Shown here: one piece after another, positions 1 to 64,000 of the stretch
How positions within the stretch are numbered: the first letter of the stretch is position 1
Layout: every line of letters begins with the position of its first letter
Assembly (NCBI GenBank): GCA_900315255.1
Contig: OMYH01000024.1
Span: 740-64,739 of the forward strand
Reading direction: 5' to 3'
Length of the DNA: 64,000 bases
Source: an uncultured Eubacteriales bacterium
Lineage (GTDB): Bacteria > Bacillota > Clostridia > Oscillospirales > Acutalibacteraceae
Translations under genes and position numbers: made by a program
The notes under the pieces: generated by a model
Database searches by the model: none
Seen by the model: only the letters and a program-made list of their open reading frames with translations
What the model was told of the DNA's origin: nothing

Positions 1-116
1 TAATCAGGCTCGTCACGAGTTGTTTTTTTAAGCTCCGGAATACCTGTTGCCTCCGCAAATGCAACCCAGATCTCAGGTACAAGTACGCCCTCTAAATCAA
101 GACAAGTAATTACCAT
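1..116 (-). CDS. ThrH-like HAD-superfamily phosphoserine phosphatase, N-terminal fragment (gene continues past the window start)
   Basis: Not in the ORF track because it is partial. Reverse-strand translation from the ATG at 116..114 gives [38 protein letters not shown]. This resembles the N-terminus of ThrH-type HAD phosphatases, including the DxD-type nucleophile motif CLDLEG. Confidence 0.5.
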
Positions 117-428
117 AAAAATACTTCCTTTCACACTAAACACAAATTGTGACGGACAATGCCGCTGTTTACCATTTAATTATATCATCTGTTCGATGAT
201 TAGTCAATTACTTTATTGAGATGATCTTTTAAAGTACACATAACGGTACATTATATATGTTATAATAGTATTGTAATAAAAAGAGGACGAAATTCATTCA
301 CTACCATATAACTCCGTTCGCTAATTCCTGGTTGTCGGCTGAAAATATTGATATAATTAATAAATAATATTGCTTATTATGATAATTTGTATTAAAATAA
401 TATTATAAAAAACTTCAGGAGGTATAAC

Positions 429-1571
429 ATGAAACTCATTCACCTATCCGATCTCCATATCGGCAAGAAGGTCAACGGCTGCTCTATGCTCGATGATCAG
501 AAATTCATTCTGCTGCAGATTCTCAATATTATTGATGAGGTGAAACCTGACGGGGTCATTATTGCAGGCGACATCTACGACAAAGGTATTCCGCCCTCGG
601 AGGCAGTTGCACTGTTTGACGACTTTCTCTGCAAGTTGGCACAGCGGAATAAACCGGTATTCATTATCAGCGGCAATCACGATTCGGCAGAGAGATTATC
701 GTTCGGTTCACGGATCATGAGCAAAAACAATATACACATCTCCCCCGTTTTTAAAGGCAAGGTTTCTTCTATTACATACAGTGACGAGTTTGGAGCTGTG
801 AATTTCTATCTGCTGCCGTTCATCAAACCCACAGACGTTCGGAGAAGATTTGTAGACATGAAGCTTGACAGCAGTCTTTCATATTCCGATGCGGTGAAGA
901 TCGCCGTAGATAATATGGAAATCGATCCGTCGCAGAGGAATGTCATTATTTCTCATCAGTTTGTCATTGGCGCAGAAAAATCGGATTCCGAAGAGCCATG
1001 TTCTGTCGGTGGCAGCGATGAGGTATCATCCGATGTATACGACATATTTGATTACGCTGCTCTCGGACATATTCACGGTCCGCAAAGTATCGGCAAAGAG
1101 AATATCCGATACTGTGGCACTCCGCTCAAATATTCTTTCTCCGAGGAGTATCACAAAAAATCTGTTACGGTAGTCGAGCTGAAGGAAAAGGGTAATGTCA
1201 CTATCGAAACCATTGACCTGAATCCCAAGCGTGATATGCGTACTATCGAAGGCAATTTCAAGGACTTATACGACGTTAAAAACCAGACCGATGATTACGT
1301 CCAGATAAACCTCACCGACGACGAACCCACACCAAACGCATTGAGAAGATTAAGGGAGATATACCCGAACATCATGAAGCTCAAAAACGGCAAGCACGCA
1401 GGAGAGTACTCACTCACGGCGATCGAGGAGGATAAGCAGGTGCAGGATTCCCCGCTTGAGATAGTCATAGAGTTTCTCAACGACAGAGGAGTTGCTCTGA
1501 CCGATGAAAGAATAGAATACTTAGACAGGATCATCAACGATATATGGGAGGGTAAATATGAGACCGATTAA
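429..1571 (+). CDS. sbcD: SbcD/Mre11-family DNA repair exonuclease subunit
   Basis: N-terminal calcineurin-like phosphoesterase motifs are present (HLSDLHIG, GDIYD, GNHD, GHIH). A GGAGG RBS lies 7 nt upstream. The gene overlaps the downstream sbcC by 14 nt. Confidence 0.9.
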   Translation: MKLIHLSDLHIGKKVNGCSMLDDQKFILLQILNIIDEVKPDGVIIAGDIYDKGIPPSEAVALFDDFLCKLAQRNKPVFIISGNHDSAERLSFGSRIMSKNNIHISPVFKGKVSSITYSDEFGAVNFYLLPFIKPTDVRRRFVDMKLDSSLSYSDAVKIAVDNMEIDPSQRNVIISHQFVIGAEKSDSEEPCSVGGSDEVSSDVYDIFDYAALGHIHGPQSIGKENIRYCGTPLKYSFSEEYHKKSVTVVELKEKGNVTIETIDLNPKRDMRTIEGNFKDLYDVKNQTDDYVQINLTDDEPTPNALRRLREIYPNIMKLKNGKHAGEYSLTAIEEDKQVQDSPLEIVIEFLNDRGVALTDERIEYLDRIINDIWEGKYETD

Positions 1572-4500
1572 ACTTACAATGACCGCATTCGGCCCCTATA
1601 GCGGCACAGTAACGGTAAATATGGACGAACTCGGCACACATGGGCTGTACCTCATCACAGGCGATACGGGCGCAGGAAAGACGACTATATTCGATGCGAT
1701 AACTTACGCTCTCTACGGCGAAACGAGCGGTTCCAAGGATAATAAAAGCAGAACTGCAAAAATGATGCGTTCAAAGTACGCCGGCAAGTCCGTTGAAACG
1801 AGTGTTGAGCTTACATTTGAATATCGTGGGAAGATCTATAAAATAACCAGAAAACCCGACCAGGAGGTTCAAAGCAAAAGGGATCCCGACAAACTTGTTA
1901 CACGCACTTCTAAGGTAGAGTTGATTCTGCCAGATCCCGGTGCGCTGCCCATGACCAAAGACAAAGATGTCACAAAAGCTATAACCGATATTATCGGCTT
2001 GGATAAGAACCAGTTCTGCCAGATCGCCATGATCGCACAGGGCGAATTCATGAAGCTGATCAAAGCCGACACCACAGAACGACAGAAGATATACAGACAC
2101 ATCTTCAAGACAGAACTGTATGATGAGCTTGCAACCCGCGTTAAAGACGACAGGAGCGAGGCAAAAAAAGTCAGGGACGATCAGGAAAATATAATCAAGA
2201 ATATGCTTTCCGAGATACAAGCTCCCTCTGATTACGGTCGGATCGATGTGATCAACAAAATAAAAGAGGACAATTTTTCCGAGAATAATAAGCTCGACTC
2301 TTTAGACGAGCTTATCGAATACGACCGCAGGCTTCGTGAAGATTCGGAGAAACAGGAAAAAGAACTGGAAAACCAAAAGGAAGTACAGAGCAAAAAGATA
2401 GACAAAGTCAAGGCAGCTCATGAAACAAAGCAGCAGCTTGACGACAATAACAAGCTGTTATCCGATAAGCAGGTTACTCTGAACGAAAAAACAGAAGAGC
2501 TTGACAAAGAGCAGCAGCAAAACGAGTATTTCAAAAAGCTTCGCAACGATACCACCCTGCTCGAAAACAGCCTTGCCGACTATGACAGCATGGAAAGCTA
2601 TGCTAAAGAGAGCAGCATACTTACAGCTAATATAGAGAATGAGAACAACAGGCTTTCCCTGCTTGATCAGACCAAGACATCTAAAGAAGAAACTCTCGGA
2701 ATCAAGAAAACCGAACTTCAAAGCGAAACACTGCAAGGTCTTGACGTTAAGCTTGAAAGTCTGAACAACGAATCAAATAAGCTTTACGATGAAGATAAAA
2801 AGCTCAATGAGCTTGCACAGGGCTATAACGAGATCACAGGAGAGGAAAAGACTCTTGCCAGACTCAAAGACAGCTTTATCACCGCACTCGATGACTGTGT
2901 TGCTGCAAAAGCGAAATATGCGGGCGAACTCGCAGGCTTTGCAGACTATCAGAAGGAAATGCTCACGCTGATGCAGCAGCAGACCGCCGATAAAGAGAAC
3001 AGGGTAAAGAACAAGGAAGCACGGCTCGACTCTTTAAGCAACGCAGGCGAAAGACTTATCAAAGCAGAAAACCAAATAGCCGAGGTAAAAGCCCATATCG
3101 AGAAAATCGGCCGCCTCTCTTTAGACAAGAAATACCTCGATTCTCTCTATAAAGACATCAAAGCATCGGAGTTCTATCTTCAGGAAAGTCTTCAGACAGC
3201 TAAGAACGCAAACAGAGCCTATGCCGATGCTTATGAGCTTTTCCTTAATAATCAGGCAGGTCAGCTTGCAAAGGAGTTAAAAGACAACACTCCATGCCCC
3301 GTGTGCGGTTCGCTGTCACACCCGAGGATTGCTCTGCTCCCCGATCATGCGCCAGACAAGAACAAGGTAGATAAGCTAAAAGCAACAGCAGACAAGGCTG
3401 AATCAGAGCGTGAGCAGCGTGAAAAACAGAGAGATACTCTCCAAGCGACATACAACGAAAAACTCAGCGCTCTGAATGACGCCGCAAAGGAATTGTTCGG
3501 AGAAGAATACAGTTTTGAGAAATTCGATAGCTATGTATCTGCTAAGACAGAACAGCTTGATCGTAATATGCAGGCTTGCAGCATGGAATTAGACAACGCC
3601 AGAGCAGATAACGATCTCAGGAAAAAGCTTGCCGAAGAGATCAAATCGGATAAGGATAAAATAGAAGCGGAAAAGAACGAGAACAGCAAGCTCCGTGAAG
3701 CTATCGCAAAGTATGAAGAGCAGTCAAAAAACACTCGCTCGGAATTCGATGAATTCATACACGAAACAGCTCCTCGTGATTTAGCCAAACTCAATATCAC
3801 GCACAATATTGACGACAGCTTCACTATTATCCGCACAACGAAGCTGCCATCTTCACAGAAAGCCGAAAATAGCTTGCGCAGCTATACTTCTTCGTTTAAC
3901 GATACCGAAGATAAGATCAGAGCCATAGAACAACTCAAGCATACCTTTGTTGAAAAGGGCAGCGATCAGCTCGGTAACGACTTCACTCTTGAAAATGCTC
4001 CCCTGAAAATAAGCGACAATCTTAAGGGTATGCAGGATCGTATTCGTATTGTGAATCAGAACAAGGAAGACGTTACCGGCAAAATAAAAATAAAAGAAGA
4101 CCTTGATCGTTATATCGAGCAGTTAACGAAAGATATCGAAAACTGTAAAAACAGTATTAACGTCATCAACAACAAGCTGACAGAATTCCGCACGAAGAAG
4201 ACTCACTGCGACGAGGAATACAAAAAGCTAAAAGAGAAGCTGAAGTATGAAACAAAAGCAGAGGTTAAACAGACTATTGAGCTCAACTCGGGCTTGATCA
4301 CTCAACACGACAAGAAGCTTAATGACCTGAACAGCGAGGTTCAGACCGTCAGAGACGAGATAAGCACATTAAACGGCACTATTAGACAGCTTGAAGAGAG
4401 CTTTGATGAATCGTACCTTCTTGACATAGAAGAACAGTATCACATCCTGACAGATATTGAACACGCACTTAAAGAATGCAGAGAGTCACTTAACGATGTC

Positions 4501-5157
4501 ACTCTTCGTCTGACAAGCAACCAAAGGATACGCGGTAGCTTAGATAAGGAATATAAGGCTTTTAATGAATACGAAAACAGATTCAAGATGATAGACGCTC
4601 TGTCAAAATATATCCGTGCGAGAACCGCAGACGGCGCAGATATCGGAAAGGTATCTCTGGAAACATTTGTACTGGGTCGATATTTAGACAGAATACTCAA
4701 ATTCGCTAATGAAAGATTATCCGTCATGACAAACGGACAATATGAGCTTAAACGCCGAGAGGAAGCCGAAAACAACCGTTCTCAAACAGGGCTTGATCTT
4801 GACATTCTTGATCACTACAATGAAACACAGAGAAGCATCTCCTCCCTCTCGGGCGGCGAGTCCTTCAAAGCAAGTCTTGCGCTTGCTCTCGGTCTATCCG
4901 ACGAGATACAGCATTCACAGGGCGGCATCACTCTCGACACCATGTTTGTTGACGAGGGCTTCGGTTCACTCGACGACGAGTCCCTTCAAAGCGCACTCCG
5001 AATGCTTATGGAGCTGACGGGTGAATCCGACGATTCACACAAAGGCAGACTTATCGGCATCATCTCTCACGTCAGTGATCTCAAAAATAAAATCGACAAA
5101 CAGATCGTCGTTACAAAAGACAGAGATAACGGAAGCAAGGCAACTATTGTCATCTAA
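1558..5157 (+). CDS. sbcC: SbcC/Rad50-family ATPase with long coiled coil and CxxC zinc hook
   Basis: Walker A GDTGAGKTT is at the N-terminus. A long K/E-rich coiled coil carries a central zinc hook (PCPVCGS). The C-terminus has the signature LSGGESF and Walker B FVDEGFGSLD. Confidence 0.9.
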   Translation: MRPIKLTMTAFGPYSGTVTVNMDELGTHGLYLITGDTGAGKTTIFDAITYALYGETSGSKDNKSRTAKMMRSKYAGKSVETSVELTFEYRGKIYKITRKPDQEVQSKRDPDKLVTRTSKVELILPDPGALPMTKDKDVTKAITDIIGLDKNQFCQIAMIAQGEFMKLIKADTTERQKIYRHIFKTELYDELATRVKDDRSEAKKVRDDQENIIKNMLSEIQAPSDYGRIDVINKIKEDNFSENNKLDSLDELIEYDRRLREDSEKQEKELENQKEVQSKKIDKVKAAHETKQQLDDNNKLLSDKQVTLNEKTEELDKEQQQNEYFKKLRNDTTLLENSLADYDSMESYAKESSILTANIENENNRLSLLDQTKTSKEETLGIKKTELQSETLQGLDVKLESLNNESNKLYDEDKKLNELAQGYNEITGEEKTLARLKDSFITALDDCVAAKAKYAGELAGFADYQKEMLTLMQQQTADKENRVKNKEARLDSLSNAGERLIKAENQIAEVKAHIEKIGRLSLDKKYLDSLYKDIKASEFYLQESLQTAKNANRAYADAYELFLNNQAGQLAKELKDNTPCPVCGSLSHPRIALLPDHAPDKNKVDKLKATADKAESEREQREKQRDTLQATYNEKLSALNDAAKELFGEEYSFEKFDSYVSAKTEQLDRNMQACSMELDNARADNDLRKKLAEEIKSDKDKIEAEKNENSKLREAIAKYEEQSKNTRSEFDEFIHETAPRDLAKLNITHNIDDSFTIIRTTKLPSSQKAENSLRSYTSSFNDTEDKIRAIEQLKHTFVEKGSDQLGNDFTLENAPLKISDNLKGMQDRIRIVNQNKEDVTGKIKIKEDLDRYIEQLTKDIENCKNSINVINNKLTEFRTKKTHCDEEYKKLKEKLKYETKAEVKQTIELNSGLITQHDKKLNDLNSEVQTVRDEISTLNGTIRQLEESFDESYLLDIEEQYHILTDIEHALKECRESLNDVTLRLTSNQRIRGSLDKEYKAFNEYENRFKMIDALSKYIRARTADGADIGKVSLETFVLGRYLDRILKFANERLSVMTNGQYELKRREEAENNRSQTGLDLDILDHYNETQRSISSLSGGESFKASLALALGLSDEIQHSQGGITLDTMFVDEGFGSLDDESLQSALRMLMELTGESDDSHKGRLIGIISHVSDLKNKIDKQIVVTKDRDNGSKATIVI

Positions 5158-5172
5158 AAGATAGCATTAAGA

Positions 5173-5209
5173 AATGAGTCGGCATAACAACCGACTCATT
5201 ACTTTTTTC
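5173..5209 (+). terminator. Rho-independent terminator after sbcC
   Basis: A 10-bp perfect stem AATGAGTCGG / CCGACTCATT with an 8-nt loop is followed by a T-run (ACTTTTTTC). Confidence 0.7.
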
Positions 5210-5217
5210 TTATTATA

Positions 5218-5314
5218 TTAAGGAGACACTGATTAAATCGAGTGCCGAAGTTGCGCCGTCAGATTTTTAGGCAAATTGTGCGAAAAATCCGCAGGAATAC
5301 TGACGTATTTCAAG
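5218..5314 (+). mobile_element. MITE-like repeat copy 1: arm A only (97 bp), ending at the central motif GACGTATTTCAAG
   Basis: Nearly identical to the arm A portions of 16281..16377 and 40400..40496. It starts TTAAGGAGACACTGATTAAATC. No arm B or right terminal repeat follows. Confidence 0.85.
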
Positions 5315-6036
5315 TGCAGATCGCCTGTGCCTGTCCTGACCTTGTAGGAATACTCGCCCTCGCCGACAATATAGGAGTTCTTTTTCGTATCGTAATAGGT
5401 ATTCATGCTGCCGCCACGGGAGGAAAAATCCATTTTATACCCGACGCCGCTCGCAATACCCACAGAAACATCTCCGTCCTTTGAAGTCAATTCAGACTCC
5501 ACGGCATAAACATTCTCGCAGACAATATTCCCATCGCCCGACTTGACATTGATACTGTCACAATTAAGATTTTTCAGAACGACCTCTCCATCGGTATTGA
5601 TGTTAATACTTCTGAGATTATTGGCTATTGCTCTCGGAACACGAATTTCAAGTTTTTTGTATGCGTCTGTTATCTTTACATCGTTATTCTCAACAAAGAA
5701 GAACGAAAATTCATTATCACTGTACTCATATGATAATCTCTCGTCCTCTCTTAACTGACGGGTAGCCGCCTCTTCAACGAAATAACTTTCTCCGTCATAT
5801 GCGATTATCTCAACCCTTCCGCCAACCCAATCGACATTCAGCGTGTTGATCTCATCAGGGGGATAATATTCTCCCATAACGTAGTATAAAGACATATCCG
5901 TAGGGTCATAATTAGAAAGCTTGATCATATCGCCGTATACCGAACCGGTAAGCATCGTGTTAAGACCGTTCATGAGCATAACAAGCGCAATAAAAATCAC
6001 GGAGAAAACAGACAAAACAATACCACGAAGCTTCAT
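5233..6036 (-). CDS. DUF4097-like (putative adhesin, beta-helix repeat) membrane-anchored protein; the last 26 codons and the stop come from repeat copy 1
   Basis: It has an N-terminal TM/signal anchor and repeated GD(G/V)xV beta-helix-like motifs (SGDGNIV, DGDVSV, TGDLHL). The start lies 3 nt after the pduL stop. The C-terminal LKYVSIPADFSHNLPKNLTAQLRHSI is encoded by the repeat. Confidence 0.65.
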   Translation of the reverse strand: MKLRGIVLSVFSVIFIALVMLMNGLNTMLTGSVYGDMIKLSNYDPTDMSLYYVMGEYYPPDEINTLNVDWVGGRVEIIAYDGESYFVEEAATRQLREDERLSYEYSDNEFSFFFVENNDVKITDAYKKLEIRVPRAIANNLRSININTDGEVVLKNLNCDSINVKSGDGNIVCENVYAVESELTSKDGDVSVGIASGVGYKMDFSSRGGSMNTYYDTKKNSYIVGEGEYSYKVRTGTGDLHLKYVSIPADFSHNLPKNLTAQLRHSI

Positions 6037-6038
6037 AA

Positions 6039-6611
6039 TTATGCTATGATAGTACCGTAAACCAAGCCGCCTGTCAGACCTGCTGCATTAGCTTCGTCTG
6101 TGTCAATATGCATAGCTGCTGCGAAGTCGCTTCTTACTCTTACTACTACATCGCCGAAGGTTGTCTTTCTTCCTGTGCCTGCGTCAACCTCAACCGATAC
6201 AACCTGCTTATCTTGGAGTCCGAACTCCTCAGCTTCAGCAGGTGTGAGATGAATATGTCTCTTTGCTATGATAACGCCGCACTCGACCTCAGCCTCGCCG
6301 CAAGGACCGATAACCTTACATCCGGGTGTGCCTGCGATATCGCCGCTCTCTCTTATGGGAGGCAAAAGCCCCATCTTTCGTGCGTCTGTGCAGGATACCT
6401 CAACCTGTGTATCCTTTCTGAAGGGTCCAAGAATTGACATAACAAGCTCGCCCTTCGGACCTACTACCTTGACCTTCTCTTCACAAGCGAACTGTCCCGG
6501 CTGCGAGAGATCCTTTTTGTTGGTAAGAGTCTTGCCCTCACCGAAAAGTGTTGCAAACAATTCCTCTGTTACATGAATATGACGTGCAGAGGTTTCAACC
6601 ATTACTTTCAT
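6039..6611 (-). CDS. pduL: PduL-type phosphate acyltransferase (phosphotransacylase)
   Basis: The duplicated PduL half-domains are present (SARHIHV...GPKG and AKRHIHLTPAEAEEFGL...). The size of 190 aa is typical for the family. Confidence 0.85.
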   Translation of the reverse strand: MKVMVETSARHIHVTEELFATLFGEGKTLTNKKDLSQPGQFACEEKVKVVGPKGELVMSILGPFRKDTQVEVSCTDARKMGLLPPIRESGDIAGTPGCKVIGPCGEAEVECGVIIAKRHIHLTPAEAEEFGLQDKQVVSVEVDAGTGRKTTFGDVVVRVRSDFAAAMHIDTDEANAAGLTGGLVYGTIIA

Positions 6612-6756
6612 TTTTAATCACCATTCCGTTTATTATTATTACCGACATACGGTTACTATTATTTTACACCCAAATCATAAAGAATGCAATGTGTTTAAAT
6701 ATATTTTATCAGATTTTTCCCTTAATATTGTAAAAAACATTTTTTTATGGTAAGAT

Positions 6757-6853
6757 TTTAGGAGACGCTGATTAAATCGAGTGCCTATATTGCGAAGTCA
6801 GATTTTTAGGCAAATTAGTTGAAAAATTCGCAGGAATACTGACGTATTTCAAG
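6757..6853 (+). mobile_element. MITE-like repeat copy 2: diverged arm A only
   Basis: It aligns over its full length with copy 1 (TTTAGGAGACGCTGATTAAATCGAGTGCCTATATTGCGAAGTCAGATTTTTAGGCAAATTAGTTGAAAAATTCGCAGGAATACTGACGTATTTCAAG) with about a dozen substitutions. It ends at the same central motif. Confidence 0.75.
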
Positions 6854-6884
6854 AATTTTTATCAATACGAAAGAATGTGATATT

Positions 6885-7472
6885 ATGTACGACAACTGGC
6901 ATGATCTGAAAACTGCCTGCTATAAATGCAATAAGTGTGAACTATGCTCGACCAGAACAAACCTTGTTTTCGGAGTCGGCAACCCGAATGCCGAGGTAAT
7001 GTTTATCGGCGAAGGACCGGGCGAACAGGAGGATCTCAAAGGTGAACCGTTCGTAGGTCGGGGCGGACAGCTGCTTGATAAAATGCTTGCAGTAGTCGAT
7101 CTTGATCGTAATAAGAATATTTATATTGCGAATATGGTAAAATGCCGTCCTCCGAAAAACCGCGATCCCAAACCCGAAGAGCAGGATCAATGTATCAACT
7201 GGCTGCGGAATCAGGTGAAGCTCATCCGCCCGAAAATAATCGTATGTTTAGGCAGAATTTCGGCAATGCGTGTGATCAAGCCAGATATAAAAATAACCCG
7301 TGAGCACGGGATATTTTTTGAACGCAAGGGTACTCTGCTCATGGCAACTCTGCACCCTGCGGCACTGCTGCGAAATCCCAACAACAAGCCTGCAGCTATG
7401 GAAGATTTCTTCAAGCTCCGTGACAAGATCAACGAGATCTGCGACCATACCTACGACAAGCAAGGGGGGTAA
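6885..7472 (+). CDS. Family 4 uracil-DNA glycosylase (4Fe-4S type)
   Basis: An N-terminal Cys cluster ([10 protein letters not shown]) is followed by the family-4 motif [11 protein letters not shown] and a conserved C-terminal HPAALLRNP. Confidence 0.85.
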
Positions 7473-7475
7473 CTC

Positions 7476-8288
7476 ATGGGATTTATGGGACTTGCTATTG
7501 TCGGTATTCTACTTGTGGTGCTGGCAATAGCTGCATTGATTATGATAATATGCTTTGTATTGGCAGTCGTTCTTGGAATCAAAGGCCACAAAACAGCGGC
7601 CATTATCTTAACGTCAATAGCCTCCGTTATCCTTGTCGGATTTATCGTATTGGGAATAATCATATTCATGCCGAAAAAAATTAAGGTTGAAACACCCGAC
7701 GGCAACATATTTCCGATCATTGAAACAGACGCATACGCTTTTTCGGAAGCGATACACAACACAGATATCGTTACCGTTGAGAAACTGCTGGATAAATACC
7801 CCGAGCTTGTATACTATAAAGGGATAAACGGACAGTCACCTGCAGACGAAGCAAGTGTTACTCTCGACATTAACCTTGTGCAGACAATACTCGATCACGG
7901 CGGACGTTTTGACGGAGAATTTGAGCACAGCGACAGTATTTACGATTACTCATTGGAATACTTCTTCTCCGAACTTATCGGTACACCATCGAGTGACGCT
8001 ATCAACGATATGGCAGAATTCATGCTGAACAACGGAGCTGCGGTTGAGTTCGATGACAACACTCACCCGAATGCACTTTTCAGAGCAGTCTGGTGCATTT
8101 GTGCAGACGGTTCGATTCAGGATACAGATATAGATCTGCTCCGTTTGCTGATAGATCACGGAGCAAGCATTACAGAAAGCAATTCATATTATACCCCGTC
8201 GGAATTTCTGCAGATGGCTGCCGGACAGTACAACATTTCGGATAAAGACAGCGGCCTCACAAAAGCAAAGAAGCTCTTGACACAGTAA
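7476..8288 (+). CDS. Membrane protein with two N-terminal TM helices and an ankyrin-like C-terminal region (tentative)
   Basis: The hydrophobic N-terminus spans about 65 aa. Later segments (LLDKYPELV...GINGQSPADEA, ILDHGGRFD, LLIDHGASI) resemble ankyrin repeat signatures. The start is 4 nt after the UDG stop. Confidence 0.45.
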   Translation: MGFMGLAIVGILLVVLAIAALIMIICFVLAVVLGIKGHKTAAIILTSIASVILVGFIVLGIIIFMPKKIKVETPDGNIFPIIETDAYAFSEAIHNTDIVTVEKLLDKYPELVYYKGINGQSPADEASVTLDINLVQTILDHGGRFDGEFEHSDSIYDYSLEYFFSELIGTPSSDAINDMAEFMLNNGAAVEFDDNTHPNALFRAVWCICADGSIQDTDIDLLRLLIDHGASITESNSYYTPSEFLQMAAGQYNISDKDSGLTKAKKLLTQ

Positions 8289-8340
8289 ACGAAGCGAACC
8301 CCTCGGAATAATCCGAGGGGTTCTGTTATGTGTGTGCATT

Positions 8341-11300
8341 TTAGAATTGATCTTCTTCACGTTTACGGCAAACTGCAAATACAAAGAGTGCCGTAAGCAT
8401 AGCCACTGCGTAACCAATAGCATTTCTGCTGTCGCCTGTCTTTACAGGATCTGCAGAGCCGCCGCCCGATTGCTGCGGAATAGGATTATTGACAACTGTT
8501 GTGGTTGTGGTCGGTGTTGTGTTCTGCTTGTTGTCAGTCTCCGTCTTAGGCGTATCGGAATCTTTCTTCTCTGCTGTTCCGCCGCCGATTTGTGTCTGCG
8601 ATGTATCGGTCGTCGGAGTATCGCTCGGGGTTTCGCTTGTTGTATCCGTCGTCGGTTCGGGAACAACTGTCGTATCTGTTTCAGGTTCCGGAACTACCGT
8701 CGTATCCGGGTTCGTCTCGGGAACTACCGTCGTATCGGGGTTCGTTTCGGGAACTACCGTTGTATCGGGGTTCGTCTCGGGAACTACCGTCGTATCCGTT
8801 TCACTCTCGGGTACTGTTGTATCCGTAGTCGTGTTGGTATCGGTGGTTATCTCGGGTTCGGAATCCTTCTCTACCGTTCCGCCCTCGATCTTGGTATTGT
8901 CGGAATCGGTTTCTGATACCGATTCTGTATCCGTTGTAGTTTCAGGTACTATAACATCGGTTGTTGTATCGGGTTCGGAATCCTTCTCGACCTCCGGTTC
9001 GATATCCGTGGTCGTATCGGGTTCAACATTCTCCGAAACAGGCTCAGAATCCTCTGAAACAGGCTCGGGATCGGGGATAATAACTATTACATCTACACTG
9101 TCATCGTCCTTTACGCCTTCCTTAGCCTCTGCGGTAACAGTGCTTGTTATTGTCGGATCCTCTGTGGAATAATCAACATCGGATACCTTTACCTCGTACT
9201 TAACAACTACAGTCTGACCCTTCTCTATTCTGTCGATAGTGAGCGTGTCGCCGTCAGCCGTGTACTTGGGATCGTAGCTGATAAACTTACCGGGGAGATC
9301 CTCTTTTACAATGACCTCTGTAAGAGCTGTGTCACCTGTGTTTGTGATAATATCCGTGTAAATGATCGTTCCGTCGGGTGTATATTCATACTCCGTAACA
9401 GTCTTAACGACCTTGATAGCTGCCGCATTTACGGGAACATCCTTCGTATCGTTATCGCTCACACCTTCAGCTGCAGCTGCCTTAACAGTTGTCGTGTGTA
9501 TAAAATCGGAAATATTCTCATTTGTAACTACTGTCGAGAATGTGAATGTATAGCTTTCTCCAACATCAAGCTTCGGAATAGTGAACGAGCTGCCGTCTGT
9601 TTCATACTCAACATCAAATGTTCCGTCAATGCTCTCTGTTACAACTACATTTGTAAGAGGAACATCTCCCTTGTTTGTGATAGTATCGGTCCAGACTACT
9701 GTTTCGCCGATCTTGTATGTTCTGCCGTCAACTGTCTTTGTAACCTCGATCTCGGGATCGATGATCAATGCAAAGTTTGTGTCTGTTGCAGATACCTTGT
9801 CGCTCGATTCGGCAATACTGTCTTCGCTTGCAGTTGCTGTAACTACACTCGTGACCCTGCCGTCAGCAACATTCTCATCATTTGCGGGTACTACATAATA
9901 GTAAGTGTAGCTCTCGCCGGGCGCAAGCTCTGCTATCATGATATGGTCGTTCATGATAACTGCACCGTTTGTCAGTGTGAATGTACCGTCCAGATCTTCG
10001 GTAACCTTTATGTTAGTAAGCTTTGTATTACCGTCATTGGTAACAATATTTGTGAATACAACATTGTCGCCCTTGCGGTAGTTCTGATTATCCACAAGCT
10101 TCGTTACGTTTATCGAATAGTGCACAACTTCAACGAGTGTGCTGTCATCGTCGCTTACACCTTCGTCCGCAGTTGCTGTCAAGTTATTGATTACCGTACC
10201 GTCTTCGGCGATCGGTGCATCCTTCGCATTGATAGTATAGAGAAGAGTTACGCTTTCACCCGGTTCGAGCTTATCGATCGTTACAGAACCATTCTTGTTG
10301 AGCGTACCGTCTGCGACGTCTGTATATCCGCCCTTTGTGAAGGCTTCTCGTACTACTACATTTGTAAGCGTTGTATCGCCTGTATTTGTTACGACATCAA
10401 TGAAGACAATATCCTCCAGGTCATTGTAAACCTTCTTCTCATATGTTGTACTTACCTTGATATCATATTCTGCCGGCTTAGGTGTATCCTGCGATTCAAC
10501 TCTATAGACATTTACCGTACAGGTATCGTCGTACGATACGTTCTGTGCCGTTTCAACATCTGCATTGTTAATGATAATATCATCAACCGCAACGCTTGTG
10601 GGAACCTTAAAGTAGAAGGTGTAGCTCTCGCCCGGCTTCAGATCGGGGATCTTCGCTGTTGTACCCATTGCGGTAAGACCGTCCTGCGGAACGTACTGTC
10701 CGATCAGATCCTGGTTTACAACCACATTCGTCAGCTTCGTTTCGCCTGTGTTCTTAACGGTCTCAGTGTATACTACTGTTTCGCTGTCTTTGTACAAAGG
10801 CTTATCGGGTGTCATTGTGATCTCAACTGCGGGAGTAAGCTCGAACTCGATCTCTCTCTCAACACTGTCACCAAGGATATTTGTACAATATACAACTATC
10901 TTGTTCTTTCTTGAAGAGTAATCTACAGCATTCTCCGGAACAACGAATGTAACATCATCGAACTTCTGATCCCTTGCGATCGTTGTTTCGTATGTTACTT
11001 CGTCCTGATCGTTGACAACCTTGATCGTGTAGCTGTTTACATAAACAACGTCGTCCTTCTTTGTTGTCTCTCTCTCGGGAGTATCTGATGTTTCAACAAC
11101 AAATCCCTCGTCAACAGGCTTTGTAAATGTAAGCTTGAAGGTGTTCTTGTCGAATGCCAGATCTTCAACAGGATCGGGTCGCGAAGCAAGCACAACCTCG
11201 CCCCATTTGTATTCGGTGTGGCGGAGAAGGCCTTTTTCGCCGGATAGTATATAAGAACTATTATTTTGACTAACTTCTCTCATGCTATATTGACTGTCAT

Positions 11301-13410
11301 ATTCGGTCGCAGTATTGTAGCTTCTTATAAACTCACCGTCAAGATAATATACATTTCCTTTATGCGCCCAAGTACCGTCCCTGTAATATGCACCTAATCG
11401 GGCATCTGAATAATCATAGTGTCCATTAATCTCTGTAGACATCATCATCACTTGATTAACGACATTATACGGTGTACCTTTTTCTTTGTTTTGCAACATA
11501 TCAAGCGGAAAACTGATTTGATACCCATCATAAGTATCTTCTATTATCTCGTCTGTGTTCTTTTTCACTCCGCTTTCAAAATCGCCGTACTTTGCATAGG
11601 CTGCAGCATCTGTATGAACCCATGTGCCTTTGACTCCTATACTTTCAGTATATGGAAGGAATGATTTAACTGAAATTTTGTCAGCATTATCAAAATCAGG
11701 CATATATGACTCGTTGCCAATAACGTTAAAGCCACACTCGTTAACAATCTCAAGGTATTTATTCATTAGCTCATAGTTATTACTCTTAAAGTCCAGTACA
11801 ATCTTTAAGGGAGAGTAAACATTAGTTTGATTGTAATAACGCCAACCACCGTTTTTATAAGAAGAACTTCTGACAGATCCTGTTCCGCCAAATTCAGCAT
11901 ATGTGTTTATTCTACCTCGATTGCCTGCAATACTTCGAATATCCCGGATGAAACCTGAACTAGTTCCTGTTTCATCCGGGATACTGGAATCATCATAAAC
12001 CCTTGTCCAGTTTGTGCTATAGTATAGTTGAATTCCATTCGATAAGTACCCGCTATTCCAGCCACCAACAGAATCCACACTATATTCAAAGCCTAATTCA
12101 TTGCTAGTACTGTTATAGTATTGATTATTGAAAGTAGCTTGAGCAGCTTTCGTTTCAAAGGAGTCACTAGAAAGCGCCTGCAGTTTGTCTAAGAAATTGC
12201 TGATATTTTCGTTAGAAGTTTCCCCACTTAGATCTACTGTAATCCTAAAAGGATTCGCAACAGAATAAGGATATAAATAAACATACTCCCAAGAATTATT
12301 AGAAAGATAGGACTTAACAGCATCATATCTACAATCGCTTTTATCTATCTCATTTCTAATGTTAATAGTATAATCTGTTCCCGGTATTCTCGTTAACCCA
12401 ATATTCTCCAATACATATCCGTTATCTATTAGGTCAAGCATCAACTCGTTACCGCCTGAATACGAAAATCTTTGTGCTGATTCAAGCATCCAGCCGCCGT
12501 TATTGTAGAACAACTCGTCAGGCAAGCTGACTAATTTTCCGTTAATCACTGCAACCCTGCCATAGCACATATGAAGTTGGTCCGGAGAATCAGCATGCTC
12601 TTGAAGCAATTGTGCTAAAATGTGTAGATCTTCTTCTGTTTCTTTAATACCTGATACACTTGTAACAGAACTATTATAATACTTGGTATAATCAAAATCG
12701 AATACTCTGCCTAAATCAGATGATCCATCTGACACCGCTTCAAGAGGTCTGTCAAAATCAACACTTGATTTTGTATTGAAAACAATATTATCGCCTACAC
12801 GGGTCTGTACTAGTTCTGTCATCTCTGACATCGTATTCATAGGAAGAACCACATTGTTATCACTGTCAATATCAACATAAAACCTGTTCGTCGTTGCTGA
12901 GCCTTTAGTTAGTTCAAATATAGCATTATCTATTTCAAGCATTGAATCGCTGTCTATATTTGTGCTGTGCGCAAGCTTAACGATAAGTGAACATAACGTT
13001 TGACTAATATTGCCTAATGTTGAAGTAATACTATAAAGTGCACCCGTTGTATAAAAGCTATATTGTATTTTTTCTATTTCCTTGTAGCTTTCATTATACT
13101 GGCTGGCAAAATATGTTTTATTGTCATTTACATACTCTGTATTATTCTCTCTTGCAGTATAATCTCCGTTTTCCAAATAGGTAAAAACATTATCTTCAAC
13201 CAATCCAACAACCTGAGAGTCAGAAGTGCCGTCAGAATAATTAATATTTACCTTAAATGAAGCTCGACGAAGCGAATAAACAACATCAGAAACAGAAGAT
13301 CGTCCCAACTTATAGGAGACTGCATCTTTGAGAGTAGAGCAATGTTGATATTCAGTGCCTCCCCAATTATTTTGATATGATACATATTCGTCAAACGAAC
13401 AAATAACCAT
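8341..13410 (-). CDS. Surface protein body: novel N-terminal region, about 8 DUF11/CARDB-like repeats, Thr/Pro/Glu-rich stalk and an LPXTG-like sorting signal (PVKTG + TM + RKREE)
   Basis: Repeated TN(T/D/K)G(D/N)T.LTNVVV motifs are typical of the DUF11 conserved repeat domain. The C-terminus is DPVKTGDSRNAIGYAVAMLTALFVFAVCRKREEDQF. There is no signal peptide at its own N-terminus. Confidence 0.8.
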   Translation of the reverse strand: MVICSFDEYVSYQNNWGGTEYQHCSTLKDAVSYKLGRSSVSDVVYSLRRASFKVNINYSDGTSDSQVVGLVEDNVFTYLENGDYTARENNTEYVNDNKTYFASQYNESYKEIEKIQYSFYTTGALYSITSTLGNISQTLCSLIVKLAHSTNIDSDSMLEIDNAIFELTKGSATTNRFYVDIDSDNNVVLPMNTMSEMTELVQTRVGDNIVFNTKSSVDFDRPLEAVSDGSSDLGRVFDFDYTKYYNSSVTSVSGIKETEEDLHILAQLLQEHADSPDQLHMCYGRVAVINGKLVSLPDELFYNNGGWMLESAQRFSYSGGNELMLDLIDNGYVLENIGLTRIPGTDYTINIRNEIDKSDCRYDAVKSYLSNNSWEYVYLYPYSVANPFRITVDLSGETSNENISNFLDKLQALSSDSFETKAAQATFNNQYYNSTSNELGFEYSVDSVGGWNSGYLSNGIQLYYSTNWTRVYDDSSIPDETGTSSGFIRDIRSIAGNRGRINTYAEFGGTGSVRSSSYKNGGWRYYNQTNVYSPLKIVLDFKSNNYELMNKYLEIVNECGFNVIGNESYMPDFDNADKISVKSFLPYTESIGVKGTWVHTDAAAYAKYGDFESGVKKNTDEIIEDTYDGYQISFPLDMLQNKEKGTPYNVVNQVMMMSTEINGHYDYSDARLGAYYRDGTWAHKGNVYYLDGEFIRSYNTATEYDSQYSMREVSQNNSSYILSGEKGLLRHTEYKWGEVVLASRPDPVEDLAFDKNTFKLTFTKPVDEGFVVETSDTPERETTKKDDVVYVNSYTIKVVNDQDEVTYETTIARDQKFDDVTFVVPENAVDYSSRKNKIVVYCTNILGDSVEREIEFELTPAVEITMTPDKPLYKDSETVVYTETVKNTGETKLTNVVVNQDLIGQYVPQDGLTAMGTTAKIPDLKPGESYTFYFKVPTSVAVDDIIINNADVETAQNVSYDDTCTVNVYRVESQDTPKPAEYDIKVSTTYEKKVYNDLEDIVFIDVVTNTGDTTLTNVVVREAFTKGGYTDVADGTLNKNGSVTIDKLEPGESVTLLYTINAKDAPIAEDGTVINNLTATADEGVSDDDSTLVEVVHYSINVTKLVDNQNYRKGDNVVFTNIVTNDGNTKLTNIKVTEDLDGTFTLTNGAVIMNDHIMIAELAPGESYTYYYVVPANDENVADGRVTSVVTATASEDSIAESSDKVSATDTNFALIIDPEIEVTKTVDGRTYKIGETVVWTDTITNKGDVPLTNVVVTESIDGTFDVEYETDGSSFTIPKLDVGESYTFTFSTVVTNENISDFIHTTTVKAAAAEGVSDNDTKDVPVNAAAIKVVKTVTEYEYTPDGTIIYTDIITNTGDTALTEVIVKEDLPGKFISYDPKYTADGDTLTIDRIEKGQTVVVKYEVKVSDVDYSTEDPTITSTVTAEAKEGVKDDDSVDVIVIIPDPEPVSEDSEPVSENVEPDTTTDIEPEVEKDSEPDTTTDVIVPETTTDTESVSETDSDNTKIEGGTVEKDSEPEITTDTNTTTDTTVPESETDTTVVPETNPDTTVVPETNPDTTVVPETNPDTTVVPEPETDTTVVPEPTTDTTSETPSDTPTTDTSQTQIGGGTAEKKDSDTPKTETDNKQNTTPTTTTTVVNNPIPQQSGGGSADPVKTGDSRNAIGYAVAMLTALFVFAVCRKREEDQF
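8660..8819. repeat. 30-bp coding tandem repeat (about 5 copies) encoding (TTVVPETNPD)n in the stalk of the surface protein
   Basis: The unit GGAACTACCGTCGTATC(C/G)GGGTTCGT(C/T)TCG repeats head to tail at 8660, 8690, 8720, 8750 and 8780. Confidence 0.85.
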
Positions 13411-13435
13411 ATCAAAATCTCTGACAATACGATAA

Positions 13436-13574
13436 TTAAGGAACCACTGATTAAATCACGTCCTTCGGACTGAGCACCAAATTTGCTTGCATCTTTTTGT
13501 CAAATTGCACTCAAAATCCTTGAAATACGTCGACGGTGCAACTTCGGCACTCGATTTAATCAGTGTCTCCTTAA
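13436..13574 (-). mobile_element. MITE-like repeat copy 3 (139 bp): arm B plus the terminal 43 nt of arm A, inserted inside the surface protein gene
   Basis: It starts TTAAGGAACCACTGATTAAATC and ends GATTTAATCAGTGTCTCCTTAA. It differs from copy 5 (18671..18811) by a 2-nt indel and one substitution at the internal junction. Confidence 0.9.
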
Positions 13575-13917
13575 TGTTACCAGTGAAATTCAGACCAATA
13601 ACATCATCGTTATATTCATAAGTTATACTTTGAATATCCTGGATTTTAAGATCGGTCATCTCGTCATTAAAAATCATATTGAAAACTTTAGTGTTTACAT
13701 TAGAATCATAGTGAACATTGCCTTTATAATAGCTACTAACGTTATTGTCGTAAATGCCGCTATAGACTAATGCCGGTACATTCACCACCTTCGGTAAATG
13801 ACTGTCTTCCTCTGCGCTTGCCGACAGTACCAAAACGCTCATCATCATACTCGTCAAAAGCATAACAATAAGCACGAATGCCAGCGACCGCTTACATTCT
13901 CTTCTAATGCTGTCCAT
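13456..13917 (-). CDS. N-terminal fragment of the surface protein (signal peptide plus about 110 aa) ending in a repeat-encoded tail
   Basis: The signal-like N-terminus is KRSLAFVLIVMLLTSMMMSVLVLSASAEE. The last 41 residues (KETLIKSSAEVAPSTYFKDFECNLTKRCKQIWCSVRRT...) are translated from repeat copy 3. Confidence 0.7.
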   Translation of the reverse strand: MDSIRRECKRSLAFVLIVMLLTSMMMSVLVLSASAEEDSHLPKVVNVPALVYSGIYDNNVSSYYKGNVHYDSNVNTKVFNMIFNDEMTDLKIQDIQSITYEYNDDVIGLNFTGNIKETLIKSSAEVAPSTYFKDFECNLTKRCKQIWCSVRRT

Positions 13918-14145
13918 AACATCACCATCCCTTTCTTAAATAAAAATGCACACTTTTCATTCGGCGAACACAACACCTTCACAAAGGCATCATATTCTTC
14001 TATATATTATACCATATGCGTTCACAAATTTCAATAATTGTTTTACTGTTTATATATTTTTAGTGAATACGCACATTTTATGTGTGCTTTAAATTCGCAT
14101 TAAGAATATTAAGGAGATGAAAAAAGTCAGAAGATGTCTTTTTTG

Positions 14146-15843
14146 TCAATTTTGACTATCTATGCTTTTCTTTATCTGTTCGAAAGTAACACCGTACTTT
14201 ACAGCAATATCTCTTGCGTAGCTCACGCCCTGCGGCGGTGCTACGCTGACCCTGAACGACCGTGCGCCGTTCTCAACACCCGTTACAAGACTCTCGACAC
14301 GGCTTTCACCCTCTGCCTCGTTATTGAACATTTCCAGATTCCGTGCAAGCTCGTGCATATGCGTGTTGAATATCGTTCTTGTTCCTATATATTTCATCGC
14401 CTTCACTACGTCCTTGGCGATATACAGACCCTCGGCGACGTTTGTTGTGGCAAGACTCTCGTTGAACAGCAGCAGACTTTCGTCTGTTGCCATACCGAAT
14501 ATTTCCGCTATCCTCTGCGACTCCTCTCCGAGTCTGCCGAGGTCTACCGTGTCGTTTTCGTCTGCCGGGAAATGAGTGTAGATATTGTCGCACGGACTGA
14601 ACCTGAACTCCTTTGCGGGAACGTAGATCCCGTTCTGAGCAAGCAGGAACGCAAGTCCGACAGCCTGTGTAAAGGTGGTTTTTCCGCCTCGGTTAGGACC
14701 CGTCATAATATATATCCTGCCTTTGTCGGAGAATTCAAAGTCATTGTCGATTATCTCGAATTCCTCGCCCTGCGAACGTTTTATCGCAAGCTTCAGATTG
14801 TAAATGCCGCTTGTGTAAAGCTCCCTGTTCCTTGTGTGAAGGACTTCCGCCTTGCACAGTGTGATGTTCTTTGACTGTATCTTTTCGATAAGCTCCGCCC
14901 AGCGAATGTAGAATATGATCTCCGGCACGAGCGATACAAGGGTAAATCCGCTTATTCCTATATACTTCTGAAGAGTATTCTTAATATCCTTAACAATTTT
15001 TTTCACCATCGCAGTAACAGTCTTTGTGAGGTTTGAAGACAGCTGATCCGAGCCTGTGGGAGCTTCGGTCTTCTGAATACTGTGTATGTCATTCTGAGCG
15101 CCGATAACCAGTCTGCCCATGCCGATCTTGCACGCCTTTTGATTCTGAGGGTGAAACGACTTCATGCTCGTGAAGGCCGTACCGGAATACAATTCATCTT
15201 TGTCAGCGGTAAAGCTCATGAAATTCTTCAGTATGCCGCTTTCTGTTATAATATGTGTGTTGAGTGAGATTATTCCGGCTTCGCTCGGTCGGAGCATATT
15301 ATCAAGGTTAACTCCGATAGTGATACTGCGTATCCGCTGTGCCTTTGACATAGCGTCGGCGATATCTTCTTTTATCTGCGGGAATCCCGTGTTGTCGTGA
15401 ATATCGGTCACGATCTCTTTAAGCCGCAGAAGCCCCTCGGAGCGTATGTCGATACTTTCAAGAGATGACTTTATGCTTGTGATGCAGTTCACGTAGCCGT
15501 CGATCTCACGCAGGCGGTTGATAAGCTGCCACAGGTCTGATGCGTCTGTATCCTTCTGGAACTTCTCTATCTCTCTGAGATCGGCAAGGTTTGCAAGCAG
15601 CTCGCCGAGTTCCGTGCGAAGATTCGGATTGCGGAGGAGATCGTCGAATATATCCCCCCGGTACTTGATGACACGCTCGTCATCAGTAATGTTAGTCATA
15701 AGATTCTTGATACTGTTGCGTTCAAAGATCTCCTGGCTGAGATTTTCGCATATGTAATCTACAGACAGATCGTTGACAGCCTGAGGGGTGAGTGTGCTGT
15801 ATTTGACATCAATATTTTCGGGTTGAAGCAAACTGAATTCCAT
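14146..15843 (-). CDS. MutS-family ATPase (MutS domain V only; no mismatch-binding or Smr domain recognisable)
   Basis: Walker A is MTGPNRGGKTTFTQAVG. A MutS-type Walker B/DE region (LLLFNESLATTN) and FNTHMHELA are present. The N-terminal 330 aa or so were not assignable by eye. Confidence 0.7.
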   Translation of the reverse strand: MEFSLLQPENIDVKYSTLTPQAVNDLSVDYICENLSQEIFERNSIKNLMTNITDDERVIKYRGDIFDDLLRNPNLRTELGELLANLADLREIEKFQKDTDASDLWQLINRLREIDGYVNCITSIKSSLESIDIRSEGLLRLKEIVTDIHDNTGFPQIKEDIADAMSKAQRIRSITIGVNLDNMLRPSEAGIISLNTHIITESGILKNFMSFTADKDELYSGTAFTSMKSFHPQNQKACKIGMGRLVIGAQNDIHSIQKTEAPTGSDQLSSNLTKTVTAMVKKIVKDIKNTLQKYIGISGFTLVSLVPEIIFYIRWAELIEKIQSKNITLCKAEVLHTRNRELYTSGIYNLKLAIKRSQGEEFEIIDNDFEFSDKGRIYIMTGPNRGGKTTFTQAVGLAFLLAQNGIYVPAKEFRFSPCDNIYTHFPADENDTVDLGRLGEESQRIAEIFGMATDESLLLFNESLATTNVAEGLYIAKDVVKAMKYIGTRTIFNTHMHELARNLEMFNNEAEGESRVESLVTGVENGARSFRVSVAPPQGVSYARDIAVKYGVTFEQIKKSIDSQN

Positions 15844-16280
15844 AATACAATTCCTCCTGTTATTTTTATATGGTACATCTTTGTCGGATCATTAACCTAT
15901 TCTTTAATCATATTATACACCATCAATCTAAAGAACATCTGAAGAAATCGGAATATTATAAAAAATTTTATTATTTATTATTTATCGCCTGAGAGCAGGC
16001 TTGCGTAGGGAGGGTTTGACCGTTGAGATAAATTTTCAGAAAACTATTCTATACTTTTTCTATAGAACTTTATATAAAAAGCTCCCCCCAACTATCCTGT
16101 ACTTGTTCCAATCAAAAAAGCTCAGGGTGAATTATTAAAAGCTTTTTACTTATAAAAATGAAACGGCAAACCGTGATTTCTCACACTAATTCATGACTCC
16201 TTATTCCTACCTAAAAACACTCTACACTCCAAACTGCTGTAATAATATTATCACAGCATTAATATAATTTCAAAGAGGTA

Positions 16281-16395
16281 TTAAGGAGACACTGATTAAA
16301 TCGAGTGCCGAAGTTGCGCCGTCAGATTTTTAGGCAAATTGTGCGAAAAATCCGCAGGAATACTGACGTATTTCAAGTAATAAGTGGTTCCTTAA
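16281..16395 (+). mobile_element. MITE-like repeat copy 4 (115 bp): full arm A, a TAATAA joint, and only the terminal 12 nt of arm B
   Basis: TTAAGGAGACACTG...GACGTATTTCAAG TAATAA GTGGTTCCTTAA. Arm A is identical or nearly identical to copy 1. Confidence 0.9.
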
Positions 16396-16436
16396 TTTCT
16401 ATCTTTGTAAACAATTTGTTAAAAGCAAAATACCCC

Positions 16437-16465
16437 TTGATTTTTTACGGAATATGGTATAGAAT
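16437..16465 (+). promoter_or_regulatory. Putative sigma-A promoter of groESL
   Basis: TTGATT (16437..16442), a 17-nt spacer, then TAGAAT (16460..16465). It lies immediately upstream of the CIRCE operator. Confidence 0.55.
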
Positions 16466-16469
16466 ATAC

Positions 16470-16496
16470 TTAGCACTCAAAGATAGAGAGTGCTAA
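16470..16496 (+). promoter_or_regulatory. CIRCE operator (HrcA binding site)
   Basis: TTAGCACTC-AAAGATAGA-GAGTGCTAA is a perfect match to the consensus TTAGCACTC-N9-GAGTGCTAA. It lies 34 nt upstream of the groES start. Confidence 0.95.
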
Positions 16497-16814
<318 letters not shown>

Positions 16815-16829
16815 TTTTTCAGGAGGTAA

Positions 16830-18461
<1,632 letters not shown>

Positions 18462-18492
18462 TAACAAACAACCTTCTTTCAAACATATATGG

Positions 18493-18522
18493 GCGAACCG
18501 TTTCGGCGGTTCGTTCTTTTGT
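18493..18522 (+). terminator. Rho-independent terminator after groEL
   Basis: Stem GCGAACCG / CGGTTCGT around a TTTCGG loop is followed by TCTTTTGTT. Confidence 0.65.
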
Positions 18523-18670
18523 TAAGGACGCCCGTACGCCAATATTACCCATCCTTGCTCTATTTTGATTTTGACCTGAAACTCGCAACCACTTGCATAG
18601 TATAGCATACTCTATTATAGTTATTGCCAAAGATGACACAACAAAACGTGATTCATAACAATTTTCAATT

Positions 18671-18811
18671 TTAAGGAACCACTGATTAAATCACGTCCTT
18701 CGGACTGAGCACCAAATTTGCTTGCATCTTTTTGTCAAATTGCACTCAAAATCCTTGAAATACGTCCTGACGGCGCAACTTCGGCACTCGATTTAATCAG
18801 TGTCTCCTTAA
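18671..18811 (-). mobile_element. MITE-like repeat copy 5 (141 bp): arm B plus the terminal 45 nt of arm A
   Basis: It has the same architecture as copy 3. It sits between the groEL terminator and the 3' end of the HD-domain gene. Confidence 0.9.
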
Positions 18812-18878
18812 ATTATCAGGAAGCTCCTCATTCCCGATTAAAAAAGGCAGACGATAATCACAACCGCCTGCCTTTTCA

Positions 18879-19370
18879 TTATATAATTATATTCTCGTTT
18901 TTAAGGTCATCTGCCCAATAGCACTCGTTTTTTGCACTGCAGCAAAAGCACATTCGTGAAAGCTTATCCGCCCTGTACAACAGCGCACCGAGCGATCTGT
19001 CTGTATCGTCTGCAGGTGTTCGGTGTTCGCTTATTGCCTTGCTTATAAGCTCCATTTCATCTGTACCATATCCGCACTGGATCAGAATATGCTTTGCTGT
19101 CCTCTCTCCTGCTATGTTGTGAGGAGTACCGTTTGTGTACTGCTCGTATCGTCCGATATCGTGCAGAAGCGCCGCCGCATAAATAATATCCTTGCTGTAC
19201 TCAAGAGTCTCTTCGAGCGTGATTATATACATTATCCTTGCGGTATCGAGCAAGTGAGCAATACCGTGGCGGCAGAATCTCCTGTCTTTTTCATATTCGT
19301 TTATACTGTCAAGCAGACTGATATAGTCGCCGTTTTCGATGATTCTGTTATATCTCCCGCCGCTTTTCAT
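18879..19370 (-). CDS. HD-domain metal-dependent phosphohydrolase, translationally coupled to folE
   Basis: The HD signature is AALLHDIGR, with upstream H residues (CRHGIAHLLD). I chose the start at Met41 of the track ORF. This ATG overlaps the folE TGA (sequence TGATG), and upstream of it the track ORF lies inside folE. Confidence 0.7.
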   Translation of the reverse strand: MKSGGRYNRIIENGDYISLLDSINEYEKDRRFCRHGIAHLLDTARIMYIITLEETLEYSKDIIYAAALLHDIGRYEQYTNGTPHNIAGERTAKHILIQCGYGTDEMELISKAISEHRTPADDTDRSLGALLYRADKLSRMCFCCSAKNECYWADDLKNENIII

Positions 19371-19924
19371 CAGGAACGCACCATATCCATAAACATACGC
19401 TGTTTGTCGTGATCGCCGGCAAAGCAGCCTCTTGCAGCATATGTAACCGTCTGACTTCCGGGCTTTTTGATCCCTCTCATTGACATACACATATGCTCTG
19501 CTTCAAGCATGACCATAACGCCCTTTGGAGCGAGATATTCCTCCAGAGCATTTGCGATCTGTGATGTAAGCTGCTCCTGTATCTGAGGACGTCTTGCATA
19601 GACCTCGACAGTCCTTGCAAGCTTGCTTAAACCTACTACCTTCCCATCTGGGATATATGCAATATGAGCTTTCCCGAAAAACGGCAGCAGATGATGCTCG
19701 CAGGTGGAATAAAACATAATATCCTTCACAAGAACAACATCGTTATTGTCAACGGTAAACTGCTTTGAGAGATGCTCCTCTGCTGTTTTGCCCATGCCGC
19801 CGTATATCTCCTCGCACATTCTCGCCACTCTGTCGGGAGTTTCGAGAAGACCTTCCCTGTTTACGTCTTCGCCTATTCCCTCCAGAAACATTTTTACCGC
19901 CTGTTTTATTTTATCGTAATCCAT
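19370..19924 (-). CDS. folE: GTP cyclohydrolase I (FolE type I)
   Basis: [36 protein letters not shown]..., [10 protein letters not shown], and RPQIQEQLT are all typical of FolE. I chose the start at Met43 of the track ORF. It has a GGGAGG RBS, and the upstream extension overlaps the riboswitch. Confidence 0.9.
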
Positions 19925-19979
19925 AAAAACGAACCTCCCGTGCAGATAGTCCGACAGCCGCACAAGAGGTATCCATGTA

Positions 19980-20074
19980 GCAGCGGAATGCAGCTGCGAA
20001 ATCGCAAGCAAAGCTTTTCGTCCTCCGACAACTTCCTGTTCGAAAGGCACTTAACGCTTCACAGCCTACTCTGC
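19980..20074 (-). promoter_or_regulatory. THF (tetrahydrofolate) riboswitch aptamer, class I, in the folE leader
   Basis: The reverse strand reads GCAGAGUAGGCUGUGAAGCGUUAAGUGCCUUUCGAACAGGAAGUUGUCGGAGGACGAAAAGCUUUGCUUGCGAUUUCGCAGCUGCAUUCCGCUGC. It contains the blocks I recall as conserved in THF-I aptamers (AGAGUAG, GCGUUAAGUG, GGA(A/U)GU..GUCG, ACGAA.GC, GCAU.CCGCU closing P1). The genomic context upstream of folE fits. Confidence 0.7.
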
Positions 20075-20287
20075 AATTATTATCTGTTAAAATTATAACA
20101 CACTCCGACAAAATAATCAACGGATTTACGTACAACTATTTCAAGTGTATTCTTTTATTATTGTGTATTGTGTAGAAATAAACTAAGAGTTTCAAATGCA
20201 TTTCCAAGCTGAAAACACAACGCTTGATTGAACCGTCGTCCCAAGCTGCGATCATGCGAGCATGCCAAGCTTAAAATCCTTGTTTAA

Positions 20288-20932
20288 TCATATTTTGGAA
20301 TATCCAAAGCTGTTGACAAGAGCCTCAATCTTCTCGCCGTTCTTGCATATAGGGCACTGATGCGGCTTGTAGCTTTCGTAATCACCGAGATCATTCGGGT
20401 CAAAAAGCGAATTTACAGGGTGATGATCACACTCATCAACCGTGGAAAATATAGACGCAACGCCTACGACTTTACCGCCGTAGTAATTAACTGCGTCAAT
20501 AGCAACAAGGGCGCTCTTACCTGTGGTAACGGAAGCCGCAAGAATAAGCACATTCTTGTCCTTGATCATAGGAACGAGATTATCTCTGAACATGATCTGT
20601 CCGCCCGACAGAAGTTCGGGTGTTACAACATACATATTGCGGTTTGCATTCATATTGATATAGTGGTCGCCTGTCAGTTCCTCTGCAATACAAGCTCCGA
20701 CAACCTGCATACCGTCAATACACAGAATAGTATCTATGATAGTATGAACTTTGTAATTCTCCGCCAGCTCTTTTGCCACCGCCTGAGCTTCTGAAAAACG
20801 CATTTTCTGAATGGTAACATCAATAAAGTAGTTCGTGTGAAGGTGCATGGTTGCAAAGTGTCCTTTTTTAACACGAAGGAACACATCGGGGTTCTTAGTT
20901 CTGATCTTAAAAGTTTCTGACATTTGTATCAC
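20288..20932 (-). CDS. Phosphoribosyltransferase-family protein with a C-terminal CxxC motif
   Basis: A PRTase PRPP-binding-like motif is present (VLILAASVTTGKS). The C-terminus contains HQCPICKNG. No specific substrate assignment is possible. Confidence 0.55.
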   Translation of the reverse strand: MIQMSETFKIRTKNPDVFLRVKKGHFATMHLHTNYFIDVTIQKMRFSEAQAVAKELAENYKVHTIIDTILCIDGMQVVGACIAEELTGDHYINMNANRNMYVVTPELLSGGQIMFRDNLVPMIKDKNVLILAASVTTGKSALVAIDAVNYYGGKVVGVASIFSTVDECDHHPVNSLFDPNDLGDYESYKPHQCPICKNGEKIEALVNSFGYSKI

Positions 20933-21124
20933 CTGCTTAGTGTTTTATTTTACAATAATATAGTACAACATTTTTCAGAATAAATCAAGTATTTTATTGT
21001 ATGCTATACAGACACTTTAACAGAATGGACAAATATCGCAGCTGTGAGCTTTTCACCCCGATCGTTGAAAGAAACTGCGTGTGCGGTATTACTTTAAGGA
21101 GCCACTGCCCGCAACCTTTTTACA

Positions 21125-21922
21125 CTATTCTCTTTTCTGCATCAACAGCTTTGAAAACATCAGATAGCTTGCCGATACCGCAAACAAGATCAGGCTTATC
21201 CATTGAGATGTCGACAGTCCGAAGAAGATCCCCCTCACAGCATCGCCTCTCAAAAACTCCAGCCCAAATCTCATACAAGGATAGATAAGCAGATACAGAT
21301 ACACTATCCTGCCCTTCATCAATCCTTTTTTATGCAAGGCAAGCAGAGCTATAAAAATAAGAAAGTTGCCTGCCGCCTCAAACAGCGGAGTCGGAAGTCT
21401 GCAGACTCCGTTAAGCTCGGGAACCAGCGGGTTGTTGTGCGCCGTAAAGCCTAATTCCGACTCGATACCGTAGCAGCAGCCTCCGAAGAAACAGCCGATC
21501 CTGCCGAAGGTGTGAAACAGAGGTATACATATCGCAAAGGTATCTATCAGCTTTGATCTCATCTCTTTGTTATATTTTTTTGTGAATATCATGAAAGCCG
21601 CCAATGCCCCCAGAAATCCTCCGTAGAAAACCGAACCGCCGAAGCACGCTCCGAGAACCCCGACGATCTGCTTAAACGACAGCTTGTCAAGATTAAACAT
21701 AAGCTTCAGCAAAACGTCAGCGTGCGTCAGACCGTATACGATATGCCCCCCGATTATAAGCCCGATAAACGTCGGCACCGCAAGAAGTATCGTGTCTTCG
21801 ATCATGAAATCATCGTATTTTGTATTGCGATAGAAGAAAAATACCGCCAGAAGACACCCTATCACGGCGAATATGCCGTATGTGCCTATCTCTCTTCCGA
21901 AAACATCAATTAACGGGTACAT
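21125..21922 (-). CDS. lgt: Prolipoprotein diacylglyceryl transferase
   Basis: A multi-TM protein with the Lgt signature HTFGRIGCFFGGCCYG and C-terminal FLRGD. Confidence 0.9.
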   Translation of the reverse strand: MYPLIDVFGREIGTYGIFAVIGCLLAVFFFYRNTKYDDFMIEDTILLAVPTFIGLIIGGHIVYGLTHADVLLKLMFNLDKLSFKQIVGVLGACFGGSVFYGGFLGALAAFMIFTKKYNKEMRSKLIDTFAICIPLFHTFGRIGCFFGGCCYGIESELGFTAHNNPLVPELNGVCRLPTPLFEAAGNFLIFIALLALHKKGLMKGRIVYLYLLIYPCMRFGLEFLRGDAVRGIFFGLSTSQWISLILFAVSASYLMFSKLLMQKRE

Positions 21923-21941
21923 CTGTTATCATCCTGACTTA

Positions 21942-22715
21942 TCAGTAAAATATGTAAGGCACATCCGATCCTAAAGCCGCAACGAATCCCACAACACATA
22001 GAGAATACGTTAAAAGGAATAAGCTCGAAAAAGATACACCTATGATTGAAAGTACCAGTCCCGCAGTTGCAGTACCGGTCGGACGATGATGCCGCCGCAG
22101 TGTTTTTTTGCCTGAAGACCCAAGAACCACTCCCACCACACTGCAGATCAGAGCGGCGATCAGCAGTATGAAACATATAACAGGCGTTATCATGAAGAAG
22201 AAGTGCAAAAATGCACCGACCACCGCAATTATACCGAGCGCCAACGAGCCTCCTGCCATGCCGGTGCCCGAAGATGAATAAACGGAGCTTGACGGATAGT
22301 AGCTTTCACTGTATGAATAACTCGGTGTATGATTATTGTAGTACGAGCTTTCACGGTACGGTTTTGCCGGAGATGACGGATATGCGCTGCCATAATATGA
22401 GCCTCTGCCGTATGAATCGCCGTAGTAACCGTTCCCATAGTAAGGATTGCCGCTGCTTGAATTATTGTAATAGGCATTTCCGTAATAAGAGCTTGTGTTA
22501 TATGAACTGTCGCTGTAGATTTTCCCTCGGTACGGGATCACCTGCTGATAATTATCACGGTATTTATTGTTCTGATACCGGACTATAGGGTAATACCCGT
22601 TCGGATAATCGCTCGAGCTGCCATGCGCCCTTTTGTGTGACCCGTGTTTGCTGTGATATGTCCCCCGAGGCCGTCCTGTGTATTGTCCTTGATGGTAATT
22701 TGACGGATATGCCAT
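21942..22715 (-). CDS. DUF4190-like membrane protein with a 160-aa Tyr/Ser/Gly/Asn-rich low-complexity N-terminal domain
   Basis: The N-terminus is dominated by Y, S, G and N (SSYYGNAYYNNSSSGNPYYGNGYYGDSYGRGSYYGSAY). The C-terminal TM pair has the motif RPTGTATAGLVLSIIG, shared with the downstream paralog. Confidence 0.6.
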   Translation of the reverse strand: MAYPSNYHQGQYTGRPRGTYHSKHGSHKRAHGSSSDYPNGYYPIVRYQNNKYRDNYQQVIPYRGKIYSDSSYNTSSYYGNAYYNNSSSGNPYYGNGYYGDSYGRGSYYGSAYPSSPAKPYRESSYYNNHTPSYSYSESYYPSSSVYSSSGTGMAGGSLALGIIAVVGAFLHFFFMITPVICFILLIAALICSVVGVVLGSSGKKTLRRHHRPTGTATAGLVLSIIGVSFSSLFLLTYSLCVVGFVAALGSDVPYIFY

Positions 22716-22853
22716 TGTATGCCCCCCTCTTTATGATGATAAATAAATTGATTAAATATATTGTTATTTTCAAAAACACAAGATATAATATAAGACCGCC
22801 GATTCCTCTGCGGTCTTTGCAAGTGTAAAAATAAAGGTCACATTTAAGCAGGA

Positions 22854-23291
22854 TTAAAAATACCCCAGACTGCCCATAAGTCCGTAATAGCTGCCAAAAG
22901 CCGCCAAAGCACAGATAGTAAACAGCGTCATAAGTCCCGAGAGGCATGTACCTACTATAGAGAGTACCATTGCTGCCGTCGCTTTACCGGTAGGCAAACG
23001 ATACAGTTTCAGACGCTTTCTGCACTGTACAGAGAGAATGATCCCCACAATACCGCATCCCAGACAAAGCCAGATAAAGAGCATCAGAGTAGTGAAGCCA
23101 AATACCACCGATCCCGCAGTAGAAACAATTCCCAATACCAAAGATGCCGTCAGCTTTGCGTTAAACGAACCGCCCGAACGATTGCCGGAGTTGTAATTGT
23201 AGTTATTGTAATTATTGCCGTAGTAATTGTTATAATTCTGACGATTGTAATCATATTGGCTTAACTGATAATCGTTCCTGTTATAAGACAT
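22854..23291 (-). CDS. DUF4190-like membrane protein, shorter paralog with an Asn/Tyr-rich N-terminus
   Basis: MSYNRNDYQLSQYDYNRQNYNNYYGNNYNNYNYNSGN..., then TM helices and LPTGKATAAMVLSIVG. I chose the start at the Met preceded by GGAG. The track ORF begins 10 codons upstream. Confidence 0.6.
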   Translation of the reverse strand: MSYNRNDYQLSQYDYNRQNYNNYYGNNYNNYNYNSGNRSGGSFNAKLTASLVLGIVSTAGSVVFGFTTLMLFIWLCLGCGIVGIILSVQCRKRLKLYRLPTGKATAAMVLSIVGTCLSGLMTLFTICALAAFGSYYGLMGSLGYF

Positions 23292-23474
23292 CGACTCCAC
23301 TCTCACTTTCCCGTACAACATTAGTGCACATCTTTATGCAAATTATACCATGATACGATTATTTTGTCAACATATTCTGCATATCTTATTCATGACAATT
23401 TATATATGAATTTATATTACATGAATATTATTTTTATTCTTTATCATTTATAAAAAATGGTAGCCAAATAAAAA

Positions 23475-23512
23475 AAGGAGAATCTGCCATTGCAGTTCTC
23501 CTTGATGTTTTT
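23475..23512 (-). terminator. Bidirectional-looking terminator after the ABC/CPBP operon
   Basis: Stem AAGGAGAA(T)CTGC / TGCAG TTCTCCTT is flanked by an A-run on one side and a T-run on the other. Confidence 0.6.
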
Positions 23513-23518
23513 TGTATT

Positions 23519-24550
23519 TTACTCTACTGATACTGCCGTTTCCGATAATTCGCTCTGCTTTGTTTTTGTCATAAGAACAACTATTGTTCCGATAACAAGA
23601 ACTATCGTTACGGCTATGCTGCCTTCAAGACCGAAGTCGCCGCCATTTAGAAGCTCCTTGCCCTCTACCGAGTTCATTTGGAATATTGTGTCCAACCCGC
23701 TAAGACCGCTGACCTTGATCCCATAGAAATTGCCCTGAACAAAATTCCACAGCGAATGCATAGCGCAAGCGCCCCAGATGTTGCCTCTTTTCAGTACATA
23801 CACTCCCGCAAATATACCGAACAAGGATACATTCACGATAGCAAGCGGGTGTACGCCGGGATTAAGCAAATGCAGACAGCCGAAAGCGATCGACGAAACA
23901 ACGACCGCCAGAGCCGCAGATGAACGTCTTGTCATTGATATCATAAAATATCCTCTGCACATAGTTTCCTCGCTCATTCCCTGAATGAGGAAACCGACAA
24001 AGAACAGCCCTATCATACCGAAATTGATATTTTGAGCCAAGCCGCCGAATTTTAGAGCACCCGTTGCAAGGGAAATTGCGACCGACAGAGAAAAGATCCC
24101 GAATCCTATCACCATTCCGACCAGATATTCCTTGACGGCTCCGTTTTTGCGGAAGCCCATAGACGCAAGGCTTCTCTTCTCGATAAAACGGCAGAACAGC
24201 ATGATAAGTATTGTTGTTATTGCCGTCATGAAAAGCTGAGGCAACTGAGGTACGTTCATTGCTAACGCCGACACTGCGCTTTGGTACTCAGACATGGTGA
24301 GTTCTCCGTTCTGAAACTGCTGTGTCGCAATGGCGTATTCTTCACTCGACATTATGTTTACAGTCTCCATCACAGCTAACGGAAGTCCCAATACTATTTC
24401 GACCACAAGAGTAACAGCTAAGAATATGAGTATCTCAATAATAAAATTATGTCCCTTGGGCTTTGCGGGCTGCGACGGATCGGCATTCTTATTGACTATG
24501 CCCTGTCTTGCCTCATCAAGCATTTTGGTTCTCGGAAGTAAATTCTTCAT
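23519..24550 (-). CDS. CPBP-family intramembrane glutamic endopeptidase (CAAX protease/Abi-like)
   Basis: A multi-TM protein with CPBP motifs EETMCRGY (EExxxR) and FGCLHLLN (FxxxH). Confidence 0.8.
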   Translation of the reverse strand: MKNLLPRTKMLDEARQGIVNKNADPSQPAKPKGHNFIIEILIFLAVTLVVEIVLGLPLAVMETVNIMSSEEYAIATQQFQNGELTMSEYQSAVSALAMNVPQLPQLFMTAITTILIMLFCRFIEKRSLASMGFRKNGAVKEYLVGMVIGFGIFSLSVAISLATGALKFGGLAQNINFGMIGLFFVGFLIQGMSEETMCRGYFMISMTRRSSAALAVVVSSIAFGCLHLLNPGVHPLAIVNVSLFGIFAGVYVLKRGNIWGACAMHSLWNFVQGNFYGIKVSGLSGLDTIFQMNSVEGKELLNGGDFGLEGSIAVTIVLVIGTIVVLMTKTKQSELSETAVSVE

Positions 24551-24561
24551 TACAATTCTCC

Positions 24562-25761
24562 TTATCTTGCAAACATTATTTTTTCACTGTTGAACATATG
24601 TCTTAGCAGCACCATACCGAGCGCCGAAACAGCTATATTTATACATACAGTCACACAAATATGGACAATATCGGCTGACCGCGCGAATATCCCAATCAGG
24701 CTCTGCACGGAATTCAGTATCGGAATGCAGTACCAGTAAATCTCCGCTTTAGCCTCGGTGGAATACATCGACGAGAATCCCGCAAACATTACGATCAGCA
24801 TAACCGGAAGAACGAGCGTTGACGCCTCCTTGACAGTCTTCGCATATGCCGACAACACGGATATTATAGTTATAAAAAGAATGACCGTAGACAAGATCAC
24901 AATGACAAGTCCGACATAATCTCCTGCGCCGTAACCCGAAAGCGACATCGACATATTTTCGCCGCTTTCCACCATCTCGCCCATCAGGGCAGGCATGGAT
25001 AATATCGTTCCGATACAGCTTGAAATACCTCCGAGCAGCGCCATCAGCGAGAGCGCCAGCACCTTGCCCAAAGCGATCTGTCCTCTCGGGACGGGCGTGA
25101 GCAACATTGCCGCAAACGTTCCCCTCTCCTTTTCTCCAGCAATACTCTCGGGAGCAATCGCCATACAGCTTGAATAAATGAGCATAAGCAGCAGCATCGG
25201 AAGTATCGATGCAAATATCGTACCCGTTGCGTCCTCGCTTGTTGCCACATCGTAACTGACATTCTTTTCATCGGGGTTTATGTCGAAAACGTTGCTGATA
25301 TTCTGCTCGACCCGATCGAGTATCAGGGTAACTCTATTAAAAGCGGCAGACGAAGCCATGTCCGCAGAGTTATAGTATATCTCCACAAATGATACATCGC
25401 CGCTGCCCGGCGTATATTTTGCGATACTGCTGTCAAAATCCTCGGGGAAAACCATCAGCAGATCGGCGTCCTTAGTTTTCAGCTTTTCTTTTATACCCTC
25501 GGCTTCTTTTTCGGTGATCCCGATAATGTTAAATCCGCCGTTCTCGATTGCCTCTCCTGCAATAACGGGCATATTGACAACATATGTTTCATAATGCTTT
25601 TCCTTTGAGTCCTTCATCATTCCCGAGAGAGAGCTGCCCATAACGCTGTACAGCAGAAATATCATAAGTCCCGGGAGAATTACCGTAGTGAAAAAAAGCC
25701 TTTTGTCACCCAGAAACCTCGCCATTTCTTTCCTGAATACTACAAACGCTCCGTTTTTCAT
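24562..25761 (-). CDS. ABC-2 type transporter permease (NatB-like)
   Basis: An N-terminal TM is followed by a large extracytoplasmic loop and then 5 C-terminal TMs. The gene overlaps the upstream ATPase gene by 4 nt. Confidence 0.75.
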   Translation of the reverse strand: MKNGAFVVFRKEMARFLGDKRLFFTTVILPGLMIFLLYSVMGSSLSGMMKDSKEKHYETYVVNMPVIAGEAIENGGFNIIGITEKEAEGIKEKLKTKDADLLMVFPEDFDSSIAKYTPGSGDVSFVEIYYNSADMASSAAFNRVTLILDRVEQNISNVFDINPDEKNVSYDVATSEDATGTIFASILPMLLLMLIYSSCMAIAPESIAGEKERGTFAAMLLTPVPRGQIALGKVLALSLMALLGGISSCIGTILSMPALMGEMVESGENMSMSLSGYGAGDYVGLVIVILSTVILFITIISVLSAYAKTVKEASTLVLPVMLIVMFAGFSSMYSTEAKAEIYWYCIPILNSVQSLIGIFARSADIVHICVTVCINIAVSALGMVLLRHMFNSEKIMFAR

Positions 25762-26540
25762 ACGTTATCCCCCTTTCTTTGAGAATACAGGTCAAAAAAC
25801 AGATCTTCAAGCGTCTGTTTCTTTGTAAGATCATGTATGCTGCCGCACATTATCATCTCTCCGTCGATAATTATCCCTGCCCTGTCGCAAATCTTTTCCA
25901 CAAGGCTGAAAATATGCGTGGAAACAATTATCGTCTTTCCCTGTGATCTTAGCTCCAGAAGATAATCCGTGACCACCTTTGCCGTAATTACATCAAGACC
26001 GTTTGTCGGCTCGTCGAATATAATAATATCAGGGTCGTGTACCACCGACATCACGATAGACGTTTTCTGCTTCATACCCGTTGACAGATTTGCGATCTTC
26101 ACCTCGGCAAACTTATCTATGCCGAATTTCGAGAACAGCTCAGCCTTGCGTTTTTGACGTATATCATCGGGTATTCTGTGCATATCCGAGAAAAAGTCAT
26201 ACAGGAAATTCGGAGTAAAAAACTCCTCCAGCTTGAGTTCGCTTGTGAGAAAGCCCATTTTTTCACGAACCTTTTCGGGTTCCTTTACAACGCTGATGTC
26301 GTCGATGAATGCATCGCCGCTGTCGGGTCTGATCAGAGTTGCAAGCATACGCAGTGTTGTTGTCTTGCCTGCACCGTTAGGTCCGAGCAAGCCGAATATC
26401 TCGCCCTCATATGCCGAAAACGATAATTTGCTGACGGCTTTCTTTATTCTGTCATCAGTATTCTCAAGCTTCTGCTGCTTTTTGGAGAGTCTGAAACTCT
26501 TTGTCAGCTCCTCCACCTTCAATACCTCTTTAATTGTCAT
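25758..26540 (-). CDS. ABC transporter ATP-binding protein (NatA-like)
   Basis: Walker A GLLGPNGAGKTT, signature LSTGMKQK, Walker B IIIFDEPTNGLD. Confidence 0.9.
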   Translation of the reverse strand: MTIKEVLKVEELTKSFRLSKKQQKLENTDDRIKKAVSKLSFSAYEGEIFGLLGPNGAGKTTTLRMLATLIRPDSGDAFIDDISVVKEPEKVREKMGFLTSELKLEEFFTPNFLYDFFSDMHRIPDDIRQKRKAELFSKFGIDKFAEVKIANLSTGMKQKTSIVMSVVHDPDIIIFDEPTNGLDVITAKVVTDYLLELRSQGKTIIVSTHIFSLVEKICDRAGIIIDGEMIMCGSIHDLTKKQTLEDLFFDLYSQRKGDNV

Positions 26541-26555
26541 TCTCCTCCTTTACGC

Positions 26556-26598
26556 AACTGTATATTAACAGTATATACAGTTAGCCTTCATTTGTCAA
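26556..26598 (-). promoter_or_regulatory. Promoter with overlapping 10-7-10 palindromic operator for the ABC/CPBP operon
   Basis: The reverse strand reads TTGACA-N17-TATACT. The perfect inverted repeat AACTGTATAT-N7-ATATACAGTT (26556..26582) covers the -10 and the start region. A GGAGGAG RBS follows. Confidence 0.55.
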
Positions 26599-26619
26599 CA
26601 GATAAACAAGATTTTCAAT

Positions 26620-26662
26620 AAAAAAACACAAAGCGGTGCATAAGTTATCCTATACACCGCTC
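26620..26662 (-). terminator. Rho-independent terminator after the zinc-ribbon gene
   Basis: The reverse strand has stem AGCGGTG / CACCGCT with a 16-nt loop, followed by TTGTGTTTTTTT. Confidence 0.55.
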
Positions 26663-26676
26663 AATCTGATAAAAGA

Positions 26677-27450
26677 TCAGTCTTTTTTCTCTATGCTTAC
26701 TGTTTTCTTAGATGCCTGCTCGGGGTTGTCGATGACGGGAGCAGCCGTCTGATCGGGTGTGTACGGCTGTGTTGTCTGCGAACCTGTCATATCGGGGATA
26801 ACGGGCGTCTGGGGTGCAAACATATTGTCGTTCATCGGAGCAGCAGGCGCTGCGGGAACTACGGGAGCATTCGGCATAACGGGCGCTGAGGGCACCGAGT
26901 TCATAGACGTATCATAACCCGGTGTTGAGAAAACGCCGTTATCGGGAGTCATAGCACCTCCCAGGGGCTGATGCTGTGTTTCGGGCAGTTTCGTGCCGCA
27001 CAGATTGCAGAAAGCTGCACCATACGCTACGGCATTACCGCACTGAGGGCAAACGTTTCCGCCCGGTGCGACCTGCGCTGTGGGAGCTTCGGCAGGCATT
27101 TGTGTGCCGCACGAATTGCAGAACATTGAGCCGAGAGCTACCTCTGCACCGCAGTTCGGGCACATTCTGACTCCCGAAACAGTTCTGAGCTGCTCCTTCA
27201 AAGCGTCGATCCTCACATATGCGTCCTTAACAGACATCATCTGATCTGCAAAATCGGCATTAGGATTGTCCTTGTTTGCCTCGTAATAATTCCTTCCGAT
27301 AAGCTGGAAGATACTGTTGATCTGCTTCTCTTCATCAGAGAGCTTTGCGTTAAGTCTTGTCTTCTCGGCAAAATTCTTCGTTTGATTAGCAGCCTCCTGG
27401 CCTACCATTGTCAGTTTCTTTGTAATATCATCAAAAAATCCCATATTCAA
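26677..27450 (-). CDS. Double zinc-ribbon protein with a Pro/Ala-rich C-terminal region
   Basis: There are two CxxC-N-CxxC ribbons (CPNCGAEVALGSMFCNSCG; CPQCGNAVAYGAAFCNLCG). The N-terminus looks helical and the tail is low-complexity. Confidence 0.6.
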   Translation of the reverse strand: MNMGFFDDITKKLTMVGQEAANQTKNFAEKTRLNAKLSDEEKQINSIFQLIGRNYYEANKDNPNADFADQMMSVKDAYVRIDALKEQLRTVSGVRMCPNCGAEVALGSMFCNSCGTQMPAEAPTAQVAPGGNVCPQCGNAVAYGAAFCNLCGTKLPETQHQPLGGAMTPDNGVFSTPGYDTSMNSVPSAPVMPNAPVVPAAPAAPMNDNMFAPQTPVIPDMTGSQTTQPYTPDQTAAPVIDNPEQASKKTVSIEKKD

Positions 27451-27572
27451 AACCTCTTTCTTATTTTATTTTCTTTAAGATTATTCGTTTGCTTACCATG
27501 GTTTTATTGTACCACGGGATACAATAATAAACAATGAAATTAATCTTAAGCAAAGATTAGAAATTCATTAAA

Positions 27573-28280
27573 TTACGTCAGCGGATAGATTTTATAATAA
27601 TTATTCATATTGGTGAACTTCTCATAATAAAGCTCATCGGTGGTGACCTCTATATCGAGCTTTGTTTTGTTCAGGCGGTTGACTGCCCTGCACAGACGCT
27701 CCCCGTCCTCGGCGGAGAATCCCTCATACTTAAAATACCCGAGGGTAATATGCGGTGTGAGCGGATAAGGCAGCGCGCGAACGCAGTCAACAACACCGTA
27801 AAGAGATATCAGCTTATCGTAGTCCTCTTTTGTCTTGGGTCTGAGCGCAAGAACGACCGACATGCCTACCATATTAATAAGATAATTCGATTCAAAGCAA
27901 ATCGTGTTCTTGTCTATCTTTCCCGAACAGGCATATTTAAGCAGGATTATCTCGTTGCGGAACATATCCTCCCCGATCTCCGACACATTCCCGGAGTTGC
28001 TCAGATCATGCAGCGTGATATGCAGGTTATCGTTTTTAAGCCGCTCGGCAAAGCAGCCGCCCGCTTCGGCGTATAATGCATTAACCAGTTCGCCGACCTG
28101 CGTCTTTGCTTCATCGGGCAATTCAAAAATAACCGTATCGCCATAAAAACGTCTGAATCTGTTGGAACTGTCGACCTTATCTCTTAGAGCAGGGTTCACC
28201 GAAAAATATTCGTTCGGCAGCGTCATCACGGGCTGTTCAAATGTCTGTATTCGTTTCAGAAACTGTTCATAATTCTCCAC
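27573..28280 (-). CDS. 2H phosphoesterase superfamily protein (LigT/2'-5' RNA ligase-like)
   Basis: Two HxT/S motifs lie in the expected arrangement: LHITLHDL and PHITLGYF. Confidence 0.6.
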   Translation of the reverse strand: MENYEQFLKRIQTFEQPVMTLPNEYFSVNPALRDKVDSSNRFRRFYGDTVIFELPDEAKTQVGELVNALYAEAGGCFAERLKNDNLHITLHDLSNSGNVSEIGEDMFRNEIILLKYACSGKIDKNTICFESNYLINMVGMSVVLALRPKTKEDYDKLISLYGVVDCVRALPYPLTPHITLGYFKYEGFSAEDGERLCRAVNRLNKTKLDIEVTTDELYYEKFTNMNNYYKIYPLT

Positions 28281-28314
28281 GGATAAACCTCCCTTTACGA
28301 TAAAAATAAAAGAT

Positions 28315-28716
28315 TTATTTATTATTATTCATTTCTTCCGATTGTTTCGCAATATTATACATATTTATTACCTGAACCCTGACCAACCCTGCCGAAACAA
28401 GAAGAACTATCGGCATTGATATGTTTAGCCCGAATTTTCCTGCAATTATTATCACGAACGTCTCTAAAGCAAGGATCAATAGTATTTTCAATATCTCTTT
28501 GCCGATATTAGTTTCCAAAGTATGATTTTCTTGCCTGTTTTTTACCTTCTCTAAATTCTTCAGAAAAACAGCATAGCTTTCTTTTAACGTTTCGTCCTCG
28601 GGAGGCTTTCTAAGCTATTCTTTAAAAGTAGATTCAGTGCCGCCGTCGACTAATATCATAAATTGTCTGTCGGAAAAATATGTATATTTTCCATTTGGGA
28701 ACATATATTTTACCAT
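28315..28716 (-). pseudogene. Small membrane-protein gene with an in-frame TAG (or two separate small ORFs)
   Basis: The ATG at 28716 opens MVKYMFPNGKYTYFSDRQFMILVDGGTESTFKE-TAG-LRKPPEDETLKESYAVFLKNLEKVKNRQENHTLETNIGKEILK... This continues in the same frame into track ORF 28315..28518, which has only a TTG start. Confidence 0.4.
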
Positions 28717-28734
28717 ACAACAACGTCCTTTATT

Positions 28735-29268
28735 TTACTCCCTTTTGAGCCTTGACGGCAGCTTCTTCGATATTCTGATAAGATCCTCATCAAGAACAAC
28801 GTTGTACAGATGAGGGTCAAGCACAAGCCGAGTACAGTTCTCCGCAGCGTCGAGCAGTTCAAGGCAGTTCTCATAAGGCATATTCACAAGCGAAGCGCCC
28901 TTGAGGTTCTCCTGTCTTGCGTTCTCCATTCTTGAATAGACAGGCATATATATAAATCCGTCTTTAGCCTTATAATACTGCGGAGTTACAGTGATCGTCC
29001 CCTTTGCGGGGAACATGACGGAGTTATCTGTGTTTCCATTCGGATCGACATTTTCCGCATCGGTCGTGACTGCTGCAGGTACGAACAAATTCGAGTCACG
29101 CAGACAGCTCAAAAGCGAAAACATATTCTCCTTGTTCCTGTTTTTGATGAATCTCACCACCAGACCGCAGAGGACATCTCCGTTTTTCAGCATTTCGGGA
29201 GTAACAACAAACCCCTTGCCCGCTGTATTTTTACTGCGGTCGGCTGAGCCGTTAACATTTGCTTTCAT
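28735..29268 (-). CDS. SseB-like domain protein (tentative)
   Basis: Its size and the segment NLFVP...MPVYSRMENA...LVLDP resemble the SseB N-terminal domain family. The assignment is weak. Confidence 0.35.
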   Translation of the reverse strand: MKANVNGSADRSKNTAGKGFVVTPEMLKNGDVLCGLVVRFIKNRNKENMFSLLSCLRDSNLFVPAAVTTDAENVDPNGNTDNSVMFPAKGTITVTPQYYKAKDGFIYMPVYSRMENARQENLKGASLVNMPYENCLELLDAAENCTRLVLDPHLYNVVLDEDLIRISKKLPSRLKRE

Positions 29269-29438
29269 GTGTTTTTCTCCATATCATAGTGTTTATTATC
29301 ATTATTATAAATAAAATTACGCTTTATGTCAATGAAAATTATGACAATTTTCATTCGTGAGAAAATATGTTTTCAAAGTTGCGTTTTTTCTTTTGTTATG
29401 GTAAAATCAATTACAGACTATTTCAAAGGAGAGTTCTT

Positions 29439-29951
29439 ATGAAAAAGCAATTTCTGGAGGTAGGTCAGATAGTCAATACCCACGGACTAAAGGGCGAAAT
29501 GCGTGTTGACCCGTGGTGCGACGGCCCCGAATTCTTATGTATGTTCAAGACGCTGTACCTGAAAAACGGTGATAAGCTTAAAATAACCAAATCTCGTGTA
29601 CAGAAAAATGTCGCCGTTATAAAAGCCGAGGGCATAGATACCATTGAGCAGGCGGATAAGCTGAGACGTACAGTTCTGTATATAGACAGAAACGATATAG
29701 AGCTTGACGAGGACGTGTTCTTCGTGCAGGATATTCTCGGCTGCAGAGTTACCGATATTGATACAAAGAAGGAGTACGGTACGGTAACGGACGTTCTTAA
29801 AACAGGAGCGAACGACGTCTATCAGATAACGGACGACATCGGAAAAAATTATCTCATTCCCGTAATAGACGATGTTGTTATCTCCACGGATACCGACGAG
29901 GGCATCATAGAAATACGTCCGCTGAAAGGAATATTCGAAGATGAGGATTGA
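29439..29951 (+). CDS. rimM: 16S rRNA processing protein RimM
   Basis: MKKQFLEVGQIVNTHGLKGEMRV is the typical RimM N-terminus, and the gene is followed by trmD. I chose the start at Met25 of the track ORF, which has an AAGGAGAG RBS. Confidence 0.85.
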   Translation: MKKQFLEVGQIVNTHGLKGEMRVDPWCDGPEFLCMFKTLYLKNGDKLKITKSRVQKNVAVIKAEGIDTIEQADKLRRTVLYIDRNDIELDEDVFFVQDILGCRVTDIDTKKEYGTVTDVLKTGANDVYQITDDIGKNYLIPVIDDVVISTDTDEGIIEIRPLKGIFEDED

Positions 29952-30684
29952 CATAATAACCCTGTTTCCCGAGATGTGTGAGGCTGTTCTGAGCGAGAGC
30001 ATTATCGGCAGAGCAAGAAAAAGCGGCGCTGTTGAGATTGAGTGCCACCAGCTGAGGAATTACGCCTTTGACAAGCACAGACGTGTAGATGACGCGCCCT
30101 ACGGCGGCGGTATGGGAATGCTGATGATGGCGGAGCCTATCGCCCTGTGCTTTGAGGACATATGCAAGGAAACAAACTCACGGCCGCATTTCATCTATAT
30201 GTCGCCGCAGGGAAGAACACTCACGCAGGACAGGCTCAAGGAGCTGTCACAGCTTGACAATGTATGTATACTTTGCGGACACTACGAGGGCGTTGACGAA
30301 AGACTCATTGAGGAATATATAGACGAAGAGATCTCTATAGGCGACTATGTTCTCACGGGCGGCGAGCTGCCTGCGCTGGTATTTACCGACGCACTGGCGA
30401 GAATGATACCCGGTGTCCTGTCCGACAGCGAGTGCTTTGAGATGGAAAGTCACTATAATTCTTTGCTCGAATATCCGCAGTATACCAGACCCTCAGTATG
30501 GAGAGGACGTGAAGTTCCTGCAGTGCTTATGAGCGGTCACCACAAGAACGTTGAGGATTACAGACGGGAACAATCCGTCATAAGAACAGCTCTGAAACGT
30601 CCCGAATTACTTGAAAATGCCGCACTCACCGACAAGGAACGTGAATTAGCGGAGTCTTTAATATTCACTGAGTACAAAAAGTAA
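29941..30684 (+). CDS. trmD: tRNA (guanine37-N1)-methyltransferase TrmD
   Basis: MRIDIITLFPEM..., DDAPYGGGMGM, and CGHYEGVDERL are classic TrmD motifs. Confidence 0.95.
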   Translation: MRIDIITLFPEMCEAVLSESIIGRARKSGAVEIECHQLRNYAFDKHRRVDDAPYGGGMGMLMMAEPIALCFEDICKETNSRPHFIYMSPQGRTLTQDRLKELSQLDNVCILCGHYEGVDERLIEEYIDEEISIGDYVLTGGELPALVFTDALARMIPGVLSDSECFEMESHYNSLLEYPQYTRPSVWRGREVPAVLMSGHHKNVEDYRREQSVIRTALKRPELLENAALTDKERELAESLIFTEYKK

Positions 30685-30766
30685 AAAAAATATTATAAGA
30701 ATTGCACAAAGAACAAGTTTTCATCTTGTTTTCAAATGTTCATCAATCCAAAGTTGAAAATAACTG

Positions 30767-30794
30767 TTGACGATAGAATTTGATGTGATATAAT
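30767..30794 (+). promoter_or_regulatory. Putative sigma-A promoter of ptsH
   Basis: TTGACG, a 16-nt spacer, then TATAAT with an upstream TG. It lies about 65 nt before the ptsH start. Confidence 0.5.
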
Positions 30795-30860
30795 ATAAAT
30801 ATAAGTTTTATGCTAAGTAAAGGGCTTCAATAACAAATATTCTAAGAGAGAGGGATAACA

Positions 30861-31124
30861 ATGAGTGTTAAGGAAGTATTAGTAGAAAATCAGGTAGGCC
30901 TGCACGCACGTCCGGCTACATTTTTCATTCAGAAGGCTAACGAGTACAAAGCTTCGATCTGGGTAGAGAAGGAAGAGAGACGTGTCAATGCGAAGAGCTT
31001 GTTGGGTGTGCTTTCACTCGGTATTGTTGGCGGCACAACGATCAAGATCATTGCTGACGGTTCGGACGAAGCAGAAGCTGTTGACAGTCTGGTTGCTCTT
31101 GTTAAGTCGGGCTTTGCATCGTAA
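30861..31124 (+). CDS. ptsH: Phosphocarrier protein HPr
   Basis: The 87-aa product has the His15 site GLHARPA and the Ser46 regulatory site NAKSLLGV. Confidence 0.9.
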   Translation: MSVKEVLVENQVGLHARPATFFIQKANEYKASIWVEKEERRVNAKSLLGVLSLGIVGGTTIKIIADGSDEAEAVDSLVALVKSGFAS

Positions 31125-31186
31125 CTGTATACATTCTTACGATAGGTTAGCATTCAGCGTATTGAAAGAACATAATCCAATCATAA

Positions 31187-31211
31187 AGCATCGACTGAGT
31201 CGGTGCTTTTC
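31187..31211 (+). terminator. Rho-independent terminator after ptsH
   Basis: Stem AGCATCGAC / GTCGGTGCT with a TGA loop is followed by TTTTCTGTTT. Confidence 0.6.
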
Positions 31212-31230
31212 TGTTTAGAGGACAATAGTC

Positions 31231-33075
31231 ATGAATCCGAAAATGAAAGAACTGAGAGAAAAGGCGATGAAGCTCCCCTTAAGCCCCGGTGTGTACATTA
31301 TGCACAACTCAAAAAAGGAGATCATCTATATCGGCAAGGCCAAGGCACTCAAAAACAGAGTCAGCCAGTACTTCGGCTCGCAGAACAATCACCCGGAAAA
31401 GGTCAGGAGAATGGTCGACAATGTCGATTACTTCGAGTATATCATCACAGACAGCGAGTTTGAAGCATTGGTGCTTGAAGCAAGCCTTATCAAACAGAAC
31501 AAGCCGAGATACAACATTTTGCTGAAGGACGACAAGGGATACAGCTATATTAAAATATCGAATGAGGAATACCCACGTATAACCGAAGCCAAAAAGCCGG
31601 ACGGCAGCGGAGAGTTCATAGGACCCTACACAAGCTCGTATTATGTAAAAAACGCTGTCGATCAGGCAATAAAAATATTCCGTCTGCCCGACTGTACAAG
31701 GAGATTTCCCGAGGACTTCGGCAAAAGCAGGCCGTGCCTTAATTTCCACATAAAACAATGCTGCGGTCTGTGTACGGGTAAAATACCGAAAGAGGAATAC
31801 CTCGATACGGTACGGCAGGCGGTCGATTTCCTTAAAAAGGGTACGTCCATATCCGTAAAGGAGCTTGAACATGAAATGTACGAAGCGGCGGAGAATCTTG
31901 AATTTGAGAAAGCCGCACGGATACGTGACAGAATAACCGCAGTCAGACGCATGAGCGACAAGCAGAAGGTCGTGGCGTCAAAGGTACGTCATCAGGACGT
32001 TATCGCTTTGTTTTCCGACGGGACAGACGGCTGTTTCCAGGTGTTCAGATATAAGGAGGGGATGCTGTACGACAGAGAAACATTCCTCATCAAGGATATA
32101 GGCGATGAAAATACGGCATATTCGGAATTTATCGTGCAGTACTATACGATACGTGAAGATATTCCCCCGCAGATAACCACTGACAGAGAAATAGAGGACA
32201 AAGAAAGCTTAAACCGTTGGCTTGAAAGCCGTACCGACAAAAAAGTGAAGCTGTTTGCGCCCCAAAAGGGCGAGCAGAGTCATCTTGTCACAATGTGCAA
32301 AAACAACGCCGCTGAGGTTCTTGCGCAAAGCAAAAATACGCAGGGCAGGCAATACTCCGTACTGAAGGAGCTGGGCGATCTGCTGGGACTTGCAAAGGTA
32401 CCGTCATATATAGAATCGTATGACATATCAAATCTGGCAGGAACTGAGAATGTGGCGGGAATGATCGTGTTTGAGAACGGCAGACCGCTGAAATCGGCAT
32501 ACAGGAAATTCAAGATAAAATCGTTTGAAGGGCAGGACGACTACGCTTCGATGAATGAGGTTCTGACGAGGCGGTTCGAGGAATACCACAAGCTGAAGGA
32601 CACAAACGAGGGCTTCGGCAGACTGCCCGATCTTATCCTGCTTGACGGCGGCAAGGGTCAGATCTCTGCGGTAAAGCCCGTACTTAAAGCCGCAGGAGTA
32701 GACGTGCCTCTGTTCGGCATGGTCAAGGACGACAAGCACAAGACCAGGGCGATAACCGACGGTCAGGGAGAGATCGAGCTTAAATCTATCCGCAGCTGCT
32801 TTACGCTTGTGTCACAGATACAGGACGAGGTTCACCGTTTTGCGATCGGCTACCACCATCAGCGGAGAAGTTCATCGACATTCAAAAGCTCGCTGACAGA
32901 TATAGACGGTATAGGAAAGACAAGGGCAAAAAATCTTTTGAAGCATTTCGGGTCGATAAAGAATATCAAAGAGGCGGAGCTTGAAGAGCTTGAAAATGCG
33001 CCGACAATGACAAAGAATGCGGCGCAGGCGGTTTACAGCTTTTTTCATAAAAAGGGTGAAACAGATGATTGTTAA
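31231..33075 (+). CDS. uvrC: Excinuclease ABC subunit C
   Basis: The N-terminal GIY-YIG motif is present (PGVYIMHN...IIYIGKAKAL). A UVR domain (EFEKAARIRDRI) and a C-terminal HhH region are also present. Confidence 0.95.
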   Translation: MNPKMKELREKAMKLPLSPGVYIMHNSKKEIIYIGKAKALKNRVSQYFGSQNNHPEKVRRMVDNVDYFEYIITDSEFEALVLEASLIKQNKPRYNILLKDDKGYSYIKISNEEYPRITEAKKPDGSGEFIGPYTSSYYVKNAVDQAIKIFRLPDCTRRFPEDFGKSRPCLNFHIKQCCGLCTGKIPKEEYLDTVRQAVDFLKKGTSISVKELEHEMYEAAENLEFEKAARIRDRITAVRRMSDKQKVVASKVRHQDVIALFSDGTDGCFQVFRYKEGMLYDRETFLIKDIGDENTAYSEFIVQYYTIREDIPPQITTDREIEDKESLNRWLESRTDKKVKLFAPQKGEQSHLVTMCKNNAAEVLAQSKNTQGRQYSVLKELGDLLGLAKVPSYIESYDISNLAGTENVAGMIVFENGRPLKSAYRKFKIKSFEGQDDYASMNEVLTRRFEEYHKLKDTNEGFGRLPDLILLDGGKGQISAVKPVLKAAGVDVPLFGMVKDDKHKTRAITDGQGEIELKSIRSCFTLVSQIQDEVHRFAIGYHHQRRSSSTFKSSLTDIDGIGKTRAKNLLKHFGSIKNIKEAELEELENAPTMTKNAAQAVYSFFHKKGETDDC

Positions 33076-33173
33076 TCTTCCTAAAAAGCTTGAAATTTTA
33101 CATGATATGACGCAGTATAGCCATAAAAAGGGGACTGCACAGTAAACACTTACTCCCAGATTATTGGAATTAA

Positions 33174-33217
33174 AGAAACACCGCCAATTCTGACATTTGG
33201 CGGTGCTTCTTTTTTTA
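33174..33217 (+). terminator. Rho-independent terminator after uvrC
   Basis: Stem AGAAACACCGCCAA / TTGGCGGTGCTTCT is followed by TTTTTTT. Confidence 0.7.
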
Positions 33218-33350
33218 TTATTATTAATTATTCTTTTTGAAATTTTATTTTACATATTTAAGCAAAATCTCTATATTTTATACTTGAATTACGGCGCAAT
33301 TATGTTATAATATATATGTTATTCTTAAAATTGTCTGAAGGAGATGTAAA

Positions 33351-34787
33351 ATGGAAGCAAAACAAATTCTTTCCGTATTTATGAGTATTGCAATGCTGTG
33401 TCCTGCATGTATACCTGCAAATGCGGATACAACAGACAAGGAAACCGGAAAAACCGCCATCTACTACTTTCTCGCCCCCGATAACCGGTTCGACACAACA
33501 AAGGGTGCAAAAAACGAGGACATAGGATCATTCAACCGGAACGAAGACATCACCATGAAACCGTGGCTAGGCACAAAGATTAAACTCTCTCCCGAAACCG
33601 GTTTAAATATCTATAAAATAGAAAATATCCCCACGGAGTATACAAATATCGTCTTTAATTCATATTTCAATGTAAACATAAGCTCGCTGACAGAAGACAG
33701 ACCTTATGCGTGCCAGACAGACGACCTGACCACCACAGGCTGCAAGACAGGCGAATGCCCTTATGACAAAACGCTGACCACCGACAGCTTTGACGGCTGG
33801 ATATATGTCTGCAACTTAAACGACATTTACGACAATCCTGCCAACGTAAACAGCTGCACAGGCGGAGCATGGTTCACGCTTGATAATTACAGAAGCAGCA
33901 GCGATTATTACGGCACTTACGGTCTGACAGAAGATACAGACACCGGAACTTACCCCGGAACATACGGCGACTATGAATATGATCTGAACTCCGACAATAC
34001 CGTCACCATCACGAGTTATTCCGGCAGCGACTCCTATGTTAACGTACCGGAAGAGATCGATGGCAGGAAGGTAACGTGTATCGGCGACGAAGCCTTCAAA
34101 AACAATACTGCTATTAAAAGCCTTGATCTCCCGAAAAGCGTCACAACAATAGGCAATTCTTCCTTTGAGAACTGCACCGGAATGAAGAGCATTTTGGGAC
34201 CCGGCTTAACAAGCATAGGCGAATCGTCTTTTGCGGGGTGCAGCGGTTTTAACGGTATGACGTTTTATTCATCCATGTCGGAAATGGGACGCTGCGCAAT
34301 GGCAAATTGCTCGGGACTGGAACACCTTGTGTTTAAAGAGGGCATGACCGAAATTCCTGAATATGTATTTTGGAACTGTACGAATGTAAAAACGCTTACC
34401 ATCCCCGAAAGTTTAACGACGATCGGAGAATCCGCATTCGGACAATGCGCGGGCATAACCGAAATAAGCTATGCCGGTTCGGAGTCACAGTGGAAGCAGA
34501 TCACAATCGAAAGCGGTAATGAGTCTTTGAAAAATGCGGTTGTACATTACGGCAAGACAACATCAGACGTGATCTGCGGCGACGTTGACGGCGACGGCAA
34601 GATCTCTGCAAAGGACAGTATGACAGTTCAGCGTCATGTCGTCAAGATCAAAAAGCTCGGCGATAGCTTGCTTGCTGCCGCAGATGTAAACGGTGACGAT
34701 AAGGTAACCAACAAAGACTCTCTCGAGATACTGAGATTTACTATAAAACTGTCCAACAACGACAGAATAGGCAAACCGACAGCCTGA
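33351..34787 (+). CDS. Secreted BspA-type leucine-rich-repeat protein with a C-terminal type I dockerin
   Basis: It has a signal peptide. LRR units of the BspA type are present (IGDEAFKNNTAIKSLDLPKSVTTIGNSSFENCTGM...). The dockerin has duplicated Ca-binding segments GDVDGDGKISAKDSMTVQR and ADVNGDDKVTNKDSLEILR. Confidence 0.8.
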   Translation: MEAKQILSVFMSIAMLCPACIPANADTTDKETGKTAIYYFLAPDNRFDTTKGAKNEDIGSFNRNEDITMKPWLGTKIKLSPETGLNIYKIENIPTEYTNIVFNSYFNVNISSLTEDRPYACQTDDLTTTGCKTGECPYDKTLTTDSFDGWIYVCNLNDIYDNPANVNSCTGGAWFTLDNYRSSSDYYGTYGLTEDTDTGTYPGTYGDYEYDLNSDNTVTITSYSGSDSYVNVPEEIDGRKVTCIGDEAFKNNTAIKSLDLPKSVTTIGNSSFENCTGMKSILGPGLTSIGESSFAGCSGFNGMTFYSSMSEMGRCAMANCSGLEHLVFKEGMTEIPEYVFWNCTNVKTLTIPESLTTIGESAFGQCAGITEISYAGSESQWKQITIESGNESLKNAVVHYGKTTSDVICGDVDGDGKISAKDSMTVQRHVVKIKKLGDSLLAAADVNGDDKVTNKDSLEILRFTIKLSNNDRIGKPTA

Positions 34788-34990
34788 GCTTATTTGCAGT
34801 ACCGGACAGGATATCACTTGTGCGATACTGCTTTTTTTAATTAAGTAAAAAATTAACAAAAGGTAAATTTTGCGATCTTATTCAAAAAAAATGTAATTAA
34901 TTTTAATAAACCACTTGTAAAATTACCAAAAATAGTATAAAATATATAACGTACTAATTATAGTAATTCTATTTTAGGAGGATAAATAAA

Positions 34991-36025
34991 ATGGCAGTAA
35001 AAGTTGCAATTAATGGTTTTGGCCGTATCGGCCGTCTTGCTTTCCGTCAGATGTTTGGCGCAGAGGGTTATGAGGTAGTTGCTATCAACGACCTTACAAA
35101 ACCTTCAATGCTCGCTAACCTTCTCAAGTATGACACAGCACAGGGTGGTTACTGTGGTGTTATCGGTCAGAACGCTCACACGGTTGAGGCTGACGACGAG
35201 GCTAACACAATCACAGTTGACGGCAAAACACTCACAATTTATGCTAAGGCTAACGCTGCAGAGCTTCCTTGGGGCGAGATCGGCGTTGATGTAGTTCTCG
35301 AGTGCACAGGCTTCTATTGCTCAAAGGCTAAGAGCCAGGCTCATATCGACGCAGGCGCTAAGAAGGTAGTTATCTCTGCTCCCGCAGGCAACGACCTCAA
35401 GACTATCGTATTCAGCGTAAACGAGGATACACTCACAGCTGACGATACTATCATCTCCGCTGCTTCCTGCACAACAAACTGCCTTGCTCCCATGGCAAAG
35501 GCACTCAACGACTATGCTCCGATCCAGAGCGGTATCATGAGCACGATCCACGCTTACACAGGCGATCAGATGATCCTTGACGGTCCTCACAGAAAGGGCG
35601 ACCTCAGACGTGCAAGAGCAGGCGCTGCTAACATCGTTCCGAACTCAACAGGCGCAGCTAAGGCTATCGGTCTTGTAATCCCCGAGCTCAACGGCAAGCT
35701 CATCGGTTCTGCACAGAGAGTTCCTGTTCCGACAGGTTCAACAACTATCCTTACAGCAGTTGTTAAGGGCGCAGACGTTACTAAGGAAGGCATCAACGCA
35801 GCTATGAAGGCAGCAGCTTCCGAGTCCTTCGGCTACAACGAGGATCCGATCGTTTCTTCTGACGTTATCGGCATGAGATACGGTTCACTCTTCGACGCTA
35901 CACAGACAATGGTTTCCAAGATCGCTGACGACCTCTATGAGGTACAGGTTGTTTCTTGGTACGACAACGAGAACAGCTACACAAGCCAGATGGTAAGAAC
36001 TATCAAGTACTTCGCAGAGCTGTAA
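34991..36025 (+). CDS. gap: Glyceraldehyde-3-phosphate dehydrogenase
   Basis: [15 protein letters not shown], the active site [12 protein letters not shown], and WYDNE. Confidence 0.95.
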
Positions 36026-36045
36026 GTTCACTGTTTGTACAACCT

Positions 36046-36074
36046 CTCCCCCGTTCATTCGGGGGAGTTTTTTT
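36046..36074 (+). terminator. Rho-independent terminator after gap
   Basis: Stem CTCCCCCG / CGGGGGAG with loop TTCATT is followed by TTTTTTT. Confidence 0.8.
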
Positions 36075-36277
36075 ATCCTTTTTTAGTATTACTTAAACAT
36101 TTAGCCAAGACTAATTTCTTACCAAAAAATTCCGTTTTACCCGGTGATATTTGACGACCTGATGTACGAATAATTAACAGTATGTTAAAATATTGACGTA
36201 GTATTTAAAGTATAATTTTAGTGAATGTGAATATTTGATAACACGCTAAATAGTTAACAGAAAAGAGGAATGCATTT

Positions 36278-39200
36278 ATGTTACCAAAGTTCAGCGTCAG
36301 GAAACCTCTGACTGTTTTTGTTGCCGTTGTGCTTGTTATTGTACTGGGAGTTGTGTCATACCTCAATATGACGCCGAGCCTTTTTCCGAGTCTGGAGCTT
36401 CCATACATAATCATAGTTACAACTTACATAGGCGCAAGCCCCGAAGAAGTTGAAGCGACTGTCACCCGACCTCTTGAACAAACGATGGCGACGCTTGACA
36501 ACGTCAAGGAAATAACGTCAAGCTCCTCGGAAAACTACTCGATGGTATCTATCGAATTTGAGGATATTGTCAATATGGATACCGTTACCGTAGATCTCAA
36601 CAGCAAGCTGACACAGCTCACAGGCTCATGGGACGAAAAGGTCGGAGCGCCGTACATAATGAAAATCAACCCAAATATGCTGCCCGTTGCGATCGTTGCT
36701 GTCAGTAAGTCCGACAGCACGATATATGAACTGTCGGATTTCACGAAGGACGTTCTTGAGAATAAGCTTGAGGGTATCAACGGCGTAGCCTCGGTTTCCG
36801 TCGGCGGTATCGTGGAGCAGTCCGTTGAGGTGGTTTTGTCGGAGAATAAGATCAAGTCCGTGAACGATACGGTTCAGACTGCCGTCAAAAAGCAGTTCGC
36901 CGACGCCGAAAAAGAGCTTGACGACGCAAAGACTCAGCTCGAAGACGGTCTTGAGCAGGCAAAAACCGGCAAGGATGATATCGAAAAGGGCAAGGAGCTT
37001 TTAGACGAACAGCACAACGAGATAGCCTCTCAGCTTTCCGCAGCGGAGGCGGAAATATCTTCAAAAGAAAAGGAGCTGCTTGAAACAAAGCTCACTTTAG
37101 TCGACACTATCGCCGACCTCACATCGCAGAAGGAGCAGCTCACCACCACCCTTTCCGTCATGAAAGAGGTTCAGAAGGCAATGCACAGTATCCTTGACAG
37201 ACGTGACGATCTTCAGAATGATTACGACACCCTGAAGGCGCTGCAGGATTCCTACTCCGCTCTGCAGTCAAAGGACAGCGAGCTTCAGACTGCGCTTTCC
37301 GCTATCGAAACAGACTCCACACTCTCCGAGGACGACAGGAATAAAGCAGTAGAGGAATTCAAGAGCAGTCCCGAATACACGCAGACGAAAGCGTCGTTAG
37401 CCGAAACCGAAGCTCAGATGAACGCCAGGGGCGTTACTCCGCTGACCATAGATATTACAGTCCGTGCAACAAAGAGCGCGCTTGATCTCGCCAATTCGTC
37501 TTTAGACACAGTCAACACCGCTATTAAGGAATTAGGCACTTCATTTGAAACCATAGACGACGATGTGCAAAAGCTTGAAGACGGTCTTTCTCAGATGGAT
37601 GAAGCGATCAACACACTTTCTGAAACGATTGAACAGCTCGATGAGGGTGCGGTGACCATAAAAGAAGCAAAGACAGAGCTTGGCACACAGAAATCCCAGG
37701 CGGAATTTCAGATGACTTCTGCCGCAACCGATCTGAAAATTTCCGAAAACACCGTTAACAGCACGATCACACAGTTAGAGCAATCGCAAAAGGAGCTTGA
37801 CGAGGGCGTAAAGCAGCTCAACGAAACAAAAAAGGATACTCTAAAGCAGGCGGATATCACAAACACGATCACAATGGATATGATTTCTCAGATCCTGACC
37901 GCACAGAATTTCTCCATGCCCGCAGGCTATCTGACAGGCGAAGACGAAAATATGCTTGTTCGTGTAGGCGACAAATTCTCCGAAACTGACGATCTGACAA
38001 ATCTTCTGCTTGTTGACTTAGGCATTGATGACGTTGATCCTATCTATCTCTCAGATGTTGCCGACATTAACCTCGTTGATAACAGCGGCGAAATATACGC
38101 AAAGCTCAACGGCGATAACGGAGTTATGGTATCGTTTACAATGCAGTCTACTGCCGCTACCGCAGAGGTATCGGATAATATACACAAAGCGCTTGAAAAG
38201 CTCTCGGAGGAATACCCGGATCTCAGCTTCACCTTCTTGATGGATCAGGGCGATTACATTCATCTGATAGTGAATTCTGTCCTCAGCAATCTTATCTGGG
38301 GCGGTCTGTTCGCTATTATTATTCTTCTGTTCTTCCTGCGTGACATTCGTCCTACATTTATCATAGCTTGTTCTATACCAATAAGCGTTATTTTTGCGAT
38401 AGTGCTCATGTATTTCTCGGGAATCACGCTGAATCTTATATCACTGTCGGGTCTTGCCGTCGGTGTCGGTATGCTTGTTGACAACTCTGTTGTCGTAATA
38501 GAGAACATCTACCGACTCAGAAACAACGGCGCTACACCCGTTCAGGCGGCTGTTTCCGGCGCAGTTCAGGTCACAGGCGCTATAATAGCCTCTACCCTCA
38601 CAACGGTTGCGGTGTTTCTGCCGATCGTCTTTGTACACGGACTCACACGAACACTCTTCCAGGATATGGCGCTTACGATAGGTTATTCCCTGCTTGCAAG
38701 TCTTATAGTAGCGATCAGTCTTGTTCCCGCAATGGCGCAGGGGATGCTGAAGAAACAAAAAAAGAATAAGAAAGAAAAAGGCGAATCAAAGCTGTTCAAG
38801 GGCTACCGCAAATTGGCTTCGTTCACTTTGGATCACAAGGTTTTGCTCATACTCGGCTCGATCGTGCTGCTTGTGGGTTCTGCTTATCTTTCTCTGAAAA
38901 TGGGCTTCTCCTATATGCCGAGCATGGAAAGCACACAGATCTCAGTAAATGTAACAATGCCCGACGACGCCGATTTTGAATCCGCAACAAAAACTACCGA
39001 TGAAATTCTCAAACGTCTTGACACGGTAGAGGACATAAACACCGTTGGCGCCGTAGTAGGTTCAAACGTTCTGTCAAGTATTTCGATAGGCGGAGGCGGC
39101 GGTGACGATACTTCCGTATCGCTGTATGTTATACTCAATGATGAAGATAAGCTTACCCGACCCATTTCCGAGATATGCACAGAGATGGAAGAGAAATGCT

Positions 39201-40387
39201 CCGATCTCGACTGCGAGGTCACTGTTGACCCCTCGGGTATGGGCAGCATGATGTCAATGATGACGGGCGAAGGAATATCGATCAATGTTTTCTGCGACAA
39301 CTTTGACACTCTCCAGGAGGCTTCAACAATGATTGCCGACACACTGAACACAGTGGACGGAGCGCAGAACGCCTTCAACGGAATTGAAGACACCACACAG
39401 GAGCTTCGTATCAGCGTTGACAAAGAAAAGGCTATGAAAAAGGGGTTGACCGTTGCGCAGGTATTCATGGAAATTTCTGGCATGATGACAAGCGAAAAGC
39501 AGGCTACTCTGATTGAAACAGGCAGTGACAGTCTGACGGTACAGGTGGTAGATGGGGCGGCAAAGGGTCTGACGGAAAAAGACATCAGAAACCACATCAT
39601 CGAAACGACCGATATGAAGGGGGAAAAGATAACGGCAAAGCTGTCCGATATAGCCACGATCACAAAAGCAGACAGTCTGAACAATATTACAAGAATCGAT
39701 CAGAAGCGTTACCTCAATGTCACCGCAGATGTTGCCGAGGGCTTCAACTCAACGAATGTTGCAAATGCCGCAAAGACAGAAATAGATAAGCTCAATCTTC
39801 CCGATGGTGTAACATATGAGCTTACGGGATCGTACGAAACGACTATGGACGCAGTAATTCAGCTCGGAGAAATGCTCCTGCTTGCGGTAGCGTTCATCTA
39901 TCTGATAATGGTAGCGCAGTTCCAGTCGCTGCTGTCGCCGTTCATCATCATGTTCACTATCCCGCTTGCCTTCACGGGAGGATTTATCGCCCTGATAATA
40001 GCAGGACTTGACATGAGCGTTATTGCGATTATCGGATTTATTATGATGGCAGGAATAATTGTAAATAACGGTATCGTTCTTGTCGACTACATCAATCAGC
40101 TTCGTGCGGAGGGCATGGCAAAGCGAGAGGCGCTTATTGAAGCGGGCGTCACACGAATGCGGCCTATCTTCATGACGGCTCTCACAACGATCCTCGGTCT
40201 GTCGGTGATGGCATTCAGCCGTGATTCAAGCTCGGCTATGATGCAGCCTATTGCACTTGTATGTATAGGCGGACTTATCTACGCTACGATAATGACGCTG
40301 TTCGTCGTACCTGCAATATACGATATATTCAACAAAAAGGAAATCAGAGTTATAGATAAAAAAGAGCTTGAGATCTTAGACGATTGA
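36278..40387 (+). CDS. RND-superfamily efflux permease (AcrB/HAE-like) carrying an approximately 340-aa coiled-coil insertion in the first extracytoplasmic loop
   Basis: AcrB-like blocks lie at both ends: MLPKFSVRKPLTVFVAVVLVIVLG, LPYIIIVTTYIGASPEEVE, 12 predicted TMs, and GAIIASTLTTVAVFLPIVFV. Residues about 190-530 are heptad-like and rich in E, K, Q and L. No adjacent membrane-fusion protein gene is present. Confidence 0.8.
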   Translation: MLPKFSVRKPLTVFVAVVLVIVLGVVSYLNMTPSLFPSLELPYIIIVTTYIGASPEEVEATVTRPLEQTMATLDNVKEITSSSSENYSMVSIEFEDIVNMDTVTVDLNSKLTQLTGSWDEKVGAPYIMKINPNMLPVAIVAVSKSDSTIYELSDFTKDVLENKLEGINGVASVSVGGIVEQSVEVVLSENKIKSVNDTVQTAVKKQFADAEKELDDAKTQLEDGLEQAKTGKDDIEKGKELLDEQHNEIASQLSAAEAEISSKEKELLETKLTLVDTIADLTSQKEQLTTTLSVMKEVQKAMHSILDRRDDLQNDYDTLKALQDSYSALQSKDSELQTALSAIETDSTLSEDDRNKAVEEFKSSPEYTQTKASLAETEAQMNARGVTPLTIDITVRATKSALDLANSSLDTVNTAIKELGTSFETIDDDVQKLEDGLSQMDEAINTLSETIEQLDEGAVTIKEAKTELGTQKSQAEFQMTSAATDLKISENTVNSTITQLEQSQKELDEGVKQLNETKKDTLKQADITNTITMDMISQILTAQNFSMPAGYLTGEDENMLVRVGDKFSETDDLTNLLLVDLGIDDVDPIYLSDVADINLVDNSGEIYAKLNGDNGVMVSFTMQSTAATAEVSDNIHKALEKLSEEYPDLSFTFLMDQGDYIHLIVNSVLSNLIWGGLFAIIILLFFLRDIRPTFIIACSIPISVIFAIVLMYFSGITLNLISLSGLAVGVGMLVDNSVVVIENIYRLRNNGATPVQAAVSGAVQVTGAIIASTLTTVAVFLPIVFVHGLTRTLFQDMALTIGYSLLASLIVAISLVPAMAQGMLKKQKKNKKEKGESKLFKGYRKLASFTLDHKVLLILGSIVLLVGSAYLSLKMGFSYMPSMESTQISVNVTMPDDADFESATKTTDEILKRLDTVEDINTVGAVVGSNVLSSISIGGGGGDDTSVSLYVILNDEDKLTRPISEICTEMEEKCSDLDCEVTVDPSGMGSMMSMMTGEGISINVFCDNFDTLQEASTMIADTLNTVDGAQNAFNGIEDTTQELRISVDKEKAMKKGLTVAQVFMEISGMMTSEKQATLIETGSDSLTVQVVDGAAKGLTEKDIRNHIIETTDMKGEKITAKLSDIATITKADSLNNITRIDQKRYLNVTADVAEGFNSTNVANAAKTEIDKLNLPDGVTYELTGSYETTMDAVIQLGEMLLLAVAFIYLIMVAQFQSLLSPFIIMFTIPLAFTGGFIALIIAGLDMSVIAIIGFIMMAGIIVNNGIVLVDYINQLRAEGMAKREALIEAGVTRMRPIFMTALTTILGLSVMAFSRDSSSAMMQPIALVCIGGLIYATIMTLFVVPAIYDIFNKKEIRVIDKKELEILDD

Positions 40388-40399
40388 TTAATAAGTGAA

Positions 40400-40559
40400 T
40401 TAAGGAGACACTGATTAAATTGAGCGCCGAAGTTGCGCCGTCAGGTTTTTAGGCAAATTGTGCGAAAAATCCGCAGGAATACTGACGTATTTCAAGGATT
40501 TTGAGTGCAATTTGACAGTGCGGGTCTCCGGTGGAGACCTCTGCTCAGTGGTTCCTTAA
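40400..40559 (+). mobile_element. MITE-like repeat copy 6 (160 bp): the most complete copy, with both terminal inverted repeats and a variant arm B
   Basis: It comprises arm A (97 nt, 3 substitutions), the centre GATTTTGAGTGCAATTTGACA, a unique GC hairpin segment GTGCGGGTCTCCGGTGGAGACCTCTGCTCA, and the terminus GTGGTTCCTTAA. It sits at the convergent junction between the RND gene and ispE. Confidence 0.9.
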
Positions 40560-40603
40560 TTATTCCCCGAACTGCAATGAAGCAATTCGGGGAATTTGTT
40601 TTA

Positions 40604-41449
40604 TCACAAATTTTCTGCCAGAAATACATCTCTGTATTTCGTCTTAAAGAAATCTCTGCAAGCCTCTGCTTTTCTTTTATCCTCAAACACAGCATACACT
40701 GTCGATCCGCTGCCAGTCATCACAGCACCGAGTGAACCGTCACATTCAAGCAGCTTTGACTTCAATTCAAGCAAAGGTTCATTGTGAAGCGTTTCTTCAA
40801 AATCGTTGCGAAGATTTTTGCCTATCAGCCGTACATTGTCAAGGCATTCAAGCATTCTGTCTGTCGCACAATACCCCCTCGGTTCTGCGCTGTCGACCGC
40901 CTCGAAAGCTTCTTTTGTAGATACACCGAACGGCGGCTTTACAAGCACAAAATACATATGCGGCACGGGCTTTAATCGGGTCAGGATCGTTCCCGTACCC
41001 TCCCCGAGAGCCGTTCCGCCCATTATACAAAACGGTACGTCTGCGCCTATTTTTCCCCCGAGAACATACATATCATCATCACTCAAGGGCATATCGTACA
41101 TCTCGTTTAATCCTTTAAGCACCGCCGCACCGTCTGCCGAACCGCCAGCAAGTCCTGCCTGTGTGGGAATCCTTTTCTGTATATCAATATGCAGACCTCT
41201 GTTATCACACCCTGTTTTTTCAAAGAACAGCAAAGCGCACTTCACGGCAATATTACTCTCGTCACACGGTACATCTGGATGTTCGCAGCTTACCGTTACT
41301 TTTCCGGAATCATTCGTGCAAAGTGTTACCGTATCACAAAGACTGACCGTCTGCATAACGGTTTTCACCTCGTGATAGCCGTCTGCCCTCTTTCCTGTTA
41401 TATCAAATGTCAGATTTATCTTTGCATATCCTTTAACCTGTATTTCCAT
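40604..41449 (-). CDS. ispE: 4-diphosphocytidyl-2-C-methyl-D-erythritol kinase
   Basis: The GHMP kinase motif IPTQAGLAGGSADGAA is present. The N-terminus is typical of IspE (KINLTFDITGKRADGYHEV). Confidence 0.9.
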   Translation of the reverse strand: MEIQVKGYAKINLTFDITGKRADGYHEVKTVMQTVSLCDTVTLCTNDSGKVTVSCEHPDVPCDESNIAVKCALLFFEKTGCDNRGLHIDIQKRIPTQAGLAGGSADGAAVLKGLNEMYDMPLSDDDMYVLGGKIGADVPFCIMGGTALGEGTGTILTRLKPVPHMYFVLVKPPFGVSTKEAFEAVDSAEPRGYCATDRMLECLDNVRLIGKNLRNDFEETLHNEPLLELKSKLLECDGSLGAVMTGSGSTVYAVFEDKRKAEACRDFFKTKYRDVFLAENL

Positions 41450-41457
41450 ATGTACTC

Positions 41458-42018
41458 CTATTCGTCAAACACGCCCGTACTCCACAGACCCCTGTTATTG
41501 CTTTTTGCGTCATATTCAAGCTGTTTAAAGTATTCCTCATACTTATTGTTCGGTTTTATGGTATACACCTTAGCGTATCCCTCTTCAAGCAGCGTTTCAT
41601 TGACCATATTGTCATCAACATATACATATGCAAGCACCCTGTCGTATCGGTCATATGGCTCTTCACCGTACTCTATATAGACATACTTATCCTCGATCAG
41701 ATACTTTGTATAGTCGGAGGCTAATTTCCCCTCGGGAACATTTTTGTCTTTATTCGGGTGAACGGACTCGGGTGTATCTATGCCGATCAGTCTGACAGTA
41801 GTCGTCTTGCCGTCCAGATCTATTTTTATTGTATCTCCGTCAACTACCTTTTCAACATGATAAGGGCCGCCGAAGCCCGAATTCTCCACAGGAACATGGT
41901 CCGCTCCTTCCGGCTGATATGTCCACACAAAGATTATCGCCGCAAGCAGCACAAATGTCAGCACGGCTTCTTCTTTGGACATTCTGAAATACTCTGATAT
42001 TTTGTTACTGTTCGGCAT
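41458..42018 (-). CDS. Membrane-anchored thermonuclease (staphylococcal nuclease family)
   Basis: An N-terminal TM is followed by SNase motifs DGDTIKI...VRLIGIDTPE and EEGYAKV. Confidence 0.85.
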   Translation of the reverse strand: MPNSNKISEYFRMSKEEAVLTFVLLAAIIFVWTYQPEGADHVPVENSGFGGPYHVEKVVDGDTIKIDLDGKTTTVRLIGIDTPESVHPNKDKNVPEGKLASDYTKYLIEDKYVYIEYGEEPYDRYDRVLAYVYVDDNMVNETLLEEGYAKVYTIKPNNKYEEYFKQLEYDAKSNNRGLWSTGVFDE

Positions 42019-42102
42019 AGAATCACCTTATTTCAATGTGCAATGAGCAATGACAGATCGCAGCCTGATATACATAATTCCTCAGTATTCCGTTTCCGTT
42101 AA

Positions 42103-43065
42103 TCAGAATTCAGTCTTGATACTCCGCAGGAACAATCCCGACAACGCTTCGGCAGGGTCTTGTTTGTCCGATATTACGGTATTCACTGCGTGCACTATAG
42201 GCATATCTACGCCGTACTTATCCGACAATGCCACCATAGCCCGACAGGTAGCGACGCCCTCGGCAAGCTTTGTGTACGGCTCACGCTTAACGAATTTCTC
42301 GCCGAACATTCTGTTCTGGCTGAACTGCGAAAACAGGGTTGCTTCATAGTCACCCAAATGACACAGTCCGTATGCAGAGATCTCGTTTCCGCCCATCGCT
42401 TTTATCAATCGTCCGACTTCACGTGTGCCTCTGCTCATCAAAGCACCCTTCAGGCAGCCGTAGCCATAGCCGTCAAGCATACCTGCGGCGATTCCAATAA
42501 CATTCTTTGCAGCAGCTCCTACTTCGCTTCCGATAAGGTCTGTACCGAAATAGAACCGTATCAGCTCGCTCGTGAACTCGCCTACCAGCTTTTTCTTTAA
42601 CTCCTCGTCATCGCTGTCTATAACCATGCAGTTAGGCACACCGCTCACAAAATTCTGCGGGTGTCCGGGTCCTACCCATACGGCAACCGGCACATCTCCG
42701 AGAACATCTTTCACTATCTGCGACAGACGGCAGCCTGTACTCTCTTCAATTCCCTTCATGCAAAGAACAAAGGCTTTGCCTGTGAGATCATATTTCTTAA
42801 CATCCGACAAAAACGATCTGAGCGACTGGCAGCTGATCGAGATAACTATAACCTCGGCGCGTGTGACAGCTTTTTCAAGGTCGGAGGTTATCTCAAGAGT
42901 TTCGGGAAACGTAAGCATTCCGTTGCTTCTTGTTTCTTTCAGTTCGATAAGCTGAGGTGCATCCTCAAGTCCCCATGTCATAACATCATGACCTATTTTG
43001 TTCAGATACCATGCGATAAAAGCGCCCCATCGGCCGCAGCCCAATACAGATATATTCATAATCAT
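42103..43065 (-). CDS. gpsA: NAD(P)H-dependent glycerol-3-phosphate dehydrogenase
   Basis: The Rossmann motif VLGCGRWG is present. GpsA-like central and C-terminal blocks are present (GPGHPQNF, KNVIGIAAGMLDG). Confidence 0.85.
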   Translation of the reverse strand: MIMNISVLGCGRWGAFIAWYLNKIGHDVMTWGLEDAPQLIELKETRSNGMLTFPETLEITSDLEKAVTRAEVIVISISCQSLRSFLSDVKKYDLTGKAFVLCMKGIEESTGCRLSQIVKDVLGDVPVAVWVGPGHPQNFVSGVPNCMVIDSDDEELKKKLVGEFTSELIRFYFGTDLIGSEVGAAAKNVIGIAAGMLDGYGYGCLKGALMSRGTREVGRLIKAMGGNEISAYGLCHLGDYEATLFSQFSQNRMFGEKFVKREPYTKLAEGVATCRAMVALSDKYGVDMPIVHAVNTVISDKQDPAEALSGLFLRSIKTEF

Positions 43066-43215
43066 AATCTCCTCGTTTTTTATAATAAAATCATTAAAAT
43101 GATTATACCATTATGCAGTACAAAAGTCAAAACATTATATGTATTATTAGTTAATAGTTTGTAAAAATCCCCCTGCCGTTAAGACAGGAGGATCATTGTT
43201 ATAATGTGTTATGTA

Positions 43216-46200
43216 TTACTTTACTTTCCAGAGTTCCTTAGCGTACTGGAGGATCGTTCTGTCAGAGCTGAACTTACCTGCGTTAGCTACATTCATAAGG
43301 CACTTCTTGCCGAATGCTTCTCTGTCTGCATAATCTGCATTGACCTTGATCTTAGCCTCAACATAAGACGGGAGATCGAGGAGAATGAAGTAATGGTCGG
43401 GGTGATGCCACGAAGCGCCGTTCACAAGCGAGCTGTGAAGCTCTGCGAAGCTGCCCTCGCCATGTCTGCCACCGTCGCTGAATGTACCGTCGATAAGCGT
43501 GTCGATGACCTTCCTGATCTCGGGGTTACTGTCATAGATAGCTTTTGAAGAGTAAGAACCGTTAGCCTTAAGCTCGTCTATCTTCTCAACTCTTGCACCG
43601 AAGATATACTCGTTCTCCTCGCCTGCTTCCTGAGCGATCTCTACGTTAGCGCCGTCATATGTGCCGAGAGTAACTGCACCGTTGAGCATGAACTTCATGT
43701 TGCCTGTACCCGAAGCCTCTGTACCTGCTGTGGAGATCTGCTCGGAGATGTCTGCTGCCGTAACGATCTTCTCTGCATAGGATACGTTGTAGTTCTGTAC
43801 AAATACTACCTTGATCTTGTCGTTTACATCGGGATCATTGTTTACAAGATTGCCGATCTCATTGATGTACTTAATAATAGCCTTAGCTCTTGCATAGCCC
43901 GGAGCTGCCTTTGCGCCGAAGATAAATGCTGTCGGCTGCCAGTTCGGAAGCTCGCCGTTCTTGAGCTTGAAGTAGATATCCATAATGGAGAATGCGTTGA
44001 GCAGCTGTCTCTTGTACTCGTGCAGACGCTTAACCTGGATATCAAAGATAAATGTAGGATCGAGCTTGATGCCCTCGTGCTTTTCGATGTAATCTGCAAG
44101 CTGCTTCTTCTTCTCAAGCTTGATAGCGTTGAATCTCTTGATCGTGTTCGCGTCAAGATGTGCCTCGAGCTTTTTGAGCTCGTCAAGATTTCTCAGATAA
44201 TCGCTGCTGCCGATCGTTTCTGTCAAAAGCTCAGACAACTCAGGGTTGCATAGACCGAGCCAGCGGCGCTGTGTGATACCGTTAGTCTTGTTCTGGAAAC
44301 GCTCGGGGTAGATTTTGTACCAATCGTTGAGAACATCGTTCTTGAGGATCTCGGTATGGATCCATGCAACACCGTTAGTGTAGCTTGATCCGTAAACAGC
44401 CAGTCTTGCCATATGTACAACACCGCCGTCAATGATCTTCATGTTGCTGATATCACACTTCGGCGAAAGCTCCTTGACAAGTCTGTCTGCGATCCTCTCG
44501 ATAATAGCGTAAACCTCGGGGATAACCGACTTCATAAGGTCGATGTTCCACTTCTCGAGAGCCTCTGCCATTACCGTGTGGTTTGTATATGCAAATGTCT
44601 TCTGTGCGATCTCGAATGCAACGTCAAACGATACGCCATCAAGCATAAGCAGACGGATAAGCTCGGGGATAGATACAATCGGGTGAGTATCGTTGAGCTG
44701 GATTGCAGCGTGCTCGGAGAACTTGCTGTAATCATTGCCGTACTTGCTTCTGTATCTCTTGAGAATATCCTGAAGGGAAGCAGAACAGAAGAAATACTGC
44801 TGCTTTAATCTCAGTACCTTACCCTCGTGTCTGTTGTCGTTCGGATAAAGAACCTTTGTGATATTCTCTGCGTCGTTCTTAGCCTGAACAGAACCGTTAT
44901 AATCAAAGTTATTGAACTTGAGGAAATCGAAGTTCTCGAGCGGCTCAGCCTCCCACAGACGAAGTGTGTTGATGTTCTCCGTGCCGTAGCCGATAACTGC
45001 CATATCATAAGGAACAGCCTTGACTGTCTGATCCTTGAACTTAACCTCTACCGTATCTTCGTTTCTTCTGATACACCACGGATCGCCGAAACGCTGCCAG
45101 TCGTCTGCTGTTTCTACCTGGAAGCCGTCAACTATGCTCTGCTTGAACAAGCCGTACTTGTAGCGGATTCCGTAGCCGTCAAGCGGTACGTCCTGTGTAG
45201 CGGCAGAATCAAGGAAGCACGCTGCCAGACGTCCCAGACCGCCGTTGCCGAGCGCTGCATCGTCTATTTCCTCAAATACATTGATGTCAATACCCTTCTT
45301 TGACAGGATAGACTTAACATCATCGAGAATATCCAGGCAGTACAGATTGTTATACATCATGCGTCCCATCAGGAACTCAGCCGAGAAGTAATATGCGCGT
45401 CTGTTGTCTGCGTGTACGTTCTTAGCCTTTGCCCAGCGGTCTGCGATCTCGCCCATTACAGCCTTGCCAAGCTCCTCGTGCAGCTCGGGTACCGTAAGTT
45501 CCTCGATCTCCTTGCAGTAATCTGTCTTTGCTGCAAGCTCAAGTCTTTCGAGTATTGAGTTTTTCTCCGTTTTCTTTTCCATTTTCTTTTCTTCCTCCAG
45601 CCTGTTATAGGTTTTGGTCAACTTTCTGATTTTTGCGGCAAGACCACCGGCAGCATAATCCTTGCGGACACGCCACTCCCAGTTTCCGCCGAGTGTTGAC
45701 GGAATATTCATTCTTGCCTCACTGCCAAGACCTAAGTAATCCTGCATCTGAATAATACAGTAATCGCTTACGCTCTCGTATGCAGTTCTTATTATACCCC
45801 AGTTGAACGGCTCGTCCTTACCCATTTTGCAGTATTCTCTTGCGAATTTAACACAATGCTCGGGAGCGGATTCCATCCAACCGATAAGAGTATCGTTGTC
45901 ATGCGTGCCCGAATATACAACACAGTTCGGTGTGTATGTATGGGGCAGATAGTTGTTCTCCTCGTTTGAGTCGAATGCAAATTCAAGCACCTTCATTCCC
46001 GGATAGCCCGAATCCTTCAGCAGCTTGATAACGCCCGGAGTCATAGTGCCGAGATCCTCGGCAATGATCGGCAGCTCACCCAGCGCTTTTCTCATGAGAT
46101 TGAAGAACTCAATGCCCGGTCCGTCCATCCACTTACCGTTGATAGCGTTCTCTGCAGGGAATGGGATCGCATAGTAATCATTGAATGCACGGAAATGATC

Positions 46201-47094
46201 TATTCTTGTTATATCAAACAGTTCGCTTGCAGCCTTAATGCGGGCGAACCACCACTTGTAGCCTGTTTCTTTGAGGTACTCCCAGTTGTACAGAGGGTTG
46301 CCCCAGAGCTGACCCGTTGCCGAGAAATAATCCGGCGGACATCCTGCAACACAGACAGGCTGTCTGTTTTCGTCAAGCCAGAACACCTCGGGATTAGCCC
46401 ATGTGTCTGCGCTGTCCATAGCAACATAGATAGGCATATCGCCGATTATCTCTATGCCGAGCCCGTTAACATAAGCACGGAAAGCCTCCCACTGCTCATA
46501 GAATTTGTACTGTACAAACTTCCAGAACGAGATCTCCTTCGACAGCTTCTTTTTATATGACTTAACGCCCTCGTCTGTTCTCAGACGGATAGACTCGTCC
46601 TCCCACTCTGTCCATGCCTTGTTGTCAAAAGAACCCTTGACAGCCATATACAAAGCGTAGTTATCAAGCCATTTTTTATTTTTTGTACACCATGCCTTGA
46701 ATGCCTTTTTTGCGTCTTCAAGAGCAGGATCTCTTTTATTGAAGTTCTTGAAAGCGATCCTCAGAACAGAAAATCTGTTGTTGTAGATCTTCTCATAATC
46801 CACCTTTTCGTCATTGTCGCCCCAATCAAGCGCCTTGTAATCCTCAGGCTTAAGCAGACCCTCGCCGCACAGTGTGTCGAGGTCTATCATATACGGATTG
46901 CCTGCGAATGTGGAGAACGACTGGTACGGTGAATCGCCGTAGCTCGTAGGACCTACCGGAAGGATCTGCCAGTACTTCTGACCCGCACCCTTTAAGAAGT
47001 CCGCAAATTCATAAGCCTCCTTGCCTATTGTACCGATACCGTAGCGTGTAGGCAGAGATGTTATAGGCATAAGTATACCTGCTGCTCTGGACAT
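43216..47094 (-). CDS. Fusion protein: 4-alpha-glucanotransferase (MalQ, residues about 1-500) plus alpha-glucan/maltodextrin phosphorylase (GlgP/MalP, residues about 505-1292)
   Basis: The N-terminal part begins GILMPITSLPTRYGIGTIG...YWQILPVGPT...SPYQSFS (GH77). The C-terminal part has YFSAEFLMGR, GNGGLGRLAACFLDS and the PLP-lysine block TAGTEASGTGNMKFMLNGA (GT35). It is a single uninterrupted ORF. Confidence 0.85.
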   Translation of the reverse strand: MSRAAGILMPITSLPTRYGIGTIGKEAYEFADFLKGAGQKYWQILPVGPTSYGDSPYQSFSTFAGNPYMIDLDTLCGEGLLKPEDYKALDWGDNDEKVDYEKIYNNRFSVLRIAFKNFNKRDPALEDAKKAFKAWCTKNKKWLDNYALYMAVKGSFDNKAWTEWEDESIRLRTDEGVKSYKKKLSKEISFWKFVQYKFYEQWEAFRAYVNGLGIEIIGDMPIYVAMDSADTWANPEVFWLDENRQPVCVAGCPPDYFSATGQLWGNPLYNWEYLKETGYKWWFARIKAASELFDITRIDHFRAFNDYYAIPFPAENAINGKWMDGPGIEFFNLMRKALGELPIIAEDLGTMTPGVIKLLKDSGYPGMKVLEFAFDSNEENNYLPHTYTPNCVVYSGTHDNDTLIGWMESAPEHCVKFAREYCKMGKDEPFNWGIIRTAYESVSDYCIIQMQDYLGLGSEARMNIPSTLGGNWEWRVRKDYAAGGLAAKIRKLTKTYNRLEEEKKMEKKTEKNSILERLELAAKTDYCKEIEELTVPELHEELGKAVMGEIADRWAKAKNVHADNRRAYYFSAEFLMGRMMYNNLYCLDILDDVKSILSKKGIDINVFEEIDDAALGNGGLGRLAACFLDSAATQDVPLDGYGIRYKYGLFKQSIVDGFQVETADDWQRFGDPWCIRRNEDTVEVKFKDQTVKAVPYDMAVIGYGTENINTLRLWEAEPLENFDFLKFNNFDYNGSVQAKNDAENITKVLYPNDNRHEGKVLRLKQQYFFCSASLQDILKRYRSKYGNDYSKFSEHAAIQLNDTHPIVSIPELIRLLMLDGVSFDVAFEIAQKTFAYTNHTVMAEALEKWNIDLMKSVIPEVYAIIERIADRLVKELSPKCDISNMKIIDGGVVHMARLAVYGSSYTNGVAWIHTEILKNDVLNDWYKIYPERFQNKTNGITQRRWLGLCNPELSELLTETIGSSDYLRNLDELKKLEAHLDANTIKRFNAIKLEKKKQLADYIEKHEGIKLDPTFIFDIQVKRLHEYKRQLLNAFSIMDIYFKLKNGELPNWQPTAFIFGAKAAPGYARAKAIIKYINEIGNLVNNDPDVNDKIKVVFVQNYNVSYAEKIVTAADISEQISTAGTEASGTGNMKFMLNGAVTLGTYDGANVEIAQEAGEENEYIFGARVEKIDELKANGSYSSKAIYDSNPEIRKVIDTLIDGTFSDGGRHGEGSFAELHSSLVNGASWHHPDHYFILLDLPSYVEAKIKVNADYADREAFGKKCLMNVANAGKFSSDRTILQYAKELWKVK

Positions 47095-47470
47095 TAAAAA
47101 TTCACAACCTTTCTGTCGGTTCGCTTAACACCTGCGAACCGCTGTAATTTTTGTTATATGTTAGATTATTATTGTACGGAACAATCCCCTACATAGATTA
47201 TATTTTATCATATTATTGCAATATCTGCAAGTGTTAAAAATAAAATAAACGAAAAAATAATACAAAATCCTTTGTTTTATCGTCAATAAATTATAGATTT
47301 TTGCAATTCCGTGACGAAAAAACGATTATTCGGAAAATTCCACTGACTTTATGAACACAAAATTCCCGGATATCGGCGAATAATACATCAAATCCGATAC
47401 TTGAAATATCACGCCGCCAATGCTATAATTGTTAATATGAAAAAAATACAGATGGAAAGAGGCATTATAT

Positions 47471-48592
47471 ATGAAGAGATCTCCGAGCAGATTATGGATG
47501 ATAATTCCCTGCTACAACGAAGAAACCGTACTCCCGATAACGTGCGAGCTGTTTTTAAATGAGCTCAAGGATCTTATAGAGAAGAAGAAGATAACAGACG
47601 ACAGCCGTATTCTTTTTGTCAATGACGGCAGCCGTGACGACACATGGAACATTATCGAGAATCTGGCGAAGACAGATCCCCATTACATAGGAATAAGCCA
47701 GAGCCGCAACAGAGGTCATCAGAACGCCGTTCTTGCAGGTCTTATGGAAGCTAAGGATAAGGCAGATATAACGATCTCTATCGACTGCGACGGTCAGGAC
47801 GACATTTCCGCTATGGAAGCAATGGTAGACGAATACCACAACGGATATGAGATCGTCTACGGAGTAAGAAGCAAGAGAAAAACAGACACATTTTTCAAGA
47901 GATTCACTGCGGAGAGTTTTTACAAGCTGCTCAACAAAATGGGCGCAGAGGTCGTGTTCAACCATGCCGACTACAGACTCATTTCGTCGAGGGTGTTAAA
48001 GGAGTTCGCCGAATTCAAGGAGGTCAATCTTTTCCTGAGAGGTATGATCCCGCTTGTAGGCTTCAAGAGCACATCTGTTTATTACGAGCGTCACGAGAGG
48101 ATCGCAGGCGAATCGCACTATCCTCTAAGCAAAATGCTGTCGCTTGCGTTTGACGGAATAACGAGCCTGAGCGTAAAGCCGATACAGATGATCACGATGT
48201 TCGGCTGTTTTGTTGCGATAATGAGCTTTATCGGAGCATTGTGGGCGGTAATATCCGCTTTGACGGGCAACACCGTTCCCGGGTGGACGAGTATGACTTG
48301 TATCATCTGCTTTGTCAGCGGAATCCAGCTTATTTCTCTTGGCATAATCGGAAATTACATCGGTAAGATCTACATGGAAGTAAAACACCGCCCGAGATAT
48401 ATCATCAGCGAACGCACATGGGAACAGGAAGAAGCAGAAGCAGAAGCAGAAGCAGAAGCAGAAGCAGAAGATAAAGCGCAAAGAACCGTGCCGGAAAAGA
48501 CCCTAAGGAAGCCTCAGAGAAAACCTCAAAGAAAGCCTCAGGGAAAATCACAAGGAAAACAACAGGAAAAGCCGCAGGAAAAAGAACAGTAA
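47471..48592 (+). CDS. Family 2 glycosyltransferase (GtrB/DPM1-like, polyprenyl-phosphate sugar transferase type) with a low-complexity charged tail
   Basis: IIPCYNEE, VNDGSRDDT and SIDCDGQDD are present. Two C-terminal TMs are followed by EEAEAEAEAEAEAEDK...KPQRKPQRKPQGKSQGKQQEKPQEKEQ. Confidence 0.8.
   Translation: MKRSPSRLWMIIPCYNEETVLPITCELFLNELKDLIEKKKITDDSRILFVNDGSRDDTWNIIENLAKTDPHYIGISQSRNRGHQNAVLAGLMEAKDKADITISIDCDGQDDISAMEAMVDEYHNGYEIVYGVRSKRKTDTFFKRFTAESFYKLLNKMGAEVVFNHADYRLISSRVLKEFAEFKEVNLFLRGMIPLVGFKSTSVYYERHERIAGESHYPLSKMLSLAFDGITSLSVKPIQMITMFGCFVAIMSFIGALWAVISALTGNTVPGWTSMTCIICFVSGIQLISLGIIGNYIGKIYMEVKHRPRYIISERTWEQEEAEAEAEAEAEAEDKAQRTVPEKTLRKPQRKPQRKPQGKSQGKQQEKPQEKEQ
48431..48470. 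repeat. Hexanucleotide microsatellite (GAAGCA)x6 encoding (EA)n in the glycosyltransferase tail
   Basis: Read directly at 48431..48470: GAAGCAGAAGCAGAAGCAGAAGCAGAAGCAGAAGCAGAAG. Confidence 0.9.
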
Positions 48593-48706
48593 AACCTGAT
48601 CAACAAACAACCGCCCACCGTAACAAGTGAGCGGTTATAGTTTTATTTTCTATATTGCGTCAATTGATTATGTATACATTTTTTTGAATATGATTTATGT
48701 CAGAAA

Positions 48707-49489
48707 TTACGAATGCCAATCTCCGCCTTTTATTGATTCTCCGTTGTCGTTTCTTGTCGGAGTTGTTTCCGTTCCGAGGTTGCCTGTGAGATACATTATC
48801 ACCGACAGCGCCGCTATCGGGGCAGTTTCGGCGCGGAGTATCCTGCTGCCAAGTGTTGCGCATTCTCCGCCGTGCGATAATATAATATCTATCTCCGACC
48901 TTTCAAAGCCGCCCTCACTGCCGATGAACAAAGAGAGCTTCTCCTGTCTTTTCTCAGTGAGATCTCCGAGCGGACTTCCGCCAAGCTCATAGCACACAAC
49001 AGCGGTATCCCCCGCAGCCTTTGCCGCCTGTTCAAGCTTCATAAGCGGCTGCACCTTCGGCACTGCCCCTCTGCGTGACTGCTGCGCCGCCTGCAGGGCT
49101 ATCTTGTTCCAGCGCTCGATTTTTTTCTTCATCGACTTTTCATCAGGCCTTGATACGCACCTGTCCGTAAGTACCGGCACGATCTCCTTTACTCCAAGCT
49201 CGACCGCCTTTTGTATGATGAAATCCATCTTATCGCCCTTCGCAAGCGCCTGATAGAGCGTGACGAACGTTCCGGGTTCGTTATCGCAAGGATAGCTGTC
49301 AGTCACTCTGGCTTCGACCTCGCCGCCCGTTATGCTTTCTATTATACAATCATGCCGTACCTCTTTGCTGTCACAGATAGTCAGTGTTTCGCCCTGCTTC
49401 ATTCGCAGTGATTTTATAATATGCGCTGCGTCCTCTCCTGTTATCGTGTGCAGCGGAGCATTAACGCTGTCTGCAAAAAACCATGCCAT
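48707..49489 (-). CDS. rsmE: 16S rRNA (uracil1498-N3)-methyltransferase RsmE
   Basis: The N-terminus is PUA-like. The motif LYQALAKGDKMDFIIQKAVELGV and the C-terminal SPOUT knot region (GSEGGF...LGSRILRAETA) are present. Confidence 0.8.
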   Translation of the reverse strand: MAWFFADSVNAPLHTITGEDAAHIIKSLRMKQGETLTICDSKEVRHDCIIESITGGEVEARVTDSYPCDNEPGTFVTLYQALAKGDKMDFIIQKAVELGVKEIVPVLTDRCVSRPDEKSMKKKIERWNKIALQAAQQSRRGAVPKVQPLMKLEQAAKAAGDTAVVCYELGGSPLGDLTEKRQEKLSLFIGSEGGFERSEIDIILSHGGECATLGSRILRAETAPIAALSVIMYLTGNLGTETTPTRNDNGESIKGGDWHS

Positions 49490-49501
49490 AATTATCCTCC
49501 G

Positions 49502-50074
49502 TTATTCAAAATCACTGATCGAGTAGGAGTCGGTATCGTTATCGTTATCATCCAGAGCGATACTGTTGTTTGAGGCGATGTAGCTCTCTATCTCCTGCTC
49601 TCTGCGTTTACGAACCATTTCGTTCAGGAGAACGAACCTTGCAAATCTGTTTGCTATTATAAAAGGAATGTTTCCGATGACCACTATACTGCCGATAATA
49701 AACCCGAAATAGGGTATGTTAATAATTACAGCAAAAATGAAGTACAGGCAATTAAGAATGTTGAACAGCTCGCTTCGGCAGGTTATTGTAATGTATCTTT
49801 TGAGCCTGGCAATATCCGCTTCTTCTATTTTTTTGTAATCTATTCTCTCTCTGTTGAATTTGATCGGCAACACCCCGTACCATGCGCCGACATCAAAATT
49901 ATCCGTGTAGAATTGCCCCTTTTTCTCCCAGTTATACACTCTGTACGGAAATTTCCTGTAATCCACTCTTTTGGAGCTTGCCGATCTCGCTATTACAAAA
50001 GACACAAATACCCATAAACATATTATCAGAATATTTATGATCAATGCCATTCCCAATGTACTGCTCTTTAACAT
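49502..50074 (-). CDS. Hypothetical membrane protein with an acidic C-terminal tail
   Basis: It has 3 predicted TM segments and no confidently recognised family. There is a faint resemblance to the small acyltransferase-like membrane proteins annotated next to carotenoid genes. Confidence 0.35.
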   Translation of the reverse strand: MLKSSTLGMALIINILIICLWVFVSFVIARSASSKRVDYRKFPYRVYNWEKKGQFYTDNFDVGAWYGVLPIKFNRERIDYKKIEEADIARLKRYITITCRSELFNILNCLYFIFAVIINIPYFGFIIGSIVVIGNIPFIIANRFARFVLLNEMVRKRREQEIESYIASNNSIALDDNDNDTDSYSISDFE

Positions 50075-50227
50075 TTCGCTGTTCCTCTCGAATTAAATAA
50101 TCTATATACAATATAACAAATTCTTTTATGTTTTTCAATTTCAAAATTGTAACCTTCATGCATATGTACAAATATGTTCTCAAAATGTTATAATAACACT
50201 ATCACCACAGAAAGAGGTATATTAAAA

Positions 50228-50722
50228 ATGCAGCCTATCGAAGATTTACTTGTCAGGGAGCTTATCTCCGGAAATCTGAAAATCGCCACCGCCGAAAGCT
50301 GTACGGGCGGCCTGTTGTCTGAAATGATAACAAGAGTATCGGGTTCAAGCTCGGTATTTGAATGCGGCGTCTGCTCATACTCAAACGATATAAAGATCAA
50401 CGTGCTCGGAGTACGCCGCCCGACAATAGAGAAATACACCGAAGTAAGTATCCCATGCGCCGAGGAGATGGCAGAAGGTGTGCTGAAGCTGTCAGGGGCA
50501 GATATCGCCGTATCCACAACGGGAGTTGCAGGTCCCACAGGCGGAACGGAAGAAAACCCTGTCGGTACTGTGTATGTCGGGTTTGCTTCGAAGAACGGAG
50601 TATTCGCAGAAAAGAAGAATTTCAACACCGACAGCTGTAACGACAGGATCGAAATACGCAAACGGTGCGCACAATATTGTCTTGAAAAAGTATATTCCAT
50701 GCTGTTAAGACCGAATCCGTAA
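50228..50722 (+). CDS. pncC: CinA C-terminal domain protein / nicotinamide-nucleotide amidase (PncC-like)
   Basis: LKIATAESCTGGLLSEMIT...SSSVFECGVCSYSNDIK...GVAGPTGG matches the CinA/PncC signature. I chose the start at Met19 of the track ORF. Confidence 0.8.
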   Translation: MQPIEDLLVRELISGNLKIATAESCTGGLLSEMITRVSGSSSVFECGVCSYSNDIKINVLGVRRPTIEKYTEVSIPCAEEMAEGVLKLSGADIAVSTTGVAGPTGGTEENPVGTVYVGFASKNGVFAEKKNFNTDSCNDRIEIRKRCAQYCLEKVYSMLLRPNP

Positions 50723-50792
50723 AACAGATTACAACACAAGGGACAGACAAGCAGATTGTCACTCACACAAATCGATCGGCACACAGGATCAC

Positions 50793-51587
50793 CTATGTGC
50801 CGATTATTGTTATTATATTCCGAGGACAGACCTCAACGCACTTTTTGCAGCCGCTGCATTTTTCGGTATCTATCACAGCATGGAAATTCTCGATAGTTAT
50901 CGCACTGTTTTCGCATTCCTTTACGCATTTCATGCATCCGATACAGCCAACCTTGCAGGCTTCCTTTGTAAATACACCCTTTTCGCAGTTGCTGCATTTT
51001 ACAACGGCATGGGTTTTCACAGGCTCTATTCTGATAAGGTGCTTCGGACAAACGTCCTCGCATTTCCCGCAGGCTCTGCACAGCTCAGGATCGATATCCG
51101 CAACGCCGTTATCTATATTTATTGCTCCGTATTCACATGACGCCATACAATCTCCGAAACCGATACAGCCATAAGGACATTCACCCATACCGCCGAAAAG
51201 CCGATTCGCCGCCATGCACGACTCAACGCCCTGATACAGAACCTTTTTTGATGTATTGCAGTCGTTTCCGCTGCAATGAACGACCGACGCTTTGCGTACA
51301 CTTTCCACCCTGTCCGAGTCTATTATCAGAGCAATTTCGTCTATTACCCCCTGACCGCCGGGAGAACATAAACCAAGCTTCGCCTGCCCGTGCGCAAGCG
51401 CCTTTGCATAGCCGTCACAGCCCGAAAATCCGCACGCACCGCAGTTCGCACCGGGCAGCTTTTCACGGATAGCCTCGGCTTTTTTATCGGCAGGCACAGC
51501 CATTATTACAGCCGCTGCCGCAAGAACAACGCCTACCGCAAAAGCGATAACAGCAACGACAAACACCGCCGTCAATATATTGCTCAT
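50793..51587 (-). CDS. rnfB: Rnf electron-transport complex subunit B (polyferredoxin)
   Basis: An N-terminal TM is followed by the CGACGFSGC cluster and several CxxCxxCxxxCP ferredoxin motifs. It is the last gene of the rnfCDGEAB order. Confidence 0.9.
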   Translation of the reverse strand: MSNILTAVFVVAVIAFAVGVVLAAAAVIMAVPADKKAEAIREKLPGANCGACGFSGCDGYAKALAHGQAKLGLCSPGGQGVIDEIALIIDSDRVESVRKASVVHCSGNDCNTSKKVLYQGVESCMAANRLFGGMGECPYGCIGFGDCMASCEYGAINIDNGVADIDPELCRACGKCEDVCPKHLIRIEPVKTHAVVKCSNCEKGVFTKEACKVGCIGCMKCVKECENSAITIENFHAVIDTEKCSGCKKCVEVCPRNIITIIGT

Positions 51588-51598
51588 ATTCGTCCTCC

Positions 51599-52219
51599 TC
51601 AGCCAATCAGCCTGTCAACTATGCCGTTGAAACCCAGAAACGAACAGGCTACCAGCGACGCAGATACAAGCGTTATCGGCAAGCCCTTCAGGCTTTCGGG
51701 AATATCGCAGCCTTCAAGACGTTCTCTTACTCCGGCAAACATCACCATAGCCACTAGGAAGCCCACTCCCGCTCCCAGCGCATTGACCAAAGACGCTATA
51801 TATCCGAACGAAGGATTCTCCGCTCCCTTGTCGAGCACCAGCATTGTAACACCCAGTACGGCGCAGTTTGTCGTAATAAGAGGAAGATATATTCCGAGGG
51901 CATTGTAAAGCTTTGACATATACTTTTTCAGGACTATCTCAACGAGCTGTACAAGTCCTGCTATTACCAGAATAAAAACAAGCGTCTGTAAATAATCAAG
52001 CTCCTTCGGAACAAGAATAAAAGTATATATCGGCCACGTTACTGCGGTAGCAAGCACCATTACAAACGTGACTGCCGCACTCATGCCAAGAGCCGTATCA
52101 AGCTTTTTCGACACTCCCAGAAACGGACATATCCCAAAGAATTTACAAAGCACGTAATTCTCGGTAAGTATCGCCGCCAGGAATATTCCTATCAGCTGCG
52201 TCAGACTCATTTTACACAC
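51599..52219 (-). CDS. rnfA: Rnf complex subunit A
   Basis: A polytopic membrane protein paralogous to RnfE (LGICPFLGVS, ITTNCAVLG). Its position in the cluster fits. The true start may be Met4. Confidence 0.9.
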   Translation of the reverse strand: MCKMSLTQLIGIFLAAILTENYVLCKFFGICPFLGVSKKLDTALGMSAAVTFVMVLATAVTWPIYTFILVPKELDYLQTLVFILVIAGLVQLVEIVLKKYMSKLYNALGIYLPLITTNCAVLGVTMLVLDKGAENPSFGYIASLVNALGAGVGFLVAMVMFAGVRERLEGCDIPESLKGLPITLVSASLVACSFLGFNGIVDRLIG

Positions 52220-52896
52220 TCCTTTTCTTCGTCAAGTCCCCTGCAGCTTTCGCTCATCGGGCAAGAGGCGCAATCTGTGCCCCTGATTTGTTTATCGGCC
52301 ACGGAATTAAGCTTATTTGCTGCCGCCATCAGCATACCAAACACAAAAAAACCTCCCGGCGGCAAAATGAATATAAGTATCGGACTCTGACTAAGCAGCG
52401 GAATGTTCATTCCGAACCACGAGCCTGCGCCGAGTATCTCTCTGATACTGCCCATTAAAAACAGCGCAGCGGTGAAACCTATCCCCATTCCCAGACCGTC
52501 AAGCGCAGATGCGGCGATCCCGTTTTTACTTGCAAACATCTCCGCTCTTCCAAGAATGATACAATTCACCACGATCAGCGGAAGATATACTCCGAGGGCT
52601 TCATTGAGCGTGGGCGCATATGCCTTTATGAGCATCTGCACAATAGTAACAAACGCAGCTATTATCGTAATATAAGCAGGTATACGCACCTTGTCGGGGA
52701 TCACTTTTCTGAGCATCGATATCACCGAATTAGAACATACAAGTACCGCAGTTGCGGCAATCCCCATACCTAAAGCGCTGCTGACTCCCGTTGTTACGGC
52801 AAGAGTGGGACAAGTGCCGAGCACTAAGCATAAAACGGGGTTTTCTTTCAATATCCCTTTGGTAAGCTCATTTATCAAAGGCTTTTTTTCGCTCAT
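52207..52896 (-). CDS. rnfE: Rnf complex subunit E
   Basis: ENPVLCLVLGTCPTLAVT and IVVNCIILGRAE are typical of RnfE/NqrD-like proteins. Confidence 0.9.
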   Translation of the reverse strand: MSEKKPLINELTKGILKENPVLCLVLGTCPTLAVTTGVSSALGMGIAATAVLVCSNSVISMLRKVIPDKVRIPAYITIIAAFVTIVQMLIKAYAPTLNEALGVYLPLIVVNCIILGRAEMFASKNGIAASALDGLGMGIGFTAALFLMGSIREILGAGSWFGMNIPLLSQSPILIFILPPGGFFVFGMLMAAANKLNSVADKQIRGTDCASCPMSESCRGLDEEKECVK

Positions 52897-53483
52897 TGTC
52901 CTTCACCTCCGACAGCAAGCTTATATATTTCAAGCGCATGATCCACAGCGCTTACTACCGATCTTGACGATATCGTAGCGCCTGTTACGGCGTCTACTGT
53001 CTGATTATCGGGAAATTTCTGCGAATCTTTTGTGACAGCGAAAGCTTTGTCAGCGCTCCTGCCGGTAAACTGTCCGCAAAAGCTTTCGTGTGATGTCTTT
53101 GCTCCGAGACCCGGTGTTTCGTCGGAGTTATCATAAACATTGACCCCTATGATATTACCGCTTATGTCAATTCCTGTCATTACCTTTATCGTACCGCCGT
53201 ATCCTTTTGCGGATGTTGTGACAGCATATGAAATTATATTATCGTCTTTATCCAGCACCTTATAGCATTCAGCGGTGTTATCGTCAATATCTAACCTCTC
53301 AAACCTGTCTGCATTATCCATAGACACTGCTTCCATAGACATTTGCAGACCTGATCGTTCTGCCTCTGCGATCGGTTCTTTCGTAAGCTCGTTTGTTCCT
53401 GCAAGCAGAGCAGTTGAAATACCGCATATTATAACAAGTGCCGCTGTCGGAACAAAAATATCTCTGAATTTTATTTTAGGCAT
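52893..53483 (-). CDS. rnfG: Rnf complex subunit G (FMN-binding)
   Basis: An N-terminal TM is present, along with the FMN attachment-type motif DAVTGATISSRSV. I chose the start at Met22 of the track ORF, which has a GGGAGAG RBS. Confidence 0.85.
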   Translation of the reverse strand: MPKIKFRDIFVPTAALVIICGISTALLAGTNELTKEPIAEAERSGLQMSMEAVSMDNADRFERLDIDDNTAECYKVLDKDDNIISYAVTTSAKGYGGTIKVMTGIDISGNIIGVNVYDNSDETPGLGAKTSHESFCGQFTGRSADKAFAVTKDSQKFPDNQTVDAVTGATISSRSVVSAVDHALEIYKLAVGGEGQ

Positions 53484-54423
53484 TTTTTCTGCTCTCCCTT
53501 TCTCCGAACGGGTGAGGAAGCGTTGCTCTCTCAATAAGAGGTACAAGTATGTTCATGATCAGAATAGAAAACGACACACCCTCGGGCAGGCTGCCGAATT
53601 GTCTGATCAAAAATGTCAGCACTCCGCACCCTGCGGCAAAGACCACTCTGCCCTTTCGGGTTATCGGAGATGTCGTATAATCGGTCGCCATGAATACAGC
53701 GCCCAGCAGAAGTCCTCCGCTAAGCACCTCGAACAAAATATCCTGCCCGAACAGAAGCGACATCAAAGCGACTGTTCCTATATAAGTCAGCGGAATGACG
53801 GGTGTGATCACTCTGCGTACTACAAGATATACAAATCCGATGATAATAGCCAAAGCGCAGGTTTCACCCATACAGCCGCCTGTCGTACCAAAAAACAGAT
53901 CACGCAGCGAAGCGGTTTCGCCGCTGTTATGTAATGCAAGAGGCGTAGCGCAGGTCACAGCGTCAACGCTGCCGGTTTTGTACCAAAAAGGCGCAGCCCA
54001 TGTTGTCATTTCGGAAGGAAAGCTCGACAGAAGAATAATTCTTGCTGTCAGAGCAGGATTCACGAAATTATTCCCTATCCCTCCGAACATCTGCTTTACT
54101 GCCACTATTGCTGCGATCGCTCCGAATGCAGCATACAGCGGATTTATCCCTACCGGGAGATTGAGCGCAAGCAGAATGCCCGTTACAACTGCCGAAAGAT
54201 CGGTGACGGTGTTCTCACGCTTCATGACCTTTCTCGAAATATATTCCGCAAGGACAGATACGCACACGGTATCGGCGATAATTACAAACGCACGAAATCC
54301 GAATATAACAACAGCCGCTATTACTGCCGGCATGAGAGCGATAATCACATCGAGCATTATGTGTGTTGTGGCAGTTTTAGTCAGAATATGAGGCGAGGGT
54401 GATATGATCAGCTTCTCTTCCAT
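53476..54423 (-). CDS. rnfD: Rnf complex subunit D
   Basis: A polytopic NqrB/RnfD-like protein (SPSPHI..., FMATDYTTSP containing the FMN-binding Thr). Confidence 0.9.
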   Translation of the reverse strand: MEEKLIISPSPHILTKTATTHIMLDVIIALMPAVIAAVVIFGFRAFVIIADTVCVSVLAEYISRKVMKRENTVTDLSAVVTGILLALNLPVGINPLYAAFGAIAAIVAVKQMFGGIGNNFVNPALTARIILLSSFPSEMTTWAAPFWYKTGSVDAVTCATPLALHNSGETASLRDLFFGTTGGCMGETCALAIIIGFVYLVVRRVITPVIPLTYIGTVALMSLLFGQDILFEVLSGGLLLGAVFMATDYTTSPITRKGRVVFAAGCGVLTFLIRQFGSLPEGVSFSILIMNILVPLIERATLPHPFGERESRKNA

Positions 54424-54426
54424 TCG

Positions 54427-55785
54427 TCACACTCCTTGTTTTTTCCCGTTGTGGGTCAATATCTGTTTGCCCTGATTCATGATCTGCACAAGCGGACGGT
54501 GCGCTGGGCAGTTATAAGCACAGGTACCGCATTCCATACAATCCGTCACTCCGAGTTTTTTCAGCATATCCTTATTGCGCAGCCTGACGGCCCTCTCTAT
54601 CGCTGCAGGCATTAAACCAAACGGGCAGCTGTCAACGCACCTGCCGCAGCGTATGCAGTCGGTAGTTCTGTGCAAAGGTGCGTCTTTCTCATTGAAAGCC
54701 AATATCGCATTGTTCTGCTTTAATATCGGGAACTCATCACTTTCCAGAGCGATACCCATCATAGGGCCTCCGCTGATAAGCTTCAGGCACTGTTCTTTGT
54801 ATCCGCCGCAAAAATTTATGACGTCCTTTATCGGGGTACCAATAGGCACGATCACGTTTTTAGGCTCGCTTACTGCCGAGCCGTCAACGGTAATTCTTTT
54901 TGAAACGAGCGGTATACCCGTCTTTACATACGACGACACGAACCCTACAGATGTTATATTCATAACGATACAGCCCGTATCTATCGGCAGCTTACCCATA
55001 GGCACTACCCTGCCTGTCGCCGCCTTGACAATGACCTTCTCCGCCCCCTGGGGATAGCGTGCTTTAAGAGTGAGGACGCATATCCTTTTTGCTTCAGCCT
55101 CATTGCATCCGCTTATTGCTTTTTTCAGGATCCTTATTGCCTCCGGCTTATTATCTTCAATGCCTATGATCGTCCTGTCGATCTTCAGCATACGCATAAT
55201 AAGAATGATCCCGTTTATGACATTGTCGGTATTCTCGATCGCCTCACGGTTATCTGTTGTTATATACGGCTCGCACTCCGCACAGTTGACGATAAGTGTA
55301 TCTACTCTTTTCCCGTCGGGAACATTGATCTTCACATGTGTCGGAAAGCCTGCTCCGCCGAGTCCGACAAGACCGCTTGCGCTGACTGCGTCAAGAAAAT
55401 CCTGTGGGGAATCAATAACAGGCGGTTTTACAGCTGCGCTCAATTTCATTTCGCCGTCCGACTCGATGATCACAGCGTCGCAGACATATCCGTTGGGCAG
55501 CTGCATTCTTGTGATACCCTTGACAATACCGGATACCGAAGCGTGAACAGGCGCAGAAAACAGACTCTCGCTTGCTCCGACGATATTCCCGACGCAAACC
55601 TTCATACCGGCTTTCACTACGGGTCTGCAAGGCATACCTATATGCTGCACCATAGGGAGAATGACCTTCTGCGGACACGGCAGCATTACCGAATGAAAAT
55701 CGCTTGTATTCTTGTTATGACGCAGTTTTGCGCCGCCTCTTGTGCGAAACGGCTTTTTCGGCAAAGACAAGACAGGCTTTTCCAT
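54427..55785 (-). CDS. rnfC: Rnf complex subunit C (NADH-binding, 2x[4Fe-4S])
   Basis: GLVGLGGAGFPTHVK is present. The C-terminus has CIRCGRCVDSCP and CMECGTCAYNCP. Confidence 0.9.
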   Translation of the reverse strand: MEKPVLSLPKKPFRTRGGAKLRHNKNTSDFHSVMLPCPQKVILPMVQHIGMPCRPVVKAGMKVCVGNIVGASESLFSAPVHASVSGIVKGITRMQLPNGYVCDAVIIESDGEMKLSAAVKPPVIDSPQDFLDAVSASGLVGLGGAGFPTHVKINVPDGKRVDTLIVNCAECEPYITTDNREAIENTDNVINGIILIMRMLKIDRTIIGIEDNKPEAIRILKKAISGCNEAEAKRICVLTLKARYPQGAEKVIVKAATGRVVPMGKLPIDTGCIVMNITSVGFVSSYVKTGIPLVSKRITVDGSAVSEPKNVIVPIGTPIKDVINFCGGYKEQCLKLISGGPMMGIALESDEFPILKQNNAILAFNEKDAPLHRTTDCIRCGRCVDSCPFGLMPAAIERAVRLRNKDMLKKLGVTDCMECGTCAYNCPAHRPLVQIMNQGKQILTHNGKKQGV

Positions 55786-55988
55786 TATATGATCCTCTTT
55801 TCTCTTTTTCTGCTATCCATAATATTCACAAAACATCACTGTTGTGAAGGATTGATTTCTTGTCACATACTATTATATTTTATCACGTTGGCATGATCTT
55901 TTCAATGAAATAAGTCACGAATAAAAGATGTTTTCAAGAATATTTCTGCCATATTTGCAAACACTTACAGCAAGACAGGAGTGATAAT

Positions 55989-56351
55989 ATGTTTATGAGT
56001 TATTTTAACGCATTCTGGGTAGGCGGACTTATCTGCGTTATCGGTCAGATACTTATCGACAAAACGAAGCTGACGCCTGCAAGAATACTGACCGCATATG
56101 TTGTGGCGGGGGTAATACTCGGCGCACTGGGAATATACGAACCAATAGTGGATTTTGCCGGAGCGGGCGCTACAGTGCCGCTGTCGGGATTCGGCTATGC
56201 TATTTCGCAGGGAGTAAAAAAGGCGGTCAACCTGACGGGTTATCTCGGGGTATTCACGGGAGCTATGACATCTGCTGCCGCCGGGATCACGGCTGCGCTC
56301 GTGTTTGCGTTCACGGCAGCGCTTTTCACAAAGTCATCGGATAAGGCATAA
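55989..56351 (+). CDS. spoVAE: Stage V sporulation protein AE-like (SpoVAEb/SpoVAC family small membrane protein)
   Basis: The roughly 120-aa product has FWVGGLICVIGQILID...AGATVPLSGFG...GVFTGAMTSAAAGITAAL, typical of the SpoVAC/SpoVAEb family. It is monocistronic here. Confidence 0.7.
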   Translation: MFMSYFNAFWVGGLICVIGQILIDKTKLTPARILTAYVVAGVILGALGIYEPIVDFAGAGATVPLSGFGYAISQGVKKAVNLTGYLGVFTGAMTSAAAGITAALVFAFTAALFTKSSDKA

Positions 56352-56368
56352 TTTTTTCAAAAAAGGAC

Positions 56369-56396
56369 TTGACAAAATCTGTATTTATGTTATAAT
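56369..56396 (+). promoter_or_regulatory. Consensus sigma-A promoter for tRNA-Gln
   Basis: TTGACA (56369..56374), a 16-nt spacer, then TATAAT (56391..56396). The -10 ends 12 nt before the tRNA 5' end. Confidence 0.7.
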
Positions 56397-56408
56397 AAAT
56401 TCTGTCGT

Positions 56409-56482
56409 TGGGGAATTGTGTAACGGTAGCACGACAGACTCTGACTCTGTTTGTTGGGGTTCGAATCCCTATTCCCCAGCCA
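56409..56482 (+). tRNA. tRNA-Gln (anticodon CTG)
   Basis: TGGGGAATTGTGTAACGGTAGCACGACAGACTCTGACTCTGTTTGTTGGGGTTCGAATCCCTATTCCCCAGCCA has a 7-bp acceptor stem TGGGGAA/TTCCCCA. The anticodon loop is CT-CTG-AC. The T-arm is GGGGTTCGAATCCC, and CCA is encoded. Confidence 0.9.
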
Positions 56483-56507
56483 GAAACGCCCGATATACGG
56501 GACAAAG

Positions 56508-56538
56508 AGGTTCTTCGTTTCGGAGAACCTTTTATTTT
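56508..56538 (+). terminator. Rho-independent terminator after tRNA-Gln
   Basis: Stem AGGTTCTTCG / CGGAGAACCT with a TTT loop is followed by TTTATTTT. Confidence 0.7.
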
Positions 56539-56644
56539 GTTTATATGTCTTATTCTTTTATCCCCTTATCAGCTGTACGCTTTAAGGCAGCAACGAAGCT
56601 ATTCAAAACAAATACGCCGTTCGGGTGTTTTTTTAAAAAAAGTA

Positions 56645-56673
56645 TTGACAAACAAGAATCTGTTTGATATAAT
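56645..56673 (+). promoter_or_regulatory. Consensus sigma-A promoter for the CAT-anticodon tRNA
   Basis: TTGACA (56645..56650), a 17-nt spacer, then TATAAT (56668..56673). Confidence 0.7.
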
Positions 56674-56690
56674 AATAAGGCAGTCTAAAC

Positions 56691-56767
56691 GGACCATTAG
56701 CTCAGTTGGTTAGAGCAACCGGCTCATAACCGGTAGGTCCCGGGTTCGAGTCCCTGATGGTCCACCA
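56691..56767 (+). tRNA. tRNA with anticodon CAT (Met, or more likely lysidine-modified Ile2)
   Basis: GGACCATTAGCTCAGTTGGTTAGAGCAACCGGCTCATAACCGGTAGGTCCCGGGTTCGAGTCCCTGATGGTCCACCA has acceptor stem GGACCAT/ATGGTCC and anticodon loop CT-CAT-AA. The Ile-like D-arm and body hint at tRNA-Ile2, but this cannot be decided by eye. Confidence 0.85.
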
Positions 56768-56779
56768 AAGCAAAAAATT

Positions 56780-56811
56780 CCTGTCGAGTATGTCGGCAGG
56801 ATTTTTTTTTT
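56780..56811 (+). terminator. Rho-independent terminator after the CAT tRNA
   Basis: Stem CCTGTCGA / TCGGCAGG is followed by A and a run of T residues (T10). Confidence 0.75.
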
Positions 56812-56874
56812 AAATACAAGAAAACACTCCTTATATTCGCCCGGGAATGACGGTGTAAGGAGTGTTTTAGTTAT

Positions 56875-56969
56875 TTAAGGAACCACTGATTAAATCACGT
56901 CCTTCGGACTGAGCACCAAATTTGCTTGCATCTTTTTGTCAAATTGCACTCAAAATCCTTGAAATACGT
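56875..56969 (-). mobile_element. MITE-like repeat copy 7: arm B only (95 bp), ending at the central motif
   Basis: TTAAGGAACCACTGATTAAATCACGTCCTTCGGACTGAGCACC...CCTTGAAATACGT is identical to arm B of copies 3 and 5. No arm A follows. The kinase/LRR coding sequence abuts the centre. Confidence 0.9.
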
Positions 56970-59900
56970 TTCCGAACCGGTGTAACATACAGCTGTTAAA
57001 TCTGTACATTGATAAAAAGCAGCATATCCGATATCTGTCACACTTTTCGATATTTCCACCAATGTCAGAGAATCACAATACATAAAAGAATAACTGCCAA
57101 TATTCGTAACATTTTTAGAAATAACTACCTTTTCTAAATAAGTGGAACCTCGAAAAGCACTCAGGTCTATTTCTTTCACACTATCCGGAATAATGTAAGT
57201 CTTGTCATTTTTCGACTGAGGATAAAGAATCAATTTACTCATATCTTTGTTAAACAAAACCTCGTCCTTAGACGAATAATACTTGTTTTGACTGTCAACA
57301 TCTATGCTTGTTAATTTGGAACAGCGATTAAAAGCATATCTCCCTATACTAACCACATTACCCGGAATATTGACTGCCGAAAAGCCATCACATTCAGCAA
57401 ATGCACTCGATTCAATGCTCGTCAGTTTTGCAGAGAACGTTATGTCTATCAGATTATCGCAATCAAAAAACGCACAATAACCTATTTCAGTAACACTATC
57501 GGGCATTTTATATGCTGACAACGGGTTTCCGGCTGGATATGCCATTAAAATTGTCTTATCTTTATTGAACAATACACCGTCTTGAGAAGAATAGTACTTG
57601 TTTTTGTTGTCGACATCTATGCTTTTTATGCTTTTGCAATCACAAAACATACCATCGGCAATCTCAGCAATATTCGCCGGAACTGTAAACTTTTCCGCTT
57701 TTTTTCCTGCAGGATATGCTATCAGTTCAGTCATGTTTTTATCATACAATACTCCGTCTTCAGATTTATATGATTTATTATTGCTGTCGACTTTTATTTC
57801 CGATAGATTATCGCATTCCCTAAATACACCCGATCCAATATATGTAACATTCGCAGGGATATTTACGTTAGTTAAACCGTTGCAATAGCAAAAAGCGTTA
57901 GAAAGAATTGTTGTTACACTTTCGGGAATTTCAAGGCTTGATAAGCTTATACATGAATTGAATGAGTCACTGCAAATTGTTCGAACACTGTCGGCTATTT
58001 CTATATCAGATAAGTTTGTAAACCAACTAAACGCACCTGCTCCAATGCTCTTTACTCCATATTCAACAACGACCTTTTTCACATTGTTTTCGTAACTAAC
58101 ATAACCGGAATTTGAACCCAAAGAAGCATCATAATCCCACATATATCCTTTTCCGTAAATGTACAGCGTACCGCTCTCGTAAAATGCCCACTTTACATTA
58201 TCGGATGGTCCCGATTCGCTTTCATTATCATAGTACTCATTACTCTGTCCGCAGTTGCCCTCTGCAATCAGCTTTGTTTTTTCTTTTTCACGCGGCGACG
58301 GCGGTATATCGGTGTCGATCTCATCGTCTTCTTCCGAATAATAGTCTTCCACCCAATATTCGGAGTCGTCCCAATAGCTCTCACTGTCTTCATACATAAA
58401 CCAATATTCATCAGTATATCTGTCTGTCTCGCTTTCTTCTTCGAAACTTTCTTCACCGGCATAGGAATTAGTTCGGGAATTGGATTTTTTGATAATATAA
58501 CTGATATAATCAATATCCGAATCATAAACCTCGTCTTTATATGGTTGTGTATCCGTGATATATATCCCGATACCGACAACCATCGAAACAATAATAACAA
58601 CCGCCGCAAGCCACAATATAACAATTCCTGTTTGTCTTGTCATAAACTTAGTCTTTGCTCGTTCGTTCTTGTTCAACACCTCAATCTCAAACACTCCCGG
58701 CTCACGCTTTGCAGCTTTTGGAGTTATCGTTTCATTATTATCGAACATCTCGTCATCAGGATCGATCTCCACAAAGATGTTATCCGTTGCTCCGGGTATC
58801 CCCGACAGCGTTGTGTATGTCTTAGGTTTAGTTTCCGGTTTGATCGCCGTTTCAGGTATCACGGAAAACGCTGTCTGCAACTTCTGCTTGAATTCTTTAA
58901 CAGGCAAAACTGTCTGTGACTTCGGCTTCGGCAAAGGTTCGCTTTTCTGCTTCGGTTCTTCGACAGGCAAAGCTGTCTGCGACTTCGGCATCTGCAAGGG
59001 TTCGCTTTTCTGCTTCGGTTCTTCGACAGGCAAAGCTGTCTGCGACTTCGGCTTCGGCAGAGTTTCGCTTTTCTGCTTTGGTTCTTCGACAGGCAAAGCT
59101 GTCTGTGACTTTGGCTTTGGCAGAGATTCTCTTTTCTCCTTCGGCTGTTCAACAGGCATAGATATCTGTGATTTAGGCTTTGGTAACGGTTCGCTTTTCT
59201 GCTTCGGTTCTTCAACAGGCAGTGCTATCAGTGATTTAGGCTTTGGTAACGGTTCGCTTTTCTCCTTCGGCTCTTCAACAGGCATAGATATCTGTGACTT
59301 TGGCTTTGGCAGAGATTCACTCTTCTCCTTCTGCTCTTCAACAGGCAGTGCTATCAGTGATTTAGGCTTTGGTAACGGTTCGCTCTTCTCCTTCGGCTGT
59401 TCAACAGACATAGATATCTGTGATTTAGGCTTTGGTAACGGTTCGCTCTTCTCCTTCTGCTCTTCAACAGGCAGTGCTATCTGTGATTTAGGCTTTGGTA
59501 ACGGTTCGCTTTTCTCCTTCTGCTCTTCAACAGGCATAGATATCTGTGACTTAGGCTTCGGGTCTTCATTAGGCAATACCGTCTGAGACCTCGGCTTTGA
59601 CAGTGGTTCGCTCTTATTTTTTTGTTTTTCGATAAATGAAATATATGACCGATGATTGCGTTTTATCTTCTCGACACTCTCGATCCTCTCGTCCTGCAGC
59701 AGTGCCGATTTGAACTCGCCCATCGTCTGAAAACGGTCAGCAGATCTTATACTTAACGCCTTCAGAATTGCGTCTTCTTTAGACTTCGAAATATTAATCC
59801 CCAGCTCATGCGGCGGAACAAGCTCATCATCTTCGATCCTTTCAAACGAATCGGGGGGACGCATTCCCGCTATCGCAAAATAAAACGTAGCTCCCAAACT

Positions 59901-60569
59901 GTACACATCGGTATATGGTCCCTGCTTGCTCTTTCGGGAATATTGCTCCTTGGGGGCAAAACCGGGCTTGAGAATAATATCAAGACTCCTGCTCTTGTCA
60001 CCAAGACTGTACCTTGCTGCACCAAAATCAAGCAGAATGACCTTCCCGTTCCTCTTGATACAAATATTGTCGGGCGTTACATCACGATGTATTATTCCCT
60101 TTTTGTGTACCGAAGCAAGTGCGTCCATCACTGGTACTACTACTCTTTGAGCGTCCATGACGCTGATTCTTCCACCCTGCTGCTTGATGAAGACATCAAA
60201 GCTCATCCCTTCGATGTAATCCATAACAAAATATGCCGTTCCGTTTTCTTCAAAGTAGCTATAGATGCGAACAACTCCGCTGTTATCAATGAATCTTGCA
60301 AGTGTTTCGGCCTCTTTCAAAAAGAGTTTTCTGCCATAGAGATAATTCTCCCCACGCTCGCCGGGATAAGGAAAAACATAATTGCTTTTTCTATAAGATA
60401 ATGTTTCAGGAAAGTATTCTTTTATTGCAAAAATCCTTCCGCTTTTATATTCCCTAACTTTGTATGTAATGCCGAATCCGCCCTGTCCGAGAGTGTTTTG
60501 AATAATATACTGCCCCGCAAGAATAGTTCCGTTCGGTAACGCAAAAGGAAAAGTTTCATTTATAGCCAT
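56895..60569 (-). CDS. Hanks-type Ser/Thr protein kinase, 21-aa repeat linker, single TM, acidic segment and extracellular BspA-type LRR domain; the C-terminal 24 aa come from repeat copy 7
   Basis: Kinase motifs GQGGFG, FAIKEY, HRDVTPDN and DFGAAR are present. About 11 repeats of KSEPLPKPKSQ(I/T)ALPVEE(P/Q)K(Q/E) follow. The TM is GIVILWLAAVVIIVSMVVGIGIYI. LRR units (SIGAGAFSWFTNLSDIEIADSVRTICSDSFNSC...) resemble those of the protein at 33351..34787. Confidence 0.85.
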   Translation of the reverse strand: MAINETFPFALPNGTILAGQYIIQNTLGQGGFGITYKVREYKSGRIFAIKEYFPETLSYRKSNYVFPYPGERGENYLYGRKLFLKEAETLARFIDNSGVVRIYSYFEENGTAYFVMDYIEGMSFDVFIKQQGGRISVMDAQRVVVPVMDALASVHKKGIIHRDVTPDNICIKRNGKVILLDFGAARYSLGDKSRSLDIILKPGFAPKEQYSRKSKQGPYTDVYSLGATFYFAIAGMRPPDSFERIEDDELVPPHELGINISKSKEDAILKALSIRSADRFQTMGEFKSALLQDERIESVEKIKRNHRSYISFIEKQKNKSEPLSKPRSQTVLPNEDPKPKSQISMPVEEQKEKSEPLPKPKSQIALPVEEQKEKSEPLPKPKSQISMSVEQPKEKSEPLPKPKSLIALPVEEQKEKSESLPKPKSQISMPVEEPKEKSEPLPKPKSLIALPVEEPKQKSEPLPKPKSQISMPVEQPKEKRESLPKPKSQTALPVEEPKQKSETLPKPKSQTALPVEEPKQKSEPLQMPKSQTALPVEEPKQKSEPLPKPKSQTVLPVKEFKQKLQTAFSVIPETAIKPETKPKTYTTLSGIPGATDNIFVEIDPDDEMFDNNETITPKAAKREPGVFEIEVLNKNERAKTKFMTRQTGIVILWLAAVVIIVSMVVGIGIYITDTQPYKDEVYDSDIDYISYIIKKSNSRTNSYAGEESFEEESETDRYTDEYWFMYEDSESYWDDSEYWVEDYYSEEDDEIDTDIPPSPREKEKTKLIAEGNCGQSNEYYDNESESGPSDNVKWAFYESGTLYIYGKGYMWDYDASLGSNSGYVSYENNVKKVVVEYGVKSIGAGAFSWFTNLSDIEIADSVRTICSDSFNSCISLSSLEIPESVTTILSNAFCYCNGLTNVNIPANVTYIGSGVFRECDNLSEIKVDSNNKSYKSEDGVLYDKNMTELIAYPAGKKAEKFTVPANIAEIADGMFCDCKSIKSIDVDNKNKYYSSQDGVLFNKDKTILMAYPAGNPLSAYKMPDSVTEIGYCAFFDCDNLIDITFSAKLTSIESSAFAECDGFSAVNIPGNVVSIGRYAFNRCSKLTSIDVDSQNKYYSSKDEVLFNKDMSKLILYPQSKNDKTYIIPDSVKEIDLSAFRGSTYLEKVVISKNVTNIGSYSFMYCDSLTLVEISKSVTDIGYAAFYQCTDLTAVCYTGSETYFKDFECNLTKRCKQIWCSVRRT
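58890..59625. repeat. 63-bp coding tandem repeat array (about 11.5 units) in the kinase juxtamembrane linker
   Basis: On the plus strand, units such as CTTCGGTTCTTCGACAGGCAAAGCTGTCTGCGACTTCGGCTTCGGCAGAGTTTCGCTTTTCTG recur head to tail with subfamily variation. Confidence 0.9.
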
Positions 60570-60892
60570 TGTACCCTGTCCTTTGACAATAAGATTTTAG
60601 GAATTTTTTCAAACCGCATTGCCGCATAACAAACATCGATGTCCCCTGTCTCTAAAGACTGGAACCATACGCACGTCGATGGTGGGTCAAAACCTCCCAC
60701 CGACGAATGTCGTACCTTTGCTCCTCGTTTTAATGAATAATTTCAGCTGCCGTTATCTTCTATTAATAATAACATACCTTGTCGAAAAAAACAACAATAA
60801 ATATACCATATAATAATAAAAAATAACACTTATTCTGTGTTTTTTAAAAATCATAAAAAATCATATCAAATATGTTTTTTTGCAAAAATATA

Positions 60893-60921
60893 TTGATAAA
60901 ATCTCTCATTAATGGTAGAAT
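60893..60921 (+). promoter_or_regulatory. Putative sigma-A promoter of glyQS
   Basis: TTGATA, a 17-nt spacer, then TAGAAT preceded by TGG. It lies 30 nt upstream of the ATG, and an AAGGAGG RBS follows. Confidence 0.55.
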
Positions 60922-60950
60922 GTAAAAAGATATTTTAAGGAGGCAAAAAT

Positions 60951-62327
60951 ATGAAAAACACAGAGAAAACAATGGATAAGCTTGTAGCGCTCTGTAAAAC
61001 AAGAGGATTCGTATATCCCGGCAGTGAGATATACGGCGGTCTTGCAAACACATGGGATTACGGTCCGCTCGGCGTACTTCTCAAAAACAACATCAAGAGT
61101 GCCTGGCTCAAGAAGTTTGTTCAGGAGAACAAGCTCAACGTAGGTCTTGACTCTGCTATTCTCATGAACCCTCAGACATGGGTTGCTTCGGGTCACTTAG
61201 GCGGCTTTTCCGATCCGCTTATGGACTGCCGTGAATGCAAAACACGTCACCGTGCAGATAACCTCATCGAGGACTTCGACGGCACTAACGTTGCAGGCTG
61301 GACAAATCAGCAGATGACAGACTATATTAAAGATAAAGGCATCACCTGCCCCAACTGCGGAAAAGCAAACTTCACAGATATCAGGCAGTTCAACCTTATG
61401 TTCAAAACATTCCAGGGCGTTACCGAAGATACCAAAAACGAGCTTTATCTTCGTCCCGAAACAGCTCAGGGTATCTTTGTAAACTTCTCAAACATTCAGA
61501 GAACCACAAGAAAGAAAGTCCCCTTTGGTGTCGCTCAGATAGGAAAATCCTTCAGAAATGAGATTACCCCCGGCAACTTCATTTTCAGAGTTCGTGAGTT
61601 TGAGCAGATGGAGCTTGAGTTTTTCTGCAAGCCCGACACCGACCTGGAGTGGTTCGCATACTGGAGAGGCTTCTGCCGTGACTGGCTCTATTCTCTCAAC
61701 ATAAAAGAAGAGAACCTCAGACTCCGTGACCACGAGAAAGAGGAGCTTTCATTCTATTCAAAGGCTACAACAGACTTTGAGTATCTCTTCCCGTTCGGCT
61801 GGGGCGAGCTTTGGGGTATTGCAGACAGAACAAACTACGACCTCACACAGCACATCAACACAAGCGGAAAGCGTCTTGATTACCTCGATCCCGATACAAA
61901 CGAAAGATATATCCCCTATGTTATCGAGCCGTCACTCGGAGTGGAGCGTCTGTTCCTGGCAATTATGACCGAGGCTTACGACGAGGAGCAGATCAAAGAA
62001 GACGACACCCGAGTTGTATTAAGACTTCATCCTGCGCTTGCGCCCTTCAAGGCTGCCGTTCTTCCTCTGTCAAAGAAGCTTTCGGAAGAAGCAGGAGAGG
62101 TTTACGATCTGCTTTCAAAGCACTTCATGACCGATTTTGACGAAACAGGCTCCATCGGCAAGAGATACCGCCGTGAGGACGAGATAGGCACACCATTCTG
62201 CATCACATTTGATTTTGACTCCCGTGACGACCACTGCGTGACAGTTCGTGACAGGGATACAATGGAACAGGAGAGAGTCGCAATAGACGATCTCGTTGAT
62301 TATCTCACTAAAAAGACAGCGTTCTGA
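60951..62327 (+). CDS. glyQS: Glycine--tRNA ligase (homodimeric class II GlyQS type)
   Basis: [55 protein letters not shown] and GVERL are typical of alpha2-type GlyRS. Confidence 0.95.
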
Positions 62328-62354
62328 CCAACGAAAAAACAAACATATTCTGAC

Positions 62355-62392
62355 AAAAAGACCATTCGCCTGCCAAAACGAATGGTCTTTTT
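62355..62392. terminator. Bidirectional terminator between convergent glyQS and the MATE gene
   Basis: A 14-bp stem AAAAAGACCATTCG / CGAATGGTCTTTTT surrounds a 10-nt loop. A- and T-runs lie on both sides. Confidence 0.8.
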
Positions 62393-62402
62393 AATTGTGT
62401 AA

Positions 62403-63779
62403 TTATCGTGAAAACAATGACCGCTCTTCCTTTCTGATCGTCCTGTAGAGCAGCGTTACCGATACACCCATCATTATGAATTCCGTTATCGGCTGCGCCC
62501 ATATCATGCCGTTAAATCCGAAAACACTATTAAGCATAAGCAGCAACGGAATATACAAGATCAGCTGCCTGACAAGAGTGATCGCAAATGCGTACTGCGG
62601 TTTGCCCATTCCCTGGAATGACATTCTGCACATTGACACTGCGCTTACAAAAGGCAGTATAAACATGATCGTTCTCAGAACAATGCTTCCTGTATCTATG
62701 ACATCCGCAGTCTGTGTGAATATCCCGATAAGATATGGGGCGAATATTCCGTAAACCGCCATCACAAAAAGCTCAGCGCCGCTTGAAACGGCGAGTCCTG
62801 CCCGAAGTACGCTTATCATGCGTTTAAAGTTCTTTGCTCCGTAATTGTATCCCATGATAGGCTGTGTTCCCGAGGCAAAGCCCTGATAAATATAATTGCC
62901 GAGAGACATTATTTTTTGAGCTATACCCATAGCGGCAACCGTCAAAGCACCGTATGAAGCCGCAAGATTATTGTTGACAACATATGCCGCAGATGTCAGC
63001 AAAGTTTCGAGCGAAGCGGGAACGCCCACCCAGAAGATCTCTTTTAATATCTCCTTAGTCGGACGAACATATTTTATGTGAGGTTTAAGCAGCGATCTTC
63101 CGCTTATGTAGAACCACAGCGACACAAGCATACTCACTGCGTTTCCGAGTATCGTAGCGACACCGGCGCCTGTTATCTGCATGTCAAGCGCAAATATAAA
63201 AACAGGGTCAAGGACAATATTTGTTACAGTGCCTGCGATCATTCCCGCTATCGAATACTTCACCGAACCCTCGCTTCTCAGAAGCTGCCCGAAGGTATAG
63301 CTGCCCATTGTGAAAACACTGCCGAGAAGTATCACAAAAGCATAACGCTTTGTATATTCAAACGTATCGCTTTCAGCTCCGAGCGCCGTCACTATCCGAG
63401 GCAGGAACGCAAGCCCTAAAGCTGTAACGATAATGCTGTTTATCAATGTCAGCACAAAGCCCGATGTCAAAGTATGCCTGGCTTTTGAAGTATCTCCCGC
63501 CCCGAGACTCCTTGCGATGAGCGACGAAGCGCCTGTCCCCACCATGTTTGATATTGCAACTGACACCATCATAATCGGATAAGCCAGGTTAACTGCGGCA
63601 AGCTGATAATCATCGTGTGTTTTTCCGATAAAATATGTATCGACAAGATTATAAAGCACCATAATAAACATACCTGCGATAAGCGGTACTCCAAGATTTA
63701 TCACGGCTTTTACGGGCTTTTCTTTGCTTAGAATAAATATCCTTTTATCTTCCCTTTCAGAATTCTCCATAACAACCAC
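62403..63779 (-). CDS. MATE-family multidrug/efflux transporter
   Basis: The 458-aa product has 12 predicted TMs and a typical MATE N-terminus (PLIAGMFIMVLYNLVDTYFIGK) with internal duplication. Confidence 0.85.
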   Translation of the reverse strand: MVVMENSEREDKRIFILSKEKPVKAVINLGVPLIAGMFIMVLYNLVDTYFIGKTHDDYQLAAVNLAYPIMMVSVAISNMVGTGASSLIARSLGAGDTSKARHTLTSGFVLTLINSIIVTALGLAFLPRIVTALGAESDTFEYTKRYAFVILLGSVFTMGSYTFGQLLRSEGSVKYSIAGMIAGTVTNIVLDPVFIFALDMQITGAGVATILGNAVSMLVSLWFYISGRSLLKPHIKYVRPTKEILKEIFWVGVPASLETLLTSAAYVVNNNLAASYGALTVAAMGIAQKIMSLGNYIYQGFASGTQPIMGYNYGAKNFKRMISVLRAGLAVSSGAELFVMAVYGIFAPYLIGIFTQTADVIDTGSIVLRTIMFILPFVSAVSMCRMSFQGMGKPQYAFAITLVRQLILYIPLLLMLNSVFGFNGMIWAQPITEFIMMGVSVTLLYRTIRKEERSLFSR

Positions 63780-64000
63780 CTTCGTGACTTATTATAACAT
63801 ATTATTCGGATGAATGTGTGAACGTGAAGGTAATTTTTGGGGTAGGATCAAGAAAACGTGTATTCCTATTACATTAAACAAAAAGCGAGCGGCGACATCG
63901 AAGTTTGTTATAATACAGCAAATCGAAGAGTTGTGAAGATATGCTTTTGAATGGGACGATCGGAAAAACATAATTAATACTAATCTCAAATAAGAATCTT

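Follow-up and report, generated by a model that had tools for sequence, protein, structure and literature searches.

Two neighbouring open reading frames (ORFs) on the minus strand of the 64-kb stretch of DNA analysed here (the window), 13917–13456 and 13410–8341, are one gene, cut by a 131-nt repeat with TTAA flanks. This is, in our judgement, very probably an ordinary case of MITE disruption, an IS5-group MITE lodged in a surface-protein gene of a rumen bacterium, with no sign of a designed switch. As assembled, the locus is a disrupted gene, a pseudogene that has presumably lost its function. In the sequence of events that we propose, a non-autonomous IS5-group MITE would have been moved in trans by a DDE transposase of the IS5 family encoded outside the window. 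The MITE is a 172-nt near-perfect palindrome whose terminal inverted repeats measure 18 nt and which duplicates a 4-bp YTAR target; it would have entered a TTAA in codons 113–115 of the gene, whose product, a putative sortase-type surface protein, is roughly 1813 aa long. There it would part the signal peptide from the remaining protein and bring stop codons; as the native 176-bp insertion it would also shift the frame, and the mRNA would acquire a very stable hairpin. The 135-bp, in-frame, one-stop form seen in the window would then be a secondary 41-nt deletion.

A surface-protein gene in two pieces

On the minus strand, 13917..8341 measures 5577 nt, a multiple of three, and its sole internal stop is codon 154 (TGA 13456–13458). 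The first-pass annotation had proposed that a mobile repeat splits a single gene here, and both its ORF coordinates (13456..13917, 153 aa; 8341..13410, 1689 aa) and its predicted junction are borne out: deleting the core and one TTAA (135 bp) yields AAC ATT AAT TAT CGT within an unbroken ORF, the product of which reads ...LNFTGNINYRIVRDFDMVICSF... over the junction. The length of roughly 1850 aa suggested there needs correction, as the reconstructed protein has 1813 aa and 1858 codons are reached only when the insert is counted. The empty-site sequence for the adhesin gene, with the element and one TTAA removed, is AACATTAATTATCGT.

The reconstructed protein has the layout of a putative sortase substrate. 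Its candidate signal peptide, read by eye, combines a basic N-region with a hydrophobic core of 22 residues and ASA followed by EE, and is conserved in the homologues P0001–P0003. The 3′ fragment holds five DUF11/DUF7507 repeats, a Thr/Pro/Asp-rich stalk and a terminal arrangement of PVKTG, transmembrane stretch and RKREE. DUF11/CLIPPER repeats score above the Pfam threshold (PF24346, 120.8 bits; PF01345, 105.1 bits; five stretches each) and TIGR01451 matches the repeat protein at 52.3 bits, while the C-terminal PVKTG, hydrophobic stretch and RKREE were recognized by eye and matched no NCBIfam anchor model. As previously stated, the 1689-aa part, as assembled, is without a signal peptide of its own.

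A homologue search with the reconstructed N-terminus returned three relatives at 32–35% identity, and in P0001–P0003 a single ORF, continuous over the junction, encodes both the signal peptide and the conserved motifs further downstream. The search missed the window's own protein clusters, though these sit in the searched collection, and so its silence says nothing about a close intact allele. That these are two truly separate genes, or a chimeric assembly in which the repeat is an intergenic spacer or a mis-join, seems to us extremely unlikely. Metagenome contigs do mis-join at this repeat, and one of them (L004) runs from the element into an unrelated region, but both junctions at the adhesin gene recur in at least 10 independent assemblies with 0–3 substitutions in the 343-nt 5′ flank, and the seamless frame after removal and the unbroken homologues likewise speak for a single gene.

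Table 1. Features of the split gene, the inserted element and the related repeat copies in the window.
Feature	Coordinates	Strand	Remarks
MITE core	13440..13570	-	131 nt in window contig; derived by a 41-nt deletion from the 172-nt element that other assemblies carry here
TTAA target-site duplication, 5′ side (gene orientation)	13571..13574	-	Empty sites at other copies and family statistics
TTAA target-site duplication, 3′ side (gene orientation)	13436..13439	-	Empty sites at other copies and family statistics
Terminal inverted repeat GGAGACACTGATTAAATC	13553..13570	-	Also found (L021, L086) next to an IS5-family transposase gene
Second terminal inverted repeat GGAACCACTGATTAAATC	13440..13457	+	Holds stop TGA 13456–13458 read on gene strand
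5′ gene fragment	13456..13917	-	Signal peptide and 114 native codons; a further 39 codons from the element precede TGA (153 aa)
3′ gene fragment	8341..13435	-	Native coding resumes straight after TTAA, at 13435; mechanical ORF 8341..13410 (1689 aa)
Promoter-like site, near-consensus	14006..14034	-	TTGAAA, 17-nt spacer, TATAAT, TG extension; upstream of 5′ fragment; consensus match only
Family copy without right half	5218..5314	+	95-nt deletion relative to L003, extends 12 bp into flank and fuses ORF 5233..6036 into element
Family copy, TTTA flank	6757..6859	+	140 nt missing relative to 234-nt version in L003
Family copy upstream of groES	16281..16395	+	TTAA both sides; 65-nt internal deletion relative to L002/L003; site empty in L123
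Family copy downstream of groEL	18671..18811	-	TTAA both sides; 39-nt internal deletion relative to L002
Family copy, long variant	40400..40559	+	TTAA both sides; exactly empty in L136
Family copy without left half	56875..56969	-	157-bp deletion relative to L127, takes about 100 bp of flank including 3′ end of kinase/LRR gene

The inserted element and its family

The terminal inverted repeats of the element are 18 nt long and match at 16 of 18 positions. The element is without coding capacity, its full-length form having stops in all three forward frames. It is predicted to fold into a hairpin of −76 kcal/mol in the full 172-nt form (z = −9.9) and of −51 kcal/mol in the 131-nt form of the window. 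A 36-mer from the repeat end occurs five times in the window, against zero expected, and the 64 kb hold seven copies or part-copies of the repeat in all, six of them intergenic or at gene ends (Table 1).

Two of these other copies have precisely empty counterparts. At the groES copy, L123 is short by exactly 176 bp (172 nt plus TTAA), and the copy at 40400 is absent from L136, which has a single TTAA there; one empty-site strain differs from the window by only two mismatches in 5 kb. These exact single-TTAA sites, together with the identical 4-mers that flank 34 of 58 family members in other genomes (1 of 58 for 3-mers or 5-mers), establish the TTAA as a true 4-bp target-site duplication, as the first-pass annotation had assumed in its count of the inserted length. 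The proof thus comes from the other copies, the copy in the adhesin gene having itself offered no empty site.

The same terminal repeat was found at more than 115 loci, in rumen and gut Clostridia and Dialister. Sixty small paired elements extracted from these family loci have modal lengths of 159 and 171 nt; the target consensus over 58 elements is Y-T-A-R (base preferences T/C, T, A, A/G), and the element termini are invariant over 14 family members. In two loci from other genera (L021, L086), picked by that very pattern and with one IS end visible, an IS5-family transposase gene (DDE_Tnp_1 and DUF772) lies 40–60 nt inside the terminal repeat, and the encoded protein shares 52% identity with transposases annotated as IS5-family. 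In the source species the search turned up no autonomous IS, and the 64-kb window contains no transposase; pairs of terminal repeats 1.2–1.6 kb apart in L023 and L110 have no transposase inside. The terminal-repeat sequence, GGARMCACTGATTAAATC, would mark the flanks of a partner IS. As an IS5-type MITE the family is clear-cut, and no earlier description of it came to light.

Its predicted fold is strand-specific and rich in G-U pairs: in 14 of 14 elements one strand folds more stably than the other, with averages of −74.6 and −55.5 kcal/mol. Compensatory changes that keep the long hairpin, combined with this one-strand folding, point to a putative role at the RNA level. No Rfam family matched above threshold at the element, where the only hits were sub-threshold matches to eukaryotic miRNA hairpins.

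Full-length and shortened forms

At the adhesin site a 172-nt element is present in at least five other assemblies of the species: L002, L003, L123 and L125, and L124 as far as the contig reaches. This form makes an insertion of 176 bp (remainder 2 on division by three), which shifts the frame and presents three stops in the frame of the gene; the 5′ fragment is 131 aa in assemblies that carry it. The earlier description of the insert as in frame with one stop is accurate for the window contig alone (135 bp, one TGA) and does not characterize the insertion as such. The 131-nt form results from a 41-nt deletion adjoining the palindrome centre, and its 153-aa product occurs on a single contig only. 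Other variants differ again: that of L001 is 132 bp, in frame and retains three stops, and that of L005 is 145 bp and out of frame.

Every repeat copy in the window that can be compared with another assembly bears its own deletion. Intergenic copies are among them, and the deletion in the adhesin gene is therefore not gene-specific. An assembly otherwise 100% identical to the window carries different repeat deletions, which makes library preparation or assembly a likely source of those seen in the window. The 41-nt deletion may be a real event triggered by the palindrome or, more likely, such an artefact.

If the deletion were real, selection could have favoured it for bringing the frame back and eliminating two of the three stops, such that low-level read-through of the UGA would give a full-length protein with a 45-residue insert. 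The single in-frame TGA of the window form fits this idea, as does the in-frame length of the second deletion variant (L001, 132 bp). We nevertheless hold this partial rescue to be very improbable, since L001 keeps all three stops, L005 is out of frame, the 153-aa form stands on one contig, comparable deletions mark all the comparable window copies, intergenic ones included, and a −51 kcal/mol hairpin would remain in the mRNA.

Two further candidates were rejected. Ribosomal bypassing (hopping) fails on the codons, as nothing that matches the in-frame ATT before the element lies in frame beyond it as a landing site, and on the native insert of 176 nt. An in-frame coding insertion of the RPE kind fails on the full insertion of 176 bp with three stops and on the stop in the 135-bp window form.

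Spread of the insertion and state of the gene

The insertion is fixed across the assemblies at hand: it is present in all of the approximately 17 contigs on record, including the L123 lineage, which is 0.4–0.6% diverged and is without the groES copy. The suggestion that the gene was 'recently' inactivated is accordingly doubtful. No empty allele at the adhesin site occurs among these approximately 17 public contigs, a number small enough that a rare one could be missed. A collection of 15 billion proteins does not contain the intact protein as reconstructed, whereas N-terminal fragments are found on 17 contigs. A scan of JGI metagenomes with a pattern for the filled and the empty junction gave zero matches; the species is not in that collection, and the result is therefore silent on empty alleles.

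These data bear on the excision-dependent on/off switch that the first-pass annotation had offered as its second reading. Here, precise loss of the MITE between its TTAA repeats in a subpopulation, whether through slipped mispairing over the hairpin or through the action of a transposase, would restore the adhesin and amount to slow phase variation. Work in E. coli has established that long palindromes between short direct repeats readily undergo precise deletion, two other copies show clean presence/absence polymorphism with a single TTAA, and the promoter (by consensus match) and the entire 5.4-kb coding sequence are intact. Yet recent insertion explains those polymorphisms equally well, the adhesin site is empty in none of the contigs and its intact protein is not on record, the element has no associated recombinase or excisionase, and the insertion predates the split from the L123 lineage. 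We therefore regard a reversible switch as very unlikely, and an ordinary MITE disruption as the better account of the locus.

The long palindromic MITEs of this rumen species might be hyper-unstable in vivo, such that point mutations would be far outpaced by one-sided deletions anchored at the centre and by precise losses from TTAA to TTAA. We think this very unlikely. Were it true, the adhesin gene and the other genes abutting copies would be remodelled, reversibly or progressively, and the in-frame, single-UGA form of the window would be an intermediate towards reactivation.

The 5-kb downstream ORF is open in every allele, which could reflect continued selection. L001 and L003 have no differences in it and L002 a single one; in L123, 157 codons are changed and there are two indels, both in frame, but no stop. 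The L123 changes (86 synonymous, 71 non-synonymous) lie in blocks that are 14–16% diverged against a background of 0.4–0.6%, and these blocks thus look like recombination imports. With so mosaic an allele, dN/dS cannot date selection relative to the insertion.

Relation to known elements

The element shares with the IS5 group (IS5, IS1021 and relatives) and with IS5-derived MITEs a 4-bp duplication with YTAR preference and terminal repeats starting GGA, as well as a terminal repeat that in L021 and L086 also adjoins a gene for a DDE_Tnp_1/DUF772 transposase. Like IS5-derived MITEs it is multicopy and polymorphic for presence or absence. It differs from the IS5-group insertion sequences in that only the 18-nt terminal repeat is shared, its interior being unrelated, in that no autonomous partner was seen in the source species, and in being one long palindrome throughout.

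Similar in build are ERIC/IRU, YPAL, Correia (CREE) and RUP, palindromic MITEs that function as hairpins in RNA: all are 100–200 nt, imperfectly palindromic over their whole length, mostly intergenic and targeted to TA-containing sites, with a strand-specific fold rich in G-U pairs. There is no sequence similarity to any of these, however, and the duplication is 4 bp (YTAR) here and TA there; the hosts here are rumen and gut Clostridia and Dialister, and an RNA function is here only putative. The Rickettsia palindromic elements (RPE), which enter protein genes in frame, are likewise palindromes of approximately 130–170 nt within ORFs, and the window copy is, like them, a multiple of three. By contrast, the native insertion described here is 176 bp, not a multiple of three, and the element has stops in the gene frame (three in the full form, one in the window form), and therefore adds no peptide segment. 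Excision-based phase variation, as with IS492 at the Pseudoalteromonas eps locus, also involves a mobile element within a surface-structure gene, and clean empty sites elsewhere in the species complete the likeness; here, however, no empty allele was found at the gene, a dedicated excision enzyme is absent, and no circular product is known.

Significance

For short-read assembly the element is a trap: at each of its copies, contigs are broken, wrongly joined or missing sequence. A single assembly is no basis for reading meaning into small features inside the element, reading frame and stop count among them. In annotation, the two ORFs are to be treated as one MITE-disrupted pseudogene rather than two genes, and genomes of Dialister and of rumen and gut Clostridia would benefit from having the repeat family masked or annotated.

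A surface-protein gene split by a palindromic repeat

Read on the minus strand from 13917 to 8341, the gene for the large surface protein (the adhesin gene) spans 5577 nt, a length divisible by three, and contains a single internal stop, the TGA at 13456-13458 (codon 154). As read from the sequence, codons 1-114 specify a typical signal peptide followed by the beginning of the mature protein, and by consensus match a near-consensus promoter-like site lies upstream of this 5′ fragment. Past the second of the TTAA tetranucleotides that bound the inserted element the frame stays open for ~1700 codons, encoding five DUF11/DUF7507 repeats (Pfam; there is also a TIGR01451 match), a Thr/Pro/Asp-rich stalk and a C-terminus composed of PVKTG, a hydrophobic stretch and RKREE. 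Deletion in silico of the core and one TTAA (135 bp) yields the junction AAC ATT AAT TAT CGT and a single 1813-aa ORF. The coordinates and sequence statements of the first-pass annotation were all correct on recomputation, and its proposal of one gene split by a repeat is borne out by this seamless ORF and by homologues that are continuous in a single ORF. For the N-terminal region the search gave just three homologues (32-35% identity); all have the signal peptide MML..SMM..V..LSASA in common, and each carries LAHSTNID, TTNRFYVDI..VLPM and QTRVGDN in the same ORF as that peptide. In the window these motifs are located downstream of the element. The homologue search missed the window's own 1689-aa and 131/153-aa clusters, which exact look-up finds in the collection, and thus its negatives on close relatives are untrustworthy.

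Features of the window and of related contigs (L-numbers in this table, contigs of the same species from other assemblies; positions refer to the window unless a contig is named)
Feature	Position	Strand	Description
Element core in adhesin gene	13570..13440	-	131 nt, TTAA at each side; insertion 135 bp, in frame, one stop
Adhesin site, L002, L003, L123, L125			core 172 nt; insertion 176 bp, frameshift, three stops in gene frame
Adhesin site, L001			core 128 nt; insertion 132 bp, in frame, three stops
Adhesin site, L005			core 141 nt; insertion 145 bp, frameshift
L123 adhesin allele	L123 3528-8591 = window 8341-13410		mosaic
Empty site	L123 ~590-700 = window 16230-16450		single TTAA
Empty site	L136 ~2080-2140 = window 40350-40620		single TTAA
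Longer variant with extra module	L003 ~11975-12110 = window 6757-6859; window 40400-40559		
MITE	5218-5314		95-nt deletion relative to L003: right half and 12 bp of flank lost
DUF4097-family ORF	5233..6036	-	267 aa, extended into the element by the 5218 deletion; 245 aa in L003, stop codon formed by TTAA at the MITE edge
MITE	56875-56969		157 bp missing relative to L127: left half and about 100 bp of flank
Kinase/LRR_5 ORF	56895..60569	-	1224 aa, ends inside the element; 1228 aa in L127
Tandem repeats in kinase/LRR gene	58756-59622		about ten 63-bp (21-codon) repeats, 62-86% identity
THF riboswitch	19979-20075	-	80.6 bits (gathering threshold 36); upstream of a GTP cyclohydrolase I/HD-domain gene pair

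A probable IS5-type family of miniature elements

Chance does not account for the repeat: the window contains five occurrences of a 36-mer taken from its end, against an expectation of none, and seven copies or part-copies in all. When one genome per GTDB species was scanned for the terminal repeat GGARMCACTGATTAAATC, at least 115 loci were recovered, which among the matches listed were mostly in rumen and gut MAGs of Ruminococcus, Oscillospiraceae, Lachnospiraceae and Dialister. The listed matches yielded 60 small elements bounded by a pair of inverted termini (modal lengths 159 and 171 nt). Here the flanking 4-mers were identical in 34/58 elements, as against 1/58 for a 3- or 5-base duplication, yet they varied among elements (TTAA, CTAA, CTAG, TAAA, CAAG and others, with a Y-T-A-R preference); TTAA is therefore a target duplication, as initially supposed, and lies outside the element proper. 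Direct proof comes from two exact empty sites in the window's species: where the window has the copy upstream of groES, L123 is missing exactly 176 bp (172 + TTAA), and L136 is empty at the position of the window's 40400 copy. These strains are 0.04-0.6% diverged from the window, so gain, or precise loss, of the element has taken place within the species.

No transposase gene occurs in the 64-kb window. In two unrelated genomes, Pyramidobacter (L021) and Oscillibacter (L086), a gene sits 40-60 nt downstream of the terminal repeat whose 330-aa product has DDE_Tnp_1 and DUF772 domains and 52% identity to annotated IS5-family transposases. The IS5 group is characterized in ISfinder descriptions by a 4-bp YTAR duplication and GGA-initiated ends, both likewise present in this family. 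Together these features argue that the element is a MITE using an IS5-group transposase.

At full length the element forms a single long imperfect palindrome, with folding energies of -76 kcal/mol (RNA; z = -9.9) and -42 kcal/mol (DNA); no Rfam family matches it. An alignment of 14 members drawn from different genomes has 96% of its cells paired, compensatory double changes at 22 of 62 pairs (10.9 in shuffles, 1-8 in slid controls), and 71 G-T cells to 6 A-C cells. The fold averages -74.6 kcal/mol on one strand against -55.5 kcal/mol on the other, a difference of about 19 kcal/mol with the first strand better in 14/14 elements, and it is this well-folding strand that forms the mRNA strand in the adhesin gene. 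The compensatory changes and strand-specific fold point to selection on the hairpin as RNA or as one strand of DNA, in line with descriptions of ERIC, Correia and similar elements, and suggest that the family acts at the RNA or single-strand level. A longer, 234-nt variant carries an extra GC-rich module of ~62 nt (CAGTGCGGGTCTCC.GGTGGAGACC...GGCGAGACT), which may be a nested insertion or an alternative module.

Deletions within copies

Each of the seven window copies is shorter than its same-site counterpart, which was seen in or inferred from another assembly. Almost all of the deletions have one breakpoint no more than a few nucleotides from the palindrome centre, with junction microhomology of 0-3 nt; the deletions are unidirectional and sometimes extend beyond the element, that at 56875 costing the kinase/LRR gene its 3′ end. 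Their presence is all-or-none per assembly (window, 7/7 copies; ERZ1061835 scaffold_2386, comprising L001/L127/L135, 5/5; ERZ920183, L005, 2/2; L002 and L003, 0/7), and each deletion allele occurs in a single assembly only. Outside the repeats, scaffold_2386 and the window agree at 100% identity for >13 kb, yet every copy differs between them. Real palindrome instability may be the explanation, but an artefact of library or assembly arising at strong hairpins is the likelier of the two and the probable cause.

The adhesin site across assemblies

Eleven further contigs of the species, from rumen-type metagenomes, were located by way of the MutS-like neighbour gene and the fragments of the split gene. 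The 343-nt 5′ flank shows 0-3 substitutions in the ten comparable contigs (L126 begins downstream of the junction), and in 10/10 the element occupies the identical TTAA, its interior varying by assembly; L124 agrees with the 172-nt form up to the contig end. Since the 172-nt form matches family members in other genomes over its entire length, it is the ancestral one. In a 15-billion-protein collection, the 131-aa N-terminal fragment occurs on 16 contigs and the window's 153-aa fragment on one (65,997 bp, NCBI). The reading of an in-frame insertion with one stop thus holds for the window contig and fails as a feature of the insertion; the argument from frame and stop count depends on a deletion form unique to that contig and maybe not real. 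The empty-site allele sought in same-species contigs did not appear, and the reconstructed 1813-aa protein is absent from the same collection.

One MEGAHIT contig (L004, 2890-3100) enters the adhesin-site MITE and exits by a different right arm, GATTTATTCAGTGGTTCC, with flank CTTG, into a PRPP-synthetase/Pth/Mfd region absent from the window. This is either a chimeric assembly (mis-join) or a rearrangement by recombination between copies.

Age and fate of the disruption

The L123 lineage, 0.4-0.6% diverged in flanking genes, lacks the groES copy but carries a full-length one within the adhesin gene, so the adhesin disruption predates at least one further insertion. All alleles keep the downstream ORF open. 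The L123 version has 157 codon differences (86 synonymous, 71 non-synonymous) and two in-frame indels, with the changes clustered in the DUF11-repeat region, in blocks diverged by 14-16% against the 0.4-0.6% background. Such blocks point to imported segments rather than evolution in place, and their mosaic indicates recombination or gene conversion among alleles or paralogues; these codon changes are thus unable to show selection after insertion.

The excision switch offered as one reading of the split gene finds no support at the adhesin site; from the clean presence/absence polymorphism at two other copies it follows only that the species does gain, or precisely lose, this element. The insertion is fixed in everything sampled. 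The event was correctly described at first pass and is an ordinary one: a probable IS5-type MITE has inserted in a large surface-protein gene and would have knocked it out.

Follow-up and report, generated by a model that had tools for sequence, protein, structure and literature searches.

Seven related repeats in the window

The window, that is the whole 64-kb stretch of DNA analysed here, is an ordinary piece of chromosome with a G+C content of 44%. Among its genes are sbcD-sbcC, a PTAC-domain (phosphate propanoyltransferase) gene, udg, the gene of a 1689-aa CLIPPER-domain protein, a mutS2-like gene, groES-groEL, rimM-trmD, uvrC, gap, an RND-type transporter, the Rnf complex, two tRNAs, a kinase/BspA-LRR gene and the gene of a dockerin protein. 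A THF (tetrahydrofolate) riboswitch lies on the minus strand at 19979-20075 (80.6 bits, against a gathering threshold of 36), at the 5' end of an ORF that is called GTP cyclohydrolase I in sister strains. In-frame tandem repeats were observed in the kinase/BspA-LRR gene (ten 63-nt units, 58756-59622) and in the CLIPPER-domain gene (30-nt units, 8639-8815).

Seven copies of one repeat are placed between these genes or at their 3' ends, in either orientation and in all sorts of gene context. Copy 1 (5218-5314, plus strand, 97 bp) consists of a TTAA (5218-5221) and arm A alone, and the diverged copy 2 (6757-6859, plus strand, about 103 bp) of a TTTA and arm A. Copies 3 (13436-13574, minus strand, 139 bp, with TTAA at both ends), 4 (16281-16395, plus strand, 115 bp) and 5 (18671-18811, minus strand, 141 bp, downstream of the groEL terminator) are two-ended. 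So is copy 6 (40400-40559, plus strand, 160 bp), the copy that had been flagged, which belongs to a long subtype with a GC hairpin. Copy 7 (56875-56969, minus strand, 95 bp) consists of the flanking 4 bp and arm B alone. The two-ended copies fold to long hairpins (z −4.3 to −6.1); the single-arm copies fold no better than shuffled sequences.

The terminal 22-mer TTAAGGA(G/A)(A/C)CACTGATTAAATC, searched on both strands with up to 3 mismatches, gave 9 matches in the window, as against 0.01 expected from shuffled sequence. A profile HMM made from 62 full-length relatives found exactly these seven copies and no further one in the 64 kb, and a repeat finder returned arm A in four copies and arm B in three. 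It can be seen that the seven repeats of the original prediction are all present and read as described there, with one change of coordinates: the end of copy 2, which had been put at 6853, reaches about 6859. The near-identity that had been noted among copies 1/4/6 and among copies 3/5/7 is due to their orientation and to the arm that survives, and does not mark subfamilies.

Termini and target-site duplication

A scan of 185,579 species genomes for TTAAGGARMCACTGATTAAAT gave at least 107 stretches. The element proper reads GGA(A/G)(A/C)CACTGATTAAAT…ATTTAATCAGTG(G/T)(T/C)TCC. In its full form it is a 172-bp fold-back (180 bp with the duplicated target) or a 234-bp variant (242 bp), and as in other MITEs it is short and non-coding, with no ORF of its own. 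It is bounded by inverted repeats of 17-18 bp, GGA(A/G)(A/C)CACTGATTAAAT; taken over 98 two-ended elements, the terminal inverted repeats, of 17-22 nt, are near-invariant, again as in a MITE.

It had been claimed that every copy starts with TTAA. The TTAA is real, but it is a 4-bp target-site duplication that lies outside the element, and at copy 2 it is replaced by TTTA. Both flanks are TTAA in 71 of the 98 listed two-ended elements. The exceptions mostly carry paired flanks as well (CAAG/CAAG, CTGT/CTGT, TAAA/TAAA and CTAA/CTAT, to which the TTTA pair of the copy 2 site can be added). Elements whose ends fell outside the TTAA-anchored scan pattern served as an unbiased set; 13 of these 22 bystanders have identical 4-bp flanks, TTAA in 10 of the 13. 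Of 65 elements for which a single end served as anchor, 51 have TTAA at the other, free end, and neighbouring elements have one TTAA in common (L050, L078, L090, L053). The duplication is thus of 4 bp with TTAA dominant, and it is of the YTAR type known from the IS5 group, since TTAA, CTAA, CTAG and TTAG are found beside complete insertion sequences (ISs) and MITEs.

Head-to-tail tandem insertions with one TTAA between them were seen in L050 (7402-7751) and in a Chthoniobacteraceae MAG (L090, 4958-5247), where the interior is G+C-rich and unrelated to the Firmicutes types while the termini are the same. Minimal elements of 35 bp (L026, L036, L067) or about 53 bp (L034, L059, L104) are made of the two termini and the TTAA duplications, with little else. 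They suggest that the pair of terminal repeats alone may be enough for mobilisation.

Empty sites and full-length elements in sister strains

The sister contigs come from rumen metagenomes and encode identical GroES, PTAC, GHMP-kinase and RnfC proteins; their flanks are 97-100% identical to those of the window and all seven sites are covered. The original prediction had asked for sites with a single TTAA in sister strains, and two were found. The site of copy 4 is empty in L111, L114 and L116, where the sequence reads …AAAGAGACA-TTAA-TTTTTATC…, and the site of copy 6 is empty in L127, likewise with a single TTAA. Insertion polymorphism together with an intact empty site, as expected of a MITE, is therefore observed for these two copies. 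The recent activity that had been proposed for the family is shown at these two of the seven sites only.

Full-length members, which had also been looked for, occur in the sister strains as 180-bp and 242-bp elements. At site 1 a 180-bp element is present in L118, L122 and L123 and a 161-bp one in L121. In comparison with the 180-bp element, copy 1 has suffered a 95-nt deletion that took arm B, the second target duplication with the stop codon of a DUF4097 gene in it, and the 4 last codons of this gene; in the sisters, copy 1 stands at a TTAA whose TAA is that stop codon. At site 2 there is in L109 a two-ended 242-bp element of the long subtype with TTTA on both sides, from which a 136-nt deletion in the window took the remainder of the element and the second TTTA. 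Site 3 has 180 bp in L108-L111 as against 139 bp in the window (a 41-nt deletion), and 149 bp in L112, where a different 31 nt are missing. At site 4, where the window has 115 bp with 65 nt of arm B deleted, 180 bp are present in L108-L110 and 100 bp in L112. Site 5 has 180 bp in L108 and 141 bp in the window, a 39-nt deletion.

At site 6 an 82-nt deletion left 160 bp in the window and a different 84-nt deletion left 158 bp in L126. Here the 242-bp parent is a reconstruction from the window and L126, with an architecture like that of the intact 242-bp element at the copy 2 site of L109. At site 7, where the window has 95 bp, L134 has a near-full two-ended element of 165 bp and a further 87 nt of flank; the deletion in the window took arm A', the second target duplication and these 87 nt, including the native 3' end of the kinase-LRR gene.

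Because full-length elements of 180 or 242 bp stand at sites 1-5 and a near-full one of 165 bp at site 7, the copies of the window are all in-place deletion derivatives. The statements that no copy is full length, that each is a deletion derivative and that the parent was an imperfect palindrome of about 180 bp are thus borne out, the last by the 180-bp elements at sites 1, 3, 4 and 5, and the 41 and 39 nt reported as missing from copies 3 and 5 are exact against these elements. Other details need revision. Copy 4, said to keep 12 nt of arm B, keeps 14 nt and the target duplication (18 nt in total) and has lost 65 nt. The GC hairpin of copy 6 does not replace part of arm B; it is native to the 242-bp subtype, from which copy 6 has lost 82 nt. 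Copies 1, 2 and 7 do retain one arm each, as had been stated, but in copies 1 and 7 this is the result of deletions that run into the flanking genes.

Deletion junctions and assembly

The deletions vary among assemblies, with independent ones at shared sites in L112, L121, L126 and L134. One breakpoint is always at or beside the central loop, directly after …ACGTC, …ACGTCAG or …CAAG. Between strains that are 99-100% identical, such loop-anchored deletions outpace point substitutions.

The window is probably a metagenome-assembled contig, and assembly may therefore favour deleted copies. It has to be considered whether the deletion derivatives are mostly artefacts of short-read or metagenome assembly of a multi-copy 180-bp hairpin and not the dominant genotype of a real cell. 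The two fused ORFs (see below) are on record on one 65,997-bp contig only, as against 15 and 6 contigs with the unfused forms; many sister contigs end within the repeat, whose centre is an N-gap in L120; and each long scaffold has its own set of deletions in spite of flanks that are 99-100% identical. On the other hand, a de Bruijn assembler needs reads that carry the junctions and cannot invent them. The deletions of copies 1 and 7 reach 14 nt and 87 nt into unique flank, and the 65-nt junction of copy 4 (CAAG/TAA…, the slash marking the join) recurs in L112, which is from a different sample. The deletions are moreover asymmetric and loop-anchored, while jumping of a polymerase would give symmetric excisions from the stem. 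We regard a mainly artefactual origin as rather unlikely. Some of the junctions could nevertheless be variants in the minority, or artefacts of the library to which assemblers give preference since a shorter repeat can be resolved. Since assemblers break at full-length copies, contigs that span all seven sites may preferentially carry shortened ones.

The family is a systematic breaker of assemblies: contigs end inside the repeat in L115, L117, L119, L124, L125 and L128-L133, and L120 is an N-gap scaffold. Rumen and gut Firmicutes carry the repeat at high density, and their metagenome assemblies break at it.

Repeat-encoded ends of genes

Three ORFs of the window end in tails encoded by the repeat. 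At copies 1 and 7 the deletion itself crosses into the adjacent gene, which it fuses to such a tail. The C-terminal tail and stop codon of the DUF4097 ORF are at 5233-5311 on the minus strand, and the product has 267 aa here as against 245 aa in the sisters. The Ser/Thr-kinase/BspA-LRR ORF gets a 24-aa tail (TYFKDFECNLTKRCKQIWCSVRRT) and its stop codon from 56895-56969, also on the minus strand, with a product of 1224 aa as against 1228 aa in L134. The third ORF (13456-13917, minus strand) has its tail at 13456-13574; its product has 131 aa in the sisters, where the ORF already terminates within the element, and 153 aa in the window. Its 24-aa tail TYFKDFECNLTKRCKQIWCSVRRT is identical to that of the kinase-LRR ORF.

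The repeat thus creates strain-specific 3' ends of genes as well as false or altered ORF calls. With the family annotated, assemblies, gene calls and the typing of strains would improve in Ruminococcus, Oscillospiraceae, Dialister and their relatives. A further case concerns a 5' end: the called udg ORF of the sisters has 245 aa and starts inside the full-length copy 2 (100-837 in L109), and that of the window has 195 aa (6885-7472). The copy 2 element may provide an upstream start codon for udg, or it may mislead gene callers.

IS5-family elements with the same termini

No transposase or recombinase gene had been noticed in the window. In agreement with this, tblastn with the partner transposase described below found no IS5-type transposase there, and neither a scan of about 30 ORFs of the window nor the annotations of the sister contigs showed a transposase or recombinase domain. 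A TTAA- or TA-targeting IS, for example of the IS5 group, had been suggested as a possible source of the termini, and complete IS5-family elements do have the same ones. In a scan of viral contigs, a complete element of 1213 bp was found at 133-1345 of IMGVR_UViG_3300039322_000108 (L224), with TTAA on both sides. Its left inverted repeat, GGAAACACTGATTAAATC, agrees at 18 of 18 positions with the consensus MITE terminus of the relatives (GGAAACACTGATTAAATC), from which the window copies differ at 1 position; its right inverted repeat is GGAAACGCTGAACAAAAG. Its 331-aa ORF scores 301.2 bits on the NCBIfam model NF033581, 'IS5 family transposase', whose cut-off is 140, and shares 62% identity with the protein of L007 and 46% with E. 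coli InsH. L007 (Pyramidobacter) has, 77 nt after the terminus, a 330-aa ORF with DUF772 and DDE_Tnp_1 domains (302.7 bits on NF033581).

The same arrangement is present in L069 (Chromatium) and L053 (Thiotrichaceae), and L007, L053 and L069 are the only ones of 107 listed genome loci with an IS5-type transposase. Both domains and a score above the NF033581 cut-off are features of the partner elements (L007 and L224), and nothing of this kind was found in the window. A metagenome scan with the L007 protein gave 80 relatives, among them at least 25 complete elements of 1.15-1.26 kb, which end in GGAAAC(A/G)CTGAT(T/A)(T/A)AAT and are flanked by TTAA, CTAG, CTAA or CAAA. The repeats accordingly have their termini in common with autonomous, transposase-encoding elements (L224, L007 and at least 25 complete ISs), as MITEs do. 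When a direct parent was sought by means of the subterminal sequence, the match was limited to the 15-27 terminal nt and the MITE interior matched no sampled IS; as the interior is not derived from any of these, none of them can be named as the direct parent.

The same left end as that of the L224 element is present in a Ruminococcus MAG (L077) and in a further three viral contigs. L224, L223, L225 and L226 are predicted viral contigs, and the element in L224 appears to interrupt an ORF. Carriage of the IS in viral contigs is a possible route of spread between hosts.

Spread and architecture of the family

Among the matches listed from the genome scan are Clostridia (Ruminococcus, Oscillospiraceae, Acutalibacteraceae, Lachnospiraceae and others), Negativicutes (Dialister, including an isolate genome, Veillonellaceae, Selenomonadales and Acidaminococcaceae) and also Desulfovibrionaceae, Gallionella, Methylotenera, Chthoniobacteraceae, Thiotrichaceae, Chromatium and Pyramidobacter. 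One IS5-group terminus is thus conserved across phyla. In these listed matches the ends are near-invariant and the interiors lineage-specific; the sizes, without the flanking 4 bp, cluster at 157-161 and 171-172 bp, and there are mini-forms of 27-46 bp with hardly anything besides the two termini. Plasmid records gave no match to the element. The sole match among phage records is a remnant of a Ruminococcaceae-type interior in an uncultured human-gut phage (MT835572.1, 25004-25108; L222), which has no termini and is 81% identical over 104 nt.

Full-length elements of all lineages can be aligned over their whole length; the left end is distinct from the right, a hairpin stands at the centre, and the elements fold back in every lineage (z −5 to −14). 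In the central hairpin, 5 of 5 pairs have double-sided changes across the lineages (for example CG in 20 and GC in 16 sequences, or AU in 21 and CG in 12), and broken pairs are rare. RNAalifold on the cross-lineage alignment missed the long pairing between the arms, owing to asymmetric indels, and folding was therefore done sequence by sequence. After removal of the termini, the profile of the Clostridia interior matches the interior of the Veillonellaceae type (E about 2e-5, search space 1 Mb), which in turn matches the Selenomonadales type (E 1e-8 to 1e-10). With the Dialister-type interior nhmmer gave no significant match to the others, and its link to them is in termini, size and architecture only. 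An AAAAAT block (ATTTT in the other arm) stands about 45 nt from each end (alignment columns about 130-135); it is kept in nearly all lineages, even where the neighbouring sequence diverges.

Identity of the repeats

Very probably, the repeats are non-autonomous DNA transposons (MITEs) of the IS5 group. The mobile, MITE-like nature that had been proposed for them agrees with the inverted repeats, the 4-bp duplications, the empty sites, the full-length parents and the IS5-family termini. A different TA- or TTAA-targeting system, such as that of IS630/Tc1-mariner-type MITEs (RUP), Correia-like or piggyBac-like elements, might seem attractive, because most copies are flanked by TTAA, the canonical piggyBac target, which also contains the TA used by IS630 and Correia. 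However, the duplication is of 4 bp and some of the targets (CAAG, CTGT) contain no TA, all autonomous elements found with these ends encode an IS5-family transposase with DUF772 and DDE_Tnp_1, and no transposase of a different type was found beside the termini; such a system can be given hardly any credence. The 2-bp TA duplication of an IS630/Tc1-mariner or Correia-type MITE is not what is seen, and neither is the strict TTAA of a piggyBac-like element, given the non-TTAA duplications and the IS5-family transposases associated with the ends. REP/BIME sequences, which depend on RAYT, were rejected on account of the target-site duplication and because no Y1 (RAYT) gene was found in the window or next to the termini. 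For the inverted copies that flank genes, integron attC-like sites and invertible segments were considered, and were dropped in view of the duplications, the empty sites and the IS partners.

The repeats might instead act mainly as a structured RNA (an sRNA or a cis-regulatory hairpin) or as a DNA structure selected by the host, with mobility incidental. Such a role would fit the compensatory changes in all five pairs of the central hairpin, the interior homology and constant asymmetric architecture from Clostridia to Veillonellaceae- and Selenomonadales-type elements, and the conservation of the AAAAAT block about 45 nt from the end. Covariation in a palindrome could, however, also come from hairpin-templated repair. 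No Rfam family reached its gathering threshold (the best hit below it was MIR2933, a plant miRNA hairpin, with 28.8 bits against 70), the copies occur in both orientations and every gene context, single arms give folds like those of shuffles, and a scan of a full-length copy for promoters and terminators gave nothing beyond chance. The free decay by deletion in closely related strains also argues against strong selection at the level of the host, and we consider this reading improbable. A related and more tentative idea, on the whole doubtful, is that the interior, with its covarying central hairpin, conserved A-tract blocks and distinct left and right ends, is a functional module (a transposition enhancer, a site for a host factor or an RNA hairpin) kept across Clostridia and Negativicutes, in which case the family would be a 'designed' MITE of old age that spreads horizontally, as opposed to a degraded IS. 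If so, the loop-anchored deletions would show, in a natural setting, how gut anaerobes process palindromes (for example through SbcCD).

Comparison with known elements

Going by Rfam and the literature searched, the family of IS5-group MITEs is undescribed. The terminus string was found in full-text literature only in unrelated human primers; no description of the family was found in the literature on MITEs in Ruminococcus, Dialister or rumen bacteria, and the text of the NAR 2024 cMITE survey names no such family. The original prediction, which had not recognised the sequence as BOX, RUP, Correia, ERIC or REP, overrated the strangeness of the repeats: they are of a standard, ordinary kind, widespread in gut and rumen bacteria, and the family reveals no new mechanism.

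The closest described analogue is MITEPsy1 of Pseudomonas syringae pv. phaseolicola, with ISPsy2 of the IS5 family (PMC3189936). MITEPsy1 is non-coding, with inverted repeats of about 18 nt that start GGAA…CTGA (termini GGAAGGTCTGA…), duplicates 4 nt (CTAG or YTAA), and has ends that match a ~1.2-kb IS5-family IS, the presumed parent ISPsy2; it can insert at the 3' ends of genes, thereby making new alleles (PMC3189936). Its terminus GGAAGGTCTGAAAAAGCC may be compared with GGAAACACTGATTAAAT in the present family. MITEPsy1 is 100 nt long, has few copies in one species complex, and its transposition was shown experimentally (PMC3189936). The present family, by contrast, folds back over 172 or 234 bp, its central hairpin covaries, it is dense (7 copies in 64 kb), it ranges over Clostridia and Negativicutes and it decays by centre-anchored deletions; its mobility we infer from empty sites only.

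E. coli IS5 (1195 bp, InsH) resembles the partner elements in its GGAA ends, its 4-bp YTAR-type duplication and its length of about 1.2 kb, and the partner transposases, 46% identical to InsH, belong to the IS5 family (about 300 bits on NF033581). The termini diverge after GGAA (GGAAGGTGCGAA vs GGAAACACTGAT), and IS5 itself is autonomous. Other MITEs related to the IS5 family are BrickBuilt, MITE239, MITEPgRS/MITE464 and MITE700 of Porphyromonas gingivalis and the ATR/ISNme1 pair of Neisseria (PMC4596501). As here, these are of type II, with only the inverted repeats in common with the IS5 family and unrelated interiors; they differ in having GAGACC… inverted repeats, variable or absent target duplications and tandem-repeat interiors (PMC4596501).

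None of the small hairpin repeats considered below has the present termini. Correia (Neisseria), RUP (Streptococcus pneumoniae), ERIC and REP sequences are small, abundant and intergenic, and for several of them mobilisation in trans has been proposed. The duplication of Correia and RUP is TA, and REP has no target-site duplication and depends on RAYT. The 4-bp duplications without TA in the present family exclude these mechanisms.

Proposed life cycle

In the mechanism that we propose, a DDE transposase of the IS5 family would recognise the termini of the MITE, acting in trans from a full-length element of ~1.2 kb with the same ends. Insertion at a 4-bp target, usually TTAA, would duplicate this target. 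The inserted long imperfect palindrome would be unstable, and processing of a hairpin or cruciform in the cell would give rise to deletions that each have a breakpoint at the central loop or next to it. These deletions would remove part or all of one arm and sometimes adjoining host DNA, and the outcome would be immobile relics and, in the window, the three ORFs with repeat-encoded tails. The family may thus serve as a clean example of a MITE life cycle, in which insertion into a TTAA site, frequently a stop codon or an intergenic position, is followed by rapid centre-anchored decay.

The sbcD-sbcC genes code for a nuclease of hairpins and palindromes, and SbcDC might take part in the decay of the palindrome. 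In the window sbcD-sbcC (429-5157, plus strand) immediately adjoin copy 1, which may be a coincidence.

Follow-up and report, generated by a model that had tools for sequence, protein, structure and literature searches.

Kinase-LRR gene and its assembled 3' end

The window, meaning the whole stretch of 64,000 nucleotides analysed here (part of contig OMYH01000024.1, from an uncultured Eubacteriales bacterium), carries on its minus strand an open reading frame (ORF) of 1224 amino acids (56895..60569) with Pkinase and LRR_5 domains. SbcCD is also encoded in the window, at 429-5157. As assembled, the kinase-LRR protein ends with ...AVCYTGSE followed by TYFKDFECNLTKRCKQIWCSVRRT and the stop codon and, as an earlier note on this DNA had recognized, these final 24 residues derive from a single repeat arm. 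They correspond to 56969..56898, within a 95-nt arm (56875..56969, minus strand) that represents positions 86-180 of an element of 180 nt, supplies both the tail and the stop codon, and is 100% identical to positions 8629-8723 of contig L001, while its identity with the arms at 13436-13531 and 18671-18766 of the window ranges from 97 to 100%. We also confirmed that the ORF 13456..13917 and the kinase-LRR ORF have identical terminal 24 residues, and that the paralog at 33351..34787 goes on with ...SYAGSESQWKQITIESGNESLKNAVVHYG and then with a Dockerin_1 domain. Just outside the element, the hairpin AAAACACTCCTTA...TAAGGAGTGTTTT (56821..56868), read from the sequence and unchanged in a sister contig, is probably the terminator of the kinase gene.

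The native kinase-LRR allele, present in other assemblies of the same strain, encodes a protein of 1228 amino acids without a dockerin, the C terminus of which is ...GSEKEWKKVTVGANNESLTSAVMHYDSNINI. In particular, the protein P0001 is 100% identical to that of the window through ...GSE and then continues with KEWKKVTVGANNESLTSAVMHYDSNINI, the native LRR-cap C terminus of 28 residues, and the same ending occurs in the other members of its cluster. In L001, the intact gene, its TGA stop codon, the full 180-nt element, the same terminator, and a tRNA follow one another in this order, and in the other assemblies the native stop codon directly adjoins a complete element. The window lacks 172 nt compared to the sister contigs, namely, 87 nt of the gene and element positions 1-85, and the resulting junction (56969..56970), which reads GGAA/ACGT on the minus strand (motif GGAA/ACGTATTTCAAG; sequence across 56969/56970, ...CCGGTTCGGAAACGTATTTCAAGG...), has 1 nt of microhomology and is likely to be a false scaffold join.

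It follows that, compared to the native allele, the ORF is indeed interrupted within the LRR cap motif, directly behind ...CYTGSE, as the earlier note had proposed, but that the cut removed neither a dockerin nor additional LRRs, since the native tail comprises only 28 residues. The replacement of the gene end through insertion of the repeat is ruled out by the other assemblies, which all show the complete element beyond an intact stop codon. Slippage between direct repeats was considered as well and rejected, since the junction microhomology amounts to 0-1 nt and a nearby AGGAAT repeat predicts a different product.

Altered copies of the repeat in the window

The window contains seven copies of the element, all of which are altered, each in its own way. 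Besides the kinase copy, four lie on the plus strand. The copy at 5218..5314, where 95 nt are absent, retains the A arm only (positions 1-97) and is fused to a DUF4097 ORF, which thereby measures 267 amino acids versus 245 in the native version; its end corresponds exactly to 5215 + 99. A further A-arm-only copy (6757..6859, positions 1-103) lies upstream of a UDG gene; about 140 nt of the long-variant element are missing there. At 16281..16395, the A arm (positions 1-97) is joined to 18 nt from the B terminus, with 65 nt absent and 16377 equal to 16278 + 99 exactly, and at 40400..40559 the A arm is joined to part of a long-variant B arm through a putative internal false join (40544/40545), where 40544 lies exactly 99 nt beyond the last copy-specific base, 40445. 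The two remaining copies, on the minus strand, are short forms of the element, lacking 41 nt (element positions 44-84) at 13436..13574 and 39 nt (element positions 46-84) at 18671..18811. At the former site, the native ORF has 131 residues and ends with ...SSAEVAPSDF, and the window version (13456..13917) has 153; the latter owes the 24-residue tail that it shares with the kinase-LRR ORF to the 41-nt deletion, which is of the same kind as that of the kinase copy.

A common break point had been attributed to the single-arm copies, and the copy at 6755 had been described as ending at 6853/6854. Neither statement holds, since the family similarity of that copy reaches 6859, six bases beyond the 12-mer ACGTATTTCAAG, and since the A-only end lies 3' of this 12-mer (97/98), while the kinase copy begins 5' of it (85/86). 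What the three single-arm copies share is the 12-mer, not one break point.

Features of the element

The element is a real MITE-like hairpin repeat that measures about 180 nt, or about 240 nt in its long variants. It is noncoding, ranges from 160 to 245 nt in size, and occurs in at least nine copies in about 100 kb of the strain. Both ends carry terminal inverted repeats, TTAAGGA(G/A)(A/C)CACTGATTAAATC, and 47 full copies, which come from many genera, show them conserved. When folded, the full element forms a single long hairpin (dG of -41.9 kcal/mol as DNA; z = -9.4), and with this fold and seven copies in the window, the repeat is far beyond chance. RNAalifold, applied to 36 family members, recovered the terminal and apical stems only, the alignment across subfamilies being poor.

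Duplication of a TTAA target is shown by contig L137, where a single TTAA (empty site) corresponds to TTAA-element-TTAA in the other contigs. Moreover, removal of the element and one TTAA from the 13436..13574 locus restores an ORF of 1813 amino acids; the insertion at this site is real and splits a surface-protein gene of that size. In other genomes, the flanks are nonpalindromic direct repeats. The 4-bp flanking duplications of the element are TTAA, CTAG, TTTA, TAAA, or TAAG.

The element is widespread in gut and rumen Firmicutes, both Clostridia and Dialister (Negativicutes), and is apparently undescribed. Rfam gave no match at the gathering or E-value threshold and only chance hairpin matches below it, the plasmid collection gave none, and a literature search with the inverted-repeat sequence retrieved only BRAF primers. 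A protein search with two repeat-encoded tails, covering cluster representatives only, yielded one weak match. An autonomous partner with matching ends was not found. The IS630-like element beside the window was rejected as a parent, its ends (CTAATCTCTAATTAAAC...) and TA duplication not matching, and a candidate autonomous copy (L027) proved to be a pair of short elements separated by unrelated ORFs, with no transposase in between.

Comparison with other assemblies of the strain

The sister assemblies represent the same strain in other rumen metagenomes: their contigs show 0 mismatches with the window over 9915, 7032, 5314, 2846, 1545, and 6677 nt (about 33 kb), the differences being located solely at the elements. 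Each of the window alleles (1224, 267, and 153 amino acids) is confined to a single contig, the source contig of 65,997 nt, and the native alleles occur on 6 to 15 contigs, Logan and NCBI records among them. Exact look-ups returned no separate contig with any of the window alleles, and no such allele appeared in Logan or in the other assemblies. Scans of the JGI metagenomes, a collection that does not include the strain, found neither the deleted nor the native kinase junction.

The alterations follow the type of assembly. Eighteen of the 20 copies in contigs named 'scaffold_N' (IDBA-UD style) are altered, each uniquely, and none of the approximately 18 copies in the STEW18/19 reassemblies and in the k141 MEGAHIT contigs is, all of them being complete (Fisher's exact test: p ~1e-8 per copy, where copies are nonindependent, and ~0.02 per assembly). 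All the copies seen in two 'scaffold_N' assemblies are altered, six in ERZ1061835, all by deletion, and five in ERZ920183, by four deletions and one N-gap. No two of the altered structures in the window and in these two assemblies are alike, each being private to one assembly. Two copies are intact in a further IDBA-style scaffold, ERZ1052864. In contig L122, a run of 33 Ns bears CTTGAAATACGTCA on both sides; element positions 84 and 97 mark the contig ends there, and the duplicated 14-mer beside the N run covers element positions 84-97.

Position of the junctions

For four of the seven junctions in the window, the distance from the last copy-specific base is exactly 99 nt (k-1, with k = 100), and three junctions in other scaffolds match this rule exactly. 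Furthermore, a simulation with k = 100 on full-element contigs predicted ends at CAAG/G (offset 97), at /AAATTCTTG, and at CTTGAAA/TACGT (offset 152), which coincide with observed junctions; the contig start AAATTCTTG is the junction of the 6757..6859 copy. In the long-variant elements, the breaks are at offsets 145 and 152, where the rule places them. The B-side junctions (56969, 13531, and 18766) stop 2-4 nt before the end that the known copies predict, and they fit the rule only if further copies share 3-4 flank bases; the fetched loci contained no such copy. For the kinase junction, 56969 equals 56870 + 99, within the k-1 limit set by the known copies; the flank that an exact fit would require in another copy, TTAT/TTAAGGAACC, was not found among the fetched loci. 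Some deletions in other IDBA-style scaffolds depart from the simple rule, e.g., those of L129 at the 13433 locus and of L136. Microhomology at the junctions is limited to 0-1 nt, except for 3 nt in one case, and the end points are scattered over element positions 82-86, 90/91, 97-99, 103, 145, and 152.

Origin of the half elements

Within this project, those rumen assemblies that were built from single samples were made with IDBA-UD (Stewart et al. 2019, PMC6785717). From these methods and from the behavior shared with the 'scaffold_N' contigs, we infer that IDBA-UD also made the source contig. The default maximum k of this program is 100. A de Bruijn assembler with this limit would be unable to bridge a repeat of 180 nt, and therefore each unique flank would give a contig running k-1 = 99 nt past the last copy-specific base, so that flank contigs would end near element position 97 from either side. 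The two would overlap by only about 14 nt (TGACGTATTTCAAG), too short a stretch for merging in the graph, and would be joined by the scaffolder on the basis of read pairs. A positive distance estimate would then leave an N-gap with a duplicated overlap, and a negative one would leave one contig whole and trim the other by that estimate; this is the presumed behavior of IDBA at the joins of the window. Such a trimmed join would mimic a deletion, having one end at the center of the repeat and the other anywhere, here 87 nt inside the gene.

Thus, the half element and the truncated kinase gene are very probably a scaffolding artifact at a real multicopy hairpin repeat rather than the product of a recombination hotspot, a reading that draws on the sequences of the window and of the sister contigs. 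The "central motif" at which the earlier note had placed a recurrent recombination or cleavage hotspot corresponds to the 14 nt shared by two contigs that each extend 97 nt into the repeat of 180 nt, and the breaks that had suggested the hotspot are better explained by contig ends lying 99 nt inside the element at k = 100 and misjoined at scaffolding: they follow the 99-nt rule, offsets 145 and 152 included, and the altered alleles are absent from all other assemblies of the strain.

We regard as improbable a real deletion in vivo, in which the extruded hairpin or cruciform would be cut near the apical loop by a nuclease such as SbcCD, and the end would be resected and rejoined without homology, with removal of one arm and the adjacent DNA and remodeling of the 3' end of the gene. 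The kinase junction, at element positions 85/86, does coincide with the predicted apex, the apical loop TGAC occupying positions 84-87, and most of the 16 scored deletions break between positions 82 and 104, with three exceptions, namely, L129 at the 13433 locus, L136, and the 40398 copy of the window. A Dialister MAG assembled with SPAdes (L108) contains two copies that are truncated at the apex of the hairpin, indicating that such truncations may also arise in vivo, and shorter symmetric forms of the element exist in other genomes, one isolate included. However, 0 of about 18 copies are altered in the non-IDBA assemblies of the strain, each deletion is private to one assembly despite 0 SNPs in the flanks over 33 kb, the junctions fall at the 99-nt limit to the base, offsets 145 and 152 are not predicted by the apex, and the N-gap of L122 places contig ends at exactly these positions. 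Nor does the pattern correspond to a palindromic fragile site, since the non-IDBA assemblies of the strain show no breaks and the breaks are not tied to the apex. If the half copies were real, apex breaks in a clonal rumen strain would outpace point mutations, with different arm-plus-flank deletions in each animal, a prospect to which we give little credence; the 3' ends of neighboring genes would then be rewritten, and the 99-nt agreement would mean that only such alleles assemble.

The retained repeat blocks, all of at most 97 nt or of about 103 nt, are what k = 100 can bridge, and L137, another IDBA-style scaffold, contains an assembled empty-site allele that appears to be genuine. Both observations would suit real minority deletion alleles in each rumen sample, favored by an assembler that resolves a repeat of less than 100 nt at k = 100 and not the full element. 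This is nevertheless very improbable, since many distinct rare deletions would be needed, with ends lying by chance exactly k-1 from copy-specific bases and junctions without microhomology, and none is on record in Logan or in other assemblies. A site-specific recombinase acting at the core ACGTATTTCAAG, crossing full elements with pseudosites to leave hybrid half sites like attL/attR, would account for the 12-mer kept in all single-arm copies, but it is barely conceivable: the scatter of the end points, which do not fall at one position, largely refutes it, the partner sequences have no common core (homology of 0-1 nt), and neither reciprocal products nor a recombinase gene beside the elements were seen.

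Taking the scaffolding artifact as the preferred reading, three protein records, the 1224-residue kinase-LRR protein, the 267-residue DUF4097 protein, and the 153-residue ORF, would have false, repeat-encoded C termini. The main value of the case lies in caution, as the same false signal would appear in any survey of truncated repeats, decaying genes, or "hotspots" that used MAGs obtained with a fixed-k assembler and scaffolding. Its signature would be breaks k-1 bases into a repeat, clustered centrally when the repeat is slightly shorter than 2k. The interest of the element itself, a hairpin repeat that targets TTAA, inserts right at stop codons, and splits a large surface-protein gene, is modest.

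Comparison with known systems

IDBA-UD has been reported to show prominent local assembly errors and to insert Ns despite an overlap (Chen et al. 2020, Genome Res, PMC7111523). The case of the window resembles the errors reported there in that a consensus at a repeat is unsupported by any other assembly and in that protein-coding sequences in public databases are corrupted, and L122 resembles them in that Ns were placed although the flanking contigs overlap. Different from our case, that paper does not contain deletions ending k-1 into a repeat, and the trimming mechanism is our own proposal.

With regard to the element, RUP and BOX of Streptococcus pneumoniae and ERIC/IRU of enterobacteria are likewise small, noncoding, multicopy, hairpin forming, and intergenic, and some are modular, but they share no sequence similarity with it. 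RUP is tied to an IS630-type element and a TA target, whereas the IS630-like neighbor of the present element has unrelated ends. A further resemblance is to MITEs mobilized by IS5-group transposases, with a 4-bp duplication at YTAR, as the duplications of the present element are mostly YTAR-like. YTAR is the target preference of the IS5 group, and it is this preference that suggests a possible link to IS5. Correia elements (CREE/NEMIS) of Neisseria measure about 100-160 bp, have terminal inverted repeats and hairpin potential over the whole element, and occur in many copies. The present element is similar to them in its terminal inverted repeats, hairpin, copy number, and location at gene ends by terminators, as well as in having size classes that differ by an internal segment and in being able to supply stop codons or alter gene 3' ends. 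However, Correia elements duplicate TA, have other inverted repeats, of 26 bp, and reside in a proteobacterial host, whereas the present element duplicates TTAA and is found in Clostridia and Negativicutes.

The kinase-LRR gene and its native allele

The kinase-LRR ORF (56895..60569, minus strand, 1224 aa) encodes, in order, an N-terminal Pkinase domain, a proline/lysine-rich linker of 21-aa tandem repeats, a membrane segment, and BspA-type LRR_5 repeats. The linker (58756-59622) consists of about ten or more tandem 63-nt units, which encode the repeat …PKPKSQ..LPVEE.K.KSE… and are identical in the sister contig. As the earlier note had stated, the tail of the ORF is repeat encoded: the protein ends …AVCYTGSE-TYFKDFECNLTKRCKQIWCSVRRT*, with its final 24 codons lying within a 95-nt repeat arm (56875-56969), ORF 13456..13917 has the identical 24-residue ending, and the paralog 33351..34787 continues as …YAGSESQWKQITIESGNESLKNAVVHYG, followed by a dockerin.

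A protein search retrieved the native allele P0001 (1228 aa, encoded on the sister contig L001), which is 100% identical through …CYTGSE and then ends KEWKKVTVGANNESLTSAVMHYDSNINI, with the same C-terminal end in three more cluster members, namely, those reaching the C terminus. L001 shows zero mismatches to the window on both flanks of the kinase junction, and between these flanks it carries the final 28 codons with their TGA stop and, immediately 3', a complete 180-nt element (TTAAGGAG…CTG-ACGTATTTCAAGG…GGTTCCTTAA); the terminator hairpin and the tRNA-Met beyond it are the same ones as in the window. The 172 nt missing from the window comprise 87 nt of the gene plus element positions 1 to 85, with a junction ambiguity of 1 nt. 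The window kinase locus therefore differs from the native one by a deletion-like change; repeat insertion into the gene is ruled out by the full element after an intact TGA, and no dockerin was lost, the native end being only 28 codons long.

In their native form, the elements lie directly at stop codons: TTAAGG immediately follows the kinase TGA (L001, 8541-8547), and the DUF4097 stop codon TAA is supplied by the element's own TTAA in …GCG ATT TAA GG (contig L119, about 11305-11313).

Identification of a MITE-like element

Species-representative genomes were scanned with the terminal repeat of the element, and matches were found in Ruminococcus, Oscillospiraceae, Acutalibacteraceae, Dialister, and other gut and rumen genomes, with facing end pairs mostly spaced by 167 or 179 to 180 nt. 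The ends are almost invariant across subfamilies, and the apical stem stays paired where both partners have changed, with 8 to 10 of 36 sequences showing GC or CG in place of AU.

At the 40398 locus (window 40387-40604), the contig of a strain differing from that of the window by 2 SNPs in 3.6 kb (L137, 2020-2160) presents an empty site, AATAATTAATTCACTT, with a single TTAA, an insertion polymorphism that shows the TTAA target duplication. The copy at 13436-13574 splits a surface-protein gene into ORFs of 131 and 1689 aa (window 8341-13917, minus strand; L119, 2514-8131). This insertion is real and present in all assemblies. Deleting the element together with one TTAA restored an uninterrupted reading frame of 1813 aa, which comprises a signal peptide, DUF11/DUF7507 repeats, and an anchor at the C terminus. 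Several copies in other genomes have the nonpalindromic direct flanks TTTA, TAAA, or TAAG. Taken together, the empty site, the restored ORF, and the direct flanks show that the element is MITE-like and duplicates 4 bp of its target.

No family was found in Rfam and no match in a plasmid search, and no autonomous partner was found, including the IS630-like element next to the window. The latter (L001, 1-1450, just past window position 64000; HTH_33 and DDE_3 in two ORFs) has the ends CTAATCTC… and a TA duplication and is inserted into another copy of the repeat, at its degenerate end, beside a long-variant copy; it was rejected as the parent, as its ends differ from those of the repeat. Mini-palindromes of 30 to 50 nt, consisting of two joined terminal repeats (AAGGAAACACTGATTAAATCAGCGTTTCC), occur in the Oribacterium sp. 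WCC10 isolate (L053, 2180-2216) and also at loci L043, L085, and L109.

Shortened copies and their distribution among assemblies

The seven window copies lie at 5218-5314, 6757-6859, 13436-13574, 16281-16395, 18671-18811, 40400-40559, and 56875-56969. Half-copy ends had been claimed at 5314 and 6853; the former stands, and the copy at 6755 instead extends to 6859. Just past the copy at 16281-16395, upstream of groES/groEL, there is a CIRCE-like inverted repeat (TTAGCACTC-N9-GAGTGCTAA, about 16470-16500), and a THF (tetrahydrofolate) riboswitch (80.6 bits; 19979-20075, minus strand) lies upstream of ORF 19370-20050.

Sister contigs for the remaining copies, fetched via neighboring proteins, contain full elements where the window shows half or short ones. 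Besides the kinase locus, the window lacks 95 nt at the DUF4097 locus (native protein, 245 aa; window, 267 aa), about 140 nt upstream of UDG (a long-variant element), 41 nt at the 13433 locus (native ORF, 131 aa), 65 nt at 16279, and 39 nt at 18668, while the 40398 locus has an internal join between 40544 and 40545. Outside the elements, there are 0 mismatches between these contigs and the window over about 33 kb. The three window protein alleles are confined to the 65,997-nt source contig, whereas the native alleles occur in 6 to 15 contigs (ENA, NCBI, and Logan).

In this rumen project, IDBA-UD was used to assemble single samples (PMC6785717). Contigs are also named scaffold_N in two further assemblies, which have different deletions at the same loci: 19, 44, 35, 25, and 48 nt in ERZ1061835, which has a further one at the 40398 locus, and 35, 31, 80, and 20 nt in ERZ920183, which also has an N-gap. 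All of the about 18 complete copies in the STEW18/19 reassemblies and k141 MEGAHIT contigs are full length. Altered copies thus number 18 of 20 in scaffold_N assemblies versus 0 of 18 in the others (Fisher's exact test, about 1e-8 per copy, copies not being independent, and about 0.02 per assembly). Each deletion is private to one of the compared assemblies; in a clone with no SNPs over 33 kb, this is hard to reconcile with inheritance.

N-gaps fall midcopy in UBA metagenome-assembled genomes (MAGs) from other pipelines (L057, about 718-968; L100, about 2170-2230), suggesting that this element breaks assemblies in general. In two MEGAHIT contigs (L121, about 9600-9680; L132, about 3040-3130), the gene neighborhood switches exactly at an element copy, through either a chimeric join or a real rearrangement between copies.

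Origin of the junctions

Contigs of a de Bruijn graph that come from unique sequence extend k-1 nt past the last copy-specific base, that is, 99 nt at k=100, the default end point of IDBA-UD. Contig ends simulated at k=100 on the full-element contigs matched the observed junctions exactly: the A-side end follows …ACGTATTTCAAG (offset 97) at the DUF4097, 16279, and 18668 loci, the end at UDG precedes AAATTCTTG, and that of long variants falls between CTTGAAA and TACGT (offset 152). Direct counting agrees (5314 = 5215 + 99; 16377 = 16278 + 99), and the internal join at 40544 lies 99 nt beyond the last private SNP of that copy, 40445. The kinase junction is 56969 = 56870 + 99, and, judged from the known copies, it and two other B-side junctions lie 2 to 4 nt inside the limit; other genomic copies sharing a few flank bases would fit this shortfall, and none were found in the fetched loci.

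The earlier note had proposed a recombination or cleavage hotspot at the palindrome center. The full element does form one long hairpin (DNA dG, -41.9 kcal/mol; z = -9.4), with its apical loop (positions 84 to 87) at the same place as the kinase junction, and a SPAdes-assembled Dialister MAG (sp. UMGS543, L108) carries two apex-truncated copies. These (761-845 and 2790-2906) start or resume at the identical apex position, immediately before CGAGCTATGTAAGG, one being a solo right arm and the other joining left-arm positions 1 to 31 to the apex. However, real breakage at the apex leaves unexplained the offsets 145 and 152, the confinement of deletions to one assembler, and the privacy of each event, and we regard it as very improbable. 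The sequence facts of the earlier note stand; its biological reading, a hotspot and a lost C-terminal domain, is not supported. Most likely, an assembly artifact at a real repeat produced what is seen at 56875-56990.

Where contigs extend 97 nt into a 180-nt repeat from either side, the two extensions share 14 nt, TGACGTATTTCAAG, a stretch that contains the 12-mer previously called the central motif. If the distance estimated from read pairs is negative, IDBA probably trims the next contig by that amount, the overlap being unchecked. Such trimming would leave one end fixed and the other arbitrary, with zero microhomology, matching what was observed. In scaffold L122, contig ends are directly visible, with 33 Ns and the 14-mer on both sides; "Ns inserted despite overlap" is an IDBA-UD error type described by Chen et al. 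(PMC7111523).

Follow-up and report, generated by a model that had tools for sequence, protein, structure and literature searches.

Transmembrane Hanks-type kinases of Gram-positive bacteria such as PrkC, PknB and StkP join the kinase through a juxtamembrane linker and a single TM helix to an extracellular sensor of PASTA repeats, and they are activated by ligand-promoted dimerisation. PpkA, the kinase of the threonine phosphorylation pathway in type VI secretion, is known from Proteobacteria with a double membrane (Serratia PpkA-294, PDB 5hnv, and P. aeruginosa). Its N-terminal kinase is followed by one TM helix and a C-terminal part outside the cytoplasm, with a periplasmic vWA-type domain. 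It sits in T6SS clusters with PppA and Fha. PpkA is a working kinase activated via dimerisation and autophosphorylation (PMC10482370). M. tuberculosis PknD (NHL beta-propeller ectodomain) and other non-PASTA bacterial STKs couple the kinase to a repeat-type sensor, as does the protein described here. An LRR-kinase combination was already listed for bacteria in 2005, a P. aeruginosa STYK (Krupa & Srinivasan, PMC1262709), but that entry is a single protein for which only the LRRs are stated, with no BspA class, topology or functional data. LRRs go unmentioned in a 2025 atlas of bacterial STK families, and our literature search found no description of a bacterial kinase whose ectodomain is a BspA-type LRR.

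Proteins of the BspA/TpLRR/PcpA class, which include the ruminococcal LRR-dockerin proteins, are secreted or are anchored to the wall, S-layer or cellulosome via a signal peptide and a dockerin, SLH or T9SS tail, and have no cytoplasmic signalling domain. LRR-dockerin proteins are abundant in ruminococcal cellulosomes; R. flavefaciens FD-1 has 28 LRR modules (PMC2930009). In eukaryotes, LRR receptors such as the plant receptor-like kinases FLS2 and BRI1 and their animal counterparts start with a signal peptide and the extracellular LRR, cross the membrane through one TM helix and end in a cytoplasmic Hanks-superfamily Ser/Thr kinase, of the RLK/Pelle (or RTK) clade.

Domain layout, kinase and topology

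In the window, the 64,000-nucleotide stretch analysed here, a single ORF of 1224 aa with an ATG start occupies 56895..60569 on the reverse strand, to which the coordinates of its parts given below also refer. A first-pass annotation had read from it a kinase, Pro/Lys/Glu repeats, a TM helix, an acidic segment and LRRs, in that order. This layout was borne out by Pfam, TRF, hydropathy and composition analyses, and in the HMM searches both Pkinase and LRR_5 scored above their Pfam cut-offs.

The cytoplasmic Ser/Thr kinase domain (residues ~14-292; 59694..60530) was recognised from its Pfam match, the 5hnv match and alignment. Pfam Pkinase (PF00069) aligned to residues 22-239 with 101.6 bits (cut-off 31.7). 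The G-loop GQGGFG, K50, E86, the HRD aspartate D163, N168 and the DFG aspartate D181 were all present and formed invariant columns across 23 aligned LRR-fusion kinases; the invariance of these residues argues for selection on kinase activity. The catalytic loop reads HRDVTPDN, with Thr165 at the canonical Lys position, and departs from the HRDxKxxN pattern. In a motif census of the clade, this position was occupied by S (68), T (32), A (19) or K (16), and PpkA shares the Lys-less loop (HRDISLDN). By analogy with PpkA, the kinase is predicted to be catalytically competent, although the threonine counts against this.

The closest solved kinase domain was that of PpkA (5hnv; residues 10-289, E 1e-52, 182 bits), whose overall plan the protein also shares, and the matches to StkP and PknB were much weaker (E 1e-19). 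Pfam searches of the ORF gave no match to PASTA (PF03793) nor, unlike PpkA, to VWA, and the PASTA kinase model NF033483 aligned with the kinase part only (120.3 bits; cut-off 450). The first-pass annotation had described an LRR sensor "instead of PASTA", implying a PrkC-type kinase, and this description does not fit the PpkA-like relationship. A kinase of PrkC/PknB type stripped of its PASTA domains was likewise rejected, since the kinase sits in the PpkA-like clade. As judged from sequence comparison, it is a Hanks-type member of this large clade of single-pass kinases, which bears many interchangeable ectodomains.

Between the kinase and the membrane lies a cytoplasmic juxtamembrane linker of eleven tandem 21-aa units of type KSQISMPVEEQKEKSEPLPKP, rich in Pro, Lys, Glu and Ser (residues 319-565; 58875..59615). 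TRF resolved the underlying DNA as a 63-bp unit in 10.6 copies with 86% matches at 58894..59558, and the number of repeats was equal across independent assemblies. Residues 291-641 contain 17% K, 16% P and 14% E, and the linker is probably disordered. The only hydrophobic segment of the ORF above threshold, with a Kyte-Doolittle peak of 3.09, follows at residues ~645-671 (GIVILWLAAVVIIVSMVVGIGIYI; 58557..58637), in agreement with the single TM helix originally claimed. This kinase-then-TM layout, with one helix at the same relative position, recurred in 119 of 120 homologues, P0022 being the exception. The helix leads to an acidic, aromatic-rich, low-complexity stalk (residues 701-755; 58305..58469) with 24 D/E, 13 Y/W/F and 1 K/R among its 55 residues; in homologues its place is taken by different stalks, either acidic or rich in Ser/Thr.

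The helix is flanked by basic residues on its N-terminal side (NKNERAKTKFMTRQ) and by acidic residues on its C-terminal side. Hydropathy and the positive-inside rule thus predict an N-in/C-out topology. The stalk and LRRs are predicted to lie outside the cell because of these flank charges, because the kinase needs cytoplasmic ATP and because the nearest LRR relatives are surface proteins; the prediction is consistent with the extracellular LRR sensor proposed in the first reading.

The kinase gene is surrounded by glyQS, a MATE gene, tRNAs, spoVA and rnf, and these neighbours were identical across assemblies. Unlike T6SS clusters, in which ppkA is accompanied by PppA and Fha, and unlike PASTA kinase loci with their adjacent PP2C phosphatase, the 64-kb window has neither a PP2C nor an FHA gene, and no other kinase gene. 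The analysis yielded no candidate for a ligand, a substrate, a phosphatase or an FHA partner, which weighs against a receptor function.

The LRR ectodomain and its relatives

Residues ~775-1200 (56970..58247) form a BspA-type LRR_5 solenoid with an N-terminal beta cap, as identified by Pfam, AF2 and Foldseek. LRR_5 (PF13306) matched in three stretches with 220.4 bits (cut-off 27.7). The AF2 model of residues 752-1224, of the kind suggested in the first-pass annotation, was a confident LRR solenoid (pLDDT 92.2, pTM 0.89), with high confidence except in the N-terminal blocks and the tail. The best PDB fold matches found by Foldseek, 4h09 (5e-19), 4gt6, 4cp6 (pneumococcal PcpA), 4fs7 and 6mlx (TpLRR), were surface proteins and adhesins of the BspA class, and the structural neighbours included cell-surface proteins of F. 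prausnitzii and E. ventriosum. NCBIfam also matched the LRR adhesin HupY/LrrG. Collectively, the model and its matches show that the ectodomain is a bona fide BspA-type LRR_5 solenoid, which is predicted to serve as an extracellular ligand-binding module. LRRs of this class have mostly been described as adhesins and not as signalling receptors, which speaks against a receptor reading.

Database LRR_5 proteins aligned with the ectodomain mostly at 30-46% identity (261-535 bits), and the nearest of them bear dockerin, SLH, Flg_new or T9SS-tail modules. In contrast to these proteins, the solenoid here is tethered through a TM helix to a kinase, and a Pfam search found no dockerin (PF00404) in the kinase protein. 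An LRR_5 and Dockerin_1 surface protein is encoded elsewhere in the window (33351..34787, forward strand; Pfam E 8.4e-31 and 3.4e-10, respectively). It had been regarded as a paralogue of the LRR module; the two align at 21-26% identity (BLASTP E 1e-12), and database LRR_5 proteins are much closer. By this comparison it is a distant relative from the same domain family and no close paralogue. The associated suggestion of a glycan or host ligand for the LRR module is purely conjectural.

The original comparison with plant and animal receptor kinases stands for the functional logic, which is the same, and falls short in polarity and LRR class. Unlike the eukaryotic receptors, the protein has its kinase at the N terminus (1-292) and its LRR at 775-1200, and it lacks a signal peptide. 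Its repeats are of the BspA/TpLRR type as opposed to the plant-specific 24-residue type, and the kinases it matches best (PpkA, StkP, PknB) come from bacteria. The resemblance is convergent and does not reflect common descent.

Recurrence and origin of the architecture

LRR_5-bearing kinases were found in at least 23 protein clusters distributed over at least 6 kinase lineages, although LRR_5 occurred on only ~1% of the sampled members of the PpkA-like clade. NCBI names these clusters only "leucine-rich repeat protein". The first reading had known of no characterised bacterial kinase with an LRR ectodomain; this holds in that no studied example was found, but the architecture itself recurs. 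The layout is thus real, recurrent and rare, and is a variant among known bacterial receptor kinases, not a new type of system.

The nearest kinase domains, at 65-67% identity, lacked LRRs, and most of the nearest LRRs lacked kinases, with only the fusions P0002 and P0003 scoring comparably. Because of this reciprocal pattern, and because at least 6 kinase lineages carry the fusion, comparison strongly supports the view that the ectodomain was gained by domain shuffling from a large pool of LRR_5 surface proteins, in a kinase clade whose ectodomains are freely swapped. A split version was found at locus L053, where a separate TM-anchored LRR_5 gene lies between two kinases of the PpkA-like clade.

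More speculatively, the single-pass PpkA-like kinases found in Clostridia of the gut and rumen, which often form tandem arrays, might be surface receptors whose repertoire is diversifying, in convergence with the receptor-like kinases of plants. Their ectodomains would be swapped with a pool of surface modules (LRR_5, F5/8 type C, TcaA NTF2-like, MORN, DUF5050-like and TPR), with LRR_5 captured independently at least 6 times. We regard this reading as doubtful. If it were true, the LRR_5 members would be true receptors that recognise patterns or contact, with proteins of plant fibre, other microbes, phage or the host as their ligands.

Proposed function and alternative explanations

We favor, with moderate confidence, the interpretation that the protein is a receptor-type Ser/Thr kinase with one membrane pass, from an uncultured Acutalibacteraceae bacterium (Clostridia) of the rumen whose cells presumably have only one membrane. 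In this interpretation it is activated by clustering upon contact or binding of an LRR ligand, and it obtained its ectodomain by shuffling. The kinase and the long disordered Pro/Lys/Glu linker would lie in the cytoplasm, one helix would cross the membrane, and the acidic stalk would hold the ~430-aa BspA-type LRR_5 solenoid at the cell surface. Like other BspA-class LRRs, the solenoid would bind a ligand, for which a protein or some other macromolecule attached to a surface is the most probable candidate, and binding would lead to clustering or dimerisation of receptors. Trans-autophosphorylation on the activation loop, which has been shown for PpkA and for kinases of the PknB type, would follow, and the activated kinase would phosphorylate cytoplasmic targets encoded away from the kinase locus. 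We infer ligand binding, activation by clustering and the existence of such substrates from these parallels.

The protein could instead be mainly an adhesin or anchor, in which LRR_5 attaches the cell to a partner such as plant fibre, cellulosome components, other microbes or host mucus while the kinase reports contact or only modulates adhesion from within the cell, with neither a diffusible ligand nor classical receptor activation. Consistent with this idea, its structural neighbours are adhesins and surface proteins (PcpA, TpLRR and those of F. prausnitzii and E. ventriosum), NCBIfam recognises HupY/LrrG, dockerin or SLH modules occur on the surface proteins that are its nearest LRR_5 relatives, and LRR-dockerin proteins abound in ruminococcal cellulosomes (PMC2930009). 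However, a simple adhesin would have no need of a 640-aa cytoplasmic part, and K50, E86, D163, N168 and D181 are invariant in 23 of 23 aligned fusions, a sign of selection on kinase activity. We consider a predominantly adhesive role unlikely; it also overlaps the receptor interpretation, since contact sensing is receptor signalling too. A far less probable function is that of an anti-phage defence kinase of PD-T4-6, Stk2 or MADS type, whose LRR would detect a phage component at the surface. PADLOC models for PD-T4-6 (E 7.5e-43) and mad6 (E 2.2e-38) matched the kinase domain, NCBIfam gave weak matches to MADS6 and PglW, and tandem arrays with fast ectodomain turnover in the kinase clade would suit such a role. 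Yet all of these matches were limited to the generic kinase domain and fell far short of the NCBIfam cut-offs, with MADS6 at 112.7 against 460, and the match to PpkA (182 bits) was stronger. The neighbours are housekeeping genes, and no defence island or mobile context was seen around the kinase gene.

Whichever function applies, the make-up and order of the domains, the fold class and the integrity of the gene are shown by the data. The first-pass annotation had raised the prospect of an assembly chimera, with a break near 58560. Such a chimera would have fused a kinase gene with one for an LRR surface protein. The supposed junction falls in low-complexity sequence, and the LRR part has a GC content of ~0.36, against ~0.46 in the repeat and kinase parts; we found no evidence in support of a chimera. 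Against it, at least 7 contigs of rumen metagenome assemblies carry the same 1228-aa gene at full length, each time between glyQS and tRNA-Met/tRNA-Gln/spoVA/rnf. These included STEW18/STEW19 scaffolds and k141, k127 and k87 contigs, which come from different assemblers and samples. At least 22 other clusters share the kinase-TM-LRR_5 order, and the probability of a chimera is negligible.

The window copy nevertheless differs from the common allele by a 172-bp deletion, mapped to the base, with its junction after base 56969. The deletion takes out the native, conserved LRR C-terminal cap (EKEWKKVTVGANNESLTSAVMHYDSNINI, up to the stop codon) and ~88 bp of intergenic DNA, and it leaves a non-native tail of 24 residues with a stop codon (56895..56969), as determined by comparison with the common allele. 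The window allele may thus be impaired; alternatively, the deletion may have arisen in assembly. That this copy is a damaged and possibly non-functional allele, or a local assembly error, with an ectodomain that might misfold when uncapped, seems quite improbable as an account of the locus, though several observations point that way: the 1224-aa variant was found on one contig only, as against at least 7 for the 1228-aa variants; the tail was modelled at pLDDT 40-46; contigs of several assemblies end in exactly the deleted stretch; and in one assembly (L085) the gene is split into 358 aa and 863 aa. Such damage would concern this allele alone and not the nature of the gene family, and the AF2 solenoid remains confident up to the junction. 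Compared with the 1228-aa allele P0001, the window ORF showed 3 differences over 1204 aligned residues, all at 1201-1204, where the non-native tail begins. The 1200 residues before the tail are identical, so any damage would be very recent.

Domain layout, topology and ectodomain fold

The kinase-LRR gene (56895..60569, minus strand) was listed as a single 1224-aa ORF with an ATG start and an AGGA-type ribosome-binding site about 10 nt upstream. This one ORF matched the Pfam profiles Pkinase (residues 22-239; 101.6 bits against a cut-off of 31.7) and LRR_5 (three stretches; 220.4 bits against 27.7), bearing out the kinase and LRR layout described in the first-pass annotation. Neither PASTA, VWA nor dockerin was found in the protein by Pfam. 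Tandem Repeats Finder placed 10.6 copies of a 63-bp unit at 58894..59558, and the repeat linker of the protein was composed of eleven 21-aa units (KSQISMPVEEQKEKSEPLPKP and variants) at residues 319-565, with an overall linker composition of 17% K, 16% P and 14% E. The acidic segment cited earlier was present at residues 701-755, where 24 of 55 positions are D/E, 13 of 55 are Y/W/F and one is basic. The GC content of the LRR-coding part (56750..58250; ~0.35-0.37) was lower than that of the repeat and kinase parts (58750..60250; ~0.41-0.48), which fits an ectodomain acquired from another gene pool.

Only one segment was hydrophobic in a Kyte-Doolittle scan (approximately residues 645-671; peak 3.09), in agreement with the single TM helix reported previously. 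This helix is flanked by basic residues on its N-terminal side (NKNERAKTKFMTRQ) and by acidic residues on its C-terminal side (TDTQPYKDEVYDSDIDY), an N-terminal signal peptide is absent, and a kinase requires cytoplasmic ATP. Together, these features give good support to a predicted N-in/C-out orientation with the LRR outside the cell. The LRR module has its nearest relatives among surface proteins with dockerin, SLH, Flg_new, T9SS-tail, Big_2 or FN3 modules, and both these relatives and the charge of the helix flanks support the outside location originally predicted. The layout of a kinase followed by one TM helix was shared by 119 of the 120 best homologous protein clusters, the exception (P0022) having no TM helix.

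Modelling of the ectodomain with AlphaFold2, proposed as a check in the first-pass annotation, yielded an LRR solenoid. The model, covering residues 752-1224 and built on 61 homologues, was confident (pLDDT 92.2, pTM 0.89) and showed a regular beta-solenoid capped by beta structure at its N-terminus. The leading PDB matches found by Foldseek were all of the BspA/TpLRR class, and included 4h09 from Eubacterium ventriosum (E 5e-19), the Faecalibacterium prausnitzii cell-surface protein 4gt6, pneumococcal PcpA (4cp6), 4fs7 from Bacteroides ovatus and TpLRR (6mlx). The classical LRR receptors Toll, TLR9 and LGR5 were matched only at E ~1e-4 to 1e-3. TM-scores of the Foldseek matches were modest (0.37-0.49), as expected for solenoids that differ in length and curvature. 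The dockerin protein encoded at 33351..34787 (LRR_5 and Dockerin_1 by Pfam), previously called a paralogue, shares the domain family of the kinase ectodomain but, at an identity of only 21-26% (E 1e-12), is not a close paralogue of it. LRR-dockerin proteins are a known and abundant class in ruminococcal cellulosomes (PMC2930009).

Kinase class and recurrence of the fusion

The catalytic hallmarks of the kinase (GQGGFG, K50, E86, HRD D163, N168 and DFG D181) were invariant across an alignment of 23 kinase-LRR proteins. The catalytic loop, HRDVTPDN (residues 161-168; window ~60054..60077), lacks the canonical Lys of HRDxKxxN. This Lys was replaced by T, S or A in 119 of the 120 best homologues (P0007 being the exception), and kinase ORFs of the 80 species-level genome loci listed carried S (68), T (32), A (19) or K (16) at this position. 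The corresponding loop of PpkA, a type VI secretion kinase, reads HRDISLDN. The absent Lys is thus a trait of the PpkA-like clade of single-pass kinases. Literature searches on the Lys-less motifs HRDVTPDN and HRDISPDN returned nothing relevant.

The description of an LRR in place of PASTA domains had implied a PrkC-type kinase with an exchanged ectodomain. The absence of PASTA stood; the implied kinase type did not. When all PDB sequences were searched, the best match by far was the PpkA kinase domain (5hnv; E 1e-52, 182 bits), with StkP, PknB and PknA next at E ~1e-19, and the PASTA-kinase model NF033483 scored 120 against a cut-off of 450. These sequence comparisons rule out a PrkC-type kinase and place the protein in the PpkA-like clade. 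PpkA itself is catalytically active and is turned on by dimerisation and autophosphorylation (PMC10482370), making catalytic competence of the kinase-LRR protein plausible by analogy.

Pkinase and LRR_5 were combined in 23 of the 120 best clusters from a collection of 5.8 billion proteins, with a TM helix between the two in all 23; the architecture is therefore not unique, as the first-pass annotation had left possible. Two fusion clusters carry NCBI names, both "leucine-rich repeat protein" (Acutalibacteraceae; unclassified Ruminococcus). In the other best clusters, the same kinase is joined to MORN, PF16472 or TPR modules or lacks a recognised ectodomain. Among the 139 kinase ORFs listed from 80 species-representative loci, a set that does not include the window's own species, Pfam identified a true LRR_5 fusion only in L022, or roughly 1% of the kinase ORFs in these loci. 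Two further loci had been flagged as LRR fusions by a custom LRR HMM and BLAST; by Pfam, L064 encodes a PASTA plus Flg_new kinase and L066 has no LRR. Other ectodomains among the listed ORFs were TcaA NTF2-like, F5/8 type C, and PASTA with Flg_new, and 32 of the 80 loci contained 2-6 kinase ORFs. A representative search with residues 1-1200 was uninformative on fusion count, its best 150 matches all being giant multi-repeat LRR_5 proteins.

The window kinase domain was closest (65-67% identity) to kinases without LRRs, and LRR-fused kinases formed six or more separate groups, each with LRR-free kinases as next neighbours. All matches listed in an ectodomain-only search were of 826 aa or less, possibly excluding long fusions; bit scores were hence compared locally. 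In this comparison, the window ectodomain scored 261-535 bits against kinase-free LRR_5 surface proteins, whereas its scores with the LRR parts of most other fusions were only 51-225 bits. Collectively, the nearest kinases lacking LRRs, the nearest LRRs mostly lacking kinases and the separate groups indicate that LRR_5 modules were captured repeatedly and independently by an ectodomain-shuffling kinase clade. The fusion also has a split counterpart in a tandem array of three genes from a Clostridiales MAG (L053; 6902..11379), in which a separate gene for a 314-aa TM-anchored LRR_5 protein lies between two clade kinases, the first with a TcaA NTF2-like and the last with an F5/8 type C ectodomain. 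The kinase-LRR_5 architecture is thus recurrent but rare, already present in databases and apparently unstudied.

Precedents and a proposed receptor model

Literature searches on BspA/LRR_5 with kinase, on Hanks kinases with LRR ectodomains and on Hanks, LRR and PASTA combinations found nothing relevant. One Ser/Thr kinase with LRRs, from Pseudomonas aeruginosa, appears without further detail in a survey of 2005 (PMC1262709), and an atlas from 2025 covering 42 bacterial STK families, in which a kinase with a C-terminal TM is the commonest architecture, does not mention LRRs. A BspA-type LRR receptor kinase is therefore undescribed within the literature searched, although absence there is no proof; the earlier statement that no bacterial example had been characterised holds to that extent.

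To our knowledge, what is understood of Hanks-type receptor kinases in bacteria comes almost entirely from PASTA kinases and a few others (PknD, PpkA). PASTA kinases sense the cell wall, the LRR solenoid is a classic protein-recognition module, and variation in the ectodomains of bacterial STKs is to be expected. The best-supported reading of the kinase-LRR protein is a receptor-type kinase. In this model, the acidic stalk would hold the extracellular BspA-class LRR solenoid off the membrane, the solenoid would bind a macromolecular ligand or surface, and clustering would lead to trans-autophosphorylation and so to activation of the PpkA-like kinase. The repeat linker, which is rich in Ser/Thr, may act as a spacer or, more speculatively, as a docking and phosphorylation platform. 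The protein belongs among the single-pass Hanks receptor kinases of bacteria, in which sensors are exchangeable.

A kinase-tethered LRR would allow a monoderm gut anaerobe to couple the recognition of a macromolecule outside the cell directly to Ser/Thr phosphorylation. Components of plant fibre or the cellulosome, neighbouring cells, phage and host molecules are among the candidate targets; nothing in the analysis points to one specific function, and practical value will remain limited until a cultivable relative yields a ligand or substrate. The system is attractive for what would be a clean example of convergence with plant LRR receptor kinases. The repeated, independent capture of LRR_5 within a single kinase clade is a second attraction and suggests that the combination is useful rather than accidental. 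The PpkA-like clade also offers natural ectodomain swaps for experiments.

Allele integrity and genomic context

The common 1228-aa allele (P0001) differed from the window protein by 3 mismatches in 1204 aligned residues, all at 1201-1204, where a non-native tail begins. This near-identical alignment spanned the entire repeat region and the kinase/TM/LRR junctions. P0001 or its fragments occurred on many contigs from differing rumen metagenome assemblies (STEW18 and STEW19 scaffolds; k141, k127 and k87 contigs), with a constant gene order of MATE, glyQS, kinase-LRR, tRNA-Met, tRNA-Gln, spoVAC/AEB and rnfCDGEAB. An assembly chimera near 58560, a possibility raised in the first-pass annotation, is ruled out by the match across the junctions and by the same flanks in different assemblies.

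The last 24 residues of the window protein (TYFKDFECNLTKRCKQIWCSVRRT) were unmatched in P0001, which ends in EKEWKKVTVGANNESLTSAVMHYDSNINI, the same type of sequence as the end of the window's LRR-dockerin protein ("...YAGSESQWKQITIESGNESLKNAVVHY"). Relative to locus L001 (~8460..8630), the window carries a 172-bp deletion with its junction after 56969 and a microhomology of only 1 bp. Lost with the deletion were the final 28 codons of the gene, its stop codon and ~88 bp of intergenic DNA. As a result, the ORF runs into former intergenic DNA, yielding the unrelated 24-aa tail and its stop (56895..56969), for which model pLDDT was 40-46 as compared with >90 for the solenoid. A frameshift is ruled out, the native tail being encoded in no other frame. 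The 1224-aa variant is on record from only one contig (65,997 bp); no gene record for the exact product was found, and its sequence is present in the protein collection. Contigs of three other assemblies break in the same stretch. The window copy may thus have suffered slight damage, or the deletion may reflect a local error of assembly; neither affects the gene family as such. On another rumen scaffold (L085; ENA ERZ28612999 scaffold_20880), the gene is called as 358 aa (kinase) and 863 aa (remainder), broken at the start of the 63-bp repeat array, a break that may stem from misassembly or from genuine disruption.

The closest named relatives of the window's GroEL were from Acutalibacteraceae (90% identity), followed by Clostridia, Ruminococcus sp. 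and Oscillospiraceae. Contigs with the kinase-LRR gene came from cattle rumen metagenomes, and SpoVA, Rnf and the dockerin protein are also encoded in the window. On these grounds, the organism is an uncultured rumen member of Oscillospirales, presumably bounded by a single membrane. Genes for a PP2C phosphatase, an FHA protein or a second kinase are absent from the 64-kb window. An anti-phage defence kinase was considered, as the PADLOC models PD-T4-6 and mad6 gave matches; these covered the generic kinase domain only, and this role was rejected on genomic context, the neighbours being housekeeping genes with no support for a defence island.

Several other features of the window were recorded. 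Two sigma-70-type promoter matches (12/12 perfect, extended -10 TG) at 56369..56396 and 56645..56673 (plus strand) lie directly upstream of tRNA-Gln (56409..56482) and tRNA-Met (56691..56767), respectively, and each tRNA is followed by a terminator-like hairpin. A 1292-aa ORF of the MalQ-GlgP fusion type (43216..47094, minus strand) joins a GH77 4-alpha-glucanotransferase (residues 9-479) to a full glycogen/starch phosphorylase (residues 598-1291). The 1689-aa ORF at 8341..13410 (minus strand), with five DUF11/DUF7507 repeats, probably encodes a large cell-surface protein. Finally, an AcrB/RND-type transporter ORF (36278..40387, plus strand) is unusually long at 1369 aa, its best ACR_tran match covering residues 531-1351 and leaving a long N-terminal part outside.
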